Part shown: one piece after another, positions 1 through 63,997 of the stretch | Numbering within the stretch: position 1 is the stretch's first letter | Layout: each line of letters opens with the position of its first letter | Virus record (IMG/VR): IMGVR_UViG_3300046018_000239 | Location: 1-63,997 of that record | Source: a virus | Lineage: Duplodnaviria; Caudoviricetes | DNA: 63,997 bases | Strand: one strand, 5' to 3' | Notes under the pieces: generated by a model | The model's database searches: none | What the model was told of the DNA's origin: nothing | Seen by the model: the letters and a program-made list of their open reading frames with translations, nothing else | Position numbers and translations under genes: made by a program

Positions 1-176
1 GATGAGGTCGGCGCTCACTGCTTGGTCATCGTCCGGCCAGCAGTGGCGCGCATGGCCTGCATGTTCTGCAGCAACTGCTGGCCGATGTTGCTGGTGATGC
101 TGTCGAGGCTGCCCGGCTCTTTCTCCAGGGCCACGCAGACCAACGCCAGCGCCACGGTAATGGTGTTGATTGCGCG
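1..176. repeat. Terminal direct repeat, left copy (circular overlap)
   Basis: Positions 1-127 are identical to 63822-63948; positions 128-176 match 63949-63997 with 5 substitutions (128, 135, 138, 143, 174). Confidence 0.95.
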
Positions 177-326
177 CCCCGGCGTCTCGCCGAGTTCGCT
201 CATGACGCCGAGGAAGATTGTCTCGGCGCACTCCATGCACGGGATGTTCTTCGCGCGCAGGATCGGGTCAGCGTTCGGGTCGTCCGAATGCACCAGATTG
301 AACGGGGCGATGCTGGGCTTGCTCAC
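15..326 (-). CDS. Hypothetical protein (103 aa)
   Basis: GTG start overlaps the upstream stop, and its stop overlaps the next GTG. Four of the 5 substitutions in the duplicated copy are synonymous in this frame. Confidence 0.85.
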   Translation of the reverse strand: MSKPSIAPFNLVHSDDPNADPILRAKNIPCMECAETIFLGVMSELGETPGRAINTITVALALVCVALEKEPGSLDSITSNIGQQLLQNMQAMRATAGRTMTKQ

Positions 327-607
327 TGGCCCGCCTTCCGCATTGGCAGGCCGTTGTGCAGCGTCGGCAGGCGGACCACGAACATGGCCTCCACCCGCGT
401 CGCAGCGCCTTTGCCGCTGTTCCCGCTGATCTGCTCGACGACCGGCCTGACATCATGGCCGTACCGCGCCCACACATCGCGGATCTTGTCGGCCAGGCGC
501 TGGGCGCCGTCATGCGTCAGCGTGTTGTGTTCGACCAGCGCCGGCCCCGGGTGGAACGGCGGGTGCGGCAGCGGCTTGCCGGGGCTGTTCAGCGTGCGGT
601 TGCTCAT
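323..607 (-). CDS. Hypothetical protein (MSNRTLNSPG...)
   Basis: 3' part of ORF 323..916; ATG at 607 forms an ATGA overlap with the MTase stop at 604-606. Confidence 0.7.
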   Translation of the reverse strand: MSNRTLNSPGKPLPHPPFHPGPALVEHNTLTHDGAQRLADKIRDVWARYGHDVRPVVEQISGNSGKGAATRVEAMFVVRLPTLHNGLPMRKAGQ

Positions 608-1185
608 GCGATCCATCCGATCTGCGTTCCAGAGGGTGAAAGCCGACGCCACACGAACCAGGCGTAGGCGGAGGCACCGCGGTCGATGACCACTTCGGCG
701 GGGATGTCGCCCTGGCGCAGCGTCACGCGGCGGCTGAAAACCCACACGCGGCATGGCGGCGTCTCGGCGAAGATCGCCTGGCGCTTGTCGCCCTCCAGGA
801 AGGCGAGGCGGCAGAACATCGCCAGCACCTCGGGCTTCAGCGCGAGCGCGTGCTGGAGGAACTTGGTGCCCAGGTTGAAAGGCGCGTTGCAGATGATCGA
901 CTTCGTGCCGCGCCACATGGCCGGCTCCATCAGGAAGTCGATGCCGCCATGCGTGCCGCGGGCGCCGCGAGCCACGAGGTCGGTGTTCGCCACCTCATAG
1001 CCGCGCACTTCGAGGCAGCGGCCCATGACGCCCTCGCCGCAGCAGGGGTCCCACACGCGGCCGACGAACTGCTCGCGGTCCAGCAGCGCATCTACGGCCC
1101 AAACCGGGGTGATCCAGAAGTCGGCGCCGTTGCGCTTGCCCAGCCGCTTCTCGGTCGCGTGCTTGTTGCCCTGGACGCCGCTCAC
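604..1185 (-). CDS. Phage SAM-dependent DNA methyltransferase-like protein
   Basis: N-terminal DFWITP, SAM-binding WDPCCGEG, motif IV-like CNAPF, C-terminal YAWFVW. Confidence 0.8.
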   Translation of the reverse strand: MSGVQGNKHATEKRLGKRNGADFWITPVWAVDALLDREQFVGRVWDPCCGEGVMGRCLEVRGYEVANTDLVARGARGTHGGIDFLMEPAMWRGTKSIICNAPFNLGTKFLQHALALKPEVLAMFCRLAFLEGDKRQAIFAETPPCRVWVFSRRVTLRQGDIPAEVVIDRGASAYAWFVWRRLSPSGTQIGWIA

Positions 1186-1538
1186 TGGCCGGCCTCGACC
1201 AGGGCATCCTGTGCGGGGGCATCCGGCAGGGGCGGCCGCAGGACCGCGTAAGCCTCGGGGTCCCAGGCCGCGAGGTGCGCCTCCAGGTGTTCCCGGACCA
1301 GCAGCACCAGCGCCTTGCGCACCAGGTCCTGCCAGCGCGGCTCCGGCACCCAGCGCCGGTCCCCGCTGGTGTGCGGCTTTGCAAAGAAGCCCACCGACTG
1401 CCGCGTCACCAGCCCGTGGGCCTTGGTCGCCACCTGGAGGGGCGTGATGCCCCAGCGCGCCATTTCATCCCGCAGCGAGGTCCGCAGAGCCTTCAGCGAG
1501 TGGTCCTGCAGCGGGGTTATCGGCGGGGCTGGCGGCAA
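1182..1538 (-). CDS. Hypothetical protein, possibly HTH-containing; first gene of the leftward operon
   Basis: TTG start with AGGAG 8 nt upstream; LRDEMARWGITPLQVATKAHGLVTRQSV is weakly XRE-like. Confidence 0.6.
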   Translation of the reverse strand: MPPAPPITPLQDHSLKALRTSLRDEMARWGITPLQVATKAHGLVTRQSVGFFAKPHTSGDRRWVPEPRWQDLVRKALVLLVREHLEAHLAAWDPEAYAVLRPPLPDAPAQDALVEAGQ

Positions 1539-1683
1539 GGCGGGCGCTCCTGGCGATGGCTCTCCCGCGCTGTGGTCCCGGCCGGCGACGGGGTGACAGG
1601 CCCAAGGGTGGGGCTCGCCGCCGAAGCTGGTGGGGTTTCCGGCTTCTCTGCCGGGACCATCGCGCTACGTGGTAATGGAGGAT

Positions 1684-1731
1684 GTTGACCACGCATTAGG
1701 AGGTAATCACGACAATGCGGCCCTTGTCAAC
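1684..1731. promoter_or_regulatory. Divergent control region with opposed -35-like hexamers
   Basis: GTTGAC(C) at 1684 on + and TTGACA at 1730-1725 on -, with an inner GCATT/AATGC dyad, between divergent operons. The -10 boxes are not clear. Confidence 0.4.
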
Positions 1732-1781
1732 ACCGCGCGAGTAGTGCCATCTTCCCGTCAGTTGGTAGGGACCATTCGCCC

Positions 1782-2399
1782 ATGGCAGGCGCCAAACGCC
1801 CCACGAAAGCGCCGCGCCCGGCGCCGCAGATCCGCATGTCATCCGCAGAATACCGGGACTTAATGGCGAAGGCAGCCGCCGAACCTCCCGCGGCTCGACA
1901 TAGCCAAGCGCCCCGAGTCAGCGCCGCGCCGACTGCGGGGCGGATGCCTCCAGGTGGTCCTGTAGGTTGCGGCGGCTTCGCCCCGATCGTCATCACCATC
2001 CCGGGCGAGATGCGGGGCAAGGGCCGCCCGCGGTTCTCGGTCCAAGGCGGCTTTGCCAAGGCCTACACCGACGCCAAGACGGCCAACATGGAGACCTGGG
2101 TGAAGGCTTGCGCCATCGGCTCCGCGCCGCCGGCTCCGCTGGATGGCCCCTTGGAACTGGCGGTGGACATCGTGGTGGCGGTGGCCCCGAGTTGGCCGAA
2201 GCGGCGCCGCGAGGACGCCCTGGCCGGCCAGATATTCCCCACGAACAAGCCCGACCTGGACAACTGCCTGAAGTTGGTCGCTGACGCGCTGAACGGCATC
2301 ATCTGGCAGGACGACAAGCAGCTGGTCCGCATGGTCGCCAGCAAGCGGTTCGGCCTGGCGCCGCAGACCGTGCTGACCATCAGCCGGGTGCCGGCATGA
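1782..2399 (+). CDS. rusA: RusA-family Holliday junction resolvase
   Basis: IPGEMRGKGRPR and KPDLDNCLKLVADALNGIIWQDDKQLV motifs; the start could be further downstream. Confidence 0.92.
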   Translation: MAGAKRPTKAPRPAPQIRMSSAEYRDLMAKAAAEPPAARHSQAPRVSAAPTAGRMPPGGPVGCGGFAPIVITIPGEMRGKGRPRFSVQGGFAKAYTDAKTANMETWVKACAIGSAPPAPLDGPLELAVDIVVAVAPSWPKRRREDALAGQIFPTNKPDLDNCLKLVADALNGIIWQDDKQLVRMVASKRFGLAPQTVLTISRVPA

Positions 2400-3187
2400 A
2401 GCAGGGCAGCGTCTGGATGCCGCTCTACATCGGCGACTACCTCGCAGACACCATGCACCTCGATGGCGCTGCGCACGGAGCCTATCTGCTAATGCTTATG
2501 CATTGCTGGCGCATGGGCCCGCTACCCGATGATGACCGCCAGTTGGCCATCATCGCCCGAACAGCCCCAGACACCTGGCGGGATGAGGTTGGGCCGGTTG
2601 TCCGGCGGTTCTTCACGGCCACCGACGCTGGCTTGATCCAAAAGCGCCTTGAAGAAGAACGGGTTGCGGCAACCGAGAACGCTGACCGCAAGACCACGGC
2701 GGGGCGGAAGGGCGCCGAAGCGCGATGGCAGAGGCATAGCGACCGCATAGCGACCGCAGAGCGGGACCAATGCCCGTCACCTTCACCTTCACCTATAGAG
2801 GGTACTACCTCTCCATCTAGCGATGGAGAGGTAGAGGCAGCCGGCCCGCCGGCCGCCCCTCTCGCCCGCCAGAAGCCCGAGATCGGCGACGCGCTGCTGT
2901 GGGACCTCTGCGGCGCATGGAACGAGGTGGTCGCCAACGCGGGGCTGCCCCAGGTCAAGGATCTGACCCTCAAGCGGAAGACCGCGCTGCGCGCCCGGAT
3001 CAAGGAGCGGTGGCAGCAGGACCCGGTGCGGCAGTTCCGCGCCTATGCCCGCCGCATCGCCACCTCGCCCTTCCTGACCGGCGGGAATGACCGCGGCTGG
3101 CGCGCTGACTTCGATTGGGCGCTGAAGCCCGACAACGTGCTGAAGGTCGCCGAGGGCAAGTTCCATCCCGAGCAGGAGGTGGCGTAG
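2396..3187 (+). CDS. DUF1376/YdaU-family replication initiator-like protein
   Basis: WMPLYIGDYLADTMHLDGAAHGAYLLML N-terminus and RADFDWALKPDNVLKVAEGKF C-terminus. Confidence 0.85.
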   Translation: MKQGSVWMPLYIGDYLADTMHLDGAAHGAYLLMLMHCWRMGPLPDDDRQLAIIARTAPDTWRDEVGPVVRRFFTATDAGLIQKRLEEERVAATENADRKTTAGRKGAEARWQRHSDRIATAERDQCPSPSPSPIEGTTSPSSDGEVEAAGPPAAPLARQKPEIGDALLWDLCGAWNEVVANAGLPQVKDLTLKRKTALRARIKERWQQDPVRQFRAYARRIATSPFLTGGNDRGWRADFDWALKPDNVLKVAEGKFHPEQEVA

Positions 3188-5077
3188 GTGGCCCGGCGCA
3201 TCGACGGCAAAGACTTCGTGGTTGGCGATTCCATCGCCGACATTCTGGCCGAGGCCGGTATCAGCACCCGCGGCGTGACCCTGCGCGCCGGCAGCGACGT
3301 GAAAGCCATGTGCCCGGCCTGTGGCGGCGGCCGGAGCAAGGAGCGGTCCCTGTCGATCAAGATGGACACGGACGGCGCCGGCGTGGCCTGGCACTGCTTC
3401 CGGGGCCAATGCACCGCCGGGGGAGGCTGGCCGGCAAAGGGAAACGGCCGCATCGAGAACAGCGACCGAGGCGGCGACCACCAGCCGACGCAGCGCGTGC
3501 GGCCCAATCCGGTGAAGCCGCAGCTGGACCCGGAGAGCGACCAGCACCGCCCCGAGGGCATGTACCAGTGGTTCCTGGCCCGAGGCATCAGCGCCGACAC
3601 GGTGGACGCCTTCGGGATCTACGCTGCGCCGAAGTTCCGCTGGGCTGGCGCCGGCGGCGTGTGGGTCGAGAAGCCGACGATCGTCTATCCCTACGCATTC
3701 CGCGGCGAAGTGGTGAACCGCAAGTTCCGCTCGATCGACAAGGACTTCCGCCAGGACATGGGCGCGGCGCGCACGATCTACAACATCGACGCCTGGACCA
3801 GCCCGGACGTGGCCATCCTCGTCGAGGGCGAGAACGATGTGCTGGCCCTGTGGGAGGCCGGCTATCGCCAAGTCGGCAGCCTGCCCGATGGGGCGCCGCA
3901 AAGCCTGCTGGACGAGGACGACGACAAGCGCCTTACCGACAAGCGGTTCGACGCGATGGAAACCTGCGCGGACGAACTGGCGGCGGTGCAGAAGATCATC
4001 ATCGCCACGGACGCGGATGTGCCCGGGGGCTACCTCGCCGAGGAGTTCGCTCGGCGCCTGGGCCGCACCCGCTGCTGGCGCGTGACCTGGCCGGCCGGCT
4101 GCAAGGACGCGGGCGAGGTGCTGCAGAAGCACGGGCCCGGCGCCGTGCGCGACGCCATCGAGGCAGCGCACCCGTGGCCCCTGGCCGGGCTGTGGGAGCC
4201 GGAGCAGGGCAGCCTCGTCGAGTTCCTCCACTCGGGCCAGCAGGTCCAGGGCCTGGACTGCGGCATCAAGGCCGTGGACGCCATCGCCAGGATGCCCCGC
4301 GGCGGCGGCTGGCTGACGGTCGTGACCGGCATCCCCAGCCACGGCAAGAGCCGGTTCCTGAAAGCCTGGATGGTGGGGCTGCTGTCGCAGAACCCGGACC
4401 TGGGCATCGTGTGGTGCAGCCCCGAGGACAACCAGCCCCAGGTGCTGGCGCTGGAGTTGGTGTCCATCCTCGCCGGCCAGCCGACGCGCGAGGCAGGCAC
4501 CTTCATGCCCCGCGACATGATCCAGAAGGCGGAGCGGTGGATCAGCGAGCGAATCACCTTCGTCTGGAACAACAACCCGGACGTGGAGATGACGCTGGAG
4601 TGGATCTTGGCGCGGGCCGAGGAAGCGAAGACCCGCCGGCGGCGCAATCTGCTGTGGATCGACCCGTTCAACGAAGTCGAGTTCACCTTCAGCAAGGGCG
4701 AGAGCGAGACGCAGTTCATCGGCCGCTGGCTCCGGCGCCTGAAGGCATGGGGGAGGGCTGAGGGCTTCGGCGTCGGCATCGTCGTCCACCCGAAGAACCA
4801 GGTGCCGCTAAACCCGAAGACCAAGGAGTACCCGGTCGTCGATGGCTACGACATCAACGGCGGCGCGAACTGGAACAACAAGGCGGACCTAGGCCTGACG
4901 GTCTATCGGCGCCGCGAGGGCGCGATGGAACTGCACACTTGGAAGGCCCGCTTCCCCGCCTTCGGCCAGCGGAAGGGCACTGGCCACCTGCAGCTGGACC
5001 ACCGCACGGGCCGCCTCAGCAGCATCAGCACAGACCAGCAGGAGAGCATGGAAATGGAGGACCGCGGTGAAGGGTAG
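3188..5077 (+). CDS. Bifunctional primase-helicase (Twinkle/T7 gp4-like)
   Basis: Zn-binding CPAC...HCFRGQC, TOPRIM VEGEND and TDAD, SF4 Walker A GIPSHGKS, IDPFNE, VHPK, NKAD. Confidence 0.92.
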   Translation: MARRIDGKDFVVGDSIADILAEAGISTRGVTLRAGSDVKAMCPACGGGRSKERSLSIKMDTDGAGVAWHCFRGQCTAGGGWPAKGNGRIENSDRGGDHQPTQRVRPNPVKPQLDPESDQHRPEGMYQWFLARGISADTVDAFGIYAAPKFRWAGAGGVWVEKPTIVYPYAFRGEVVNRKFRSIDKDFRQDMGAARTIYNIDAWTSPDVAILVEGENDVLALWEAGYRQVGSLPDGAPQSLLDEDDDKRLTDKRFDAMETCADELAAVQKIIIATDADVPGGYLAEEFARRLGRTRCWRVTWPAGCKDAGEVLQKHGPGAVRDAIEAAHPWPLAGLWEPEQGSLVEFLHSGQQVQGLDCGIKAVDAIARMPRGGGWLTVVTGIPSHGKSRFLKAWMVGLLSQNPDLGIVWCSPEDNQPQVLALELVSILAGQPTREAGTFMPRDMIQKAERWISERITFVWNNNPDVEMTLEWILARAEEAKTRRRRNLLWIDPFNEVEFTFSKGESETQFIGRWLRRLKAWGRAEGFGVGIVVHPKNQVPLNPKTKEYPVVDGYDINGGANWNNKADLGLTVYRRREGAMELHTWKARFPAFGQRKGTGHLQLDHRTGRLSSISTDQQESMEMEDRGEG

Positions 5078-5405
5078 CGTTTTCGAGGAGCCGCGCATCC
5101 GCGACGGCGGCGTCCAGGGCCTGATTGCTGCGGTCATCGAGCAGGCTTGGGCCGACCTGACGGCGCGGCTGGAACCGCCGGGCTGCCGCTCCTACTCCAA
5201 CACTGTCACCACGCGCGAGCAGACCGAGACGCGCCTGTTCTTCACCCAGCGCACCGGGCCGTGGGCCGAATCCCGCGCCAGCCTCTGCGGCCAGGTCGGG
5301 CTTGACCCGGACGTGCTGCGCGCCAAGGCCATCGAGGCGCTGGAGATCCACAACGCGAGGAAGGAGCGGGCGCATGTCGAAGCAGCAGACCAACACGCGG
5401 CCTGA
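5067..5405 (+). CDS. Hypothetical protein
   Basis: GTG start with GGAGG upstream; coupled to the helicase gene. Confidence 0.7.
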   Translation: MKGSVFEEPRIRDGGVQGLIAAVIEQAWADLTARLEPPGCRSYSNTVTTREQTETRLFFTQRTGPWAESRASLCGQVGLDPDVLRAKAIEALEIHNARKERAHVEAADQHAA

Positions 5406-5574
5406 GTACGAGGTGACGCGGCGCTGGCAGTACCGGGCGCTGAAACTGCCGCCGCACCTCGACTGGTATGCGAGTTTCCTCAATGCCGCCGACGCGGACG
5501 GGTGGGAACTGGTAACGGTAGATGGTGGCGTGGCCTTCTTCCGCCGCGACGCCCGCGACCAGGTGCCGGCATGA
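5374..5574 (+). CDS. DUF4177-like small protein
   Basis: WQYR...LNAADADGWELVTV...FFRR pattern; AAGGAG upstream of ATG 5374. Confidence 0.65.
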   Translation: MSKQQTNTRPEYEVTRRWQYRALKLPPHLDWYASFLNAADADGWELVTVDGGVAFFRRDARDQVPA

Positions 5575-6194
5575 ACGCGGTCCAGGCCCTGCGCGCCAGG
5601 ATGGAGGAGGCGGCCCGCACCCTGCGCCGCACGCCCCTCGGCAAGAACCACATGCCCGCCGGCATCCGCGTGGCGTGGCCCGATGTAGTCCACTCCCGCG
5701 CCGAGGCATACGGCTGGGACGCTGCCGAGACGCCCCGCATGCTGGCGTCCTCCGCCGAGATCGCCGACCTGGATGCCGTGCTGGGCGACATAGCGAGCCA
5801 CTGGAGCCGCCAGGGCCTCGCCGGCACCGATCTGCCCCACGACTGCGGCTGGGTGGCCTGGATGCGCGCCGCAGGCTGGTCCTGGGGCAGGATCGGCGCG
5901 ACCCGGCTGGCCAAGAGCGGCGAGAGGGACGGCAAGAGCCTGCCCTGGGGGAACAGCCGACCGTCACTGGCGAAGATCGAGGAGGCGGCCCTGGCGCATA
6001 TGGCGCGGCGCCTGGGTGCGCTGGTGGAGGAGCCGGAACCCGCCCTGCCCGAGGTGCGCGAGGAGGTGGTGGTGGACTACTCGCCGGCTGTCAGCTTCGC
6101 CAGCACCACCGATCGGAAGGGGAAGCCGCAGTTCGTCATGCGGCAGCGCCATGCCAGCGCCCGCTCGCAGCTGGTGCCGCGGGGGCGCCGGTAG
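5571..6194 (+). CDS. DUF6362-like protein (possible late-gene regulator)
   Basis: RMEEAARTLRR.P and AWPDVV motifs, C-terminal WMRAAGWSWGRIG HTH-like segment; ATGA overlap. Confidence 0.65.
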   Translation: MNAVQALRARMEEAARTLRRTPLGKNHMPAGIRVAWPDVVHSRAEAYGWDAAETPRMLASSAEIADLDAVLGDIASHWSRQGLAGTDLPHDCGWVAWMRAAGWSWGRIGATRLAKSGERDGKSLPWGNSRPSLAKIEEAALAHMARRLGALVEEPEPALPEVREEVVVDYSPAVSFASTTDRKGKPQFVMRQRHASARSQLVPRGRR

Positions 6195-6202
6195 ATCGGG
6201 GT

Positions 6203-6466
6203 TTACGAGACGGTTTCGGCGCGGTGGGCATTGATAGCGTCCACGATGGCTTGCACCTGCATCGGCACCTCTCGGCCCGCAACGTAGATCGTGGTGGTGT
6301 GCTTGGCGCCGGGGAGCCGCAGGGCAGAGCCAGCAGGCCCGTGCTTCACCTTGGACAACTCGGGGAAGTCGATGCACTCGTAGGTGTTGGAGTAGAAGTC
6401 CTCGCCATCGAGAAACATGACGCCGCGCATCTTGGCGGCCTTCAGCATTTCAACGGTCACGGTCAC
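6203..6466 (-). CDS. Hypothetical protein
   Basis: GGAGG upstream of GTG 6466; 3' part of ORF 6203..6523. Confidence 0.6.
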   Translation of the reverse strand: MTVTVEMLKAAKMRGVMFLDGEDFYSNTYECIDFPELSKVKHGPAGSALRLPGAKHTTTIYVAGREVPMQVQAIVDAINAHRAETVS

Positions 6467-6482
6467 GGGTGGCCTCCGGGGT

Positions 6483-6704
6483 TTATGGGAACGCGCGCCG
6501 CACGGCCCAACTGGCGGTGCCATACGCTTCGCGTTTGGTGTCGGCGTAGAAGCTGAAAAACAGGCAGCTTCCGGTGCTCGTATCTACCAGCCGAACCGTC
6601 CACCGCTTGCGGTAGCGACGTTGGCCGGCGGGAACCAGCGCGTACCAAATTCGCCTTGGCGGCGGCTCTGGCTCACAATCTGGCGCGTGGCCATCGAACG
6701 GCAT
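6483..6704 (-). CDS. Hypothetical protein (MPFDG...)
   Basis: AGGAGG 7 nt upstream of ATG. Confidence 0.65.
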   Translation of the reverse strand: MPFDGHAPDCEPEPPPRRIWYALVPAGQRRYRKRWTVRLVDTSTGSCLFFSFYADTKREAYGTASWAVRRAFP

Positions 6705-6725
6705 TGGCTGGCCTCCTGGCTGGGG

Positions 6726-6950
6726 TTAGGTGGACGAACGCAGGGCGGCATGCTCGGCCGCAGCCGCCCACGCCTCGCCTTGGGTGCGGTGCCCGGCGCC
6801 GATGGGCCGGAACGGCTCGCCCTCGCGGCCGAAGTACCAGCGGCCCAGGCGGTCATCCGTGGTGCCCTGGTAGGCGCCCTCGCGAATGTAGTAGCCGGCC
6901 GCCTCTGCGGCGCGGCGATTGGCGGGGCTGCGGTTGGGGTGATTGGCCAT
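6726..6950 (-). CDS. Hypothetical protein (MANHPNRS...)
   Basis: GGAGG RBS; tiles with its neighbours. Confidence 0.7.
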   Translation of the reverse strand: MANHPNRSPANRRAAEAAGYYIREGAYQGTTDDRLGRWYFGREGEPFRPIGAGHRTQGEAWAAAAEHAALRSST

Positions 6951-6953
6951 GTC

Positions 6954-7271
6954 TCAGCCCTCCATGCGGCTGGTGTGCAGCAGCTTGCGGACGGTGGCGG
7001 CGTGGTCGTCAACCGCGTCGATCTTGGAGTAGGCTCGCGCCGGGAGGCTGGCAGCGTAGGCGGCAACTGCCGCTGTGTGGATCGCGTACTGGTCGGCGGT
7101 CAGGCCGATCATGTCCAGCTTGCCGTTGGCGCCCTTGATGCCGGTGTTGACCACCCACTTGAGCGCGCTGCCGGCCGGCGGCGGCACCAGAGATGCCTGC
7201 TTGCCGTTGACGTAGATGGCGCGGCCATTGGTGGTCATAGTGTAGGGGCCGACTTGGCGAATGGTCTGCAT
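6954..7271 (-). CDS. Hypothetical protein
   Basis: 3' part of ORF 6954..7349, starting at ATG 7271 downstream of a TTGACA hexamer. Confidence 0.65.
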   Translation of the reverse strand: MQTIRQVGPYTMTTNGRAIYVNGKQASLVPPPAGSALKWVVNTGIKGANGKLDMIGLTADQYAIHTAAVAAYAASLPARAYSKIDAVDDHAATVRKLLHTSRMEG

Positions 7272-7315
7272 GGTCTTTGTCCTGCCCCTGATGTCCAGCG
7301 AGGCGCCCGGTGTGG

Positions 7316-7379
7316 TTGCTTTATGACTTACTCTCTGCCAGTGTGTCAATCAGCAATCGCGAAGCAGAGTGTGTCAGTG
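7316..7379. promoter_or_regulatory. Leftward promoter and possible operator/res-like sites
   Basis: TTGACA on - at 7349-7344; AGTGTGTCA repeated at 7340 and 7368; TGAC...GTCA dyad 7324-7348; locally AT-richer. Confidence 0.45.
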
Positions 7380-7958
7380 GACGTAGCCTACATCAACCGC
7401 TCCCGAGGCGGCCCGGCCGAGGAAGACCAGCGCGCGGCGTGCGTGGCGGCCGGCGTCGATCCTGCCGACCCGGATGCCTGGTACGTCGAGCCGCCAGCCA
7501 AGCGGAACCGGCCGGCGACGTTCGTGGAGCGCGGGTTTGCTATTCAGGCGCTGCACCCCGGCGACAGGCTGGTGGTGCATTCGGCGCCGAGGCTCGGGGC
7601 CACAGAGGCGGAAATCCGCGCCGCTGCGGCTGCCGTCGCGGCGCAGGGCGCCAGCATCTACGACTGCGAGGCGGCGGCCGAGGTGCGGTTCCACCCTGAT
7701 GCCGGGAGGCTGCTGGCCTGGGCTGCCGCTGGCGCCAAGCTGGCCGCGGCAGAGAGGGCAGGGACGGCGCGCCGGGCCATCATCAACCGCGGCGCCCCGC
7801 CGAAGGCGCTGGTGGGCGACAAGCTGGTCGAGGCCCGCCGGCTCCTGAAGGAAACCGATCTAAGCGTGGCGGCCATCGCCAAGGCCGTAGGCGTGTCGGA
7901 TCGCACGCTCTACCGGGCCATGAAGCAAGGCATTCTGCGGAAGCGAGGTGACAGATGA
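7371..7958 (+). CDS. Serine resolvase/invertase-like protein with C-terminal HTH and a degenerate active site
   Basis: C-terminal 195 aa of ORF 6417..7958: AYINRS, EDQRAA, LHPGDRLVVHSAPRLG, AQGASI, and SVAAIAKAVGVSDRTLYR (Hin/Tn3-type HTH). Confidence 0.8.
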   Translation: MSVDVAYINRSRGGPAEEDQRAACVAAGVDPADPDAWYVEPPAKRNRPATFVERGFAIQALHPGDRLVVHSAPRLGATEAEIRAAAAAVAAQGASIYDCEAAAEVRFHPDAGRLLAWAAAGAKLAAAERAGTARRAIINRGAPPKALVGDKLVEARRLLKETDLSVAAIAKAVGVSDRTLYRAMKQGILRKRGDR

Positions 7959-8206
7959 GCGACGAGAACAAGACCACCGAGACCGCCTACCCCAGCGGCA
8001 ACCCCTGGCCGCTGCTGGACCGGCTGCGGTCCTGGCTGCCGGGCGCGTCAGTCGCGCCGCACCCCAGCAACATGCGTGCCGATGCAATGGACGCGCTGGC
8101 CGAAATCCAGCGGCTGCGGGCCGTGATCCGCGTCAGCGCACTCCGTTGGGCGCCGCACCTGACCCATGCCGAGATTGACGAGGTGATCAATGACAAGCAG
8201 CCCTGA
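7955..8206 (+). CDS. Hypothetical protein (array gene 1)
   Basis: ATGA overlap, GAGGTGA RBS. Confidence 0.75.
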   Translation: MSDENKTTETAYPSGNPWPLLDRLRSWLPGASVAPHPSNMRADAMDALAEIQRLRAVIRVSALRWAPHLTHAEIDEVINDKQP

Positions 8207-8414
8207 GACCACCCTGGGGCTGCCGGATGTGCTTCGCATCCTGGCGAACCAGATTGGCGGCGACGAGCAAGACCGGCTGCTTGAAGCTGCCGCCGAGATC
8301 GAGAAACTTCGCGCCGCTATCCATGGGATGCTCACCTGGGTCGAGCAGCGCCCAAGGCCCCACCCCTACGACACTTGGAAGGCGGCCCGCGTGGCCGTGG
8401 GTCTGCCAGAATGA
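8190..8414 (+). CDS. Hypothetical protein (array gene 2)
   Basis: GAGGTGA RBS; EAAAEIEKLRA phage-type coiled segment. Confidence 0.75.
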   Translation: MTSSPETTLGLPDVLRILANQIGGDEQDRLLEAAAEIEKLRAAIHGMLTWVEQRPRPHPYDTWKAARVAVGLPE

Positions 8415-8734
8415 GCGGTTCTGAAACCACCGGGGGCCGAGTGCGCCGCGTGGACGGCCGGGTTTACATCACGCTTGGCGGGGTAGAGCACGGCATGACG
8501 GCGGCCGAGGCCATGGCGCTTATGCGTGCCATCGGCAAGAGCATCGTGGCCGCTCCGCGCCTCCGTACCGCCTTGGCGCGCGGGGATGCCATTGTCGAGA
8601 TGCGTACCGCCTTGGTTCACCGCAACGACCTGTACCACCATGGCGACGCGGTGCTGCGGTGGGTGAATGAAGGCGACCTGTGGATGCTGCCGGTGCTTGG
8701 CATCCCCGTGGAGGATTTGCCCTATGCCGAATGA
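8411..8734 (+). CDS. Hypothetical protein (array gene 3)
   Basis: ATGA overlap at 8411 within ORF 8375..8734. Confidence 0.7.
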   Translation: MSGSETTGGRVRRVDGRVYITLGGVEHGMTAAEAMALMRAIGKSIVAAPRLRTALARGDAIVEMRTALVHRNDLYHHGDAVLRWVNEGDLWMLPVLGIPVEDLPYAE

Positions 8735-9512
8735 CCAGGGCAGTCCACCAACCACCGGCTTGCGGCCAGTGAGCGTCGATCTAATCACTGGCGATTGCAT
8801 GTCTTGCCTGTGGGACCGCGGGCCGTTCGACATGATCCTCGCCGATCCGCCTTATGGCGATACTTCGCTGGCCTGGGATCAGCACGTTCGCGGCTGGGAA
8901 GCGGTCGCGCATGACCTGCTGAAGCCGAGCGGTTCCATGTGGGTATTCGGCAGCATGCGCTTCTTCATGGCAACGGCCGAGCGGTTTGCTGCAGCCGGCT
9001 GGCGGTATGCCCAGGACGTTGTGTGGGAAAAGCACAACGGATCGGGCTTTCAGGCCGACCGCTTCAAGCGGGTGCATGAACACGCAATCCAGTTCTACCG
9101 GGCCGATGCGCCATGGTCCGGCGTCTGGAACGAGGTCCAGGTGACGCGGGACGCGGTGCAGCGGTCGGTGAAGCGGAAGAAGGGGCGGCCTGCCCACATG
9201 GGCAACATCGACCAGGCGCCCTATGCGAGCGAGGATGGCGGCCCGCGCATCATGCGCAGCGTCATCCCCATGCGTTCCTGCCACGGCATCGCCATTCATC
9301 CGACTGAGAAGCCGGTAGGGCTGCTGCAGTTGCTGGTCCGGTCCTCCTGCCCGCCGGGCGGGACGGTAGGCGACCTGTTCGCCGGCTCCGGTGCTGGCGG
9401 CGAAGCATGCGCCTCTGCAGGCCGCTCCTACGTGGGCACCGAGATTGACCCGGTGATGGCCGACAAGGCCCGCGCCCGGCTGGCCGGCAACCTGTTTGGA
9501 GCAGCAGCATGA
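8724..9512 (+). CDS. Beta-class N6/N4 DNA methyltransferase (array gene 4)
   Basis: GDC, DPPY, WEK, HPTEKP and DLFAGSG in beta order; GGAGG upstream of ATG 8724; alternative GTG at 8769. Confidence 0.93.
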   Translation: MPNDQGSPPTTGLRPVSVDLITGDCMSCLWDRGPFDMILADPPYGDTSLAWDQHVRGWEAVAHDLLKPSGSMWVFGSMRFFMATAERFAAAGWRYAQDVVWEKHNGSGFQADRFKRVHEHAIQFYRADAPWSGVWNEVQVTRDAVQRSVKRKKGRPAHMGNIDQAPYASEDGGPRIMRSVIPMRSCHGIAIHPTEKPVGLLQLLVRSSCPPGGTVGDLFAGSGAGGEACASAGRSYVGTEIDPVMADKARARLAGNLFGAAA

Positions 9513-9838
9513 CAGACAAGGCAGACAGTCCGGCAACCACCCCGCAGCCCATCGGGCCGCACACGGTTACGGTGCTGGGCTCGATTTGGCGGCCTAGCGC
9601 TCCATGGGCGGGGCTGGATTTCTCGCGCGCCAAGCTGCGCGACACCTCGATCTGGGGCGATGACTACCACCTGAACGTTCCGTGGTGCCATCCGAGCGAT
9701 CAGGACGAGACGTGGGGCACGCCGGCCTATGAGCCGGATTGCTGGTATCGCGTTCGCCCGCGCCGGAAAAGCTGGCGCTTCGTTCAGGTTGATGGCGTGT
9801 GGATGGTCGCGGAAAGGGAGCCTGCCAATGCCAAGTGA
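9509..9838 (+). CDS. Hypothetical protein (array gene 5)
   Basis: ATGA overlap, GGAG RBS; Trp-rich. Confidence 0.75.
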   Translation: MTDKADSPATTPQPIGPHTVTVLGSIWRPSAPWAGLDFSRAKLRDTSIWGDDYHLNVPWCHPSDQDETWGTPAYEPDCWYRVRPRRKSWRFVQVDGVWMVAEREPANAK

Positions 9839-10118
9839 CGACCAGAAGACGACGCCTAGGCACGCCTTAAATGCAGTGCGTGTGGCCAGCGATCCGTCTC
9901 CAGTGGTCCTACTGACCGCCTCGGCCGACGACGCGCTGCTGATGATTGCAATCGAGGCTGAGGTAATCCAGCGCGACAACGGCGCTCGCATCCGGGGTTC
10001 TTTCGGCTGGGAGGAGGCGCGTCGATTTGCCGAGGGGATGCTGGTCGTTGTGGCCGATGCGGAGGAGCGCAGCCGCGAGCGGGACCGCCAGAGATTGGAG
10101 GACGACAATGCCGAATGA
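9828..10118 (+). CDS. Hypothetical protein (array gene 6)
   Basis: GGGAG RBS; 11-nt overlap with the upstream gene. Confidence 0.7.
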   Translation: MPSDDQKTTPRHALNAVRVASDPSPVVLLTASADDALLMIAIEAEVIQRDNGARIRGSFGWEEARRFAEGMLVVVADAEERSRERDRQRLEDDNAE

Positions 10119-10374
10119 CGCACCAGCCCAGCAATCGACCCCGGATCGTGGCCGGATGCACGACTTTGCGGAGTGGAAGCGGCGGCAGAATTTCAATGTG
10201 CCGTCGCCCGGTCCACGCCCCGCCGACACCGCCCACTTCGATGTTCGCCGCTCCTGGGCGATGGATAAGTGCCTCTGGCGGATGGCCGAGGCGCAGACCC
10301 CGCAAGCTTACGACGACGCGCAGCGCGACTGGCTGACGGTCACGATGAGGAAGGAGCCTGCCAATGTCGAGTGA
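10108..10374 (+). CDS. Hypothetical protein (array gene 7)
   Basis: GGAGG RBS; 11-nt overlap. Confidence 0.7.
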   Translation: MPNDAPAQQSTPDRGRMHDFAEWKRRQNFNVPSPGPRPADTAHFDVRRSWAMDKCLWRMAEAQTPQAYDDAQRDWLTVTMRKEPANVE

Positions 10375-10624
10375 TCCCCAGCAAACCACCGACGAAGGCC
10401 CGACCCCGGCGCCGCGCATCGGGCGTCTGAACGGGGCGCCGCCCTACCGGGCATGGGAATTGCGGGCCGACCGACGCGCTGGTGGGCCATGGGGCATCCA
10501 GTGCGCTGGCGGGTTTAACTGCGTGTCCGGGCTGGGTGGCTCCACGTTCCTGCCGTCGCAAGCTGCGGCAGAGGCGATGATCCGCTCGCACGGGCATGAG
10601 CCGATGGAGCCGACGCATGGCTAA
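10364..10624 (+). CDS. Hypothetical protein (array gene 8)
   Basis: AAGGAG RBS; 11-nt overlap. Confidence 0.7.
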   Translation: MSSDPQQTTDEGPTPAPRIGRLNGAPPYRAWELRADRRAGGPWGIQCAGGFNCVSGLGGSTFLPSQAAAEAMIRSHGHEPMEPTHG

Positions 10625-10651
10625 CCAGCCCCAGCCCACCCGGCCCTGATT

Positions 10652-10688
10652 GAAGAAGCCCCGCCGGAGTGACCGGCGGGGCTTTCTG
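10652..10688. terminator. Bidirectional intrinsic terminator
   Basis: 12-bp stem AAGCCCCGCCGG / CCGGCGGGGCTT with a 5-nt loop, between convergent operons. Confidence 0.85.
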
Positions 10689-10808
10689 CGTCTGGCCTGC
10701 TGCCCTTGCCACCGTGCCAGTCGGGATGAGCCAGCGCGGCGGTAGGGGGTGCAGGTCGCCACCAGCGTCTCAGATCGGCGGCGCGCGGGCTTGGGGGTGC
10801 AGGCGCAT

Positions 10809-11522
10809 CTACGCCTCCCGCACCGCGAGGTGGTCGCGCAACGCCGCAGGGTTCCAGCGCATCACGGCCTCGGCCCGCACCGTGAGCCGGGCGGCACCAG
10901 CCCGCCAGCGGTGGGCAGCGCCACCAGCCCGCGCCGTCGCGGCCGAGTGGCCCAGCACCCGGAGCATGGCCCGGTGCAGGTCGCCTACCAGCACCCGGCC
11001 GGCGCGGTGGACCTGCGCGGCCGAGAATGCCTCGGGGAAGGCCAGCGCCAGGATATGCGCGTCCTCGTCCTCCTCGAACCAGCCGGCCAGCCCGGCGCCG
11101 TCGTGCGTCGCGGCCTGCACGTCCTCCGGGATCGTGGCCAGCAGCAGCCCGGCGACGTGGAATCCCCCGTGGCCAGCGCACCCGTAGCGCGTCAGGCCCG
11201 GCGCGTAGGACCACGCCATCTGCGCCTTTCCCCATGGCGTCGAGCGACCTGGCTGCCGGTCCACCGGGTAGCGCGCCCGCGCCGTGGTCCCGTCAGCCAG
11301 GGTCCATTGCGCCGAACCAGTGGCCAGGGGCAGGAAGTCGGCGGCCCAGGAGCGCGCCGCGTCCTCCTCCGGGTGCATCTCCAGCAGCTGCGCCAGCGTG
11401 CGCTCCACCGGCGCCACGCCGCGCGCCTCCAGCACCAGCAGCGTATCGCCCTCGCCCGGCGCCAGGGTACGCGAGAGGGGCCAGCGCGTGGACGGCTGGC
11501 GGAGATCGACGAGCATGTTCAT
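10809..11522 (-). CDS. DUF7007-like protein
   Basis: TPWG.AQ, GHGGF and WFEED...FP motifs; ATGA overlap at 11522. Confidence 0.7.
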   Translation of the reverse strand: MNMLVDLRQPSTRWPLSRTLAPGEGDTLLVLEARGVAPVERTLAQLLEMHPEEDAARSWAADFLPLATGSAQWTLADGTTARARYPVDRQPGRSTPWGKAQMAWSYAPGLTRYGCAGHGGFHVAGLLLATIPEDVQAATHDGAGLAGWFEEDEDAHILALAFPEAFSAAQVHRAGRVLVGDLHRAMLRVLGHSAATARAGGAAHRWRAGAARLTVRAEAVMRWNPAALRDHLAVREA

Positions 11523-11851
11523 GGGGTGGTTCCCTTCGCTGCGGCGACTGCGGCCTTCGCTGCCTGCATCCGCTCGTCGCTGATGATGTACGCGGTCGTG
11601 CCGGCCGGGCCGGTCATGCTTGGGCTGCGCGTGAGCCACTCCAGCGCCTCCAGCAGCGCGGGCGCGGCCGCGATCAGCCGGGCGTTGGCGTCGTCCTCGG
11701 CCCGCTTCCAGCCGCGAACCATGGTGCAGATCGGGTAAAGCGTCGTGCCGTTCTCGAACCGCATGCGGCCTTCGCCGGTCATGAAGATCGAGCCTTCGCC
11801 ATTCCCCTCGCCCATGTGCCACGGGCCGGGCGTGTGCTGGTCCTGCGGCAT
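11519..11851 (-). CDS. Conserved phage hypothetical protein
   Basis: HTPGPW...ANARLIAAAPALLEAL pattern; TGATG overlap. Confidence 0.85.
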   Translation of the reverse strand: MPQDQHTPGPWHMGEGNGEGSIFMTGEGRMRFENGTTLYPICTMVRGWKRAEDDANARLIAAAPALLEALEWLTRSPSMTGPAGTTAYIISDERMQAAKAAVAAAKGTTP

Positions 11852-12264
11852 CACGCGTCCTCGCTTTCGTCTTCGGGCTGGGGCACCCACACCCAGGCGG
11901 CTACCCAGAAGCCGTCATCGGCATGGGAGACCAGCGCGTCTTCGTCGATCTGCGTCTCGGTCGGATCGTCGATCCGGTCGCGTGCCGCCTCGCGCTCTGC
12001 CTCGGTCGCCAGCAGCGTGGACTCGTGCATGAACGGGTACAGCCCGTCGATCAGGTCCTCCTCGTCGAGGTAGAACGGTTCTGCCGCTTCGGGCTGGAGG
12101 CAGAACTGCAAGCCCTGCGGCGCTGGCAGGATGGCCACGCTTTCGACCATGCAGATGGCGCCGGCCGATATCAGCACCTCGTTGCCCTTGGGGTCCGTGG
12201 TGCCGAAGTCGGCGGTCAGGCGAACCTTGTCGCCTGCCATCGGGATGCGGGTTCCGATCGGCAT
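11851..12264 (-). CDS. Hypothetical protein
   Basis: TGATG overlap; acidic C-terminal IDEDALVS..DDGFWVAAWVWV motif. Confidence 0.75.
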   Translation of the reverse strand: MPIGTRIPMAGDKVRLTADFGTTDPKGNEVLISAGAICMVESVAILPAPQGLQFCLQPEAAEPFYLDEEDLIDGLYPFMHESTLLATEAEREAARDRIDDPTETQIDEDALVSHADDGFWVAAWVWVPQPEDESEDA

Positions 12265-12770
12265 CACGCGCCCCCCTCGGAGTTGGCGACGGCTTCCGCC
12301 AGCACCTGGACGGCTTGGGCGAGGTTGCCGGTTTCCCACAGGGAGACCACGCACTTCGCCGCAGTCAGCAGGTCTTGAAGCGTCTCCATCGCGTCCTCCG
12401 CGTCGTCGATGGCGCGGCCCGTCTCGCGGTCCTGGCTGTCCTCGTTCAGCGCCGGGCAGTCCAGCAGGGCGCGGAATGCCTGCACCATGCCGGCCTGCGG
12501 CTGGTCGATATCGCCATCCTCGATGGCGGCCTCGATGATCCACTTGTCGTCAGGGATGGTTTCGCTGCGCGGGTCACGGTCGCCAGCCAGCAGCCGCGCC
12601 GCCTCCAAGATGTGGGTCAGGTTGTTGTCGGCGTAGGCGTCCTCATAGGTCGCCGCCACCTCGCCGGCCGCGTCCACGATCTCCAGCTTCAGCAGCACGC
12701 CGCTACCGCCATCGGCGCGTATCTGGCGCACCGTGTAGGCCGGCGGCGGTTCCAGGGGTGTCTCGGGCAT
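12264..12770 (-). CDS. Hypothetical acidic protein
   Basis: AAGGAGG upstream of ATG 12770. Confidence 0.75.
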   Translation of the reverse strand: MPETPLEPPPAYTVRQIRADGGSGVLLKLEIVDAAGEVAATYEDAYADNNLTHILEAARLLAGDRDPRSETIPDDKWIIEAAIEDGDIDQPQAGMVQAFRALLDCPALNEDSQDRETGRAIDDAEDAMETLQDLLTAAKCVVSLWETGNLAQAVQVLAEAVANSEGGA

Positions 12771-12851
12771 GGGGTAGTCCTCCTTCAGCGGGCGTGATGC
12801 CGGCCTTCGCCTTCCCCGGCACCGCACGGGCGCCGGGTGGGGTGAGGGTCG

Positions 12852-12989
12852 TCAGGCTTGGGGCTTGCGAGCGATGCAGAACGAGAAGCGGAGCCGGCCA
12901 AGGGCCAGGAACCGGATGCCGCCGACGCGGCGGTAGCTGAACAGCCGAGGGCGCGGGGCGGGCTGGAAGGAGGTGCCGTCGAAGGGCAT
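12852..12989 (-). CDS. 45-aa basic protein not in the ORF track (MPFDGTSFQPAPRPRLFSYRRVGGIRFLALGRLRFSFCIARKPQA)
   Basis: Translated by hand; GGAGG RBS and TGATG overlap with the upstream gene. Confidence 0.7.
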   Translation of the reverse strand: MPFDGTSFQPAPRPRLFSYRRVGGIRFLALGRLRFSFCIARKPQA

Positions 12990-13306
12990 CACGCGGCCTC
13001 CAGCGTGGCGAAGAATGCGTCGCGGCTGGCGATGCCGGCGGCGCGCAACTCGCGTGCTACCTGCGCCAAGTTCCGCCCGGCAAAGCGGTCAGCCGCAGCC
13101 TTGGCACTCTCGCCGAGATAGCGGGGCAGGTTGGCGGCCAGCTTCGGGGTGCGCTCCGCACGCCGCACCAAGGCAGCAGCAACCGCGTCCCCATCGTACA
13201 TCTCGAAGCACGTATCGAAGTGGCGCGTCGCTTCCCCGCGCCGGCATATCGTCGCTGCGGCGTGGTTGACGCGCGCGGCGAAGTCCTCGGGATCGTACAC
13301 GCCCAT
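12989..13306 (-). CDS. Hypothetical protein
   Basis: TGATG overlap at 13306; AGGAG RBS. Confidence 0.7.
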   Translation of the reverse strand: MGVYDPEDFAARVNHAAATICRRGEATRHFDTCFEMYDGDAVAAALVRRAERTPKLAANLPRYLGESAKAAADRFAGRNLAQVARELRAAGIASRDAFFATLEAA

Positions 13307-13542
13307 CAGCGGGGTGCTCCCTGCTTGGGCGCGGGGACGACGCGGTACTCGATCAGCCGGCCATCGGTGTAGGCCGGGACCAACTCGCGGGCGCGCTCCA
13401 GCGCCGCCCAAGCCGCGTCAGGCGTCTCGAACCGCATCGCATGGGCGGGCGAGATGCCGCAGCAGGTGCCCCAGCGGGCATCCCAGCCGTTCAGGTAGTC
13501 GGTGATCGTGGCGTGGCGGGCGACGAGGTAGTGCTGGGCCAT
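13306..13542 (-). CDS. Hypothetical protein
   Basis: AAGGAGG RBS. Confidence 0.7.
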   Translation of the reverse strand: MAQHYLVARHATITDYLNGWDARWGTCCGISPAHAMRFETPDAAWAALERARELVPAYTDGRLIEYRVVPAPKQGAPR

Positions 13543-13546
13543 CGTC

Positions 13547-13789
13547 TCAGCCCTCCTTGCCGGCGCAGCCGGAGGTGTCCAGGCCGAGGCGCTTGCCGGC
13601 CGCCGCCAGCCACTCGTTGGCGGTCATGGTCGCCTGCCACGTATTGGCCAGCGCCTCTGTGGCGGCCTTGCCAGCCTCGCCCTCGGGGGAACCGGGCATC
13701 AGCGCCGCAAGCTGCTCGCCGAGGTGGACCACCAGGGTTTCGTAGTCGCCCTCGGTGATGCGGGTCATGGGGGTGTTCGCGTAGGCCAT
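13547..13789 (-). CDS. Hypothetical protein, first of the leftward cassette
   Basis: ATG start; tiles with the downstream genes. Confidence 0.7.
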   Translation of the reverse strand: MAYANTPMTRITEGDYETLVVHLGEQLAALMPGSPEGEAGKAATEALANTWQATMTANEWLAAAGKRLGLDTSGCAGKEG

Positions 13790-13839
13790 GGTGGAAGGTC
13801 ATCCCGTTTTCTAGCCGGGCATCCAGATGGTTGCCCTAG

Positions 13840-13950
13840 ACCGAAGGAAACACCCTACAGGATACCTACGTCAACAGAAAAACACCTGACGGTTCACCAC
13901 AATCTGTGAAATCCGCAGAAAATCGCCAAATATGCTTGCATCTCTTTCCG
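13840..13950. promoter_or_regulatory. AT-rich divergent promoter region
   Basis: TTGACG on - at 13875-13870; AT-rich non-coding stretch between divergent genes. Confidence 0.4.
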
Positions 13951-14074
13951 ATTCGCAGTCAGCCTCCGGCCACACTGAGGCATCTATGAGCGGGAGAGGC
14001 GAGGGGGCAGGGGGAGTGGAGAGGGAGTTCACCTCCATCACTTCCCAAGACCATCCCTAGACTCCTTCGCCCGC

Positions 14075-14770
14075 GTGAGGCTGGGATGCCTTCACCACCT
14101 CACCACACCGCGTAGGACCACCTACCGCCGGCCAGCCACCTCCAGGCAGAGGCAGGCACCCACCACCACACCAGCGGGACCACCAGCCCCCAAACCCCAG
14201 GCGGCAAAACCCGTGACAGTCCAACGCCCACGCACCAACACACCCCGCAAAATAGGCACCTCCCAAGCCAACGGAGGGAAGGCGAACCGCCCGTTGCCGC
14301 AGCGAAACGCCACCGTTTCCTCGGAAACAGCGGTTTCTCCCTCCGCTAAGGCCCTGGCACAGCACGTTTTCACCTCTGCGGAGGACAGAACGGCGGCTGA
14401 AGCTATGGAAAGCGACCTGCCCGCCGTGATGCAGGCGGTACTCGACGGGGCGAAGATGGCTGGCACACCCGGCCGGGCCGACCGCGATTTCCTGGGCAAG
14501 CTGCTGCAGCTACCGGGGTTCAAGGGTGCCGCCGCCGCTACTGCCACCAGGGCCACGGACCTGCGGGCGCTGGGCGATCGGCTGGAGCGGGCATTGGGTT
14601 CGGCCGGCGGCAGGGGTGACGCCAGGCTGGAGGGTCGGCCGGTGGTGGACGTGGCGCCGGATGGCAGCCTCGCACCGCCGGTCGCTCCCTCCTCGAAGGC
14701 GGTTCCGGCCCTGTCTGGTCGCGTTGCGGTCACGCCGGGCAAGCCGGCTCGGGTCAAGCTGCCGTTCTAG
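14075..14770 (+). CDS. Hypothetical protein, candidate terminase small subunit (start uncertain, GTG 14213 possible)
   Basis: Helical core (ESDLPAVMQAVLDGAK...DRDFLGKLL) and position upstream of TerL; the function is positional inference only. Confidence 0.45.
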   Translation: MRLGCLHHLTTPRRTTYRRPATSRQRQAPTTTPAGPPAPKPQAAKPVTVQRPRTNTPRKIGTSQANGGKANRPLPQRNATVSSETAVSPSAKALAQHVFTSAEDRTAAEAMESDLPAVMQAVLDGAKMAGTPGRADRDFLGKLLQLPGFKGAAAATATRATDLRALGDRLERALGSAGGRGDARLEGRPVVDVAPDGSLAPPVAPSSKAVPALSGRVAVTPGKPARVKLPF

Positions 14771-15140
14771 GCCGACTTCGGGCGGTAGCGCCCATGTTGA
14801 GGGAACAAGAGCGCTACCCAAGGCAGGCCCGAGGAGGGATCGGCAGGGGTAGGGCAGGGCAGGTCGAGGGGCGGCGGCAGGGGAGGAGGAGGGCAGAGGC
14901 AGGCGGCAGCCTCGGCCGCGACCGCCTCGGCGGGCCGGGCCGGGCCGCCCCCCCGGCAGATCGAAGTGCGGGGGGGAGTGGGTCGTTGAAATGCACCCCC
15001 TCCTAAATTCTTTCCTTCCGGCATGCGGCGCACATGCCCCCCGGGGTGGTGGTGCTTCTGGCGAGAGTGCGCTGGCTCAAATCTGAATATTTTTCTGGCG
15101 CCGCGATCATGCGGGGCTGTGTGAGAGAGGCATCCCCCTG

Positions 15141-15518
15141 ATGTCTGGTGCAGCGACGACTTGGTGCCCTTCCTGCAACCGAGGGCCTGACTATGAGTGC
15201 AATCGGGACCCGTGCGGGAAGTGGGGGCGTGTGGTGTCGAACTATCCGCCGCCGGTGGGCTGCATCTGCCCGCCTGGCGCAAACAAGGACTGCGAGGCGC
15301 CGCTGTGCCCGCGGAAGCCGCTGCGCATGACGAGCGCGGTGGCGACGGCGTTGACGGGTGACGACGCGCTGAAGGCTGCGAGGTGGCTGGTGCCGCCGCA
15401 GGCCCGCAAGGCGTGCGCGCATGGCTTCGACGAACTCTGCCCGGAGGATGAGGGCTATTGCGGGCAGGGTGGTTCCTGCGTGGTGCTGGGCCGGCGCGCT
15501 GCGGGGAGCAAGGACTGA
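15141..15518 (+). CDS. Cys-rich hypothetical protein
   Basis: GAGG RBS; 12 Cys in three groups of four; TGATG overlap with the next gene. Confidence 0.6.
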   Translation: MSGAATTWCPSCNRGPDYECNRDPCGKWGRVVSNYPPPVGCICPPGANKDCEAPLCPRKPLRMTSAVATALTGDDALKAARWLVPPQARKACAHGFDELCPEDEGYCGQGGSCVVLGRRAAGSKD

Positions 15519-15715
15519 TGGCTGCCCATGCTCTGCAGTTTGGTGGCGCTCGCATCACTCCCATTGACCTGCTTGAGCGAACACCGCGGGAAATGGAGCA
15601 GTTGGTGGACTGGCTGAAGTGCCGGCAGATGGAAGGCACCGAACCGCGACGCGTTGGCTTGAGCGCCTTTGGCAAACCGATCTACCGCGTGCGAGCGGTG
15701 GGTGTTGCGGTATGA
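15518..15715 (+). CDS. Hypothetical protein
   Basis: TGATG and ATGA overlaps at both ends. Confidence 0.55.
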   Translation: MAAHALQFGGARITPIDLLERTPREMEQLVDWLKCRQMEGTEPRRVGLSAFGKPIYRVRAVGVAV

Positions 15716-15936
15716 GCGACAATATCGACACGGAAAGTTGGCCGCCGGCAGATGCTTGGTACCCGGCGCCGCAGCAGGCTACTCGCCGTGGGGAAGTGCG
15801 AATGGAGGCGACGGGTTGCGCGGGCGGCCGTCCTTGCATTTGGGCGCCGATGGCCATGAGGAACAGCCTTATTCCCCGGCCAAGGTGCGCTTGCTTGGAA
15901 GGTGAAGTGCTCGCGCGAGTGTTAGGCGGGCTGTAA
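15712..15936 (+). CDS. Hypothetical protein
   Basis: ATGA overlap upstream; TAATG overlap with terL. Confidence 0.5.
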   Translation: MSDNIDTESWPPADAWYPAPQQATRRGEVRMEATGCAGGRPCIWAPMAMRNSLIPRPRCACLEGEVLARVLGGL

Positions 15937-17528
15937 TGGCGCGTCGCGCGGTAACGCCTGTTGTCGCGGAGGAGTCCGGCGATGACATGGTGGCGCTTGT
16001 CTCTCGGTACGCGCTGGACCCGCTGGGTTTTGTTGAGGCTGTGTTCCCGTGGGGTGAGGCGGGGACGGTGCTGGCGCAGGAGACTGGGCCGGATCAGTGG
16101 CAGGCTGAGTTCCTGGCGACGGTGCGTGACCACCTGACGAATGGTGGTGAGGTGCAGGACGCCTTGCGGATGGCGGTGGCCAGTGGGCACGGCGTTGGCA
16201 AGACGGTGATGGTGGCGTGGATCATCATCTGGTTCATGTCCACGCGGCCGAACCCGCAGGTAGTGGTGACGGCGAACACGCTGGGGCAGTTGTCGGGCAA
16301 GACGTGGCGCGAGTTGTCGAAGTGGCACAAGCTGTCGATCAACGCGGCCTGGTTCCAGTGGACGGCAACGCGGTTCTATTTCAAGGGCGCCCCGGATACG
16401 TGGTGCGCGAACGCGGTGCCGTGGTCGAAGGAGAAGGCGGAGTCCTTCGCGGGCACGCACGAGAAGCATGTGCTGCTGATCTTCGATGAGGCGTCGTCGA
16501 TTGATGACGTGATTTGGGATGTGGCCGAGGGTGCGATGACCACGGCCGGGGCGATGTGGTTCTGCTTCGGGAACCCGACGCGGAACACGGGCCGGTTCCG
16601 GGAATGCTGGCGGCGGTTCCGGCACAGGTGGCTGACGTACCAGGTGGACAGCCGGACGGCGAAGAAGGCGCACAAGCCGCAGCTGCTAGCGTGGATCGAG
16701 GATTACGGCGAGGACAGCGATTTCGTTCGAATCCGGGTGAAGGGCGAGTTCCCGCGGGCTGCGTCGTCGCAGTTCATCCCGGAGGACGTGGTTGAGGATG
16801 CGCGCAAGCGGTATCGCGTGCTGCTGCGGCGGAAGCGCGAGAGGGCTGGGGTCGGGCACAATGGCGGCCCGGTGCTGGAGGATGACCCGACTGCGCCGGT
16901 GGTGCGGGTCACGCTGGCGGATGCGGGGAATGAGCATGCGCCGCTGATCATGGCGGTGGACATTGCGCGGTTCGGTGATGACCAGACAGTGGTCGGGTTC
17001 CGCCGCGGCAACCTGTTCCTGGTGCATGAGAAGTGGCGCGGGCTGGACCTGATGCAGACGGCCTCGAAGGTGGCCGAGGTGATCGACACGCTGCGGCCTG
17101 ACGCGGTGTTCCTGGACGAGGTTGGTGTGGGCGGCGGCGCCATGGATCGGCTGACGCAGCTTGGCTACGCCATCCAGGGCGTGAACGGTGGGATGCGGCC
17201 GCTGAACGACCGGCTCTACTTCAACCGCCGCGTCGAGATGTGGGACCAGATGAAGATCTGGCTGAAGGACGGCGGGATCATCGAGGACGATGATCAGTTC
17301 CGCGACGACCTGACCGGGCCGGAATATGGGTTCGACGTGAAGAACCGATTTCAGCTTGAGAGCAAGGACGACATGAAGGCCCGGGGGTTGCCGAGCCCGG
17401 ATACGGCGGACTGCTTGAGCATGACGTTCTTCATGCCGGTGGCGCCGAAGAATGCGGACGCCGGCGGCGCGCTGGCGAAGCTGGACATGCTGATGGCCGA
17501 AAGCGGCGCATCGCACATGGCGTACTGA
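15936..17528 (+). CDS. terL: Terminase large subunit
   Basis: Walker A SGHGVGKT, Walker B LIFDEAS, coupling motif GNPT, nuclease VDIARFGDD and SPDTAD. Confidence 0.96.
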   Translation: MARRAVTPVVAEESGDDMVALVSRYALDPLGFVEAVFPWGEAGTVLAQETGPDQWQAEFLATVRDHLTNGGEVQDALRMAVASGHGVGKTVMVAWIIIWFMSTRPNPQVVVTANTLGQLSGKTWRELSKWHKLSINAAWFQWTATRFYFKGAPDTWCANAVPWSKEKAESFAGTHEKHVLLIFDEASSIDDVIWDVAEGAMTTAGAMWFCFGNPTRNTGRFRECWRRFRHRWLTYQVDSRTAKKAHKPQLLAWIEDYGEDSDFVRIRVKGEFPRAASSQFIPEDVVEDARKRYRVLLRRKRERAGVGHNGGPVLEDDPTAPVVRVTLADAGNEHAPLIMAVDIARFGDDQTVVGFRRGNLFLVHEKWRGLDLMQTASKVAEVIDTLRPDAVFLDEVGVGGGAMDRLTQLGYAIQGVNGGMRPLNDRLYFNRRVEMWDQMKIWLKDGGIIEDDDQFRDDLTGPEYGFDVKNRFQLESKDDMKARGLPSPDTADCLSMTFFMPVAPKNADAGGALAKLDMLMAESGASHMAY

Positions 17529-17557
17529 GCGCCGCAACCCCGAAGGGATACCCCATC

Positions 17558-18091
17558 ATGGATCTCGTCACGATGCTGGAGGCCTTTGGCCTCTCGGCCC
17601 GCATTGCCGTGCCTAGCGCCTTGCTGCTGGTCGGCCTGGCCTCGATCGCCAACGCGCTGCTGCCGCGGGTGCCGGCAGCATCGCCCTGGGCACCGACGCG
17701 CGCGCTGCTGAACAACGTGGCCCTCGGGCTGGGCCATGCCCGCCCGGTGCCGCTCGCGGCTCCGGTGGAGGAACTGACGCCGCCCCTGCAGCCTGTGGCG
17801 CCCACCCCGCCCGGGCCGGTGTCGAACACCCTTGGCGCCGCGCTGGGCTTCACGCTGCTGCTGGGGCTGACGGCCTGCGGCGGAGTGAACTGGAACGCCC
17901 TGCTGCCGGCGGCGCTGCCCGCTGCGGTATGCGCGCTGGATGCGGCCGGCCAGGTGCAGGCGGTCGCGGCGGCCGACGACGAGAACCAGGTGAAGGCGGT
18001 GAACGCCGCGCTGGCGACCGGCGGCGTGCTGATCCACGACAGCGCGTGCCAGGCGGCATTGGCCGCGGCCGCGCAGGCTGCCACGAAGTGA
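17558..18091 (+). CDS. Membrane protein of the lysis cassette (holin-like N-terminus, internal lipobox)
   Basis: N-terminal hydrophobic helix; second hydrophobic stretch ending LLLGLTAC; GTGA overlap with the lysin gene. Confidence 0.6.
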   Translation: MDLVTMLEAFGLSARIAVPSALLLVGLASIANALLPRVPAASPWAPTRALLNNVALGLGHARPVPLAAPVEELTPPLQPVAPTPPGPVSNTLGAALGFTLLLGLTACGGVNWNALLPAALPAAVCALDAAGQVQAVAAADDENQVKAVNAALATGGVLIHDSACQAALAAAAQAATK

Positions 18092-18621
18092 GCGCCGCGA
18101 TCTCGCCGCTGCTGGCCGGGCAGAGGCCGGGCGCGGTGCGCGCCTGGCGCAACTTCAACCCGGGCAACATCCGGCCGCCGAGCAAGCGGAAGGTGCATGC
18201 GAAAATGTCGGGAATCGACACCACCCCCGGCGGGCCGTTCCTGATCTACGCGAGCGAGATGGACGGCTGGCGCGACCTGGCTGACCTGCTGCTGCAGTAC
18301 CGCGAATGGGGCTGGGTGACGGTCGGCCAGATCGTGTCGAAGTTCGCGCCCGCGCAGGACGGGAACAACGTCAGCTTCTACAGCCGCATGGTCATGGAAG
18401 GCCTGGGGCTGCTGAAGAAGGGCGAGCCGCCCACGGCCGAGCAGGTGGTGCGCGGCCTGGAGACGGCCATCGACGTGCGGCAGTGGGCGGTCATGGACAA
18501 GGTGACGACGATGATCGCCACCGTCGAAGGCGCCCCAGTCCTGGGCGGCGCCAAGTCGCCCCCATGGTCCCTGTCGATGCGGGAACTTGGGTTCAAGGCC
18601 GCCGGCTTGAGCCACGGCTGA
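18088..18621 (+). CDS. Putative endolysin (RNxNPGNI lysozyme-like family)
   Basis: RNFNPGNI...F.IY....DG...Y...TVGQIVSKFAP..DGNN...Y pattern. Confidence 0.75.
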   Translation: MSAAISPLLAGQRPGAVRAWRNFNPGNIRPPSKRKVHAKMSGIDTTPGGPFLIYASEMDGWRDLADLLLQYREWGWVTVGQIVSKFAPAQDGNNVSFYSRMVMEGLGLLKKGEPPTAEQVVRGLETAIDVRQWAVMDKVTTMIATVEGAPVLGGAKSPPWSLSMRELGFKAAGLSHG

Positions 18622-18638
18622 CGCAAAGGAACAGCCGC

Positions 18639-18959
18639 ATGACGCTGGATGTAATCGTTGACGGTGATAAGGCTTACACCCCGGTCGCGCCGTCTGGCGC
18701 CACCACGATCACCCAAGGCGGAACGGCGCAGGTGCTGTGTGTGGCTGGTGAGGTCACGCGTGGCGGCATCCTAAAAAACCCCAGCACTGCGACTGAACTG
18801 TTGCTCTACACACTGGATGGCACGACGCCGGCCGCGACTGAGGGCGGCAGCACGTTCGGATTGCAGGCAGGCGAAAGCGCGGTGCTGCCGGCATCAACGG
18901 CGGCGGTTTTGGTGCGCGCTGCGACCACGGGGCACGTCTTCAGCGCGTGGGTACACTAA
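18639..18959 (+). CDS. Small beta-rich putative virion protein
   Basis: AAGGA RBS; Thr/Gly/Ala-rich. Confidence 0.65.
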   Translation: MTLDVIVDGDKAYTPVAPSGATTITQGGTAQVLCVAGEVTRGGILKNPSTATELLLYTLDGTTPAATEGGSTFGLQAGESAVLPASTAAVLVRAATTGHVFSAWVH

Positions 18960-18960
18960 G

Positions 18961-20769
18961 ATGCTGCCGCAGCCTGCAAGCCCACCTGTACGTATTGGCA
19001 CCACCGCCGGCACCGTCGCGGCCGGCGATGACAGCCGGCTGGTGGCGAACGGCGCGATCACCTCCACCACCGACACCGGCGTGACCTGGCAGGTCATCAC
19101 CTCGCCGGCTCGCCAGATCCTCATGCGCTGGCGGGACGCCGTGGCGGCGGCGGCCAGTGGCGTGGCCAGCGCCTGGGCTGGGCTTGAGGTGGCGATTGGC
19201 ATCAAGGCGCCGGTCATCAACGCCTCGCAGTCCGTCACCATCAACGCCGAGACGCTGACCGGCGGCAACGACGGCGTGACCGCCTGGCGGGTGCTGGACA
19301 GCCGCGGCTACATCATCGCGCGGCTGCTGCTGAGCGGGTTGTGGGAGGTGCCCAGCCTGCTGGTGCGCGGGGCCGCGACGTTCAGCGGCGCGGCTGGGCT
19401 GGCGGTGCAGAAACTCAGCGTCGGCGCCGAGGCGTTGGTATCCACCACGCAGGCGCTGAGCCTCTGGAACGTCGTCGATCCGGCCGGCCGCGTGGTCATG
19501 CGGCTGCTGAATACAGGCCGGCTTGAGGTGCCCTCGATCAAGGCCGGCATCGTCATCGCCAGCCGGTTCTATCTGCGCGAGCCGGCGATCCCGACGCAGG
19601 TGGGCATCTCGGCCGACGCGATCAGCACGCTCAACGCCAACCTGCCGACCATGCCCAGCGGATCGCCGCCCGCGCCGACGCTCTCGGCCAGCGTGGCGAC
19701 CTATGGGCCGACAACGCGCCACGCCTCGGAAAGCATGGGCGTGGCCGTGACGGGCGACCGCGTTTGGGCCGCGTTCTACGGCCAGAACTCGGTGGTCGGG
19801 CAGGGCGCGGAAATCGACAGCAGCTATGTCGTGCTGGCCTATTGCGACACCTATCCGGCAGGGCCGTGGACCGAATGCCTGTACGTGCTGCCGACCGCCT
19901 ACACCGGCAGCGGCGGCGCGGGCGTGGGCAGCAATATCGACCCGGTGCTGTACGCCACGTCAGACGGCCGGCTGTTGGTGATGTGGAAGGGCATCGGCAT
20001 CAACAACGTCGCCGATACCACGGTGACGAATAGCGCTGTCATGGCGCTGCTGATCCAGAACCCGCAGGCGACGGCGGGTAGCTTCATCGTCGGGCGGATC
20101 AACTATCTGGGCGTCGGCCGCCCCGAGGCGCCGGGCGTGCTGGGCAACGACGTCTACATGCTCAACGACTCGCCGGGCGGCAGCATCACCTGGGGCCGGC
20201 TGACGGCGAGCGGCGCCGATGCCATCGCCTACACGCCGCTCAACACGCTGCCATCGCTGCCGGGGCCGGCCGGCGTGGGGCTGGAATGCTCGTGGGCGCC
20301 GTTGTCGGGTGGGCGTGTCATGGCGCTATTCCGCACGGCCTCGGATGGCCTGTACACGATGACCAGTCTGCCCGGCGTCACCGGCTGGAATACCGCGGTC
20401 AAATGGACCGCGTGGCCTAATCCAAGTGGCGGCGTACCGGCTGGCGCGCGCGCGTGCATCATCCGGCTGCCGAGCGGGCTGCTGGCCATCGGGTTCAACT
20501 GGCATGCTAGCCTCCGCTACAACATGAGCCTGACGCTCAGCGCAGATGGCGGCGTGACCTGGCCCTACATCGCGCTGGTGGATACCACGCGCGGCAAGGG
20601 GGCCTATCCGGCGCTGGCGTTCGACAATGCCGGCCGCATCCTGATGGCCGAGGACTACCAGCGCGCCAACAGCGATCAGGAAATGATCGTCTGGCGGGTG
20701 GATGAGCAGAGCATCCTCGCCGGGTCACCGCTCATCGAAAAATCAGTCGTCGTTTCGGGCATCGTGTAG
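18961..20769 (+). CDS. Receptor-binding/tail protein with a sialidase-like (BNR) beta-propeller
   Basis: Asp-box SADGGVTW followed by AYP; repeated N-terminal W.V.D..G....RL...G..EVPS units; ATG at 18961. Confidence 0.7.
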   Translation: MLPQPASPPVRIGTTAGTVAAGDDSRLVANGAITSTTDTGVTWQVITSPARQILMRWRDAVAAAASGVASAWAGLEVAIGIKAPVINASQSVTINAETLTGGNDGVTAWRVLDSRGYIIARLLLSGLWEVPSLLVRGAATFSGAAGLAVQKLSVGAEALVSTTQALSLWNVVDPAGRVVMRLLNTGRLEVPSIKAGIVIASRFYLREPAIPTQVGISADAISTLNANLPTMPSGSPPAPTLSASVATYGPTTRHASESMGVAVTGDRVWAAFYGQNSVVGQGAEIDSSYVVLAYCDTYPAGPWTECLYVLPTAYTGSGGAGVGSNIDPVLYATSDGRLLVMWKGIGINNVADTTVTNSAVMALLIQNPQATAGSFIVGRINYLGVGRPEAPGVLGNDVYMLNDSPGGSITWGRLTASGADAIAYTPLNTLPSLPGPAGVGLECSWAPLSGGRVMALFRTASDGLYTMTSLPGVTGWNTAVKWTAWPNPSGGVPAGARACIIRLPSGLLAIGFNWHASLRYNMSLTLSADGGVTWPYIALVDTTRGKGAYPALAFDNAGRILMAEDYQRANSDQEMIVWRVDEQSILAGSPLIEKSVVVSGIV

Positions 20770-20777
20770 GGGCCGCC

Positions 20778-21731
20778 ATGACACTCACGCTCAACGTATC
20801 CGGCGCGGCCAGTGCCTTCCTGGCGCTGTCCCCGGCCAGCGCCAACGGCATCCAGGCGTGGCATATCCTGGGCGGCACCGATGCGGCCGGTATTGCCAAT
20901 CAGCTGGAGGGCGGCGCTGCCGGCGCCATGGCTGGCGCCCCGGTGGAAAGCGCCAGCTACACCACGTTCACCGGGCTGGCGTCGTGGCTGAAAATGGGTG
21001 TGGCGGCGTCGTCCACCTGCACGCTGATCGCGCTGATGCAGGCGGGGGCGACGCCGGCCGGAAACAGTACGTCGGCGGTGGGCGTCAGTGACAGCACGCT
21101 GACCGGCACGGCGCTGACCAGCCCGAGCGTGGCCGTCACCAGCGCCACGCTGTTGACCGTCACCGCCACGCATTCGTTGATCCCCGGCGCTCCGGTCACG
21201 CTGGCCGGGTGGTCCGGCACCGGCATCAACGGCACCTACAACGTGGCATCGGTCAACGGCACCACGTCATTCACCGTGGCGACCACCGGGGCCAGCGGCA
21301 CGCCCACCGGCGGCACCGTCACCCCGGCGATTTCGGGCCAGCACATCGCCATGGCGTACAGCAGCGGCGTGGTGCTGCGCGGCACGCGGGTGGTCAACAG
21401 CAGCGGCACGCCAACCGTAGTCAATGCGACACTATCCCTCGCATCCCCGACCGCCTGGAACCTGGTGGCGCTAGTCTGCGCGGCCGGGGTTGGTTGGACG
21501 CTGTACAACCTGACCGCCGGTACGTCGATCACGGTCTCCAACACCAACGCGCTGGTGGCGAGCGGGACCAACCTGATGGCCGGCAGCGGGTTCACCACCT
21601 ATTCGGGCGCGTCGAACATCGCCTTCGCCGGGGTGCATAACGCGGCGCTGACCTCCACTGAGTTGGCGGCCATCCGCACGCAGCTGCTCGCCATCATGGC
21701 GGGCCTCACCACGCCGATCACCGGATTCTGA
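20778..21731 (+). CDS. Putative fibre-associated beta-sandwich (LamG-like) protein
   Basis: Ser/Thr/Gly-rich; HSL.PG..VTLAG...NGTYNV module; C-terminal HNAALTSTEL. Confidence 0.6.
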   Translation: MTLTLNVSGAASAFLALSPASANGIQAWHILGGTDAAGIANQLEGGAAGAMAGAPVESASYTTFTGLASWLKMGVAASSTCTLIALMQAGATPAGNSTSAVGVSDSTLTGTALTSPSVAVTSATLLTVTATHSLIPGAPVTLAGWSGTGINGTYNVASVNGTTSFTVATTGASGTPTGGTVTPAISGQHIAMAYSSGVVLRGTRVVNSSGTPTVVNATLSLASPTAWNLVALVCAAGVGWTLYNLTAGTSITVSNTNALVASGTNLMAGSGFTTYSGASNIAFAGVHNAALTSTELAAIRTQLLAIMAGLTTPITGF

Positions 21732-21736
21732 GGGGC

Positions 21737-21919
21737 ATGAGCATGACCTTGACTGACGCGCACGGCCGCACCGTGCAGATCACCGAGACCGCTGAGGAGC
21801 GGGTGTTCACCGTCTTGGCCGCCGGGCTGGAGGTGCGGACGCGCCTAACCGCCAGCATCGCCGAGGGCATGGCGTTGGTGAACCTAAATGGTCCAGACGA
21901 CCTCGGGCAGGAGGGGTAA
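21737..21919 (+). CDS. Hypothetical protein
   Basis: GAGG RBS; tiles between fibre genes. Confidence 0.55.
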   Translation: MSMTLTDAHGRTVQITETAEERVFTVLAAGLEVRTRLTASIAEGMALVNLNGPDDLGQEG

Positions 21920-21922
21920 GCC

Positions 21923-22975
21923 ATGGCGTTTGGCACTGAGGTTGGCACTGCCGCGCCGGCTGCGGCGCCCATCGCCAGCCCGGCACTAACCGGCACGCCA
22001 ACCGCGCCGACCCCTGCGGCGGGCGATAGCAGCTCGCAGGTGATGACGACCAACGCACCGCGCTGCTTCGTGGACGTGTTCACCAGCGGTGGCACCTGGA
22101 CCAAGCGCGCGGCTGCGATCAGCGTTCGAGTGCTCGCGTGTGGTGCTGGCGGCGGCGGCGGCTTCGGCGGCTCCTACGCAGCAGCGGGTGGTGGATCGGG
22201 TGGTGGGGGCGGTGGCGGCGGCTCTGCCTCCATCGCCGAATACGCCGCAGCAGACCTGGCCGGCTCAGTGACTGTCACGGTGGGCGCCGCAGGCGCGGGC
22301 GGCACTTCGGGATCGGTAGTAGGAGCCGCAGGTGGCATCAGCAGTTTCGGAGCAAATCAGTACGGCAGTGGCGGCGGCGGCGGCTCTGGCGGCTCCGCTG
22401 CGACGGCATCCGGCGGCGGCGGTACGTCTGGCCCGATAAATGCGCAAGGCGGGTCTGCCAGCGGCGCAACGGCAGGAGCCGCTGGCACGTCGGGCGCTGC
22501 CGGCGGTAGCGGCGCGAATGGCGGCGTTGCCACCTACCCGCTGGTTGGCTCTGGCGGCGGCGGTTGCGGCGCGACCGGCACCGCCTTCCGCGCGGGAAAC
22601 CCGCTGAACTGCGGGAACTCAGGTGGTGGTAGTGGCGGCGGATTTGCGGCGGGTGTCGCGCAAGCCGGCGGAACCGCTGGCTTGGCGATAACGCCGACAG
22701 CCCAGGTTGCCGCACCAGGGGGCGCCGTTTCGACGGCCGGCAGCAAATCCTCTGACCCCGCGATCAAAAACTTCATCTCGACCACGCATAGCATTGGCCT
22801 GGGCGGCGGGGGCGGGGGCGGCGGCTCCTCGGCCAACGGCGGCGTGGGCGGTGCTGGTGCGGGGTATGGCGGCGGCGGTGGCGGCGGTGGCGCGGGCAAC
22901 AGCACGGGCGGGTTTGTTGGCGGCGCTGGTGGCGCTGGCGGCGCGGGCGTCGTCATTGTCGTGACGTACTGCTGA
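21923..22975 (+). CDS. Glycine-rich tail fibre protein
   Basis: SPALTGTPTAPT fibre repeat, FTSGGTWTK...GAGGGGG Gly-rich domain, GAGVVIV terminus. Confidence 0.85.
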   Translation: MAFGTEVGTAAPAAAPIASPALTGTPTAPTPAAGDSSSQVMTTNAPRCFVDVFTSGGTWTKRAAAISVRVLACGAGGGGGFGGSYAAAGGGSGGGGGGGGSASIAEYAAADLAGSVTVTVGAAGAGGTSGSVVGAAGGISSFGANQYGSGGGGGSGGSAATASGGGGTSGPINAQGGSASGATAGAAGTSGAAGGSGANGGVATYPLVGSGGGGCGATGTAFRAGNPLNCGNSGGGSGGGFAAGVAQAGGTAGLAITPTAQVAAPGGAVSTAGSKSSDPAIKNFISTTHSIGLGGGGGGGGSSANGGVGGAGAGYGGGGGGGGAGNSTGGFVGGAGGAGGAGVVIVVTYC

Positions 22976-23072
22976 TGGTCGCCGCGCAATCCACGCTGGG
23001 ATCACGGGCGATGGCGCATGCCGTGCGGCATGGCTCGCCGCAACCCATCTTGCCGACCTGACGGGAGCAAAC

Positions 23073-23384
23073 ATGACCGCCAGTGAGAACGAGGTGAAGT
23101 TCATTCTCGCCGCCATTGCGGACGGTCGTGAGGCATCAGCGCGCGAGCATGCCGCGCTGCGCGAGTTGGTGCTTCGGCAGGATCAGGATGTCGAGCGCAA
23201 CCGCTCCATGATCCAGGCTGTGGACGACAAGGTAGGCAAGATCAACGAGACGCTGGCAGGCGCCAAGGGTGGAGTTGCCGTCCTGAAGATGCAGGGCGCC
23301 TTCATCACCGGCGGGTCGTTTGCTGGCTTCCTGGCTTTCCTCAAGGTGCTGTTCGACGCGGCAAAGGGCAGTGCATCCCCATGA
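23073..23384 (+). CDS. Coiled-coil protein with C-terminal TM helix (holin-like)
   Basis: GGGAG RBS; hydrophobic GAFITGGSFAGFLAFLKVLF. Confidence 0.65.
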   Translation: MTASENEVKFILAAIADGREASAREHAALRELVLRQDQDVERNRSMIQAVDDKVGKINETLAGAKGGVAVLKMQGAFITGGSFAGFLAFLKVLFDAAKGSASP

Positions 23385-25375
23385 ACGCCCTGATGCCGGT
23401 AACGCAGCGCAAGATGCCGGAGCAAGATGCGAACCGCATCCTGCTGCACGCAACCCGGTTCCAGCGCGCAGCAGAAGCGCAGCGGAAGTGGGCCGAGCCG
23501 GCGAAGAAGGCGGTGGACTACTACGAGGGGCGCCAGTGGTCGGCGGCTGACTTGGCCAAGCTGGCGGCGGAAAAGCGGCCGGCCCTGACGCTCAACAAGA
23601 TCCGGCCGATCGTGAACCTGGTTCTCGGCTACCAAATCAACAACCGCTCCGACATCAAGTTCATGCCCGGGTATGACGGCACCGGCATGGCGGAGATCGC
23701 GTCGGCATTGACGCATGTGGAGAAGGAGATCGCCGAGCGGAACCTCCTGCCTTTCGTCGGCTCCGAGGTATTCATGGACGGCGTGGTCGCCGGCCGCGGC
23801 TTCTACGACAGCCGCATGGACTTCAGCCAGAACAAGCTGGGCGAGGTGAAGGTGCGGGCGCAGGACCCGTTCAGCACCTACCCGGACCCGGACGGCTTGG
23901 ACTACGACCTGAACACCGGCGCCTTCGTCTGCACCAGCCGCATGGTCAGCCCGGAGGAGGTAGGCCTGTTCTACGGCAAGTCGCTGGCGACGATGGTTGG
24001 CCCATTCATGCAAGCCGGCGGTGTCACCAGCGGCCTGCCCAGCGGCTACGTCTATGCCGCCGACGAGATCACGCCGGTTCGCTCCTTCGCGCAGAACAGC
24101 GACAAGGAGTTCCTGGCCAGCCACTACGCCGACTATTTCCACGACTGGATCGACGCGGCGCGCAAGTCGGTGCGGCTGGTGGACATGCAGCACTACGTCC
24201 TGACGCGGCGCTGGTTCTTCGTGGACCTGGAGACGGGCGACCAGCGGCCGGTGCCGGATAGCTGGACGCCGGACCAGGTGAAGAAGACGCTGGCCTGGGC
24301 GCGTGCCCAGGGTGAGCCGCTAGTGGTGCAGGAGCAGCTGGTGCGCCGGGTGCGCTGGACCCACCTCATTGGCGATGTGATCGCCTTCGACGACTGGTCG
24401 CCCTACGACACCTTCACCATCACGGGGTTCTTTCCCTACTTCCGCCGCGGCACCTCGCAGGGGCTGGTCGAACACCTGACCGACGCGCAGGACGAGGTGA
24501 ACAAGCGCCGCAGCGCGCGACTGAACCTGCTGGGCCGGGCCTCGGCGGCGGGTTGGCAGTACGAGAAGGGCAGCCTGGACGCGCAGCAGAAGCGGAACCT
24601 GGAGCGGTTCGGCAGCACGCCAGGCATCAACATCGAGTGGGATTCGAAGAACGGCAGCTTGTCGTCGCCGAAGCCCATCAGCATCGAGCCAGCGCAGGCC
24701 GGTGTGGTCGCGGCGGAAAAGGATGCGGCCCAGGACCTGAAGGAAATCGCCGGCGTGAACGACGCGGCGATGGGCCAGGTGGACCAGTCCATCATGTCCG
24801 GCCGGGCCATTCAGGCGCGGCAGCGGCAGGCGCTGGTGGGGCTGGAGGGCTTCATCAGCAACTTCCACCGCAGCACGCAGATGCTGGGCAAGAAGCACCT
24901 GGAACTGATCCAGCAGCACTACACCGAGCGGCGCATCATCCGCGTGACCGGTGCCGGCAATACGCCGGTGCAGGTCGCCATCAATGAGCGCACGGCGGGC
25001 GGCATCGTCAACGATGTCACGCTGGGCAGCTACGCGGTGGCTGTGACCGAGACGCCGATCAGCAAGACCTTCCTGGAGGCGCAGTTCCAGGAACTGATGG
25101 AAATGAAGCAGATGGGGATGCCGATCCCCGATGATTTCCTGATCGACGCCTCCTCCGTTGAGCGGAAGGAGGAGATGAAGATGGCCGTCAACGCCGCCCG
25201 CCAGCAGCAAGCGGCCGCAGCCGTCGCGGCGCCGCCGGCGGCGCCTGGCAAGGCAGCCGGCCCCGGACCCGGTGGGTCACGCCTTGGCCGTGATGGCGGT
25301 TCGCTCCCGGCCGGTCCGGAACCGGGCGCCCCGCCCGCCGGGCCGTCCATCACCAGCGCATCCCCGGCGCTGTAG
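23381..25375 (+). CDS. Portal protein (P22-like)
   Basis: YYEGRQW, RPALTLNKIRPIVNLVLG, DAQDEVNKRRS, SGRAIQARQ, YTERRIIRVTG. Confidence 0.93.
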   Translation: MNALMPVTQRKMPEQDANRILLHATRFQRAAEAQRKWAEPAKKAVDYYEGRQWSAADLAKLAAEKRPALTLNKIRPIVNLVLGYQINNRSDIKFMPGYDGTGMAEIASALTHVEKEIAERNLLPFVGSEVFMDGVVAGRGFYDSRMDFSQNKLGEVKVRAQDPFSTYPDPDGLDYDLNTGAFVCTSRMVSPEEVGLFYGKSLATMVGPFMQAGGVTSGLPSGYVYAADEITPVRSFAQNSDKEFLASHYADYFHDWIDAARKSVRLVDMQHYVLTRRWFFVDLETGDQRPVPDSWTPDQVKKTLAWARAQGEPLVVQEQLVRRVRWTHLIGDVIAFDDWSPYDTFTITGFFPYFRRGTSQGLVEHLTDAQDEVNKRRSARLNLLGRASAAGWQYEKGSLDAQQKRNLERFGSTPGINIEWDSKNGSLSSPKPISIEPAQAGVVAAEKDAAQDLKEIAGVNDAAMGQVDQSIMSGRAIQARQRQALVGLEGFISNFHRSTQMLGKKHLELIQQHYTERRIIRVTGAGNTPVQVAINERTAGGIVNDVTLGSYAVAVTETPISKTFLEAQFQELMEMKQMGMPIPDDFLIDASSVERKEEMKMAVNAARQQQAAAAVAAPPAAPGKAAGPGPGGSRLGRDGGSLPAGPEPGAPPAGPSITSASPAL

Positions 25376-25392
25376 CCAGAAAGCACCCCAGC

Positions 25393-25914
25393 ATGAATCT
25401 GCCCCTGATTGGCGGCGGAGCGGGTATCCCGTTCCACGCGCCCTTCCGCACGCACAAGTTGGACGACGCCGTGGTGCAGGCATCCCTTGGCCAGCACCTA
25501 GTCGAGAACGTGGGCTGGGGCTGGTACGCCTGGGTCTGCTTCAGCGATGGCCGCGGCCTGGCGCTAGGCCACACCGCGGGGACGCGCAAGCCAGACGCCG
25601 AGGTGTGCAACCTGCTGCAGCAGACTGCCATCCTGCTGAACGCCACCTTGGCCGAGGATGGCCACTGGATCGTCGCCTACAACCTGGAGAATGAACCTGT
25701 CGTCCTGTGGCGCGACCACGGCGGCGACATTCATGTCTGCTTCGAGATCGGCGTGCCGGGCGTAGCCCTGCTGTCCTGGCGCCCGTCCGACATTTTCACG
25801 CTCGCCCATGAGGCGCTGATGACCTACCGCGCCCAGGTGGCGCCGCTGGAACTCAAGCCAAGCGAGCAGATCTTCAAGGCGCTCGGCCAGAAGGCCACCC
25901 CCACGCGCCACTGA
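25393..25914 (+). CDS. Hypothetical protein
   Basis: 173-aa ORF between portal and scaffold with phage-typical codon usage. Confidence 0.7.
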   Translation: MNLPLIGGGAGIPFHAPFRTHKLDDAVVQASLGQHLVENVGWGWYAWVCFSDGRGLALGHTAGTRKPDAEVCNLLQQTAILLNATLAEDGHWIVAYNLENEPVVLWRDHGGDIHVCFEIGVPGVALLSWRPSDIFTLAHEALMTYRAQVAPLELKPSEQIFKALGQKATPTRH

Positions 25915-25996
25915 GTTCGTCTGCCTCGGGACGATACCCGGGGTCCCGCCGCCATGGGTCAAGGGCGCACCCGCACTCCCGCGAAAGTGGAACCAC

Positions 25997-27097
25997 ATGA
26001 CTGTCGATACGATGAACGGGCTGCCCGATGGGCAGAACCCGGCGATACCCGATTCCGGGACCGCCAATGCTGCGCCGCCGGATACCTCCGGCAGCATGGC
26101 AGACCGCGATGCTTCTGAACTGGCCGCGGCTCTTGCCGCTGCGCAGGCGGAAGACGTGGTCGCGGACCCGGCCGCAGTAGTCCCCGCTGCTGATCCCCCG
26201 CCCGCGGCGCCCCCGCCGGCCCCCGCTGCCCCGGCCACTCCGCCGGCGCCGCAGGGCCAGGTGATGGTGCCGAAGGCGCGGCTCGACCAGGAGGCCCGTG
26301 CCCGCCGAACGGCGGAGCAACTGGCCGACTATCGGGCTGCCGAGATCGAGGCGTTGCGGAATGGCGCTGGCACCCCGCCAGCACCGGCCACCGCACCGCA
26401 GGGCGCATCCACCACGCCGGTTTCCGAGCAGATCAATGCCCGGCAAGCCGAGGTGCTGGATGCCGCCCGCAAATACGATGCCGGCGAGATCACGAGCGAG
26501 GAGTTGGTCCGCACCCAGCAGGCGGCAGATGCAGCGATTGCGGAACTCCGCTTCGCCGCATTCCAGGCGCCCCAGCAGGCAGCGGCCCAGCCAGGCATAG
26601 CCGACCAGATTGTGCTGCAGACGCAGTTGCAGACCCTGGAAGCCCAGCACCCCTACACGCGGGCGCTGGACAGTCGGCAGGCCCAGCTACTGGCCAACAT
26701 TGCACGCACCGAGGCAGCGGCAGCCGGGCAGCCCTATGGCTCCACGGCCGCCGATACCATGAACCTCCGCGCGCATGTGGCGGCATTGTCGGACCTGTAC
26801 GGGCCGCGGTGGGGCTTGACCCTGCCGCCGGGTGCGCAAGCGCCGGCCGCCCCTCAGTCGCGTCAGCAGGCACAGCAGCCACGACCCACCGGCGCGCAGG
26901 CCCCGGCCATGTCAGCGGAGGCGCAAGCGCGCCTGGCCGCGATGGACCGGGCGGCGGGCCTCCCTCCCGACACCGCGGCAATCGGCGCGGCCGGCATGAC
27001 GGGCGACGACATCACCGAAGCGCGCATCGCCACGATGAGCGACGAGGAGATCGGTGCCCTCCCGGCGGCCGTGCGGAACCGCATCCTTTCAGGATGA
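25997..27097 (+). CDS. Scaffolding protein (putative)
   Basis: Acidic/Pro-rich N-terminus, VPKARLDQE coil, C-terminal MSDEEIGALP; directly upstream of the capsid gene. Confidence 0.8.
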   Translation: MTVDTMNGLPDGQNPAIPDSGTANAAPPDTSGSMADRDASELAAALAAAQAEDVVADPAAVVPAADPPPAAPPPAPAAPATPPAPQGQVMVPKARLDQEARARRTAEQLADYRAAEIEALRNGAGTPPAPATAPQGASTTPVSEQINARQAEVLDAARKYDAGEITSEELVRTQQAADAAIAELRFAAFQAPQQAAAQPGIADQIVLQTQLQTLEAQHPYTRALDSRQAQLLANIARTEAAAAGQPYGSTAADTMNLRAHVAALSDLYGPRWGLTLPPGAQAPAAPQSRQQAQQPRPTGAQAPAMSAEAQARLAAMDRAAGLPPDTAAIGAAGMTGDDITEARIATMSDEEIGALPAAVRNRILSG

Positions 27098-27103
27098 AAT
27101 CCC

Positions 27104-28216
27104 ATGCCTACCACTGATTTTGGCGCGCTCTCCTCGGCGAAGAAGCGCGTTTGGGCCTCGCAGATCTGGATGGCCGGCCGTGACCAGAACTTCTTCATGG
27201 CCAACGGCTTCGTCAGCGACGGCATCAACAGCGTCATCCAGCGCATCAACGAACTGACGGAGACGGCCCGTGGGCGCGTCTGCGTCATGCAGCTGGTCGG
27301 CGACCTCGCCGGCGACGGCGTGGTTGGCGACAACCTGCTGGAAGGCCGCGAGGAGGCGATGTGGAACGACACGCTGGAAATCCGCATCGACCAGATTCGC
27401 AACGGCGTCCGCTCCAAGGGCAAGATGGCCGAGCAGGATACCGTGGTGCGCTTCCGCGCCGTGGGCAAGGAACGCCTGGCCTTCTGGCTCGCCGACAAGA
27501 TCGACGAGTTGATGTTCCTGACGCTCTCCGGCACCGCCTACACGAAGAACCTGGACGGCTCGACGCGCTCGACCTCCAGCCAGCTTTCGTCCCTGACGTT
27601 CGCGGCGGACGTGACCGCCCCGAGCAGCGCCCGCATCATGTACGCTGGCACCAACACCAGCACTGCGACCCTGACCACCGCGGACAAGATGAACTGGAAC
27701 CTGATCGTCAATGCCCAGGCGCAGGCGAAGCGCAAGCGCATCAAGCCGATCCGCTCCAGCGGGCGCGACTACTACGCCTTCCTGCTTTCGACCGAGCAGG
27801 CACGCGACCTGAAGACCGACAGCACCTACCAGACCAACGTGGGCCGCGCCGGGGCGAAGGGCGACAGCAACCCGCTGTTCAAAGGCGCGATGGCGGTCAT
27901 CGACGGGGCGGTCATCTACGACCACCAGAAGGTGCCGAATACGCTGGGCCTGGCCTCGTCCAGCAAGTGGGGCGCCTCGGGCACCGTGGACGGCGCGCAG
28001 GCGACGCTTCTCGGCGCGCAGTCGCTGGGCCTCGCCCTGCTGGGGAACGTGGACTACTCGGAGTCCGACAACACGGACTACCAGAACCGTCCCGGCATGG
28101 CGGTCGGCCGCGTGATCGGCATGGTGAAACCGAAGTACCAGAGCAAGTACGACAGCCGTACCAGCCAGGACTTCGGCCTTCTGTCGATCTACACCGCCGC
28201 CGGCGCCACGCAGTAA
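27104..28216 (+). CDS. Major capsid protein (DUF4043/N4-gp56-like)
   Basis: GDGVVGDNLLEGREE, IDQIRNGV, NPLFKG..AVIDG, LLGAQ, DFG motifs. Confidence 0.9.
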   Translation: MPTTDFGALSSAKKRVWASQIWMAGRDQNFFMANGFVSDGINSVIQRINELTETARGRVCVMQLVGDLAGDGVVGDNLLEGREEAMWNDTLEIRIDQIRNGVRSKGKMAEQDTVVRFRAVGKERLAFWLADKIDELMFLTLSGTAYTKNLDGSTRSTSSQLSSLTFAADVTAPSSARIMYAGTNTSTATLTTADKMNWNLIVNAQAQAKRKRIKPIRSSGRDYYAFLLSTEQARDLKTDSTYQTNVGRAGAKGDSNPLFKGAMAVIDGAVIYDHQKVPNTLGLASSSKWGASGTVDGAQATLLGAQSLGLALLGNVDYSESDNTDYQNRPGMAVGRVIGMVKPKYQSKYDSRTSQDFGLLSIYTAAGATQ

Positions 28217-28318
28217 GCCCTCGGCTGCTGCTGAAGCGGGCCGGCGCATCCGCGCCGCCCGCCTTCTCCCACAACCACCTGCGGGCGCCATGCGCTCCAT
28301 CGGAAAGAGGGCCATCAC

Positions 28319-29047
28319 ATGCCCACCAACTACTCCGTCTATGACGTGCAGATCGCCGATCTGAACCGCGGCCAAAATATCGGCGGCGGCGGTTCCTGCT
28401 TGGTGATCGCGGCGGGCCTGACCAACAAGGTCACGCTCTACGACCCGGACAACAACTATGCCGCGCTGACGCAGCCGGTCGTGCCGAAGAACGGCAAGAT
28501 CCGCTTCGCCACGGTTTCCACCGTGACCTCGGTGGACCTGTACGGCATGGATAGCGTGGGGCGCTTCTTCGTTCGCCGGGGCATGTATCCCGGGGCGGAG
28601 TCGGAAGCCTTCATCATCGGCGACGACTACGAGCAGAATGCCATCGTGCCGTTCGATCCCGCCGACTACACGGCCGGCACCGAACTGCAGACCGGCTTCG
28701 TGTTCCCGATCGGTTCGCTGATCCGGCCGGCGATCTCGATGACGGTCACGGCGCTGCATGCGGCCAAGACCATCAACGTGGGCCTGCTGTCCTCGGAAAG
28801 CGGCGGTTCGGCCTCGGGCCTGATCAACGGCCTGTCGCTGGCCACCGTGGGCGCGATCAAGCCCACCGCGGCGGCGACCATGGGCTCGTTCCTGATCGAG
28901 ACCATCGCCACCACGCCGGCGGTCAACCTGCCTGTGCCGAAGGCCATTGCCGTTGGCGCCGCGCAGACCCTGACGCTGACGACCTCCTCGGCGACGACCA
29001 CGGCGAAGGGGTTCCTCCAGATCCCCTACGTCCGGCCGATCCCGTAA
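28319..29047 (+). CDS. Putative capsid decoration/cement protein
   Basis: Follows the MCP gene; beta-rich; hairpin downstream. Confidence 0.6.
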   Translation: MPTNYSVYDVQIADLNRGQNIGGGGSCLVIAAGLTNKVTLYDPDNNYAALTQPVVPKNGKIRFATVSTVTSVDLYGMDSVGRFFVRRGMYPGAESEAFIIGDDYEQNAIVPFDPADYTAGTELQTGFVFPIGSLIRPAISMTVTALHAAKTINVGLLSSESGGSASGLINGLSLATVGAIKPTAAATMGSFLIETIATTPAVNLPVPKAIAVGAAQTLTLTTSSATTTAKGFLQIPYVRPIP

Positions 29048-29054
29048 TGCCAGG

Positions 29055-29074
29055 GCCGGGGCTTCGGCCCCGGC
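29055..29074 (+). terminator. Hairpin with cUUCGg tetraloop after the capsid genes
   Basis: GCCGGGGC-TTCG-GCCCCGGC; weak U-tract. Confidence 0.55.
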
Positions 29075-29109
29075 TCCCCCTTTCCACCCCAGCCTGAAGG
29101 AATGCCGCC

Positions 29110-29658
29110 ATGAGCGGGACGAAGACGAAGCCGACGCTCGCCGCCGAAAAGCCGGTGCAGTGGTCCGTGCTGGACACCAACGCCAAGGACCGCAACCTCA
29201 AGCGGTATCACGAGTCCGGCGGCCAGCTTTACGGCCTGTCCGCCTATGAGGCGGAACCGATGCCCAAGGAGCATGCCCTGGTGTTCCTGCGTGACCCGTC
29301 CTTCACCGTCCGCGATGAGGCCGGCACCATCGTCCGCACCCTGCCGAAGGCCGCGCTGGCGGCGAAGGGCGAGAAGCTGGAACTGGAAGCCAACCAGACC
29401 ATCGCCACCTACGACGAACTGACCAACGACGCCCTGCTGGCCCGCGCGTCCCTGCGCCCCGGCGGCGCCGTGACCTTCGGCATGCCGCGCGAGGCGCTGA
29501 TGGAGTTCCTGTCGAAGGCCCCGGCCGTGCTGGAACTGGCCCCCGAGGACCGTGCGCGCGACACCGGCACGCCCGAGGACCCGGACATGATGAGCGATGA
29601 GGAACTGGCGAAGATGCCGGGCCGCAGCGCCGACGAACTGCTGATGGGCGGGGGCTGA
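29110..29658 (+). CDS. Hypothetical protein
   Basis: AAGGA RBS; 182 aa. Confidence 0.75.
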   Translation: MSGTKTKPTLAAEKPVQWSVLDTNAKDRNLKRYHESGGQLYGLSAYEAEPMPKEHALVFLRDPSFTVRDEAGTIVRTLPKAALAAKGEKLELEANQTIATYDELTNDALLARASLRPGGAVTFGMPREALMEFLSKAPAVLELAPEDRARDTGTPEDPDMMSDEELAKMPGRSADELLMGGG

Positions 29659-29665
29659 ACCCGCC

Positions 29666-30373
29666 GTGCCCGTCACCCTGGAAATCCGGCAGGTCTGCGA
29701 ACTGGCCCTGCAGAAGATCGGCGCCTTCTCCATCAACGACGCGGCGGCTTCGGCCGAGGAGTTGGAGCGCGCCCGGTCCTGGCTGGACATGGTGGTCGGG
29801 CATATGTGCGCGCAGCGGCGGCGCTGGTGGCTGGTGGAGAACACCGGCACCGTGACGCTCGCCGCGGGCATCAACAGCTATGTGCTGCCGACCGCGCTGG
29901 GCGTCGCTGCCGACTCCATCGAGTTCGTCATCGGCGCTTGGCGCGTGCAGGTGGATGGACCGGAGCGGGTGCCGTTCGACCTGATGCGCCGGCAGGAGTG
30001 GGAAGCAACCACGCGCCTGACCAGCGGGCCGCCCAACCAGGGCTACATCGACCGGGCGACGACCCCGACGCTCTACGTCAACCCGGTGCCCTCGGACCTG
30101 TCCTACAACCTCGACGTGGTGTGGCAATCTTTCTCGCCGGACCTGGTGAGCACCAGCGCGGCCACCCCGCTGCCCAAGATTCGCCGCGCCTGGAATTTCG
30201 CCCTGGTCCACGCCCTGGCGGCAGAGATCGGCGACGGCCCGATCCGCAAGCTGCCCGCCGACGAGGTGAAGGGGATGCGGGACACGGCGAAGCGCCTGCT
30301 GGCGGACCTGGACGCATACGAGGACCAGGAACACGCCGACGAGCCGCGGCGCACCGAATACAACGACTTCTGA
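29666..30373 (+). CDS. Head-tail adaptor (P22 gp4-like)
   Basis: ELALQKIG...LDMVV, TLAAGINSY.L, GPP..GYID, LYVNPVP, ALVHALAAEI. Confidence 0.75.
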   Translation: MPVTLEIRQVCELALQKIGAFSINDAAASAEELERARSWLDMVVGHMCAQRRRWWLVENTGTVTLAAGINSYVLPTALGVAADSIEFVIGAWRVQVDGPERVPFDLMRRQEWEATTRLTSGPPNQGYIDRATTPTLYVNPVPSDLSYNLDVVWQSFSPDLVSTSAATPLPKIRRAWNFALVHALAAEIGDGPIRKLPADEVKGMRDTAKRLLADLDAYEDQEHADEPRRTEYNDF

Positions 30374-30386
30374 GGGGGATGCCGCG

Positions 30387-32033
30387 ATGCGCGCTCTGCT
30401 GACCGACTTCCAGCTGAACAACCCCTACTACGCCGGCTGGACCATCACCGTGTTCGAGGTGAACCAGAACCTGCAGCGCACGACCACTCTCGCTTCGGTG
30501 TTCTCCGACCCGGTGGGCAGCGGGGCGCGAAGCAACCCGATGACGCTGGACAGCAATGGCGCCTTCCCCGGCGGCCCCTGCTACGTCGAGAAGCCGGTCA
30601 TCCTGGAGGCGTCCAACGGGACGCTGACCGTGGACCTGGGCGCGGCCGGCCTGTTTGGGCGCTGGCGCGGCGTGTGGGCCACCTCGACGCTCTACTATGC
30701 TGGCGAGCGTGTGCGGCACCCCAGCAGCCCCAGCACCTACCTGGTCACGACCGGGCATATCAGCGCCACTTTCGCCACGGACCTGGCGAACGGGCTGCTG
30801 GAGCAGGAGATCGACGCCAACAGCATGGCGACCGCCGCCGGCGCGACGCTGCTGGGCACCACCATCCCCACCTCGCCCGCGCCGGGCTACCTGCGGGTCA
30901 ACTCCGCGGGCAACGCAATCGAGGGTTTGGACGGCCCCACCTTGCGCAGTGCCATCCAGGCGGCGGACAGCACGAAGGCCATTCTGAAGGACGGGAGCGT
31001 TGCCTTCCTGGCGGAGCAGGCCCTGGCCGGCGACCCGACGCAGCAACTGAGCGCCGCCCCGAAGCAGTACGTGGATGCTGCGGCCGGCTGGAACCGGGTC
31101 ACCAACGGGGACCAGGAGATTGACCAGCGCCATGAGGGCGCCGCGCAGACCTTCACCGCCGGCGCGGCCTTGGCCATGGCGGTGGACCGGTTCTACGGGT
31201 TCTGCACCGGGGCTAATGTGACCGGGCAGCGGGTGGGCGGTACCGCGCCGAACACCGCCAACTACCGCTTCACCGGCGCGGCCAGCGTCACCGGCATCGG
31301 CTACGGCCACCGCATCATCGCGGAGGACAGTCGGGACCTAGCCGGCAGCACCGCCTCCCTGCTGGTGGACCTGGCTAACACGCTGCTGACCAACGTCACC
31401 TGGGCGCTCTACTACGCGAACAGCACCAACACCTTCGGTTCGCTGGCCAGCCCGACGCGGACCTTGATCGCCACGGGGACCTTCTCGGGGATCAGCAGCA
31501 CCATCACGCAGAAGCGTGTTGATGTGGCCTTGCCGGCGGGGGCCACGACCGGGCTGGAACTGGTGCTGTCGGTCGGCGCGCAGACCTCGGGGACTTGGAC
31601 CATTGGCGGCGTCGGCCTGACGCCAACCGGCGGCAGCAGTGCGATTCAGCGGCGCCCCTTCGGCGTGGAACTCATGCTGTGCCAGCGGTTTTTCCGGAAG
31701 ACCTTCCCGCAAGGCACCGCAGTCGCGGCCAACAGCGGCGTGTTGGGCGGGGCGATTGAAACCTCGGTGCCGGCCAGCGTGACCTCCTTCCATGGCGCAC
31801 TCTGGAAGTTCTCGCCGCCGATGCGGGCCGCCCCAACCACCATCACGACATTCAATCCCCTGGCTGCTGGGGCGTTGTGGTCGAACGCTGCCGCTTCCAG
31901 CACCTCGACCGTTTCGACGGCTCGCCCCAGCGACACCGGCGTCAGCATCTTCATGAACGCCGGGACCGCTTTCTCGCTCGGCAGCCCCGACATTTACCTG
32001 ATCCACGCAACCGCTGACGCGGAGCCAAGCTGA
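30387..32033 (+). CDS. Tail fibre / virion protein
   Basis: N-terminal ASVFSDP...NPMTLDSNG attachment-like domain, AAPKQYVD, NRVTNGD..IDQR, ELMLCQRFF motifs. Confidence 0.8.
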   Translation: MRALLTDFQLNNPYYAGWTITVFEVNQNLQRTTTLASVFSDPVGSGARSNPMTLDSNGAFPGGPCYVEKPVILEASNGTLTVDLGAAGLFGRWRGVWATSTLYYAGERVRHPSSPSTYLVTTGHISATFATDLANGLLEQEIDANSMATAAGATLLGTTIPTSPAPGYLRVNSAGNAIEGLDGPTLRSAIQAADSTKAILKDGSVAFLAEQALAGDPTQQLSAAPKQYVDAAAGWNRVTNGDQEIDQRHEGAAQTFTAGAALAMAVDRFYGFCTGANVTGQRVGGTAPNTANYRFTGAASVTGIGYGHRIIAEDSRDLAGSTASLLVDLANTLLTNVTWALYYANSTNTFGSLASPTRTLIATGTFSGISSTITQKRVDVALPAGATTGLELVLSVGAQTSGTWTIGGVGLTPTGGSSAIQRRPFGVELMLCQRFFRKTFPQGTAVAANSGVLGGAIETSVPASVTSFHGALWKFSPPMRAAPTTITTFNPLAAGALWSNAAASSTSTVSTARPSDTGVSIFMNAGTAFSLGSPDIYLIHATADAEPS

Positions 32034-33910
32034 TGCCTCGCTCAACCCGAGTTGCCGAGTTCGATGTTCAGCGGCCAGGCTATGGCGGCAAGACGGTCAC
32101 GGTCTATGTCGGCGGCACCACCACGCCGGCCAGCGTGTACTCCGACCCCGCCCTGACCGTCGCAGCTGCAAACCCGCAGACCCTGACCAATACCCTCGGG
32201 CCGGATGGGGTGACGGCCTATGGCAAGTGGATCGCGCCGATCTATGTCGGAACGCCCTACGAGTTGAAGGTCGGCGGCACGGATGCGACCGGCATCGAGC
32301 GCCTGCCGCTGTACGACTTCGACGGGGTGGATATGTCCACCGGCACGGCGGAAGCGACCCGCGGCACGGTTGCCCGCACGCTCGCGGCCCACTTCGACGA
32401 TGTGATCCACGTCTCCGACTTCGGCACGCTGGGGAACTCCTCGGCGGCGAACACCACCACCCTGGCGGCGGCCATCGGCGCCGCGGCTACGCAGCAGGGC
32501 GGCAAGGTGCTGGTGCCGCCAGGCAACTGGACTTTCACCACCCTCACGCTGCCGGCCGGCGTGATTCTGGCGGGCGACGGTTCCGGCGTCTGCACCCTGC
32601 GCAGCCTGGAAGCCCAGGCCGTGGTGACGCTGGGCGGCAACGGCGCCGGCCTGGCTGGCATCACGCTGGACGGGGTGAACCTGCTGACCGCTTCGATCGG
32701 CGTCTATGCGGTCGGGCGCACGGACGTTGTGCTGGATGACGTGGTGGTCAAGCGGTTCGATACCGGCATCCATGTGAAGGGCGGCGACCGCATGGTAGCG
32801 CGGCGCTTCTACCTCTCGAACTGCAACAAGGGTGCCGACTTCCGCGGTGATGACGACGCCTCTGCCAGCGCCGCCGGCGGGCCGTTCCGTGGCCTGCTAT
32901 GGGAAGGCGGGAAGGTGGACCTCTGCACCACCTGGGGCGTGAAGTTCAGCTTCATCGACGACATTGTGCAGGGCGCTGATATCTTCAGCGTGGACTTCCT
33001 GTCGAATGCCTGCCCGGCGGTGTTCCTCAATGGCGCGCGTTCGGTGCAACTGGACGGCTGCCGGTGGGCCTCGAACACCACCAATATCCAGATCCAGGAC
33101 GACACCAACGCGAGCCGGATCGCCGACAACACCGCGCGCCAGTTCGCCGTGAACAATGGCCGGATGAACGCCGGCCAGATTCTGTTCAACGGCATCTGCG
33201 ACAAAGTGCTGTTCGATCGCTGCGACTTCGTGAACATCAGCTTCGTCCTCAGCATCCCGACGAACGCGATCCTGCTGCTGGACTGCCGCGAGGACGCGGC
33301 CTGCACCAGCACCGGCGCCACCTCCAAACTGCTGCGCTACGCCAGGTCCGGCCGCGGCCAAGTTCCGGGCGTGACCACGGACAACACCTGGACCATCGCC
33401 TGGAGCCTGTCGCTGAACCCGGGCGAGATTGTCCGTCTGCGGGGGCGGTTCCTGGCGCGGCAGCGGGACGGCGTGAACCAGCTTTCCGGCGAGATCGTCG
33501 CCACGGGCAGCCGGGCGCCGGCCAACTTGGGCTTCGATACCGCCGTGGGAACCCTGGCCATCGGCTCCATCGTCAGCGGCGGCACCTCGGGCGCCTCGGG
33601 GCGCGTCGTGTCCAGCACCCAATCCGGTACCGCCGGCAGCCTCGGCGTGCGGGACATTCAGGGCATCTTCGTGGTCGGCGAGACGCTGGCAACCTCGACC
33701 GGGCAGACCGCGCGCTGCGCCTCGCCGCTGGATACCCCGGCGGTCACGGTCAACAGCGCCGATGTGGCCAGCGTTACCCCGGCGCCGAAGACGGACTCGA
33801 CCTGGGACTACACTGTGGACGCGCAAACCCCGCTGGTCCGGGTGAAGGTGAAGGGTGGCGCCAGCCAGATTGTCGAGTGGCTTGTCGAAGTCGATGTGAT
33901 GAGGCCCTGA
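32033..33910 (+). CDS. Tailspike with a pectate-lyase-like beta-helix
   Basis: ASVYSDP..NPQT N-terminal domain, IHVSDFG...AAI....GGKVLVPPG.W entry motif, beta-helix-like repeats. Confidence 0.8.
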   Translation: MPRSTRVAEFDVQRPGYGGKTVTVYVGGTTTPASVYSDPALTVAAANPQTLTNTLGPDGVTAYGKWIAPIYVGTPYELKVGGTDATGIERLPLYDFDGVDMSTGTAEATRGTVARTLAAHFDDVIHVSDFGTLGNSSAANTTTLAAAIGAAATQQGGKVLVPPGNWTFTTLTLPAGVILAGDGSGVCTLRSLEAQAVVTLGGNGAGLAGITLDGVNLLTASIGVYAVGRTDVVLDDVVVKRFDTGIHVKGGDRMVARRFYLSNCNKGADFRGDDDASASAAGGPFRGLLWEGGKVDLCTTWGVKFSFIDDIVQGADIFSVDFLSNACPAVFLNGARSVQLDGCRWASNTTNIQIQDDTNASRIADNTARQFAVNNGRMNAGQILFNGICDKVLFDRCDFVNISFVLSIPTNAILLLDCREDAACTSTGATSKLLRYARSGRGQVPGVTTDNTWTIAWSLSLNPGEIVRLRGRFLARQRDGVNQLSGEIVATGSRAPANLGFDTAVGTLAIGSIVSGGTSGASGRVVSSTQSGTAGSLGVRDIQGIFVVGETLATSTGQTARCASPLDTPAVTVNSADVASVTPAPKTDSTWDYTVDAQTPLVRVKVKGGASQIVEWLVEVDVMRP

Positions 33911-33913
33911 CCT

Positions 33914-35317
33914 ATGGCGCAGTGGGCGAAGTGGCCGACGAAGGACGCGCTGTTCACCAACGCGGACCCGACGATCCTGCGGGTGGCGCCGGCGGCGGTG
34001 GAGAACCTCTATGCCAATGCCGCCGGCGGGTTCTCGCGCACGCCGGGGCTGCAGAGTTTCCTCAGCCTGCCGGGCGCCGGGCGCGTCTATGTCTATGGCT
34101 GGCGCGACAACCTGGTTGCTGCCACGCGCTCGGGGAAGATCTACCGTATTGGCCAGGACGGCGTGGCGGAGGACGTGACCGGCGTTCCGCTCTCCGGCGG
34201 GCAGCGGCCGGTGTTCTCCGGCACCGAGGATGAACTGGTCATCGCCGCCGGCGGGCCGATCCTGCGCCTGGCGTCGCGGCGCACGGAGATCCTGTCGGAC
34301 AACGCGCCGGCATCAACCCATGTGGCCTTTGTGGACGGCTACCTGGTGGCGATCGAGAGCCATAGCGGGCGGTTCTGGTACAGCGACCCCGGCGCCTACC
34401 GGACCTGGAGCGACCTGTCGGTGTTCACCGCCGACGCCAAGCCGGACGACCTGAACGCCTGCATCGTCACGCCCTACCGGGAACTGCTGCTGTGCGGCCA
34501 GGACAGCATCGAGCAGTACGAGCGGCTGGCGAATGGCAAGGCCCCCTTCTACCGGCGCTGGACCACGGGTGAAGGCCTTGGCTACCCCTACACCATCGTC
34601 GCCGATGTGAACGGCACCTGGGGGGTGAACAAGCGCAAGCAATTCGTCGAGTTCCGCGCCCAGGTCAGCCGCGAGCAGAGCGTCAATGTGGCGATGACCA
34701 TGCAGGCGGTGGAAGACTGGACCGACGCATGGGCCGCCCCGATCCTGGTCCACGGCCAGTGGTTCATCATCGTGCAGGCCCCGTTTGCCTCGAACCACTA
34801 CGGCGGCAAGGGCGTCACCTTCCTGCTGGACAACCGCACCCACAAATGGAGTTTCCTCTACGGCTGGAATGCCGCAGCTGGCCAGCCGGCGCGGTGGCCT
34901 GGCTGGTCCGTCGCCGACGCCTGGGGGCGCACCTTCGTCGGCGTCGAGGACGGCATCGCGGAGATGAGCGGCGACACCTACGATAACCTCGGCAGCCCAT
35001 CCCGGGTGCTGATGCGGTCGGCCCACGTTTCCGACTTCGGCCCGAGCCGCATCGACAACGTGCGTATTCGGCTGCGCCGCGGTGCCGGGCCGGCTGGCGG
35101 GCCTGTGCCGCAGGTCGGCCTGCGGATGATCCGCGACAACGCCCGCGCGACGAACTGGTCCTGGCGCAACCTGGGTGGGCCGGGCGACAACGACCTGACG
35201 CTGCGCTTTGGCGGCATGGGCAGCGCGGACACCTGGCAGATGGAAATCTGCTGCACCGACTCGGTGCCGTTCGAGTTGACCGAGGCGTGGGCGCAGGTGG
35301 AGCGGCTGGGGTGGTAG
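33914..35317 (+). CDS. Packaged-DNA stabilisation / tail nozzle protein (P22 gp10-like)
   Basis: ENLY, RTPGL, VAFVDGYLV, FWYSD, ADAKPDD, ELLLCGQDSIE motifs. Confidence 0.85.
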   Translation: MAQWAKWPTKDALFTNADPTILRVAPAAVENLYANAAGGFSRTPGLQSFLSLPGAGRVYVYGWRDNLVAATRSGKIYRIGQDGVAEDVTGVPLSGGQRPVFSGTEDELVIAAGGPILRLASRRTEILSDNAPASTHVAFVDGYLVAIESHSGRFWYSDPGAYRTWSDLSVFTADAKPDDLNACIVTPYRELLLCGQDSIEQYERLANGKAPFYRRWTTGEGLGYPYTIVADVNGTWGVNKRKQFVEFRAQVSREQSVNVAMTMQAVEDWTDAWAAPILVHGQWFIIVQAPFASNHYGGKGVTFLLDNRTHKWSFLYGWNAAAGQPARWPGWSVADAWGRTFVGVEDGIAEMSGDTYDNLGSPSRVLMRSAHVSDFGPSRIDNVRIRLRRGAGPAGGPVPQVGLRMIRDNARATNWSWRNLGGPGDNDLTLRFGGMGSADTWQMEICCTDSVPFELTEAWAQVERLGW

Positions 35318-35619
35318 CGGCATCCGGCAATACCCTATCGCCGCCGCCGCGCCTTTCCGGCGACCAGCAGGCCGACAACCAGGCGATGCAGCAATGGGTC
35401 CAGTCGCTCTATGTGGCGCTGGCGCTGAACGCGAATGTGGTCGGCACGCAGGAGGACCATGAGGCGCGGATTGCCAAGCTGGAGGCCGCGCTGGCGCAGA
35501 TCGCCGCCCTGACTGCGGCGGCATCGCCGGCCTCGGCCACCTACGCCCAAGCCGACGCCACGGTGCTGGCCGACAACATCAACGCCATCATCACCGCCGC
35601 AGGGAGCGTGACCGCATGA
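35311..35619 (+). CDS. Small tail protein (needle-like position)
   Basis: GTG 35311 overlaps the upstream stop; coiled segment DHEARIAKLE. Confidence 0.6.
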   Translation: MVAASGNTLSPPPRLSGDQQADNQAMQQWVQSLYVALALNANVVGTQEDHEARIAKLEAALAQIAALTAAASPASATYAQADATVLADNINAIITAAGSVTA

Positions 35620-38204
35620 CGCCCGATGAATGGCTGCGGAGCCTTGGAACAGGCAATGCGACGCTGGCCAGCTACCGCAACCCGGTGATCAACCTGCCGC
35701 AGGGGCTGCCGGGCTATCAGGTGCCGCTGGCACGCAGCAATGGCGCCGAGTTCCTGTATCCCGGCTTCGGCTGGGACCCGGAGCGACAGGGGCTGCCCGT
35801 CGCCCAGCAGGACTATGCGCCGAGCGCGCTGGCCGGTGTGACGGCAGCCGGGACCCCGGTGCCGAATGCGATCACGGCAAGCCGGCTCACCACCGGCGGG
35901 GGCAGCGACCTTGCCGCGACCCTGCTGACCAAAGCCGGCCTGTTTGGCGCCAGCAAACTGCTGAACAGGGTGGTGAACCCGCAGCAGGGGGCGGCGCCCT
36001 CCAGCCAGCCGACACCAGCCGATGCAGTACCGGCCGACGCAACCGGCACCGATGCGCTGACGGCACCGGACGTGACGCCGGACCCGGGCGCTGGCCAAAC
36101 CCTTGTGCAACCGGATGCTGGCCTCGATGCGTTCCCCGCGGACCCGGCCGGCGGCTACACGCTGAACGCAGCCGATCCCGGCCTGGAGCCTGCCGCGGAT
36201 GCCATCGCGGCGGATGCGCCAGCCAGCGGAGGTGGGCTGTTCGGCCAAGCCTATGACGGCGCCGCGAACTACCTCAGCAACATCAACCCCATCACGGCCG
36301 GCGCTGGGGCGCTGGGGTCCTGGGGCGGCGGCCAGCTTGCCGCATCAATCGCGCCGGGCGATGCGGAGCAGCAGCCCTTGGCGGCTTCCGTGGGCGGCAC
36401 CGCGGGTGGCGTGGCCGGCGGCGCGCTGGCCGGCGCGGCGGCGGGCGCCAGCGCGGGTAGCATCATCCCCGGCATCGGCACCTTGATCGGGGCGTTCGTC
36501 GGAGCGCTCGCCGCCGGTTCGCTGGGCGGCGGCTCGCCGGACATTCCCTATAGCTGGGCCAACGTCCACCTCGGGGATGGCGGGCTTCAGGCGGGCGGCG
36601 GCGAAGCCGGGAATGGTGGCGCCGCGGGCTACTCGACGCGGCTGGCGGGCGACGTTTCGCGCTACCTGACGACCCAGGCCACGCAAGCCGGGAACGTGAT
36701 CGACCCGACTTTCCTGGGCACCAGCTTCGATGTCGGGTCCTACAACGGCAACCTGACGTACCAGTTCAACACGCCGGGCTATGAGGGTTCGCCGCAGGGC
36801 GCGCACGAATACGACTGGCAGGGGAAGAACCCCCTGGACCTGGCGCAGTTCGCCTATTCCGACCTGGTGCGCCGCGGGGTGGTGACGCCGACGCCGCAAC
36901 TGGATTGGGCGACAGCGCAAGGCCAGGTCCAGCAGCAGCAGGATCAGGTCAAGACCGATTGGGAAGCAGCCCTTGCCGCCGGCAACAGCGATGTGCCGGA
37001 CCATTGGGACCCCAATGCGCTGAACATGACCTTCTACACGCAGCCCATGCAGCAGCTGCTTGCCGCCCAGCATCCCCGAGTGCAGACGCCCAACCTGGAG
37101 CAGCAGGGGGGCGGCGGCCCTTCGGGTGACAGCAGCGACAGTGGCGCGGCCAGCAGCGCCGAGGCAGGGACTTCCGGTTCCGCATCAGCAGGCCCGGCGG
37201 CCAGCAACAACTCCTCCGATAGCGTCAGCAGCGAGGACAGCCCCACCAGCGTGGACAGCATCGGCGACGCCTCGGCCAACGCGGGCACGCCTGCGGCCGC
37301 GCCGTCGATAACTGGCGACCCCGGGCCCGGTGGTCCGGGCGAGAGTTCGGCAGCCGCGCCGGCGAATGGCACGGGCGAGAGTTCGGCTGACAGCGGCGGC
37401 GGCCCTGGGGCACCAGGCACTGGCGGCCCCGGCGGGCCGGGTGATGCTGGCCCAGGCGACGCTGGCCCAGGTGCCGGCGAAGGCAGCGGCAGCAGCTACC
37501 GTGTCGGCGGCTTGGTCCCAGGCCCCGGCGGGGCGCCACAACCAGTCCCGATCACGGCGCACACCGGCGAGTTCGTGATCCGTCCCGAGGCCGTCCAGAA
37601 GTACGGCGAAGCCTTCCTTGAAGCCATCAACCAGGGGATTGCTCCCCGTAGCGGAGAAGCCGCGATGCCGATCATGCCGAACATGCGGCCGGGGATGATG
37701 ACGCCCGGGATGCTGCCGGGCCATCAGGAACCGGATGACGACGAGTACGGCGGGATGCCGGACGGCGATGCCGACGACCAGGGCGGTGACAACAGCGCCT
37801 CGCCGGAGTTCCCCTGGAACTCCCCCTACGGGAACGTCGCCACGGGGCCGAGCCCGTTCGAGGCCGCGACCGGGAATCCCGGGGCGCTGACGGGGCAGTC
37901 AGCGGTGGCCAACCTGCAGCGCATGGACCCGAACATGCAGGCGGCGATCCTCACCAGCATGGGCAGCAACCCCATGGTGGCGAGCGCCTGGCTGAACCTG
38001 CTGGGGCCGGGCTTCGAGCCGCTGGTGAAGACGGCGCTCGCGGCGTCCCAGGCGCTCCAGCAGCGGCAGGCGCAGATGATGGGCGGTGGCCAGCCGGGCA
38101 TGCCGCCCGGGGCGCCGCCGCAGGGCATGGCCGGCCCTCCGCCCGGCGCCGCGCCGCCGCAGCCCGGTATGCCCCCGCAGGGCATGCCTCCCGGCCGCAT
38201 GTAA
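35616..38204 (+). CDS. Putative ejection / internal virion protein
   Basis: Gly-zipper hydrophobic segment, GGLVPGPG...GEFVIRPEAVQKYG..FLEAIN motif, Pro/Met/Gly-rich tail. Confidence 0.7.
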   Translation: MTPDEWLRSLGTGNATLASYRNPVINLPQGLPGYQVPLARSNGAEFLYPGFGWDPERQGLPVAQQDYAPSALAGVTAAGTPVPNAITASRLTTGGGSDLAATLLTKAGLFGASKLLNRVVNPQQGAAPSSQPTPADAVPADATGTDALTAPDVTPDPGAGQTLVQPDAGLDAFPADPAGGYTLNAADPGLEPAADAIAADAPASGGGLFGQAYDGAANYLSNINPITAGAGALGSWGGGQLAASIAPGDAEQQPLAASVGGTAGGVAGGALAGAAAGASAGSIIPGIGTLIGAFVGALAAGSLGGGSPDIPYSWANVHLGDGGLQAGGGEAGNGGAAGYSTRLAGDVSRYLTTQATQAGNVIDPTFLGTSFDVGSYNGNLTYQFNTPGYEGSPQGAHEYDWQGKNPLDLAQFAYSDLVRRGVVTPTPQLDWATAQGQVQQQQDQVKTDWEAALAAGNSDVPDHWDPNALNMTFYTQPMQQLLAAQHPRVQTPNLEQQGGGGPSGDSSDSGAASSAEAGTSGSASAGPAASNNSSDSVSSEDSPTSVDSIGDASANAGTPAAAPSITGDPGPGGPGESSAAAPANGTGESSADSGGGPGAPGTGGPGGPGDAGPGDAGPGAGEGSGSSYRVGGLVPGPGGAPQPVPITAHTGEFVIRPEAVQKYGEAFLEAINQGIAPRSGEAAMPIMPNMRPGMMTPGMLPGHQEPDDDEYGGMPDGDADDQGGDNSASPEFPWNSPYGNVATGPSPFEAATGNPGALTGQSAVANLQRMDPNMQAAILTSMGSNPMVASAWLNLLGPGFEPLVKTALAASQALQQRQAQMMGGGQPGMPPGAPPQGMAGPPPGAAPPQPGMPPQGMPPGRM

Positions 38205-38219
38205 TAGGAGAGCAGAGCC

Positions 38220-39191
38220 ATGGGCATGTTCGACGATTGGGGCTTGAGCGACCTGTTCTCCGGGCTGTTCGGCGGTGACGGCGGCGGCGGTGGCCCCGAC
38301 CTGGGAGCGATCGAGCAGACCCCGTTGCCCGACTTGCCCGGCTACACCCCCGGCGGCATCGAAGACCCCTCGCTTCCGATGCCGCCCCCAGCGCCGCCCG
38401 GTGACCCAGGCTCCGCCGGCGGCAAAAGCTGGTTCGGCCAGGCTACCGACGCGCTGGGCGGCGGGCGCGGCCTCGCCTCGCTCGCGGGCCTTGGCCTGGG
38501 CGCTGGGCTATCCGCCTCCGGCAACACCGCGGCGGCGAACACGGCCAGTGACGCGGCGGTGCGCGCGGCGCAGATCCAGGCCGACGCACAGGCGCAGGCC
38601 AGGGCCGCCTACCAGAAGAACGCGCTGGCGGGCATCGACGCGGTGAATACCGGCGTGAACAACTATGCCGCCACCATCAACCCGCTGCTGACGCCGAACC
38701 CGATCATGCTGCCGCAGTACCGCGGCCTGACGACCAGCCAGCAGATCGGCCTCGCCGACCTCGACCGGAACAACAAGGCGACTCTGGCCGCGTCCGGGCT
38801 GCGTGGTGCCGGCCGGGCGGGCATCGGCACGGTGATGGACAGCGAGAGCCGGTACATCGCCAACGCGCAGGATGGCAATGACCGGCAGCGCCTGCAGGCC
38901 ATGCAGCAGGCGCAGCAGACCGCGAACAGCGCCCGCACCGGCCTGGCGGGGGTCTATGCCGGCCAGGGCAGCACCATCGCCAACATCGAGACGGGCATCG
39001 GCAACAACGCCTCTGGCTCGCTGGCGACGACCGGCAACAACACGGCCGCCGCGGTCAACACGGTGGGGCAGACCCAGGCCGGAGCTACCCTGGCGAATAC
39101 GCAACTGGCTGGTGGCGCGCTGGGCAGCATCGGCGCCACGCTGGCGCGGGCCAGCAAAGCCGACAAAGCCGACGCCTACGGTCCCGTTTAA
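38220..39191 (+). CDS. DNA transfer/ejection protein (P22 gp7-like)
   Basis: AGGAG RBS; Ala/Gln/Asn/Gly-rich; AASGLRGAG motif; position. Confidence 0.7.
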   Translation: MGMFDDWGLSDLFSGLFGGDGGGGGPDLGAIEQTPLPDLPGYTPGGIEDPSLPMPPPAPPGDPGSAGGKSWFGQATDALGGGRGLASLAGLGLGAGLSASGNTAAANTASDAAVRAAQIQADAQAQARAAYQKNALAGIDAVNTGVNNYAATINPLLTPNPIMLPQYRGLTTSQQIGLADLDRNNKATLAASGLRGAGRAGIGTVMDSESRYIANAQDGNDRQRLQAMQQAQQTANSARTGLAGVYAGQGSTIANIETGIGNNASGSLATTGNNTAAAVNTVGQTQAGATLANTQLAGGALGSIGATLARASKADKADAYGPV

Positions 39192-39202
39192 GGAGCAAGG
39201 CC

Positions 39203-40861
39203 ATGTCGCTCGCCTTCATCACTTCCGACCCGGCCGCCGCCGCCTACGACGCGCAGTCCGCGCGCATTCGTAGGGACGACGAGGAGACCAAGGCGCAGAA
39301 CGTAGATGCGGCCATGCGCCGTGGCCTCGGCGGCGTTTATGCCAACAGCCCAGCCACCGCGCCGCCGGTGGTTAGCGATATGCCGACTGATGCCGTGACG
39401 CCGCCGGCCCGGATGGAGCCAACCAATCCAGCGCCGCCGCCGCGGGCGGTGCCAGCCGCTACTGTCCGGCCGGAGAATGCCCCGGCCGTGGCCGCGCGCG
39501 AGCGAATCATGCGCGACCTACCGCCTGACCAGCAGCCTGCCGCGCTCGCGCAGGTCAGCGCCTCGGTCGCAAGCGGCCGAGGGCTGCCCGCAGCGCCGGT
39601 CTATGGCGGCGTCCGGCCTGATGCAGAGGCCCCGGGGTGGGACCGTGGCTTGGCCGCACCCTCTGGCGCCGTCCCAGCGATCGCTCCAGCAGCGGGCGCG
39701 GTGCCCGCCATGCCGCCGCCATCACCGCAATACGCCCAGGCCGGCGGAGGCGGCTACCGTCAGTTCAATCCGCTGGCCGGCGTCGTCGCTGAACTGTCGC
39801 GCACGCCCGGTGGTGGCGCGGCTGCGATGCAGGCGGCCATCGCCGGCGAAGGGATGGCGACGAAGCGCGCCATTGGAGACGGGCGCCTCCAGGCCGCGCA
39901 GGGGACTGACCGTCGCCGGGCCGAGCAGGCTGCCATGACGGCCCTCGGGAAGGGCGACCTGCAGGTCTATTCGTATTGGGCGCAGCGTGCGGGCATCAAC
40001 CTGCCTGACTCGGTGCTGCAGAGCGAGCAGGGCCGGCAGCGCGTAGCGACTGGCTCTCTCCTGGCCCAGCGGTTCTACAGCGACAAAGGCCAGATGCAGA
40101 ACTTCGTGCGGGCCTACATGCAGACCGGCGATGCTATGGCGGCTGCGACGGCAGCCGGTCGGCCCGTGGATGCCCCGGCTCAGTGGTCGCCGTCGTGGGT
40201 GCAGAACGCACAGGGCGAGATCGTCCAGATGTGGCAGAACCGGCGCGACCCGACGCAGGCGCCCGTGTTCGGCCAGATGCCGGCAGCACCGGCACCGGGC
40301 GCGACGGCCGGTCCAGCGGCGGCACCAGCGGGTGGGGCTCCTGCCGCGCCGCCGGCAGCCGGTGCGCCGGGCGGCCAAGTTCTCCGGCCACCCAGCAGCG
40401 GCGCGCAGGCCCGCGAGGCTGACCGGATGATACGCCTGCGGATGTTGAAGGCGGCCGGGCTCGACGATAGGCAGGCGAACCTCATTGCCGGCGGCGCGGC
40501 GATCACGCCGAGTACGTTGGCCCGCGTCTATACCAGCGTCGCCAACGAAGTCGGCGCTGATGTTCTGATTGCGCAGCCGCAGAAGGCCGCGGAAGTCGAA
40601 CGGCGCATGGCCGCATTCGGCCCCAACTGGCGTCAGATGCTTGCAGGCGGTCTCCCAGGTGGAGGGTCCTCGACTACGACCGCGCCCCCGCCTCCAGCCC
40701 CGGCCGCGCCCGCCGCAGCCGCGCCGCCGGCCAACCCTCGTGGCCTGCCCGTGCCCCGTACTCCGCAAGAAGCGAGGATGCTGCCGCCGGGGACTGAGTT
40801 CATGACGCCGGATGGCCGCACCCTACGCGTGCCAGCCGCGGCACCGGCGGCCGCCCCATGA
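39203..40861 (+). CDS. Putative ejection protein
   Basis: AAGGAG RBS; C-terminal LPPGTEFMTPDG motif; position. Confidence 0.7.
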   Translation: MSLAFITSDPAAAAYDAQSARIRRDDEETKAQNVDAAMRRGLGGVYANSPATAPPVVSDMPTDAVTPPARMEPTNPAPPPRAVPAATVRPENAPAVAARERIMRDLPPDQQPAALAQVSASVASGRGLPAAPVYGGVRPDAEAPGWDRGLAAPSGAVPAIAPAAGAVPAMPPPSPQYAQAGGGGYRQFNPLAGVVAELSRTPGGGAAAMQAAIAGEGMATKRAIGDGRLQAAQGTDRRRAEQAAMTALGKGDLQVYSYWAQRAGINLPDSVLQSEQGRQRVATGSLLAQRFYSDKGQMQNFVRAYMQTGDAMAAATAAGRPVDAPAQWSPSWVQNAQGEIVQMWQNRRDPTQAPVFGQMPAAPAPGATAGPAAAPAGGAPAAPPAAGAPGGQVLRPPSSGAQAREADRMIRLRMLKAAGLDDRQANLIAGGAAITPSTLARVYTSVANEVGADVLIAQPQKAAEVERRMAAFGPNWRQMLAGGLPGGGSSTTTAPPPPAPAAPAAAAPPANPRGLPVPRTPQEARMLPPGTEFMTPDGRTLRVPAAAPAAAP

Positions 40862-41442
40862 GTGGAGCGGACCCTTGGGCCGACTTCGAGCCGGTGCAGG
40901 GCGGCCCGGCTGGAATGACCTCGCTTGCCCCTGCTCAGGAAGCAGCTTTCCGCGGGACTTGGGCACCTGAAGTGGCCCGCCTTCAGGGCCGCTCAATCGG
41001 CGATCTGATGCGCGACCAGCAGGACTACGACCTGCGTGCCGCATACCGAGCCGGCGCCATGCCGGATGCGGATGGGCACCTCACTGATCTCGGCAAGCTG
41101 CCCAACCATCCGACCTTCTCGGAGGGCTCGGTCTATTCGACCCCAGCGCAGCGCGGTGGCCGGTGGATGGAAGATGGGCGAGGCAACGACCTGTTCTCCC
41201 CAGCGCCGACGAACCTGCGGCACCGCAGCTTGCCGGAGATGCGGCAATATTTCCGCGAGCGCGAACGGCCTGGCGCGCGGGTGCTGACCCCGCGAGGCGT
41301 GACCCCAATTCAGGGATGGGACGAGCCCGCTGCTATCCCGCCGGCCACTGTCCCCCGGCTCATGGGGGAAGACCCACGCCAAGGCCTGGCGTCCGTGACG
41401 GCGCAGCCCGCGCCTCCTCCGATACCCGAGGGCCAACCATGA
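40858..41442 (+). CDS. Hypothetical protein with DYDLR / KLPNHPTFS motif
   Basis: ATGA overlaps at both ends; DPWADFEPV N-terminus. Confidence 0.75.
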   Translation: MSGADPWADFEPVQGGPAGMTSLAPAQEAAFRGTWAPEVARLQGRSIGDLMRDQQDYDLRAAYRAGAMPDADGHLTDLGKLPNHPTFSEGSVYSTPAQRGGRWMEDGRGNDLFSPAPTNLRHRSLPEMRQYFRERERPGARVLTPRGVTPIQGWDEPAAIPPATVPRLMGEDPRQGLASVTAQPAPPPIPEGQP

Positions 41443-44400
41443 CGAACCTCGCTTCTGACGATTGGGCTGGCTTTGAGCCAGTGGCCGCTGACGAGTGGGC
41501 TGGCTTTGAGGCGGCCCCGGCCGTTCCGCCACGCCAGGCCGAACCGCGCAGCCCCACCGAGCCCCCGATCGTGGCCGGGCAACCCTTCTGGCGCCCCGGT
41601 GCTGCCGAAGCTCCCCGCGCGCTGGAGGCGGTATCTGCCGCGCCCCCGCCAGCGCAGGCGGCATCCCCACCTCCGCCGCCCGCAGGCCCGCCGGCCCCGC
41701 GCATGGGCAACCCCGGCGCCCGCATGGCGCGGCCCATCGAAGGGTTCGACGAACCTGCGCCGCTGCCCGGCCCCCAGCCGCTCATGCAGGAAGTGCCGAT
41801 GGAGTTGTTCCCCGGCAGCCCGCGGAATCTGCGGCCGGCGGGGCAGCGGGTGGATACCCTCAACTTCACGGACCCGCAGGGCCGCGTCACCAGCACGGTG
41901 CGCCAGCCGGTGCCCGACGACATGGCGACGCCGCGCCCGCCGCCGGAGTTCCCGGACCCGCAGGAATACACGCGCCCGCAGCAGCGCGACTACGCCAGCC
42001 TGACGCCAGGCCAGCGCGCCGGGGACCAGCTGCGCAGCGGCGTGGAGACGCTGAAGCAGGGCATCGACAGCATGGGGCTGGGCGGCATCTACGGCCAGTT
42101 GCAGCAGATCGACCGGGCCGACCAAGCCGCGGCGAGCGGTACGCCTCTGGCAAGCCCGCGCCGCATGGAGGCGGCGGCCGGCGGCGGCATGGACGCGCTC
42201 TCCCCGCAGCAGCGCGCCATCATGCGCGAGCGGCTGGAGGCCGAGGCCGGCCAGAAGCTGACCAGCATCATCACCTCCTCCAACCGGCAGGCGCTGCTTG
42301 CCAGCAACCCGGCCGCGCGTGCCATCACCGAAGCCGGCAACGAAGGCCGCTGGCGCGACGCCTGGCGCATCTTCCTGACGGACCCGGGCGGAATCATCCA
42401 GCAGTTCGCCGTCGAGAGCGCGCCCCTATCGGCGCCGATGATCGTCGGCGGCTTGGCGGCTGGCCTTGTCGGCGGCCCCGTCCTCGGCGCGCTGACCGCG
42501 TTCGGCGGCAGCTACGGGACCGAGTTCGGCCCCGGCCAGGTGCAGGCCATCCTGGAGGCGCTACGGGCCCGTGGGGTGGACGTGACCGACGAGCGGGCCG
42601 TGGCCGGATTCCTCCGCACGGACCCGCAGATTGCCATCGACGCAGCCAGCGAGGCCGGGCGTGCCGCGCTTGGCCCGGCCGCCTTCGACGCCATGGGCAT
42701 GGGCGCGGCCGGCGGCCTCCGGCGCGGCGCGGGCTTCCTGCGGAATGCCGGGGTCGTGGGGCGGAATACCGGCCTTGAACTGGCGGGCGAGCCGGCTGGT
42801 GCCGCGCTGGGCCAGATCCTCGGCGGCGGCAGCATCGACAAGCCGGGCGATCTGATCGGCGAGTTCCTCGGCGCCGGGCCGCAGGTCGTCGGCAGCACGG
42901 CCTACGGCACGCTGATGGAGATGCGGCAGCCTTCACCCCTGGCCGGCGTGACGGCACAGCAGCCGCAGGACCAGACCACCACGGCGCCCAACCCGGGCAT
43001 GCCGGCAGACCCCCAGGCGCCTCCTCCGGCAGCCGGGGTGCCTCCGTCCCAGGTGCAGCCTACGCAGGACGTCCCGCCTGCCGCGCCTGGGGCGGGGGCT
43101 GCTGTCCCCCCCGCTGGGCCAGCGCCTCCTCCGGTCCACGTCAACCCCGGCGCCCCGGACCTGGAGGCGGACCTTCAGGACCCGCGCCCGGCCGAGCAGA
43201 TCGAGGCGGAGAAGGAGGCAGCCGCACAGGCTGCCCTCCAGCAGGCCCAGGCCGCGCTTCCCCGCGGCTGGACGGTGGAGCGCCAGGACGGCGACTTCCT
43301 GCTGTTGGACCCGCACGGCAACGAGGCTGGGGCGCTGAACCGCGCTCCCGATGCCGAGGCGGTAGAAGGCTGGCGGCGGCTGGCAGAGCAGGCCAACGCG
43401 ACGGGGGTCTATAACGACGCCATCCGCGACGGCGACGGCACGAAGGCCGCGCCGGTGCAGGCCGTGCGCCCGGGTGACGTGGACCATGCTGCCGGCCAAG
43501 CCAACCCCGCGCCGACGCCAGCCCAGGCCGAGGCAGGGAACTACGCCAAGGGGCATGTCCGACTGCATGGCTTGGACATCGCCATCGAGACGCGGAAGGG
43601 CGAGACGCGCACCGGAGTTGGGGCTGATGGGCGCCCGTGGTCCGTCCAGATGCCGGCCCACTATGGCGAGGTGAAGGGCACGGTCGGCAGCGACGGCGAC
43701 GCGGTGGACGTGTACCTCGGCCACGACGCCGAGAACCCGAACGGCACGGTCTATGTCATCGACCAGGTGGATGCCGACACCGGCAAGTTCGACGAGCATA
43801 AGGCCATCATCGGCGCCGGCTCGCTGGCTGAGGCGCAGCGCCTGTACCACGCCGCGTTCAACGATGGCCGCGGCCCGGATCGCATGGGCGCGGTGCTGCC
43901 GCTGACCCTGCCGGAGTTCAAGGCCTGGCTGGCGAGCGGCAAGACGAAGCAGCCGCTGAACCCGGCGCAGATCTCCAAGGGCATCCGCGACCGGCGCGCT
44001 GCGGCCGCCCAGCAGCAGAAGGCCGAGGCTGACGCGAAGGCGGCCCAGGCGGCGGAGGAGAAGGCCCGGAAGGATGCCGAGGGGCAGAAGGTCAAGGCCG
44101 AGGCTGACAAGCGCGCCGACGCGGCCAAGCAGTACCAGCGCGTCCGCAGCCTGATCCACAAGCTGCGTGAAGCGGGCATGACGGACTATGCCAAGAGCCT
44201 GGCCGAGATGGTCCAGAACAACCGCAAGCAGGGCGTGCCGCCGGGCGCCGCCGGCGTGGACGAACTGGAGGCTTCGGTCACGCGGACCATTGCCCAGCAC
44301 ATCGAGAAGCAGGAGGCCGAGCGCGTCCGCAAGCTGGCCGAGCAGAAGCGCCGGCAGGACCTGGAGGCGGAACAGAAAAAGGCCAAGGAGGAGGCCGCGG

Positions 44401-47400
44401 CCCCCGAGGGAGAAAAAGGGGAGAAGAAAGGGGAGAAAACTGCCGCCCCCAAGCCGGAGCCTGTGGCGCCAGCGGTCGATCCAGAACCGTCGCCTGCGCC
44501 CGCCCCGGCCGGCCCTAAGCTGCTAGTGTCCGACGACCGCATGGCGGAACTGAAAGCCAAGCTGAAGGCCAAGATGCAGGGCCAGTTGAACGCTGGCCTG
44601 GACCCCGAGATGATCGCCCTCGGCGCGGAACTGGCGGTTGGCTACCTGGAGCGCGGCACCCGCCGGTTCGCCGCTTGGTCCGCACAAGTTGTTTCGGACC
44701 TCGGGGAAGAAGTGCGCCCTTTCCTCCGGGCATGGTACGAGAGCGCCCGCTACTACCCCGGGTTCGACAATGCCGGCATGACGCCGGCCGCGCAGATCGA
44801 CAGCGGGGAACCCGAAGGAGACGACAATGCTGACGGACAGGGAGGTTCTGACGCTTCAGGCGGAGGCACGGCGCCGGCGGCGGGACCCGCAGTTGATCCA
44901 GAACCTGGAAATGCACAGCCGGATCCTGAAGTCGTGGGAGACGGAGCGCCCGGCGATGTGGGCGCGGCTCCAGACGCAGAACCTGTCGGAGACGATGGCC
45001 TTCCTGGCGCAACAGCGGATGTGGGAGGAACGGGACCGGCTGGTGGAAGCGGGAATGCCGATAACGGACGCCCGCGAGGAGGCCGAGCGCAACCATCTTC
45101 TGCTGGGGCCGGAAGCGGAAACGGAGGAAACGGCGCCGCCGACGGAGGAACTGGAGGAAGCGGTGCAGGAAGTGCCGGAGGTGTAGCCACCCCGAGCCCG
45201 GCGGGCCCTTCCGCCGGCGACTTCCACATTGATGACCCCGCGGCCTACCTGGGCGGCGGGCCGGTCGCGCGGTTCAACCGCAACCGCGCCGCGATCGAGA
45301 CGCTGAACGCCGTCCGGGACAGCGACCGCCCTGCCACCCGCGAGGAGCAGGAGAAGTTGGCCGGCTATACCGGCTGGGGTTCCTTCGGCCAGGACCTGTT
45401 CAAAGGTTCATGGCAGAACCCCAATCCTCGGCCCGGTTGGGAGGAGCGCGACCGCTGGCTACGCGCGCACCTGGGCCGCCCGGCCTGGGAATCAGCCCAG
45501 GCCAGCATCCTCAACGCCCACTACACGGACCCGCCCGTGGTGCTGGCCATGTGGGACATGGTGCGCCGCGCCGGCTTCGAGGGTGGCAGGGTACTGGAGC
45601 CGTCCATGGGCACCGGCAACTTCTTCTCCCTCATGCCGCAGGACTTGAAGGCCCGCAGCGACCTGACGGGAATCGAGTTGGACACGACCACGGCGGAAAT
45701 CTCCAAGCTGCTGTTCCCGGACTCCAACGTGCGGCAGATGCCGTATCAGGACAGCCGCACCCCGGACGGCTTCTATGACGTGGTGATCGGCAATTGGCCC
45801 TTCGCCGGTCAGACCGTCGCCGACCGCCGCCACGGCAAGATGAAGCCGACGCTGCATGACTTCTTCTTCCTGAAGGCGCTGGACCAGGCGCGCGCCGGCG
45901 GCCTTGTCATCGGCATCACCAGCCACGGCACCATGGACAAGGAGGGCACGCGGGTACGCGCGCACCTGGCGCGCAACGCGGAACTTGTGGCGGCCATCCG
46001 CCTGCCGACCGGCGCGTTCGAAGGCTACGCCGGGACTGCGGTGGTCACGGACATCGTGGTGCTGAAGAAGCGGGCGACCCCACTGCTGGAAACTCCGGAC
46101 GAAGCCTGGGTAAAGGCGAGTATGGTGCCGACGCCGGCCGGCCCGGAGGTGCGCCTGAACGAATACTTCCGGCAGAATCCGGAGCGCGTGCTGGGCACCG
46201 TCAACTTCGGCAGCGGCACGACGCAAGGCTCGGCTGGGCTGATCGTGGATCGGCCCGACAACCTGATGGAGAAGCTGACCGCTGCGGTCGAGGCGATCCC
46301 CGAAGGCGCCTATGAGCGCGAGCGCGCCAACGACCACATCACCTACATCACCAACCACACCGCCGACCGCGAGGGCGCCCTGGTGTTCCAGGGCGATGAG
46401 GCGTTCGTCGTGCGCGGCGAGCAGCTTGCCCCGGCCCACCAGGTCGCCAAGTTCCTGGTGAAGTCGGCGAAGGAGAACGCATCGCGGTTGCAGCAGCTGC
46501 GCGACCTGGTGGCCATGCGCCGCGCCTACGCCGAACTCATCACGAAAGAGCGCGCCGGCCAAGATGCCGAAGCGGAGCGCACCACGCTGCGCCAGCAGTT
46601 CGAGGCATTCACCAAGGCGAATGGCCCGCTGAACAAGTCGTTCGGCCTGGCCTACTTGAGCAAGATCGACGACCCGTTCTACCCGGCGCTGGCGGCGCTG
46701 ATGACGAAGGACGGCAAGCCGGCGGCGATCCTGTCGCGCTCGACGATGCGCGCGAAGCCGAAGCTGGAGAACCCCAGCATCGCCGACGCCTTCGTGTTGG
46801 CCCGGCAGCAGAGCATCCGGCCGACGCTGGCCGAGATCGCGGCGCTGACCGGCAAGCCGGCAGACGAGGTGAAGGCCGGGCTAATCAAGTCCGGCGCGGT
46901 GTTCGAGACGGTGGACGGGGACGTGGAACCGTCCGACCTGTACCTGTCCGGAAATGTCCGGGTGAAGCTACGCCAGGCGCAGGCGGCGGTCGCCGAGGGC
47001 CAGAAGCACCTCCAGCGGAACGTGGACGCGCTGAAAGAGGTGCAGCCCAAGGACGTGCCCTACTACGACATCGAGGTGCAGCTTGGCGCGACCTGGGTGC
47101 CGGAGGACGTGTACGAGGATTACGTCGCGCACATGCTGAACCGGCCCAACACCGAGGGCATCAACATCCGGTTCACGCTGGGGCGGTGGAAGGCGCGGTT
47201 GACCGGGCTGAACAACCTCTCCGCGGCCCGCAGTGGCTTCGGCATGGATGACCGGCGCGTGCCGTTCTCCCGCCTCCTCCAGGCGGCAATGTCCAACCAG
47301 ACCTTCAAGGTCATGGCGAAGGACGACAAGGGGACCGAATACGTGGACCCCAAGCCGACCAAGCAGGCGGCCGACCGCATCGCCAATATCCGGGCATCCT

Positions 47401-50400
47401 TCGGGGAGTGGCTGTGGAAGGATGCCGAGCGCCGGGTCGCCCTGGAGCAGTCCTACAACGAGACGCGCAACGCCCATGCCACGCCGAAGTACGATGGCAG
47501 CTTCATGGCCTTCGAAGGCATGGCGCTGTCGCTCGGCCGCGGCGAGTTCCAGCTGCGCCAGCACCAGGTCAATGCCATCTGGCGCGCGGTGGTGAACCGG
47601 AAGTCGATCAACGCCCATGAGGTGGGCACCGGCAAGACGTTCACCATGGGCGGCATCGCCGTCGAGAGCCGGCGCTACGGCATCGCCAAGAAGCCCCTGA
47701 TCCTGGCCCACAACGCCAACAGCAAGGCGGTGTCGAGCGAGATCCAGGCCATGTATCCGGCGGCCAAGGTCCTCTACATCGACAACCTCGCCCCGTCCGA
47801 GGTGGAGGTGCAGCTTCGGCGCATCGCCAACGACGATTGGGATGCGATCGTGGTCCCCCACTCGCAGATCGACCGTTTCGCGCTCTCGAAAGAGACGCTG
47901 ATGGAGATCGCCAAGGAGGAGATCGAGGCGCTGGAGCAGGCTGCCATCGAGGCGGCCAAGGAAGACGGAAGCAGCGTCGATGTGGACGACATGGACGCCA
48001 TTCGCGCCGGCGACAAGAAGGCCTCCGGGCGGCTCCGCTCGCCCACGGCGAAGGACCTGGTGCGCGCCCGCAACTCGGTCCTGAACAAGATCGACGCCCT
48101 GGCCATCCGTGCCAGCCGCGACAAGGCGGTGCAGTTCGAGAACCTGGGGATCGACATGATCCTGGTTGACGAGGCGCATGAGTTCAAGAAGCCGCCCATC
48201 GTCACCGGCATGAAGATGAAGGGGCTGCAGACGCAGACCTCGGATATGTCGATCGCGCTGAACTTCCTGACCAGCTACGTGCGGCGGCAGAACAACGGCA
48301 ACGGCATCCACACCTTCACCGGCACGCCGATTACCAACACGCTGGTCGAGATCTTCCACCAGATGCGGTACGTCATGCTGGAGGAAATGAAGGCCGCCGG
48401 CGTCGATACCTGGGATGCTTGGTTCGGTAGCTTCTCCCGAGAGGTGCAGGACGTGGAGTTGTCCGCGGCCGGCGAGTATGAGCCGATCACGCGCCTCGCC
48501 GCCTTCATCAACGTGCCGGAACTGCGCCGCCTGGTGGGCCAGTACCTGGACGTGGTGTTCGGCGACGACATGCCGGAGATGCAGCCGCGCCGCACCGAGA
48601 GCGGCAAGACGATGGCCTCGCCCGACCTGACCGAGGCGGAGCGCGTCGAACTGGAGAACGGCCGCACCGAGAACGCCGGCGACCGGCCTTACAAGAAGGT
48701 GGTCAACGTCACCTCGGAAATGACGGACGAGCAGGTCGCCCTGTTCGAGCAGTTCCAGCAGGACTCGCGCACCTTCCGCAACGCCAAGGGGAAGGAGCGC
48801 CGGCGCCTGATGGCAATCGGCGACCCGTCCAGCCCGGTCATCGTGGAGGGCGGCGCCAACCTCGCCAGCTTCGACGAGCGGATGTATGACCGCGACCGGC
48901 TCCGCGACAACCCGCTGCACGGCCAGGAAGGCACCGCCCCCCTGGACCCGCGGAGCAAGGTCGCCCAGGTCGTGAAGAACGTGACGGAGATCTACAACTC
49001 CGACCCGCGCGCCAATCAGGTCATCTTCGCCGACCAGGGCTACAACAGCACTTCCGAGCGCGCGATACCTGAGACGGACCCGAAGCAGACCAAGCGGGTC
49101 AAGACTTTCTCCGCCATCAAGGACCTGGTGGAGCGTCTGGTGGCGTCGGGCATCCCGCGCGAGCAAATCGCCCTGGTGACGGGCGGGGCCAGCGCGGAAA
49201 AGAAGTTCGAGATCTCCGAGGCCATGAACGAGGGGCGGCTCCGCGTCGTCATCGGCCTGTCCAGCACGCTTGGTGTGGGCGTGAACATGCAGCGCAACCT
49301 CCGCGCCATGCACCACATGGACGCCCCCTACATGCCGGGCGACCTGGAGCAGCGGAACGGGCGCGGCTGGCGCCAGGGCAACCAGTGGAACACGGTGCTG
49401 GAGTACCGCTACATCACCGATCGGCTAGACGGCCGGCGCTGGCAGATCCTGGCAGTCAAGCAGCGGTTCATCCTCTCGTTCATGAAGGACAACAACGCCG
49501 CCAGCCGCATCATCGAGGGCGAGGCGGCGGCTGACGCTCCGTCCGACTTCCTGGAAAGCTTCGCCGAGGCGGCGGGCGACCCGCGCGCCCTGACCCGGGA
49601 GCAGATGAAGCGGAAGCTGGAAGGGCTGAACCAGGCCGAGCGCATGCACGGCCAGGCGGTGGCCGACTCCAAGAAGATGCTCGCGGACCAGTTGACCGAG
49701 AAGAAGCGCATCGCCGATTGGCTGACCGACGCCGAGAAGGAAGGCGGCCCGGTCGGGGCCGTGGCCGAGTTCGTCGAGCGCACGAAGGGCGACGCCTTTG
49801 AGGCGGTGATCGGCGGGAAAAAGGCGACGACCCGGGCCGAGGCGACCGACGCCGTGAAGGCGCTGACCGCTGACATGCGGCAGGGCGATTCCCAGCGCCC
49901 CGCGGGCCAGATTGCCGATGCGAAGATCACGATGGCCTGGCCGCGCCTGGGGTCCACGCCGGAGATTGCCATCAAGCTGGGCGGCTGGGACTTCTTCGGG
50001 ACCAGCATCGCCAGCCTGGAATCGCAGATCCGCAACTTCCTGAAGGTGCCGGCCACGCGCCGGCAGCAGGCCAGCGAGATCGAGGCGAACATCGAACGCC
50101 TGCGTGAGGTGGTTGCCGCGCCGTTCAGCCGGGCCAAGCAGTTGAAGGCGGCCAAGCAGACGCTGGAGGACCTGGAGGCGGACCTGACCGCCAACCCGGT
50201 CGCCCCGCCCGGCTGGCTCCGCATCGGCACGCCGCGGGAAAGCACGGTGTTCTGGCAGGGCAAGCCCTTCACCGTGACCGGCCACCGCTGGAACAAGGAC
50301 GGATGGTTCGTCCTGGCCGAAGATGACCGCGGCGGCGTCGTCATCCCCTACACCGAGGCGACGGACCAGCAGGGCATCCCCGCCTATGAGGAGCGGCCGT

Positions 50401-53400
50401 TCACGTCGCCGGTGGTGGTGGACCCGAAGGCGGCCGGCGCCCAGGGCGGCACCACCGTCAACTCCGGCCTGCCGTTCAGTCCCGAGAACTTCCGCCGCTT
50501 CATGCTGGAGCCGGCCCAGGCTGGCATCCGCGCCGCGACCGAGGCCTTCCAGCGGGTGCTGGACCGGGTGGTGGAGGCGGTGATGAACCGCCAGCGCCCG
50601 GTGCCCGGCAACATCGTCGTGGCCGACAAGGCGCGGGCGGACACGCTGACGCCGTTCCTGTCGCGGCTGCGGCTGCCCAACCGCATGTTCCGGCGCTGGC
50701 CGGCCCTGGCGTCGCTGGTGGACCAGGGCATCAAGGCCGAGGAGCATATGTCCATCTGGACGAAGCGCCTGGCGGCCAAGCTGGACAACCTGCTGGGCTC
50801 GCTGAAGCGCGGCCGCGGCGACCGCGAGAAGGTCATGGCGGCGCTGCTCGACGCCGATGCCAACGAGGTGGACATTGAGAAGGGCGACGTGGCGGATGCC
50901 CATTGGGCGGCGCACGGGCTGAACGCGGCCGAGGCTTCGGCGGCGGCCGGGCTGAACCGGCTGCTGGTGGAGGTGGCCCGCTTGGTGGACCAGCACCGGC
51001 GGGCCATGCTGCCCAAGGTGGTCGAGGCCAAGGCGACCGTGTGGCGCCAGATGAAGGCGCTGATGGACAGCGCCAGCGTGGCGGGCCCGCAGTACCAGCA
51101 GGCCTACCGCCGCCGGTCCTACCTCAACCGGCGCATCCGCGAGGGCAAGGGCGACCTGGCGGCGCACGCGGCCGAGATCCGGCAGATCAACGACGACCTG
51201 CGGGCCATGCGCGCCAGCGACCCCAGCATCCAGGACAGGCTGGACGACCTGCGCGAGCAGTACGACGCCCTGGAGGCGCGGCTGCAGGCGACCAGCGTGC
51301 GGACCCGGAAGGGCTACTTCCCCCACAAGTTCTTCGGCAGCTGGAGGCTGTACGAAATCACGAAGGAGAAGGACCCCGACACGGGCGAGCCTGTCCGCCG
51401 CGAGATCACCAGCGATCAGGGGTTCTACGACACCCAGGGCGAGGCGATCGCCGCGGCCGAGGCGTTCCTGAAGGAGAACCCTGGCGCGTCGCTGCGGGTA
51501 GAGCCCAAGGTGACGGTGTTCCCGGGCAACTCCGGCGGAGCGGTCCTGTCCGATGCGGCCTTCGGCAAGCTGACCCGGCAGTTGCAGAAGCAGGCCGGGC
51601 TTGAGGGCGAGGCGCTGGCCGAGGCGCTGAAGGGCGTGGCCAAGCGCCAGAGCCGCCGGCGCGTCTTCAGCCCCAGCCTCCAGCGGAAGGGCGCCGAGGG
51701 CTTCGCCGAGGACCTGGAGCGGGTGATGCGGACCCACATCGCCCAGGCGGTGCGGTACGTGGAACTGGACAAGCTGAAGTGGGCCTACGTCTCCACCATG
51801 GAGCGGCTGGGCCTGTCGGCGGCTGACCCCCGCAAGGTGGAGCGCAGCGGCCAGCAAGAGGTGCAGCGCACCATGGCCGCCTGGTTCCGCGACGTGAACG
51901 GGACCAAGCAGCCTGGCGAGAGCCAGCTTGACGCCGCGATCCAGCGCGCGGGCATCCCCCGGGCGACGCTGGTTGCCTTCGGCGGCATGAGCATGTTCGC
52001 CGGCCTGGTCGGCGCCCCCATCATCAGCCTGCCGGTGGGCGCCTATTTCGCGCTGCGGACGGCCAATGCCCTGAAGAAGGGCGGCGACTTCCCCACCCGG
52101 ACGATCGTCGGCGACATCGCCAGCGACTTTGCCATCCTGAAGTTGGGCGTGCTGAACATCGCCTCGGCGGTGGTCAACCTGACGCAGACGGTGGTGAACA
52201 CCTACCCGGTCCTCGGCGAGAAGTGGACCGCCATCGGCATGAAGCGCGCCTCCGCGGCCTTGTGGTCGCAGGCCCGGAACGCCGCGACGCCTGGCCGCAT
52301 GTCCACCGATGCCATCCTCCTCCAGCGCGCGGACATTGCCAGCCGGTTCAACCTGCAGAGCGAGAACCCGGTGCTGGCCCACAACAAGGACCTGGTGGAC
52401 CGGGTGCGCGGCTGGTTCATGCTGCCCTTTGAATCCGTCGAGCGGTTCAACCGGGCGACGGCGTTCCTCGGCGCCTATGCCAGGGCCGAGGACCAGGGCC
52501 TGTCGCCGGCGCGGGCGACCCAGGCAGCGCAAGACGTGCTTCGCCGCACGCAGTTCCACCAGGGCAACGCCACCCGGCCGGAGATCCTGCGCGACCAGCT
52601 GCTGCGGCTGCCGGCGCAGTTCAAGAACTTCATGGCGCAGCAGATCGGCTTCGTCGTCGGGCTGGAGGGCAAGGAGATCGGCCGCTTCCTGGTCGGCGTG
52701 CTGCTGGTGGCCGGGCTCCTCGGCTTCCCCGGGCTCCAGTTGCTGGACTGGCTGGTGCTGGCCTTCACCGGCGTCAGCGCCATCGGCGAACTGCGCAATG
52801 CGATCCTGACGAGCGGCGCGGCCGGCGAGTTGGCCGGGACCTTCATCGACGCCCTCGGCCGAGGGTTGCCGGCGCTGCTGGGCACCGACATTTCCAGCCG
52901 CGTCGGTGTCGGCGCCGGGTTCCTCCCGGACAGCGGCAGCGACTTCTCCGGCCCGCTGACCGGCACCATCCGGTCCCTCTCCCAGGTGGCGCAGGGGCAT
53001 GGCGGCCTGGCCGACTACCTCACGGCCCTCGGTCCCTTCGGCAACCCGCTGAAGGCGATGGAGGCGGCGGCGAACGGCGCCAGCGCCACCTCCTCCAGGT
53101 TCTGGACCGGCGGCGTGATCGGCGACGGCGAGAGCCGAATGACCAACCCGCGGAAGCGGTCGGAGACGGAGTACCGCCCCACCAACGGCGAACTCGTCCG
53201 GTACGGCCTCGGCTTCCGGCCCCTCAGCCAGTCCCTCCAGGCGGACCAGCGCGCGGTCCAGGCGCGGGAGACGAAGGAGCGCACGGACAAGCAGAACCGG
53301 GCGCTGGCGGCCTACGTGCAGGCCCGGTGGGATGGCGCCCCGCAGGAGAGGCTGGTGGAACTGGCCAACGCCGCGCGCCGGGCCGGCGTCACGCAGCGCC

Positions 53401-53522
53401 GCATCGTGGACACGGTGCGGGACAGCGAGCGGACCCGGGCGGAGCGGGATCTGCGCCGCGCGCCGAAGGAACTGCGGCCGGGGGTGCGGGAGCGCCAGCA
53501 GGCGATCGAGGCGCGGGAGTGA
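41439..53522 (+). CDS. Giant DarB-like polyvalent virion protein, 4027 aa (InPase + N6-MTase + SNF2 helicase)
   Basis: ATG 41439 (ATGA overlap); AGNYAKGH..HYG..DGDAVDV..FDEHK; VLEPSMGTGNF and IGNWPF; HEVGTGKT, DEAH, TGTP, EQRNGR. Confidence 0.93.
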   Translation: MTNLASDDWAGFEPVAADEWAGFEAAPAVPPRQAEPRSPTEPPIVAGQPFWRPGAAEAPRALEAVSAAPPPAQAASPPPPPAGPPAPRMGNPGARMARPIEGFDEPAPLPGPQPLMQEVPMELFPGSPRNLRPAGQRVDTLNFTDPQGRVTSTVRQPVPDDMATPRPPPEFPDPQEYTRPQQRDYASLTPGQRAGDQLRSGVETLKQGIDSMGLGGIYGQLQQIDRADQAAASGTPLASPRRMEAAAGGGMDALSPQQRAIMRERLEAEAGQKLTSIITSSNRQALLASNPAARAITEAGNEGRWRDAWRIFLTDPGGIIQQFAVESAPLSAPMIVGGLAAGLVGGPVLGALTAFGGSYGTEFGPGQVQAILEALRARGVDVTDERAVAGFLRTDPQIAIDAASEAGRAALGPAAFDAMGMGAAGGLRRGAGFLRNAGVVGRNTGLELAGEPAGAALGQILGGGSIDKPGDLIGEFLGAGPQVVGSTAYGTLMEMRQPSPLAGVTAQQPQDQTTTAPNPGMPADPQAPPPAAGVPPSQVQPTQDVPPAAPGAGAAVPPAGPAPPPVHVNPGAPDLEADLQDPRPAEQIEAEKEAAAQAALQQAQAALPRGWTVERQDGDFLLLDPHGNEAGALNRAPDAEAVEGWRRLAEQANATGVYNDAIRDGDGTKAAPVQAVRPGDVDHAAGQANPAPTPAQAEAGNYAKGHVRLHGLDIAIETRKGETRTGVGADGRPWSVQMPAHYGEVKGTVGSDGDAVDVYLGHDAENPNGTVYVIDQVDADTGKFDEHKAIIGAGSLAEAQRLYHAAFNDGRGPDRMGAVLPLTLPEFKAWLASGKTKQPLNPAQISKGIRDRRAAAAQQQKAEADAKAAQAAEEKARKDAEGQKVKAEADKRADAAKQYQRVRSLIHKLREAGMTDYAKSLAEMVQNNRKQGVPPGAAGVDELEASVTRTIAQHIEKQEAERVRKLAEQKRRQDLEAEQKKAKEEAAAPEGEKGEKKGEKTAAPKPEPVAPAVDPEPSPAPAPAGPKLLVSDDRMAELKAKLKAKMQGQLNAGLDPEMIALGAELAVGYLERGTRRFAAWSAQVVSDLGEEVRPFLRAWYESARYYPGFDNAGMTPAAQIDSGEPEGDDNADGQGGSDASGGGTAPAAGPAVDPEPGNAQPDPEVVGDGAPGDVGAAPDAEPVGDDGLPGATADVGGTGPAGGSGNADNGRPRGGRAQPSSAGAGSGNGGNGAADGGTGGSGAGSAGGVATPSPAGPSAGDFHIDDPAAYLGGGPVARFNRNRAAIETLNAVRDSDRPATREEQEKLAGYTGWGSFGQDLFKGSWQNPNPRPGWEERDRWLRAHLGRPAWESAQASILNAHYTDPPVVLAMWDMVRRAGFEGGRVLEPSMGTGNFFSLMPQDLKARSDLTGIELDTTTAEISKLLFPDSNVRQMPYQDSRTPDGFYDVVIGNWPFAGQTVADRRHGKMKPTLHDFFFLKALDQARAGGLVIGITSHGTMDKEGTRVRAHLARNAELVAAIRLPTGAFEGYAGTAVVTDIVVLKKRATPLLETPDEAWVKASMVPTPAGPEVRLNEYFRQNPERVLGTVNFGSGTTQGSAGLIVDRPDNLMEKLTAAVEAIPEGAYERERANDHITYITNHTADREGALVFQGDEAFVVRGEQLAPAHQVAKFLVKSAKENASRLQQLRDLVAMRRAYAELITKERAGQDAEAERTTLRQQFEAFTKANGPLNKSFGLAYLSKIDDPFYPALAALMTKDGKPAAILSRSTMRAKPKLENPSIADAFVLARQQSIRPTLAEIAALTGKPADEVKAGLIKSGAVFETVDGDVEPSDLYLSGNVRVKLRQAQAAVAEGQKHLQRNVDALKEVQPKDVPYYDIEVQLGATWVPEDVYEDYVAHMLNRPNTEGINIRFTLGRWKARLTGLNNLSAARSGFGMDDRRVPFSRLLQAAMSNQTFKVMAKDDKGTEYVDPKPTKQAADRIANIRASFGEWLWKDAERRVALEQSYNETRNAHATPKYDGSFMAFEGMALSLGRGEFQLRQHQVNAIWRAVVNRKSINAHEVGTGKTFTMGGIAVESRRYGIAKKPLILAHNANSKAVSSEIQAMYPAAKVLYIDNLAPSEVEVQLRRIANDDWDAIVVPHSQIDRFALSKETLMEIAKEEIEALEQAAIEAAKEDGSSVDVDDMDAIRAGDKKASGRLRSPTAKDLVRARNSVLNKIDALAIRASRDKAVQFENLGIDMILVDEAHEFKKPPIVTGMKMKGLQTQTSDMSIALNFLTSYVRRQNNGNGIHTFTGTPITNTLVEIFHQMRYVMLEEMKAAGVDTWDAWFGSFSREVQDVELSAAGEYEPITRLAAFINVPELRRLVGQYLDVVFGDDMPEMQPRRTESGKTMASPDLTEAERVELENGRTENAGDRPYKKVVNVTSEMTDEQVALFEQFQQDSRTFRNAKGKERRRLMAIGDPSSPVIVEGGANLASFDERMYDRDRLRDNPLHGQEGTAPLDPRSKVAQVVKNVTEIYNSDPRANQVIFADQGYNSTSERAIPETDPKQTKRVKTFSAIKDLVERLVASGIPREQIALVTGGASAEKKFEISEAMNEGRLRVVIGLSSTLGVGVNMQRNLRAMHHMDAPYMPGDLEQRNGRGWRQGNQWNTVLEYRYITDRLDGRRWQILAVKQRFILSFMKDNNAASRIIEGEAAADAPSDFLESFAEAAGDPRALTREQMKRKLEGLNQAERMHGQAVADSKKMLADQLTEKKRIADWLTDAEKEGGPVGAVAEFVERTKGDAFEAVIGGKKATTRAEATDAVKALTADMRQGDSQRPAGQIADAKITMAWPRLGSTPEIAIKLGGWDFFGTSIASLESQIRNFLKVPATRRQQASEIEANIERLREVVAAPFSRAKQLKAAKQTLEDLEADLTANPVAPPGWLRIGTPRESTVFWQGKPFTVTGHRWNKDGWFVLAEDDRGGVVIPYTEATDQQGIPAYEERPFTSPVVVDPKAAGAQGGTTVNSGLPFSPENFRRFMLEPAQAGIRAATEAFQRVLDRVVEAVMNRQRPVPGNIVVADKARADTLTPFLSRLRLPNRMFRRWPALASLVDQGIKAEEHMSIWTKRLAAKLDNLLGSLKRGRGDREKVMAALLDADANEVDIEKGDVADAHWAAHGLNAAEASAAAGLNRLLVEVARLVDQHRRAMLPKVVEAKATVWRQMKALMDSASVAGPQYQQAYRRRSYLNRRIREGKGDLAAHAAEIRQINDDLRAMRASDPSIQDRLDDLREQYDALEARLQATSVRTRKGYFPHKFFGSWRLYEITKEKDPDTGEPVRREITSDQGFYDTQGEAIAAAEAFLKENPGASLRVEPKVTVFPGNSGGAVLSDAAFGKLTRQLQKQAGLEGEALAEALKGVAKRQSRRRVFSPSLQRKGAEGFAEDLERVMRTHIAQAVRYVELDKLKWAYVSTMERLGLSAADPRKVERSGQQEVQRTMAAWFRDVNGTKQPGESQLDAAIQRAGIPRATLVAFGGMSMFAGLVGAPIISLPVGAYFALRTANALKKGGDFPTRTIVGDIASDFAILKLGVLNIASAVVNLTQTVVNTYPVLGEKWTAIGMKRASAALWSQARNAATPGRMSTDAILLQRADIASRFNLQSENPVLAHNKDLVDRVRGWFMLPFESVERFNRATAFLGAYARAEDQGLSPARATQAAQDVLRRTQFHQGNATRPEILRDQLLRLPAQFKNFMAQQIGFVVGLEGKEIGRFLVGVLLVAGLLGFPGLQLLDWLVLAFTGVSAIGELRNAILTSGAAGELAGTFIDALGRGLPALLGTDISSRVGVGAGFLPDSGSDFSGPLTGTIRSLSQVAQGHGGLADYLTALGPFGNPLKAMEAAANGASATSSRFWTGGVIGDGESRMTNPRKRSETEYRPTNGELVRYGLGFRPLSQSLQADQRAVQARETKERTDKQNRALAAYVQARWDGAPQERLVELANAARRAGVTQRRIVDTVRDSERTRAERDLRRAPKELRPGVRERQQAIEARE
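44827..45186 (+). CDS. Nested +1-frame gene (119 aa, weakly TnpV-like) inside the giant gene
   Basis: AAGGAG 6 nt upstream of ATG; ordinary helical composition, while the host frame is a G/D/A/P linker. Confidence 0.7.
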   Translation: MLTDREVLTLQAEARRRRRDPQLIQNLEMHSRILKSWETERPAMWARLQTQNLSETMAFLAQQRMWEERDRLVEAGMPITDAREEAERNHLLLGPEAETEETAPPTEELEEAVQEVPEV

Positions 53523-53701
53523 ACCATCAAGTCCCGCTTGATAGTTGCCCGGTCGGGTCAGGACCGCAACGTAACCGCCAGGAAGTGAGGCTATCTGCCG
53601 AAAAGCGCGTCACTTCCTGAAATGCCACCGCTGCGGCACCGGCTGAGTCCAGGAATGGTGTTTTTCGGCAGTCGCTTGCGGGTTTCAGCGGCTGGGGATC
53701 A

Positions 53702-53743
53702 TGCCCCCCAGACAAGTGCGCTACCAGGCTGCGCTACACTCCG
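53702..53743 (-). other. Putative attP core: 5' half of tRNA-Pro(GGG)
   Basis: Minus strand reads CGGAGTG TA GCGC AGCCTGGTA GCGC A CTTGT CT GGG GG GCA (acceptor 5' strand, D arm, anticodon loop); no T arm or 3' acceptor strand follows. Confidence 0.85.
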
Positions 53744-53752
53744 ATGGCCGTT

Positions 53753-53781
53753 TCTCTAGGGTTTCCTGCCTTTGCCGGCAA
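53753..53781 (-). promoter_or_regulatory. Sigma70-type promoter for the tRNA fragment
   Basis: TTGCCG-N17-TAGAGA, ending 9 nt upstream of tRNA position 1. Confidence 0.6.
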
Positions 53782-53916
53782 GCCGAAAAACCCGCGTGAC
53801 GCCTACGTGGCGGAACAAAAGGGATATGGAGGGAGGGTTCAGCCACCGATCCGTCACGGGGGCGTTCTGCCCCTGTTCGCAGAATGCTTCCCATGGGGTG
53901 GCGGGGTGAACCGCCA

Positions 53917-54135
53917 TCAAAGGCCCATCCCCCAGCTAATCGCCTCCAGCCGCCGGGCCGCCTCCGTGACCTGGGCGGCGACGGTCTGCACCGCGAAGGC
54001 GATGGCCATCTGCTGGACGGCATCACCAGACTCGGCCTGGGCAAGCAGGTTGAACACCTCGGCCACACCAGCGAGTTGAGCGAGCGCGTTGCGGGCCTCG
54101 ATGAGGTTGGCACGGAACGCCTTGTCTTGGGGCAC
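53917..54135 (-). CDS. Small helical hypothetical protein
   Basis: 72-aa ORF with a hairpin downstream at about 53862-53887; start uncertain. Confidence 0.5.
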   Translation of the reverse strand: MPQDKAFRANLIEARNALAQLAGVAEVFNLLAQAESGDAVQQMAIAFAVQTVAAQVTEAARRLEAISWGMGL

Positions 54136-54151
54136 AGTATAGTCCTACGCA

Positions 54152-54190
54152 CGGCGGCCAAAGCGGCGGCCAAAGCGGCGGCCAAAGCGG
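54152..54190. repeat. Tandem repeat (CGGCGGCCAAAG) x3
   Basis: Three exact 12-bp units plus CGG. Confidence 0.9.
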
Positions 54191-54294
54191 GGAATGGCGT
54201 ATACGTGATGACCGCCACGTTAACTCGCGCCGCATTCGGCGCTTGGTTCCGCGCCCGGAATCCTTCTACCTTCCGGCGAAACGGAGGTGCCCTT

Positions 54295-54426
54295 ATGCGC
54301 GTGATCTTCCTGTGCCTGTTCCTGACGGGTTGCCAAACCGCGCCGACGACCGGCCAGGTGGTGGGCGACGTGCTGGACGTGGCGTTCTACACCGCCGTCT
54401 CCGTGGCGCTCGGCGCCATTCGGTAG
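54295..54426 (+). CDS. 43-aa lipoprotein (moron-like)
   Basis: GGAGGT RBS; MRVIFLCLFLTGC lipobox; own terminator. Confidence 0.75.
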   Translation: MRVIFLCLFLTGCQTAPTTGQVVGDVLDVAFYTAVSVALGAIR

Positions 54427-54433
54427 CCAGAAC

Positions 54434-54471
54434 GCAAAAGCCGCCCGCCCCGTGAGGAGCGAGCGGCTTAA
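54434..54471. terminator. Terminator hairpin between convergent genes
   Basis: AAGCCGCCCGCCCC-GTGA-GGAGCGAGCGGCTT, preceded by an A-tract. Confidence 0.65.
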
Positions 54472-54596
54472 GGGCACATGCTACGGGCCGGGCGCAACGC
54501 CGGCATCTCTTTGCCCCGAGAATCCCGAGGCTAGTTACCGCCCCAGCGTCCAGGGCGGTGTGGCGGGTAGCTGTTCCGCCGTCCGCAGTGGGCCGA

Positions 54597-54800
54597 CTAT
54601 GCCTTGGCGGCCTCGGCCCGCGCAACCTCCTCCTCGGTCCACTGGCTCCCGGTCAGGAGCGCCGCTTTACGCAGCACGTCTCGGTACGCGGCGACTGCTT
54701 TCGCGCCGGCGACCACCTCGGCGTAGCCCCCGGGGGCTGGCGGGACGCGGACGTTGGCCGCCCACTCCAGGGTTTTCTTGCAGAGCGGCGCGTCAGCCAT
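54597..54800 (-). CDS. Hypothetical protein
   Basis: GAGG RBS; 8-nt overlap with the upstream gene. Confidence 0.65.
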   Translation of the reverse strand: MADAPLCKKTLEWAANVRVPPAPGGYAEVVAGAKAVAAYRDVLRKAALLTGSQWTEEEVARAEAAKA

Positions 54801-55293
54801 TGGCGGTGGTCCTCAGTTCTTCCTCAGCGGCCACGGCCAGTGCGTCGTTGAGGCGAAGCCGGTGCTTCTCCCTGTCCGTCACCCACTTCATGGGTTGGCG
54901 CCGCGGCAGTGCGTCCAGTGACGCCGCGATCATGCTGGAGGTGGCCTGCGCCGGGACAATGAGGGCGCCCTGCCGCCTCAGCATTTCCGCGACGGCCTGG
55001 CCGTTCCCCCCGAGGTTCAGCGTCGAGAGCGCCTTGCTGACGCGTTCCCCGGCAAAGGAGACGCGGCTGGTGGAGGACAGCCGCTCGCGGATCTCATACG
55101 AGCCATTCAGCACATGCTCGATGAGGTGCTTTGTCATCCCTGGCTTGATCCCGGCCCGGTAGAACGGCACCACCACGCCCCAGCCGAAGTCATGCACCAG
55201 GACGCGCCACTCCGGCGCCAGGGTGTCGATCTCGGCCATGCGCTTGCGGATTAGCGCCAAGCCCGTGGCGTCCATGCCTCCGCTATCGGGCAT
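54793..55293 (-). CDS. Hypothetical protein
   Basis: GGAGG RBS; coupled in the operon. Confidence 0.7.
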   Translation of the reverse strand: MPDSGGMDATGLALIRKRMAEIDTLAPEWRVLVHDFGWGVVVPFYRAGIKPGMTKHLIEHVLNGSYEIRERLSSTSRVSFAGERVSKALSTLNLGGNGQAVAEMLRRQGALIVPAQATSSMIAASLDALPRRQPMKWVTDREKHRLRLNDALAVAAEEELRTTANG

Positions 55294-55885
55294 CTGGCGC
55301 CTCCATTAGATGCGTCTCCAGCATCCCATGCAGGCAGTCCGGGGACCGCGGGCGGGCCTGGGCCGCCATCAAGCCGGCGTCCAGGCCGTCCCACCAGGGA
55401 CGCAGCCGCACAGCCATGGTCTCGGCGATCATGTGCGGTTGCCGGATCACGTCTTCAAAGTCCAACGTCAGCAGCGGCACCGGGATGGCATTCAAGGCGC
55501 GTGGTTCATCGGCTTTCAGCTTGGCAACCATCAACCGCCGCGTGTTCCGCGTGTCAGGCACGTTGTGCCCCATGGCGCGCAGCAGCTTGATCTGGCTCTT
55601 TGCCTGCTGGCGCGGGTCACGCCGGAGCCAGATGGAGAAGAACCCGCCAGGGATCGAGACCGGCGCGCTTGGGCGTTGCATGCTGACATGCGGGTCCAGA
55701 ACCTTCACCGCTTTGCCGCCCTGCTGCGTGAGCCAGGACCAGGACATGCTGGGGTAGGTTTCCTGGCACTCAAAATCGGGGTAGCTGCCGGCGACCTTGG
55801 CGCCCCCAGCGGCCAGCATCTGCATGATGAGGCTGGTGCCGCAACGGCCGAGGCCGCAGACCAGCATGATGGGGCGGTCAACCAT
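55283..55885 (-). CDS. Sulfotransferase-family (P-loop) protein
   Basis: 5'-PSB-like VCGLGRCGTSLIMQML, 3'-PB-like LRRDP.QQAKS, LDFEDVIRQP; AAGGAGG upstream of ATG 55885. Confidence 0.75.
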   Translation of the reverse strand: MVDRPIMLVCGLGRCGTSLIMQMLAAGGAKVAGSYPDFECQETYPSMSWSWLTQQGGKAVKVLDPHVSMQRPSAPVSIPGGFFSIWLRRDPRQQAKSQIKLLRAMGHNVPDTRNTRRLMVAKLKADEPRALNAIPVPLLTLDFEDVIRQPHMIAETMAVRLRPWWDGLDAGLMAAQARPRSPDCLHGMLETHLMEAPDAR

Positions 55886-57119
55886 TGGTCCCCTCCTTCC
55901 GTGCTCCGGGTTCTTCATGCTGTTCCACCTCCGCCGGCTGCCCGAACGGCAGCGCCAGGTGCGCCGTCGCCGAGGCAATGGCCGCCTCCTTCCGTCCCGG
56001 CATCAGGTGAGCGTAGCGCATGGTGGTCTGGAGGTTCCGGTGCCCCAGAGCCTCGCCCACCAGCCGCAGATCGCCGCCGTCAGTCAGCAGCCAGGACGCG
56101 AAGGTATGCCGCAGGTCGTGGATGCGGGCGTCGGGCACGCCGGCCGCCTTGGTCGCGGTGCGGAAGCTGCGGCGGAAGTCCTGGATCTGCCGGCCGCGGT
56201 AGAGGTGCGAGGCGCAGTGCGGGCAGCGGCACGCAACCTGCTCCCGGCCATAGACGAACACGGGCCCGGTGCGCCTGGCCGGCTCGGGCTCCAGGAAGGC
56301 CAGCAGCGCGAGCGCCGGCTGGGTCAGGCTGATCGTCAGGCGACGGTCGCCCTTCTGGATCATCACCGCCCGCGCCAAGTCGAAGCTGACGTTCTCCCAC
56401 TGTAGGCCCGTGAGGTTGCCCTTTCGCAGGCCGGTCAGCAGGTCGAAGAACACCAGCGGCCGGGCGTGCGGGATGATGGTCCGCAGCACCTGGCCGGCGG
56501 TGTCGTGGCCGAGAAACCGCTCCCTGCCTTCCGGTTCCTTCATGGTGTGCTTCGCCTTCTCCCAGGTGCCGGCCTCGGCGCCCAGGATCTCCGTGGCGTA
56601 CTTGCAGACGACGCGGAGGGTGGAGAGGTAGCGGTTGACCGTCGCCGGGCTGGACGCCGCGTGCTTGGCGTTCTGCTCCTCGGTCGCGCCCTCTCCGTCA
56701 CGCAGGCCGCGCACCAGCCGGGCAATGCAGGCGTCATCGAGGTCGCGCAGGTCCGTCGCCGGCCCCAGCACGCGCAAAATGCGTGCCAGGAAGTAGCGTT
56801 GCGCCTCCTTCCCGTAGCCGCTGTCCTTCCCCTTGTCCTCGTACCAGCGCACGAAGGCCTCGTTCAGGGTGAGCCGGGGCTTTTCCCGCTCGCCGAGTTG
56901 GATGCGGCGCCAGGTGCGCTCCCGCTCCGCCGCGGCGAACGCGGCTGCTGCGGCGTGGTCCGCAGTCCCGCAGCTACCGCGAAGTCGATCACCCCCGATG
57001 CTGAAGTCATAGTGCCACCACGGGCTGCCCGCCCGGGTGACAAGCCACTCCTCCCCCGCGATTTTCCGCCGGCGGCCGGCTGGGGGCTTTGGTCGAGGGT
57101 CTGGTGTTGCTGCTGCCAT
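55878..57119 (-). CDS. int: Tyrosine integrase
   Basis: TGLRKGN, HDLRH, LGH, TMRYAH; N-terminal arm-binding WHYDFSIGG.R.RGS.GT; AGGAGG upstream of ATG 57119. Confidence 0.95.
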   Translation of the reverse strand: MAAATPDPRPKPPAGRRRKIAGEEWLVTRAGSPWWHYDFSIGGDRLRGSCGTADHAAAAAFAAAERERTWRRIQLGEREKPRLTLNEAFVRWYEDKGKDSGYGKEAQRYFLARILRVLGPATDLRDLDDACIARLVRGLRDGEGATEEQNAKHAASSPATVNRYLSTLRVVCKYATEILGAEAGTWEKAKHTMKEPEGRERFLGHDTAGQVLRTIIPHARPLVFFDLLTGLRKGNLTGLQWENVSFDLARAVMIQKGDRRLTISLTQPALALLAFLEPEPARRTGPVFVYGREQVACRCPHCASHLYRGRQIQDFRRSFRTATKAAGVPDARIHDLRHTFASWLLTDGGDLRLVGEALGHRNLQTTMRYAHLMPGRKEAAIASATAHLALPFGQPAEVEQHEEPGARKEGTNG

Positions 57120-57292
57120 TGCTGCCTCCTGTTCAGCCACTCCGCCAGCAGGGGCCTGGTGTACCGGCGCATTGTGCCGATGGTCACACAGGGCACCCCC
57201 GCAGCGCGGAAGGTCTTTGCATCAAGATGCAGGAGGGCAGCCGCTTGCTTGAGCGTAAGCAGCTGCAGGTCAGCGTCGGTGTATGTCGTCAC
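56864..57292 (-). CDS. xis: Excisionase-like winged-HTH protein; C-terminal tail overlaps int
   Basis: LLTLKQAAALLHLDAKTF...IG...RY....L.EW; immediately upstream of int. Confidence 0.75.
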   Translation of the reverse strand: MTTYTDADLQLLTLKQAAALLHLDAKTFRAAGVPCVTIGTMRRYTRPLLAEWLNRRQQWQQQHQTLDQSPQPAAGGKSRGRSGLSPGRAARGGTMTSASGVIDFAVAAGLRTTPQQPRSPRRSGSAPGAASNSASGKSPGSP

Positions 57293-57378
57293 TGGTAACG
57301 CCCCCTGCTTGTTGGGAAGGGGGGCAGGGCAGCGCGCCCGTCACATCGCGCTTGCTGCCCAGGGTGGAAGGGTAGGCC

Positions 57379-57849
57379 TCAGTCAGCCTGCAGCGGTTCC
57401 CCAACCTCTGCGGTGACTTCGGCCAAGCGGGCTTCGGCGTCCTGCGCTCGGGCGAACTGCTCGACGGTCTGCCGGATGATGCGCTGCTGCGCCTCGTCCA
57501 GCAGGTTGTACCGCTCCAGCAGGTCCACATTCGCGTGCGTCAGGAGTTCGGCATCGCTGGCGCGCGTGACCTTCGTCGTGCTGGTCGTCAGCGGGTCGAA
57601 GCCTTCGGCGAACCAGGCGATCTCGAATCCCAACGCGCGGGCGATGGCCCACAGCCGGTTGAAGAACATCCGGTTGCGGCCAGTCTCGTACTTCTCGATC
57701 GCCTGCGTGGTGAGGCCAAGCTGCGATGCGAGGTAGTCGCGCGACCAACCTCGCTGTGTGCGGGCCTGCTTGACCCGCTCGCCCAGGTAGATGTCCAGCG
57801 GTTCCACCGCCTCGGCGCGGGTCCGTGCGGCGGTCAGGGCAGACGACAT
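57379..57849 (-). CDS. XRE-family HTH transcriptional regulator
   Basis: LGERVKQAR...SRDYLASQLGLTTQAIEKYETGRNR; GAGGAG RBS. Confidence 0.92.
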   Translation of the reverse strand: MSSALTAARTRAEAVEPLDIYLGERVKQARTQRGWSRDYLASQLGLTTQAIEKYETGRNRMFFNRLWAIARALGFEIAWFAEGFDPLTTSTTKVTRASDAELLTHANVDLLERYNLLDEAQQRIIRQTVEQFARAQDAEARLAEVTAEVGEPLQAD

Positions 57850-57870
57850 GATCGGTACTCCTCAGTTGGG

Positions 57871-58149
57871 CTATTCGCCCGCGGTGACTCGCAGGCGAGG
57901 CTTTGCCGGCTGCTTGTCGCTGGCGGGCATGAAGGCCGCCAGCATTTCGGCGATGAAAGCATGTCCTGCCGGGGGCAAATGCAGCGTCTGGATCGACGCC
58001 TCAGTGGCAGCACGATCAGCGCGACGGTCGGCGCTGACGGTCGCACCGCGCAGGGTGACAACCGGGGCAGAGTGCGGCGGCAGGTCGATGATGATCTGGC
58101 GCAGCGATATGCGGGGCGAGAACGTGTTGGGCGTGTCTTGAGCGGCCAT
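57871..58149 (-). CDS. Hypothetical protein
   Basis: GGAGG upstream of ATG 58149. Confidence 0.6.
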   Translation of the reverse strand: MAAQDTPNTFSPRISLRQIIIDLPPHSAPVVTLRGATVSADRRADRAATEASIQTLHLPPAGHAFIAEMLAAFMPASDKQPAKPRLRVTAGE

Positions 58150-58316
58150 CCGAAAAGCCTCCGGGAGCGGCCACCATAGGCCGTTGCTCGCCCTATGGCA
58201 TGTTGCGTGGTCGCGAAGCAATACTGTTGGGATGCCCTCCCCGATACGTGCGCCTGCATAGTTACCTTCCACCTCTCGTTAATTAGCCGCAGGCTTCCAC
58301 CTGCGGTTGTGCCCCG

Positions 58317-58868
58317 TTAATGCTTCGACGCGCTGGGCGGGTTCTTGTCGATCTCGTCACCCGCGACTTCCACGAACTCCGGATCGGAGAGGAGGCGGGG
58401 CTGATCGGGCTTCACCACCACGGGCGCGCGGTCGTCCATGAACTCGCCGGCGTCGGCCAGCACGATGACGACCTGCTTGCTGCCGTAGCCGCTGGCGGCG
58501 CGCAGCAGGGCCATGGCTTCCGTCTCGCTGGAGGCGTCCAGGCCGATGACCGCCTTCATGCCGGCCTTGGCGGTGACGCTCTCCAGCAGCCCGCCGATGG
58601 AGGGCAGGCCGTGATTGGCGAACAGCGCGACGACGCCGCGGACCACCTCCTCCGCGGCGTGCTGGGCGGCGTTGATGGTGGCGCGCTGTTCGTCCTCGCT
58701 GCGATCGGACCAGGCGCGCTTGTCCTGTTCCTGGCGGAGGCGGTGGAGGAGGAAGTCGCGCACGTCGCCGGCGCAGGTCTTCAGCGCGAGGGCTTCGATC
58801 TCGGTCGCGCGGACAACCTTGTCGGCGATGCGCTCCTTGATGGAGGCGGTACGGGGGCGGGTGGTCAT
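58317..58868 (-). CDS. Conserved phage hypothetical protein
   Basis: AAGGA RBS; GDVRDFLL...W...SEDEQ pattern. Confidence 0.75.
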   Translation of the reverse strand: MTTRPRTASIKERIADKVVRATEIEALALKTCAGDVRDFLLHRLRQEQDKRAWSDRSEDEQRATINAAQHAAEEVVRGVVALFANHGLPSIGGLLESVTAKAGMKAVIGLDASSETEAMALLRAASGYGSKQVVIVLADAGEFMDDRAPVVVKPDQPRLLSDPEFVEVAGDEIDKNPPSASKH

Positions 58869-58887
58869 GGGGCGTTTCCTTCGTGGT

Positions 58888-59196
58888 TCAGAAGCTGGCG
58901 GCGTCGGGGCCGACGATCTGCTGCAGCAGCGCATTGCCCTTCTTCGTGAGGTTGATGTGGACCGTGCGCCGGTCGTGGACCGACTGGACGCGCGTGACCC
59001 AGCCGGCATCGACGGCCTTCTGCGCACAGCGCGTGACGACCGGCTTCGTCGTCTCGATGTGGCCGGCGTAGTCGCCGACCGAGAGGTTGCCATTGGCGTG
59101 GACGGCCATCAGGAACGCCAACTGGCGAACGGTGAAGTCCGGGTCGGCTTTGCCGGCGCGCACGCAGGCGGCGCCGAGTGTTGCAGGGGTGAGCAT
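58888..59196 (-). CDS. MarR-family winged-helix regulator
   Basis: TVRQLAFL, KPVVTR, GWVTR....DRRTVHINLTKKG. Confidence 0.88.
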   Translation of the reverse strand: MLTPATLGAACVRAGKADPDFTVRQLAFLMAVHANGNLSVGDYAGHIETTKPVVTRCAQKAVDAGWVTRVQSVHDRRTVHINLTKKGNALLQQIVGPDAASF

Positions 59197-59214
59197 GGGG
59201 TGTCCTTTCGGGGT

Positions 59215-59550
59215 TCAGCGGTCGAGGTAGGCGAGTTCCCGCCGGGCTTCAGCACGCGCTTCAGCGGCCTCCTCCGCAGCGGATTCGAGGTCTTCCATGG
59301 CAGAGGCGATGGCTTCGCACTCGCCCTCGCGGTTCCACCAGGCGTCGAGGGCGTCCTGGCAGCCGGAGTGCCAGGCCAGGCCGTCGCACCGCTCGACGCT
59401 TTCCACCTCGGCGCTGGGGCCATGGCCGGGCTCGTAGTAGCTGCCGCGGTGTTCCGCCGTGAACCGGAAGCGCACCAGCACCGGCACCTCCAGTTCCAGG
59501 CTGCCACCCAGCAGCAGCGTGTGGTCGAGCGTGTGCATCGCGCGGGTCAC
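59215..59550 (-). CDS. Hypothetical protein
   Basis: GTGA overlap with the SbcC-like gene; AGGAG nearby. Confidence 0.65.
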   Translation of the reverse strand: MTRAMHTLDHTLLLGGSLELEVPVLVRFRFTAEHRGSYYEPGHGPSAEVESVERCDGLAWHSGCQDALDAWWNREGECEAIASAMEDLESAAEEAAEARAEARRELAYLDR

Positions 59551-61244
59551 TCCTGCTCGGCCAGCACGCCGTCCTGCAGCCAGTAGGCGCTGCCGGCGCC
59601 CATCTTCCGCAGGGCCGGGATGGTGCCGGGGTTGTTGTCGGGGAAGGAACAGGCGACGACGCTGGGGATGCCGAGCGCCCACAGCGCCTTGAACAAGCCC
59701 GGCCGCGCCGTCCGCACCAGCACGTCCGCCCGGTCCACCAGCACGAAGGCCGCGCCCTCCAGCTTCGCCAGGGTCAGGGCGATGCAGGTATCAACGCACC
59801 ACTTCTCGCTCTCGGAGAGGTAGGCGAAGGCCCGGCCGTTCAGCGCGGCGGAGAGGTCCTCCTGGAGCGTCACGTCGCCCCACATCGCGGCGGCGCTGAT
59901 CTCGGCCATGCTGGCGTTGAAGCCAGCCACGGCCTTGCCCGCCTTCACGGCGCGGCAGCCGTCCTCCTTCAGCGCGGCGAGCATCGGCTGGGTGCGGTGC
60001 CAGTCCTGGTAGAGCGCGGACGCCTTGACCCAGCAGTCCACGGCCTTCAGTCGCTCCTCCAGCTTGGCCACCACCAGCCGGGCCTCTGCGACCTGCTCGG
60101 CCGGCGGCCTCTTGGCGATTGCCAGGGCGTCCAGCTTGCGCTGGGCGTTCGCCGCGGCGCGCATCGTCACCGCCAGGTCAGCGAGAACGCTGCGCTTGGC
60201 ATCGGCTTCGCGCCGGGCCTTCCGCAGCGCGTCGTCGGTCGCCACGATCTCCGCCGCCATCCGCGCCGCTGCCTTGCGAGCCTCGGCCTCGTTGGTGGTG
60301 TCGGCCACGATGGTCGGCACCCCGTTCGCGCTGCGGCTGAGGCGCAGTGGGGCATGGCAGTGCGGGCAGGGGATGGAGGAGACGGCGACCGTCTCCGCCG
60401 AGGCTGGCAGCACGGCGCGTTCGCGGGTCAGGCGTTCGACGCCGGAATCCAGTTCCGCCAGTTCCGCCGTCAGCGTCGAGTGCCGGGCAGAGACAGCCTC
60501 GCCTTCCGCGACCGTGGCCCGGAGCCGGTCGGCCTCGGCGGCATCCACCGCGCTGGCGCCGACCAGTTTCTCCAGCGCCTCAGAGGCGAGGCGAAGATCC
60601 TCGGCGGTGTCCGCGACGGTGTAATCCTCATCGGGCAGCAGCGCGCCGGGGCGCCAGGTCGCCGCCTTCTTGTCGCCCCAGGCGGTTTTCGTGACCTGCG
60701 ACCACGCGCCCTTCTTCTTCGTCGAGGCCTCGGCCGCCGCCGTCGCCACGGCGTCCCAGCCGCTGGTTTCGATGCGCTCCCACAGGGCTGGCGCCGCCGC
60801 GGGGTCGCCGCCGTTCCCCGCCAGGTACTCGGCCAGGTCCTCGATGGTGGGCTGGGCGTCGCAGCGCGCGGCGAACTCCTGCCGGCGCTCGCTGTCGCTG
60901 CATTGCGACCACAGCCGGGCGCCGATCCCCAGCGACGAGCCGAAGGGCACGCTGCGCAACTGCCCCTCGGTCTGGAGGGTGCCTTCCGGCCACACGACAC
61001 GCTGGCTGCCGGCGCCCCAATCCAGGGTGGCGCTGCCGGCTTCGGCGCCTTCACGCAGCACGTTCGGCAGGTCGCGCTTCTTCACCGCGCCATGGATGGC
61101 CGGTTCGTTGAGCGCGACTGCGGCGACGGCGTTCAGCAGCGAACTCTTGCCGGCGCGGTTCTGCCCGGCGATGAGAACGATGCCTTCCAGGCGGAAGTCT
61201 GCCGACTTCACGCCCAGGACGTTTCTGACCCTGACCTTCAGCAT
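59547..61244 (-). CDS. SbcC/Rad50-like SMC ATPase
   Basis: Walker A GQNRAGKSS, coiled coils around a CPHC zinc hook, LSESEK signature, VLVDRAD Walker B. Confidence 0.88.
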   Translation of the reverse strand: MLKVRVRNVLGVKSADFRLEGIVLIAGQNRAGKSSLLNAVAAVALNEPAIHGAVKKRDLPNVLREGAEAGSATLDWGAGSQRVVWPEGTLQTEGQLRSVPFGSSLGIGARLWSQCSDSERRQEFAARCDAQPTIEDLAEYLAGNGGDPAAAPALWERIETSGWDAVATAAAEASTKKKGAWSQVTKTAWGDKKAATWRPGALLPDEDYTVADTAEDLRLASEALEKLVGASAVDAAEADRLRATVAEGEAVSARHSTLTAELAELDSGVERLTRERAVLPASAETVAVSSIPCPHCHAPLRLSRSANGVPTIVADTTNEAEARKAAARMAAEIVATDDALRKARREADAKRSVLADLAVTMRAAANAQRKLDALAIAKRPPAEQVAEARLVVAKLEERLKAVDCWVKASALYQDWHRTQPMLAALKEDGCRAVKAGKAVAGFNASMAEISAAAMWGDVTLQEDLSAALNGRAFAYLSESEKWCVDTCIALTLAKLEGAAFVLVDRADVLVRTARPGLFKALWALGIPSVVACSFPDNNPGTIPALRKMGAGSAYWLQDGVLAEQE

Positions 61245-61432
61245 GGGGCTGGCTCCTTTGCCGAGGTGTCGCCGGCCAAGCGCTGGCTGATAAGCGCCAG
61301 CACGCCGGCTTCGTCAGGCGCATAAAAGCGAGTGGGCGAGCCGGGCTTTCCGGGCGTTGTCGTCCAGGACTGCCCGAACGTGACCAGGAATCCGTTCGAA
61401 ATCGCCTCGATGGTGATGCTGATCGATGCCAT
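61238..61432 (-). CDS. Hypothetical protein
   Basis: ATG 61432 directly after the upstream stop; ITIEAISNGFLV N-terminus. Confidence 0.65.
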   Translation of the reverse strand: MASISITIEAISNGFLVTFGQSWTTTPGKPGSPTRFYAPDEAGVLALISQRLAGDTSAKEPAPC

Positions 61433-61433
61433 C

Positions 61434-62609
61434 TCAGCCCCCGAAGTTGAAGTCGGGGACGGGCTTCTTGCCGGCCGGGGCAGCGGGCGCTTCGGGCTCG
61501 GCCTCAGGCGGGATCTCGCCATAGTCCTCGCCGGTCTGCTCCTCCTCCTCCGGCGCAGATGCCACTTCCTCCTCGGGCGGGGCTTCCACCACGGGTTCCG
61601 GCTTCGGCGCGGCCTTGGGCTGGGCCTTCGGCTTCGCGGGCGCGGCGGGCTTGGCCGGCTCGGGCTTCGCGGTCGGCGCGGCAGCGCGCGGCTTCAACGG
61701 CGGCTGCTCCTCCGCATCCTCGGTCTGCACCGCGCCGGCTGCGGCCGCGGCTTCGGACACGGTATCGCCGGCCACTACGCCCTTGCCGCCGGCAGAACCC
61801 GGCCAGAGGTCGTCGGGCTGCACCATGCCGTCCTTCACGGCCTTCAGGTCGGCGTAGGTCCGGGCCATCTGCGACGCGGACCAATCGCGGTAGGTGGTCG
61901 CCAGCGCGCTCTCGATTGCCGCCAGGCTGAGGCGCATGCCCTCGATCGTGCCGACCAGCCACTCCCGGAACTTCTCGGGGTTCTGCTCGACGCGGCCGAG
62001 GATGCTGTCCTTCGCCGCCATGTACGCGACGTTGGTGATGGTGGGGATGGCGGCCACCACCACGTTGCGGATCGCCTTGGACTGGCCGATCTGGAACACG
62101 ATGTCCAACTGGCGGCCACCGTCCTTCATGCCGGTGTTCTGGCCCTTCCGCTGCTGGAACTCGCGGACGACCGTGACGCCCTTCTCCAGGTCCTGGAACG
62201 TGGCTGAGAACGTCCAGGCGTCGTGCGTCTCACGCACTACCGTCGCGCCGACGCGGCAGTTGCCGTAGCAGCTGGCGACGGCCATGGCGCAGTCGATGGA
62301 CGGCCCCTCGACGAAGGTCGTGGAAAACCCTTCGCCGTCCTTGTTCCGGCTCTTGAAGGGGATGCGGTAGTAGAAGTCGTTGCCGCTGGCATTGCCGAGG
62401 GCCTTCGCCTCGGTCAGCACCTCCTTCAGGTTCCGCTTCACCGCGACGCGCTGCGCCGTGACGAAGTTGGCCAGGGCCTGATCGGTCGCGGCGCCGCCAA
62501 CGCGGGGGGTCAGCGCGGGCAGCATGTCGCTGCCGGCGCCCGAGGTGGCTTCCTCGTAGGAATCGCGCATGGGGTCACGCAGCGCGGGGCGGGTACGGGT
62601 TTCCGACAT
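61434..62609 (-). CDS. Putative single-strand annealing/recombination protein
   Basis: YYRIP...VEGPSI..A...YGN motif, SKAIRN, acidic disordered tail; lies between the exonuclease and SbcC-like genes. Confidence 0.6.
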   Translation of the reverse strand: MSETRTRPALRDPMRDSYEEATSGAGSDMLPALTPRVGGAATDQALANFVTAQRVAVKRNLKEVLTEAKALGNASGNDFYYRIPFKSRNKDGEGFSTTFVEGPSIDCAMAVASCYGNCRVGATVVRETHDAWTFSATFQDLEKGVTVVREFQQRKGQNTGMKDGGRQLDIVFQIGQSKAIRNVVVAAIPTITNVAYMAAKDSILGRVEQNPEKFREWLVGTIEGMRLSLAAIESALATTYRDWSASQMARTYADLKAVKDGMVQPDDLWPGSAGGKGVVAGDTVSEAAAAAGAVQTEDAEEQPPLKPRAAAPTAKPEPAKPAAPAKPKAQPKAAPKPEPVVEAPPEEEVASAPEEEEQTGEDYGEIPPEAEPEAPAAPAGKKPVPDFNFGG

Positions 62610-62613
62610 GGCG

Positions 62614-62970
62614 TTAGCCCTCGCCCGTCTGCGTGGCGAAGGACGCCTCGCTGAACACGGGGGCCGGCGCGACGGGCAGCGGTTCGGCTTCCGCCTCGTC
62701 CATGACCAGCAGGTCCGCCACGCCCAGCCAGAAGCCCGCGGCGGTCAGAGCATCGTTCGGCGCCATGTCGTCGAACATGCCGCCCATCGCCATGCTGCTG
62801 GAGGTGGCGGCGGGCACGTCGATGCTGCCATCGGTGTTCACGAAAACGCAGACCCCGCGCAATTTCAGGTTGAACGACGCACCTTCGGGGCGGCCGTTCA
62901 GGGTGGCACGCGCCCAGGCGCGGGCTTCCTCGGCGCGCGGGGGCAGGGCTGCAATCGGGGGCAGGGGCAT
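62614..62970 (-). CDS. Hypothetical protein
   Basis: GAGGA upstream of ATG 62970. Confidence 0.65.
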   Translation of the reverse strand: MPLPPIAALPPRAEEARAWARATLNGRPEGASFNLKLRGVCVFVNTDGSIDVPAATSSSMAMGGMFDDMAPNDALTAAGFWLGVADLLVMDEAEAEPLPVAPAPVFSEASFATQTGEG

Positions 62971-62987
62971 AGGGACGGTCCTCTTGT

Positions 62988-63839
62988 TCAGCGACGATGG
63001 GAGCGGCAGGAATCGGTGCCAAAAGCAGGACACCACCTCGCGCTGCAGAGGGCAGACGCGGGATTCGGCAGGAAGGCGTTGATCGGCGCCTCGCCCTTCG
63101 GATTGGCAGCGCGCATGGCGAACTCGGCCACGTCGCGCTTGATGGAGCCCAGCACGGACCACGCATCCTGCCGGGCCTGCGCCACGTCGATCGCGTGCGT
63201 CTCGGCCGGCGGCTGCTCGTCCCGCAGCGGGACGCGCTTGATGTAGTCCTCGGCGATGCGGCGGATGTTGAAGCCGTGCGCCTGGAAGATCATCGAGTAG
63301 GCGCCGTACTGGACGGCGTTCATGCGGCGCATGCGGCCCGTCTTCAGGTCGTGCAGCCCGTCTCCATCGTCGCCAGCGTCGGCGGCCATGAGGTCCAGCT
63401 GCCCGGACAGCACCAGCCCGGGGGCAAACTCGGCCTCGGCGCGCTCCTCGATTAGCACCGGGCGCAGATCCACCGCGACCTGGTGGCGGTACACCCGCGT
63501 CATGCGGACGACCTGCTTCTCCGCCACGTTCGGCGTGGGGCTGGTGTCGTCCCACTCCGCGCCCTCGGCCTCGATGCGCTGGCGCAGGCCGATGACGGCC
63601 TGTTCCGCCGCGTCGGCGTCGGTGCCGGGGCCGCTGCCGGCCTTCATGCACTCCAGCGTCCAGCCGGCGCCCGCATGCACGCCGGACCCCACCAACGCAC
63701 CAGCGCCAGCCGCGCGCTCGGCGTTGACCGTGTAGCCGGCTGCGGCGAGGTGGTCGCGCAGATGCCGCGCGCTCCAGCGCCTCGGACAATCGAGGTACGT
63801 GACCAAGCTGCTCGGCCGGATGATGAGGTCGGCGCTCAC
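62988..63839 (-). CDS. PD-(D/E)xK (RecB/Cas4-like) exonuclease
   Basis: RPSSL..YLDCPRRW, GSGVH, LSGQLD, DLKTG, QYGAY, LCSARWCP....C; the GTG start overlaps the stop of the duplicated 15..326 gene. Confidence 0.9.
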   Translation of the reverse strand: MSADLIIRPSSLVTYLDCPRRWSARHLRDHLAAAGYTVNAERAAGAGALVGSGVHAGAGWTLECMKAGSGPGTDADAAEQAVIGLRQRIEAEGAEWDDTSPTPNVAEKQVVRMTRVYRHQVAVDLRPVLIEERAEAEFAPGLVLSGQLDLMAADAGDDGDGLHDLKTGRMRRMNAVQYGAYSMIFQAHGFNIRRIAEDYIKRVPLRDEQPPAETHAIDVAQARQDAWSVLGSIKRDVAEFAMRAANPKGEAPINAFLPNPASALCSARWCPAFGTDSCRSHRR

Positions 63840-63997
63840 TGCTTGGTCATCGTCCGGCCAGCAGTGGCGCGCATGGCCTGCATGTTCTGCAGCAACTGCT
63901 GGCCGATGTTGCTGGTGATGCTGTCGAGGCTGCCCGGCTCTTTCTCCATGGCCACACACACCAGCGCCAGCGCCACGGTAATGGTGTTGATTGCACG
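63822..63997. repeat. Terminal direct repeat, right copy
   Basis: Matches 1-176 (127 bp exact, then 5 substitutions). Confidence 0.95.

What the first reader, a model, noticed from the sequence alone, without database searches (positions are those of the whole stretch)
7955..10649. Eight consecutive unrelated genes share a Thr-Thr N-terminal leader: candidate gene-cassette array behind a serine-recombinase homolog
Seen: every gene from 7955 to 10624 opens with a short polar leader ending in TT or ST. The leaders are MSDENKTT, MTSSPETT, MSGSETT, MPNDQGSPPTT, MTDKADSPATT, MPSDDQKTT, MPNDAPAQQST and MSSDPQQTT. In DNA this is in-frame ACCACC at 7973, 8208, 8426, 8751, 9536 and 10385, ACGACG at 9849 and TCGACC at 10135. 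Similarity stops after the motif. The MTase still has a plausible start of its own (GTG 8769) just behind the leader, and gene 7 has a Met just behind it. The array ends in an RBS plus a body-less leader stub (10617-10649, MANQPQPTRP*) directly before the terminator. Inference: either the exchangeable unit is [gene body + RBS/start/leader of the next gene] with boundaries near ACCACC, which would be an integron-like cassette logic that keeps inserts in frame and translationally coupled, or the leader is a peptide-level signal, which the synonymous ACGACG would fit.
Basis: partly seen in the sequence, partly recalled or inferred. Interest (0 to 1): 0.8.

Follow-up and report, generated by a model that had tools for sequence, protein, structure and literature searches.

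The report
Repeated start-region linkers joining phage genes
In one operon of an uncultivated temperate phage, eight mostly unrelated small genes each begin with the same kind of short add-on leader ending in Thr-Thr, apparently a reusable linker that keeps neighbouring genes translated together and may let gene bodies be swapped between related phages.

Summary
All 8 array genes have a polar leader ending in [ST]T at residues 6-11, against 0 of 65 other crude gene calls in this 64-kb phage and 21 of 1550 genes in 86 comparison loci.

The leader is an add-on. It is A/C-rich, and composition returns to normal right after ACCACC. Of 120 methyltransferase homologues, 119 lack it and begin at the window's internal GTG 8769.

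Start-region junctions are repeated DNA joining unrelated bodies: GGAGCCTGCCAATG occurs twice in the window, and a 24-nt junction occurs twice in the only relative with DNA, L087. EPAN tails and TT leaders also sit on unrelated protein families in other metagenomic phages.

L087 carries g6 and g3 homologues in reversed order among different genes.

There is no integron machinery: no attC-like hairpins, and the upstream gene is a degenerate serine-recombinase homologue.

Best reading (about 0.45): portable translational-coupling linkers that also act as recombination joints, comparable to PeSLs of T4-type phages. A peptide-level signal and pure translational convergence remain open.

The parts
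7377..7958 (+). First cistron of the operon: a degenerate serine-recombinase (invertase-like) homologue with a C-terminal HTH. Its stop overlaps the g1 start (ATGA).
   Evidence: Pfam and PHROG hits cover the HTH only. BLASTP against the KS14 DNA invertase gives E=9e-10, 32% over 137 aa. hhalign gives 89%, E=2.2e-6 over 173 columns. L087 has a homologue upstream of its own array (28% identity, E=3e-4).
7955..8206 (+). g1, 83 aa, no known family. Leader MSDENKTT (7955-7978).
8190..8414 (+). g2, 74 aa, no known family. Leader MTSSPETT (8190-8213). Overlaps g1 by 17 nt.
8411..8734 (+). g3, 107 aa, made of two modules. Leader MSGSETT (8411-8431), then an N-module (RVRRxDGRVYITLGGVEHGM), then a C-module (..LYxHGDAVLRWVNEGDL). 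The tail YAE* holds the g4 start.
   Evidence: The two modules have separate sets of homologues. By eye, 7 of 9 N-module homologues carry TT leaders; the strict rule counts 6, leaving out P0160.
8724..9512 (+). g4, an N6/N4 DNA methyltransferase with a 15-codon extension. The extension is leader MPNDQGSPPTT (8724-8756) plus GLRP, ahead of the family's usual start at GTG 8769.
   Evidence: PF01555 E=1.4e-32. Homologues start MSVxLLTGDC. 119 of 120 lack a polar TT leader. None of the 45 best loci has one in frame upstream.
9509..9838 (+). g5, 109 aa. Leader MTDKADSPATT (9509-9541). The tail EPANAK* holds the SD and start of g6.
   Evidence: Of 15 family members, the window's own among them, 4 carry TT leaders. 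Homology starts at TT.
9828..10118 (+). g6, 96 aa. Leader MPSDDQKTT (9828-9854, ACGACG). The tail NAE* holds the g7 start.
   Evidence: 56% identical to L087 2016-2315 from residue 11 on. Homologue P0163 has no TT leader.
10108..10374 (+). g7, 88 aa. Leader MPNDAPAQQST (10108-10140, TCGACC). The tail EPANVE* holds the SD and start of g8.
   Evidence: Unrelated to g5.
10364..10624 (+). g8, 86 aa. Leader MSSDPQQTT (10364-10390). The tail EPTHG* holds the SD and start of the stub.
   Evidence: No hit in the phage collection.
10617..10649 (+). Leader stub without a body: SD, ATG and an A/C-rich 9-codon leader (MANQPQPTRP*).
   Evidence: Its junction GGAGCCGACGCATG resembles the type-B junction GGAGCCTGCCAATG (read by eye).
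9817..9853 (+). Type-B junction, copy 1 (end of g5 / start of g6).
   Evidence: 37-nt direct repeat with 10353-10389, 78% identical, first 14 nt exact.
10353..10389 (+). Type-B junction, copy 2 (end of g7 / start of g8).
8724..8735 (+). Type-A junction core ATGCCGAATGAC. It recurs exactly at 10108-10119 and with 10 of 12 matches at 9828-9839.
   Evidence: Family D7. The pattern occurs nowhere else in the genome.
10656..10684 (+). Terminator-like hairpin that closes the operon (12-bp perfect stem, 5-nt loop, then TTCTG).
   Evidence: I3. Folding 10600-10700 gives -49.7 kcal/mol, z=-3.9. The simple terminator scan did not list it because the T run is too short.

Best explanation
Positions 7377-10649 form one operon of translationally coupled cistrons in a temperate 64-kb phage. 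Each cistron begins with a member of one family of short 'coupling linkers'. A linker consists of:
- a Shine-Dalgarno sequence encoded inside the last codons of the upstream gene;
- an ATG that overlaps the upstream stop by 4-17 nt;
- 5-9 A/C-rich, G/T-poor codons that end in (A)ACC-ACC, read as Thr-Thr.

The linker is translated as an N-terminal extension but is not part of the conserved protein body.

Proposed function, in two parts:
(i) The linker gives every downstream body the same unstructured re-initiation pad, so expression does not depend on the body's own 5' sequence.
(ii) Because the same linkers recur between unrelated genes, in this phage and in its relatives, they serve as the short homologies at which phage or host recombination inserts, deletes and swaps gene bodies in frame.

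This is modular shuffling of the PeSL kind, not integron-type site-specific recombination.

Shown: the anatomy, its non-random occurrence, the add-on nature of the leader, the repeated junction DNA, and shuffled gene order in one relative.
Inferred: both functions, and that crossovers fall inside the linkers.
For: Anatomy. Every start overlaps the preceding stop, and 8 of 9 starts have GGAG-type SDs 6-9 nt upstream.

Leader composition. Leaders are A .33, C .38, G .22, T .07, against A .18, T .15 in other N-termini. Composition is normal in the 10 codons after TT.

Nucleotide-level signal. ACCACC makes up 6/7 of the TT dicodons here, against 32% elsewhere (p=.005). The codon before TT ends in A in 5/8 genes, against 8% (p=1.5e-4).

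The leader is an add-on.
- Methyltransferase: 119/120 homologues lack it and 0/45 loci have it in frame upstream.
- g6: homologue P0163 starts MS-DNALGRR without it, while L087 has MTEKTT-GG-DNALGRR.
- g3 C-module homologues lack it.

Portable junctions.
- GGAGCCTGCCAATG joins g5|g6 and g7|g8, although g5 and g7 are unrelated.
- The same E-P-A-N tail ends P0002 (g5 family) and P0146 (g3 N-module family).
- [YNDH]AE tails, which encode ATGCNGARTGA, end g3, g6, L087's g6 homologue and P0140.
- L087 repeats a 24-nt junction exactly at 2002-2025 and 3057-3080, read in different frames by the two upstream ORFs.

Leaders of adjacent genes are more alike than those of non-adjacent genes (permutation p=.016).

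Shuffling. L087 has the order recombinase homologue, orfA, g6-like, DUF551-like (a name recalled from its sequence; no family search was run on it), orfC, orfD, g3N-like. The window has g1, g2, g3, MTase, g5, g6, g7, g8.

Leader and body separate. TCTGAAACCACC heads g3 in the window and orfD in L087.

Plausibility. The phage encodes an exonuclease, an SbcC-like protein and RusA. PeSL-mediated shuffling is documented in T4-type phages (abstracts of PMC2839356 and PMC4122927). C/A-rich ACA motifs enhance translation (abstract of PMC3879156).
Against: - Only one relative with DNA was found: 3 kb, about 3x coverage by its record name, and only 51-56% protein identity. Breakpoints therefore cannot be placed precisely.
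- The only DNA-level boundary (after g6) lies at the stop/start overlap, at 10119, not at TT.
- The 12-nt leader identity could be convergence. By my own rough estimate, made with no tool, p is about 0.01-0.1 once ACCACC is taken as given.
- Identical short leaders on unrelated bodies (MTEKTT on P0145 and on L087's g6 homologue) have only 3 free positions, so they are weak evidence.
- Exact homologies of 6-24 nt are short for homologous recombination.
- ACCACC is not enriched or strand-biased genome-wide (44 on +, 48 on -).
- Predicted folding around array starts is no weaker than around other starts of this genome (-14.4 against -16.9 kcal/mol, p=.23). The leader therefore gives no measurable extra openness.
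- Thr-Thr persists with varied codons (ACC ACA and ACG ACC in L087, ACG ACG in g6), and it persists while the residues before it change freely. This fits selection on the peptide as well or better.
- A/C-richness alone does not explain why exactly TT ends every leader.
Confidence: 0.45

Rival explanations
1. Peptide-level signal. The short disordered leader ending in Thr-Thr is a tag read on the protein. It could be a degron that limits the lifetime of these early proteins, a processing or cleavage site, or a Thr modification site. Each gene in this phage lineage acquired it under selection.
For: TT is kept while the preceding 4-9 residues and the spacing to the body vary freely.
- g3 N-module family: 7 of 9 homologues, plus L087's copy.
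- g5 family: 4 of 15 members, the window's own included.

Codons at TT vary (ACC, ACG, ACA). All second residues are S, T or P, and all leaders lack hydrophobic residues. In the g6 family the leader was attached at different points of the same body, which suggests repeated selection for it.

Known analogues, recalled and not checked: the T4 capsid-targeting leader, and the N-terminal ClpX signal of lambda O.
Against: - Synonymous choice is biased (ACCACC 6/7 against 32%; A-ending codon before TT in 5/8 against 8%). This points to selection on nucleotides.
- The body-less stub carries a leader with nothing to tag.
- The SD and spacer upstream of the ATG are repeated too, which a peptide signal does not explain.
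- No known motif, protease or kinase was identified. Pfam, PHROGs and NCBIfam are blank for 7 of the 8 bodies.
Confidence: 0.22
2. Translation-initiation optimisation only. In a 68% G+C genome, tightly overlapping cistrons need an unstructured, A-rich start region. The leaders and junctions are convergent or locally copied solutions, with no role in gene exchange. Gene-order differences between relatives are ordinary phage mosaicism.
For: - Start regions genome-wide fold less stably than internal windows (-16.9 against -22.4 kcal/mol, p=2e-6).
- They are enriched in T and P (12% each against 6%).
- G is lower after starts genome-wide (0.28 against 0.35).
- The minus-strand operon has its own recurrent junction, GCGTGATGCC.
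- ACA and C/A-rich enhancers are known (PMC3879156 abstract).
- Distant homologues of g5 and of the MTase sit among quite different neighbours everywhere.
Against: - A 7-nt spacer (CCTGCCA) and a 24-nt junction repeated exactly are not expected from convergence.
- The EPAN tail recurs on three unrelated families in different phages.
- No other gene of this genome uses such a leader (0/65), although all of them face the same G+C content.
- Array starts do not fold more weakly than other starts, so structure avoidance does not require this particular device.
Confidence: 0.22
3. Integron-like site-specific cassette system. The upstream serine-recombinase homologue recognises the ACCACC-containing leaders and inserts or excises [body + next leader] units.
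For: - A homologue of the same recombinase-like gene heads the array both in the window and in L087.
- It is homologous to a phage DNA invertase over the catalytic domain and the HTH.
- The window's protein keeps a Ser at the position aligned with the invertase's RVS serine.
- orfD plus its following leader in L087 looks like a unit inserted at ACCACC.
Against: - There is no Pfam Resolvase hit and no PDB sequence hit.
- Residues aligned with the invertase's conserved R of RVS and the D and second R of DRLGR are replaced (N, P, A). L087's homologue has Ala in place of the Ser. That these residues are catalytic is recalled knowledge.
- No inverted-repeat or hairpin sites lie at the boundaries.
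- The motif is only 6-7 nt long and varies.
- The only tyrosine integrase is an ordinary phage integrase 45 kb away.
Confidence: 0.04
4. Artefact of chance, composition or wrong start calls.
For: - Three array genes have alternative downstream starts: GTG 8441, GTG 8769 and GTG 9903.
- The public gene call of the MTase starts even later, at ATG 8799 (P0016).
- [ST]T near N-termini reaches 12.5% in G+C-rich phage loci, with runs of up to 4.
Against: - 8/8 against 0/65 and 21/1550.
- 7 of the 9 genome-wide SD+ATG+leader sites lie in 2.7 kb.
- The alternative starts have no SD and would leave gaps.
- Independent gene calls on homologues also include TT leaders.
Confidence: 0.03

Closest known systems
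PeSL (promoter-early stem-loop) mobile regulatory cassettes of T4-type phages (Arbiol et al. 2010, PMC2839356; Comeau et al. 2014, PMC4122927; abstracts read)
   Same: A short conserved expression signal is repeated between small, mostly ORFan, non-essential genes of a plastic region. Relatives differ by insertion, deletion and replacement of the genes between the repeats. The repeat supplies expression to whatever gene follows it.
   Different: PeSLs are intergenic, consist of a promoter plus a terminator hairpin, and act on transcription. Here the repeat has no promoter or hairpin. It lies inside coding sequence, acts (by inference) on translational coupling, and is translated in frame as an N-terminal leader. 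Recombination at the repeats, and mini-circles, are shown for PeSLs but not here.
Integron gene-cassette arrays
   Same: A row of unrelated, same-strand genes without promoters of their own, behind a recombinase-family gene. Order and content vary between relatives. The unit boundary is a short recurring sequence.
   Different: There is no IntI-type tyrosine recombinase next to the array and no attC hairpins. Genes overlap instead of being separated by attC sites. The boundary is in frame and translated. The neighbouring recombinase homologue is of the serine family and is degenerate.
Ordinary translational coupling through overlapping stop and start codons (ATGA and longer overlaps); also synthetic bicistronic designs and N-terminal expression tags (recalled, no paper read)
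   Same: The SD lies inside the upstream ORF. The start overlaps the stop by 4, 8, 11 or 17 nt. The start region is unstructured. A standard leader insulates expression from the gene body.
   Different: Ordinary coupled genes do not share a recognisable leader peptide or repeated junction DNA across unrelated gene pairs and across phages.
C/A-rich (ACA) translation-enhancer elements (Yang et al. 2014, PMC3879156; abstract read)
   Same: A/C-rich sequence close to the start codon that raises initiation and is tolerant of exact position.
   Different: The described elements lie upstream of the SD, in 5' UTRs of enterobacterial genes. Here the tract is downstream of the ATG and coding, and ACA itself is present, by eye, in only 3 of 8 leaders. 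No expression data exist.
Relaxed homologous recombination by phage Rad52-like recombinases (De Paepe et al. 2014, PMC3945230; search listing and start of abstract only)
   Same: It offers a mechanism by which temperate phages exchange DNA at short or diverged homologies.
   Different: No Rad52-like recombinase was identified here. Only an exonuclease, an SbcC-like protein, RusA and an uncharacterised PHROG were found.
Shared N-terminal leaders on unrelated phage proteins, such as the T4 capsid-targeting sequence of internal proteins (recalled, not checked)
   Same: A short N-terminal leader common to otherwise unrelated proteins of one phage.
   Different: The T4 leader is conserved in sequence and is cleaved by the prohead protease. 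Here only Thr-Thr and the polar character are conserved, the genes are in a non-structural operon, and no cleavage is known.

Membership tests
Integron cassette array | IntI-type tyrosine recombinase gene adjacent to the array | tested here: not met
   The adjacent gene is related to serine recombinases. The only tyrosine integrase (55878-57119, phrog_1, E=1.6e-49) lies about 45 kb away.
Integron cassette array | attC recombination site (imperfect inverted repeat or hairpin) at the end of each cassette | tested here: not met
   The inverted-repeat scan of 7900-10720 found 9 pairs. None recurs at gene boundaries, and the only perfect hairpin is the terminator-like one at 10656-10684. The genes overlap, which leaves no room for an attC.
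Integron cassette array | Cassette content and order differ between related elements | tested here: met
   L087 has g6-like before g3N-like, with four other genes not found in the window. This is one relative only.
Serine recombinase (resolvase/invertase), for gene 7377-7958 | Sequence homology to the catalytic domain plus the C-terminal HTH | tested here: met
   BLASTP against the KS14 DNA invertase gives E=9e-10 over residues 56-184. hhalign gives 89%, E=2.2e-6 over 173 columns, from residue 2 on. Library searches see the HTH only, and there is no PDB hit.
Serine recombinase (resolvase/invertase), for gene 7377-7958 | Conserved catalytic residues (Ser nucleophile in the RVS motif; D, R, R of the DRLGR motif). 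Their identity is recalled knowledge. | tested here: inconclusive
   In the hhalign alignment the window has NRS (Ser kept, Arg replaced by Asn) and APRLGA (Asp replaced by Pro, last Arg by Ala). L087's homologue has RLA (Ser replaced by Ala). The alignment is of low depth, and the structure model was too poor to use (pLDDT 45.8).
PeSL-type mobile regulatory cassettes | Conserved short motif repeated between small genes of a variable region | tested here: met
   Window: 37-nt and 12-nt junction repeats. L087: a 24-nt exact junction repeat. A TT leader on 8/8 genes.
PeSL-type mobile regulatory cassettes | The motif consists of a sigma-70 early promoter plus a terminator stem-loop | tested here: not met
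   There are 0 promoter-like sites in 7100-10900 and no hairpins at the junctions. The motif is SD + ATG + coding leader.
PeSL-type mobile regulatory cassettes | Indels and replacements between relatives are bounded by the motif; mini-circles form | tested here: inconclusive
   Homology between relatives starts at or just after TT in g5, g3N and g6. The DNA-level boundary after g6 is at the stop/start overlap. Divergence is too high and there is only one DNA relative. Circles cannot be tested from contigs.
Translationally coupled overlapping cistrons | Start codon overlaps or abuts the upstream stop, with an SD inside the upstream ORF | tested here: met
   Overlaps are 4, 17, 4, 11, 4, 11, 11, 11 and 8 nt. 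A GGAG-type SD lies 6-9 nt upstream in 8 of 9. Coupling itself has not been measured.
N6/N4 DNA methyltransferase (g4) | Match to PF01555 above Pfam's threshold | tested here: met
   E=1.4e-32, 113.9 bits against a cut-off of 26.7. 5981 homologues at E<=0.001.

The most novel reading that the evidence does not exclude
A lineage of temperate phages uses a natural 'plug-and-play' gene-cassette grammar with no dedicated integrase. A standard, in-frame linker (SD in the upstream tail, an ATG overlapping the stop, an A/C-rich leader closed by ACC-ACC / Thr-Thr) is both the translation re-initiation signal and the crossover point. Any gene body dropped between two linkers is therefore expressed at once as a leader-tagged protein, and whole [body + next leader] units move between phages. 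The conserved, degenerate serine-recombinase-like protein at the head of the array might bind or synapse the linkers.
Probability: 0.25. Interest if true: 0.8.

Novelty: new variant of a known kind. Interest (0 to 1): 0.62.

Why it matters
Phage accessory regions are the main reservoir of ORFan genes. How new genes enter them and become expressed immediately is a long-standing question. Short 'linker' homologies at gene boundaries were proposed decades ago, but clear cases are rare; PeSLs in T4-type phages are one.

A coding, in-frame translational-coupling linker would be a second and mechanistically different solution. It would explain how foreign bodies, here a methyltransferase with its own start codon still visible, are plugged into an operon.

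It is also of practical interest. It would be a natural counterpart of engineered bicistronic or leader-tag designs for context-independent expression in high-G+C hosts. It also warns annotators: the public gene call for the methyltransferase misses the leader (P0016 starts at ATG 8799).

The question can be tested directly with reporter fusions and by recovering the relatives' contigs.

Tried and rejected
Relatives sought and not found.
- The search for related loci in IMG/VR with the upstream gene, g5, the primase/helicase, the g3 N-module alignment and the g6 alignment all came back empty. Only distant g5 homologues without TT arrays turned up (9 loci).
- The first metagenome scan (g5 alignment) found nothing. 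The second (g3 N-module) gave one locus, L087.
- tblastn of g5, g3 and g8 against 50,697 phage records gave no match.
- blastn of the region against the phage records hit only a methyltransferase piece.
- The junction pattern was searched in IMG/VR with 0 matches.
- The g3 N-module profile found nothing in 5 genomes or in 401 genomes drawn from the class of G001. This means not found in those searched.
- The 77 methyltransferase loci share no other array gene with the window.
g8 was searched only against the phage records. Their 'no homologue' status is untested.

Reads.
- No RNA holder was listed.
- Two DNA runs hold the stretch: X1, which may be the source, and X2, with identical fragments.
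- Only Logan contigs were laid, so rare rearrangements cannot be seen.
- X1 contigs give no cover over about 9537-10880. A hole proves nothing.
- One X1 contig joins 7832 to 10820 with only 20 letters on the shorter side, at 80% likeness. The tool itself flags such joints as unreliable, so I draw nothing from it.

Structure. The AlphaFold model of the upstream protein (2-row alignment) had pLDDT 45.8, so no fold search was run.

Ideas considered and dropped.
- SD-sequestering pairing of ACCACC with the SD. By eye it fits only some junctions (g1, g2, g4) and no fold was run, so it is not general.
- A Chi-like role of GGTGG. There is no strand bias (44 against 48).
- Paralogy of the bodies.
- A G/U-rich sRNA targeting AACCACC. 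No candidate locus was seen, and the 4 minus-strand copies lie in genes.
- P0152, which is a spurious repeat-protein hit.

Literature. A search for a described N-terminal-leader or coupled-cassette system in phages found no paper with 4 of 5 terms. A search on conserved gene-boundary sequences in mosaic phages listed 3 papers, none describing such linkers. Supplements were not consulted. I cannot claim the phenomenon is not in print beyond these searches.

Full report
WHAT THE WINDOW IS. The window is a complete record of 63,997 bp, 66-73% G+C, with no tRNA genes. PHROG matches identify a temperate tailed phage:
- tyrosine integrase at 55878-57119 and a repressor-like gene at 57379-57849;
- terminase and portal;
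- an exonuclease and an SbcC-like protein;
- RusA, a replication initiator and a primase/helicase.
No isolated phage resembles the region. Two wetland-metagenome runs hold it. One of them may be its source.

THE OBSERVATION. From 7377 to 10649 there are nine plus-strand cistrons and a 10-codon stub. Each start overlaps the preceding stop, by 4, 17, 4, 11, 4, 11, 11, 11 and 8 nt. GGAG-type SDs lie 6-9 nt upstream of 8 of the 9 starts. The unit ends at a perfect 12-bp hairpin at 10656-10684.

The eight genes after the first one begin MSDENKTT, MTSSPETT, MSGSETT, MPNDQGSPPTT, MTDKADSPATT, MPSDDQKTT, MPNDAPAQQST and MSSDPQQTT.

I called genes with a crude codon-score and SD caller. The counts are:
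- [ST]T in the first 12 residues: 8/8 in the array, against 4/65 elsewhere in the genome (TT 2/65; Fisher p=3.7e-8).
- The same measure in 1550 genes called the same way in 86 comparison loci: 12.5%. The longest run of consecutive positives is 4, and those runs are of the MTT/MST type seen in actinobacterial contexts.
- [ST]T at residues 6-10 behind a leader without hydrophobic residues: 8/8 against 0/65 and 21/1550.
- A six-frame scan that ignores gene calls: 9 SD+ATG+leader sites in the genome, 7 of them in the array. g3 fails the SD criterion. The other two sites are a 9-codon ORF and 15141.

The bodies are unrelated. The exception is a 14-residue motif shared by g1 and g2. Only g4 has a family, the N6/N4 DNA methyltransferases.

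THE LEADER IS AN ADD-ON WITH A SHARP EDGE. From codon 2 to TT the leaders are A .33, C .38, G .22, T .07. Other N-termini of the genome are A .18, T .15. The ten codons after TT are ordinary, at A .15, C .35, G .35, T .15.

Synonymous choices are skewed:
- ACCACC is used in 6 of 7 TT pairs, against 32% of TT dicodons elsewhere (p=.005).
- The codon before TT ends in A in 5 of 8 genes, against 8% (p=1.5e-4).

Homologues show that the leader is not part of the protein cores.
- Methyltransferase: of the 120 closest homologues, 119 lack such a leader. Those I read begin MSVxLLTGDC, which corresponds to the window's GTG 8769. None of the 45 best loci has an in-frame leader upstream.
- g5 family: 4 of 15 members, the closest ones and the window's own among them, carry TT leaders (MSKTETT, MTEHQTT, MPNPETT). 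Similarity begins at TT.
- g3 is built of two modules with separate sets of homologues. C-module homologues have no such leader. By eye, seven of nine N-module homologues have one (MSKSETT, MPNNQTT, MTGESKTT, MTEKTT, MASDQPQTT, MSSDQTT, MPVKPMETT), with variable spacing to the body.
- g6 family: P0163 (74% identical) starts MS-DNALGRR. L087's copy (56% identical) starts MTEKTT-GG-DNALGRR. The window's starts MPSDDQKTT-P-RH. The leader has therefore been attached to the same body at different points, or lost from it.

THE JUNCTIONS ARE REPEATED DNA. Within the array:
- GGAGCCTGCCAATG, which is SD, 7-nt spacer and ATG, occurs at both g5|g6 and g7|g8. It sits inside a 37-nt repeat of 78% identity, although g5 and g7 are unrelated.
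- ATGCCGAATGAC occurs at g3|g4 and g6|g7, with a 10/12 copy at g5|g6. Neither pattern occurs elsewhere in the genome.
- Leaders of adjacent genes resemble each other more than those of non-adjacent genes. Over the 12 nt before TT, g2-g3 match at 8, g4-g5 at 9 and g7-g8 at 8 positions (permutation p=.016).
- The stub repeats the pattern of SD, ATG and A/C-rich leader without a body.

In other phages, the E-P-A-N tail that encodes the type-B junction ends P0002 (g5 family) and P0146 (g3 N-module family). [YNDH]AE tails, which encode ATGCNGARTGA, end P0140 and L087's g6 homologue.

THE ONE RELATIVE WITH DNA. L087 is a 3,080-bp metagenome contig. It carries, in order:
- a homologue of the upstream gene (28% identity, E=3e-4);
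- orfA;
- a g6 homologue (MTEKTT);
- a protein that looks DUF551-like (a name recalled from its sequence; no family search was run on it);
- orfC;
- orfD (MKSETT);
- a g3 N-module homologue (MADDPQHKTT).

Order and content therefore differ from the window, where g3 precedes g6. orfD's leader contains TCTGAAACCACC, identical to the g3 leader of the window, but it is followed by a different body. The g3-like body comes next, behind a second TT leader. That is the arrangement expected if [orfD body + next leader] had been inserted at ACCACC.

L087 also repeats a 24-nt junction exactly at 2002-2025 and 3057-3080, the second copy at the contig end. The two upstream ORFs read it in different frames, so this is conservation of DNA, not of a protein tail.

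At 51-56% protein identity this cannot be resolved further.

WHAT IT IS NOT. It is not an integron. There are no attC-like hairpins and no adjacent IntI.

The upstream gene is a genuine serine-recombinase homologue. However, library searches detect only its HTH. It has lost residues aligned with the invertase's conserved motifs, and L087's copy has Ala where the invertase has its RVS serine. That these residues are catalytic is recalled knowledge. A structure model was too poor to help.

It is also not explained by RNA folding alone. Starts throughout the genome are less structured than gene interiors (p=2e-6), but array starts are no more open than other starts (p=.23).

INTERPRETATION. The best-supported reading is a family of portable translational-coupling linkers. 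The linker supplies SD, start and an unstructured pad. It is translated as a neutral or useful N-terminal extension. Because it is repeated between unrelated genes, it offers homology for in-frame swapping, insertion and loss of bodies.

This parallels the PeSL cassettes of T4-type phages (abstracts), with translation signals in place of transcription signals. C/A-rich enhancers give a precedent for the RNA-level role (abstract).

What remains unexplained is why the linker always closes with Thr-Thr. The codon bias argues for a nucleotide motif. The persistence of TT with varied codons, and with free variation around it, argues for the peptide. I therefore keep a peptide-level signal (0.22) and pure translational convergence (0.22) as serious rivals to the linker-recombination model (0.45).

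LIMITS.
- The gene calls are my own.
- The strict leader definition is post hoc.
- The protein N-termini in the databases come from automatic gene callers. The window's own methyltransferase is called from ATG 8799 (P0016).
- Only one relative's DNA could be read.
- g1, g2 and g7 were not searched against the large protein collections, and g8 only against the phage records.

Noticed in passing
window 15141-15518 (+): This is the only other SD+ATG start in the genome with a polar leader ending in TT on a real ORF (MSGAATTWCPSCNRG..., 125 aa). It lies just upstream of the terminase region. My gene caller had started this ORF at GTG 15231.
   Followed up: partly
window 11519-13306 (-): The minus-strand operon of small genes has its own recurrent junction, GCGTGATGCC (a TGA/ATG overlap), at three starts (11851, 12264, 12989). 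All three give MP... N-termini. Operon-specific junction styles may be general in this phage.
   Followed up: no
window 41703-53522 (+): A single ORF of 3,939 codons lies in the late region. It was not analysed.
   Followed up: no
window 8411-8734 (g3): g3 is a fusion of two modules that occur separately and in other combinations in metagenomic proteins. For example, the N-module occurs with a C-terminus that looks DUF551-like (recalled, not tested) in P0140, and the C-module occurs behind many different N-termini.
   Followed up: partly
window 9506-9536 and 9537-10880 (run X1): A 5,059-nt Logan contig of run X1 ends exactly at 9536, the ACCACC of the g5 leader. X1 contigs then give no cover until about 10880. 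One X1 contig joins 7832 to 10820, but with only 20 letters on one side. This could reflect strain variants that branch at a linker, or only filtering and low depth. It cannot be decided from contigs.
   Followed up: partly
L087 2002-2025 and 3057-3080: A 24-nt exact junction repeat occurs 1,055 nt apart, with the second copy at the contig's end. The g3-like ORF runs in frame into the second copy, so either a fusion protein or an assembly break at a repeat is possible.
   Followed up: partly
window 8799 (P0016): The public protein collection holds the window's methyltransferase as a 237-aa product that starts at ATG 8799. This misses both the leader start (8724) and the family's usual start (GTG 8769).
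   Followed up: yes
window 7377-7958 and L087 1208-1846: A degenerate serine-recombinase-like protein with an HTH heads the array in both phages. Library searches miss its catalytic-domain homology, which shows only in a direct comparison with a phage invertase.
   Followed up: yes
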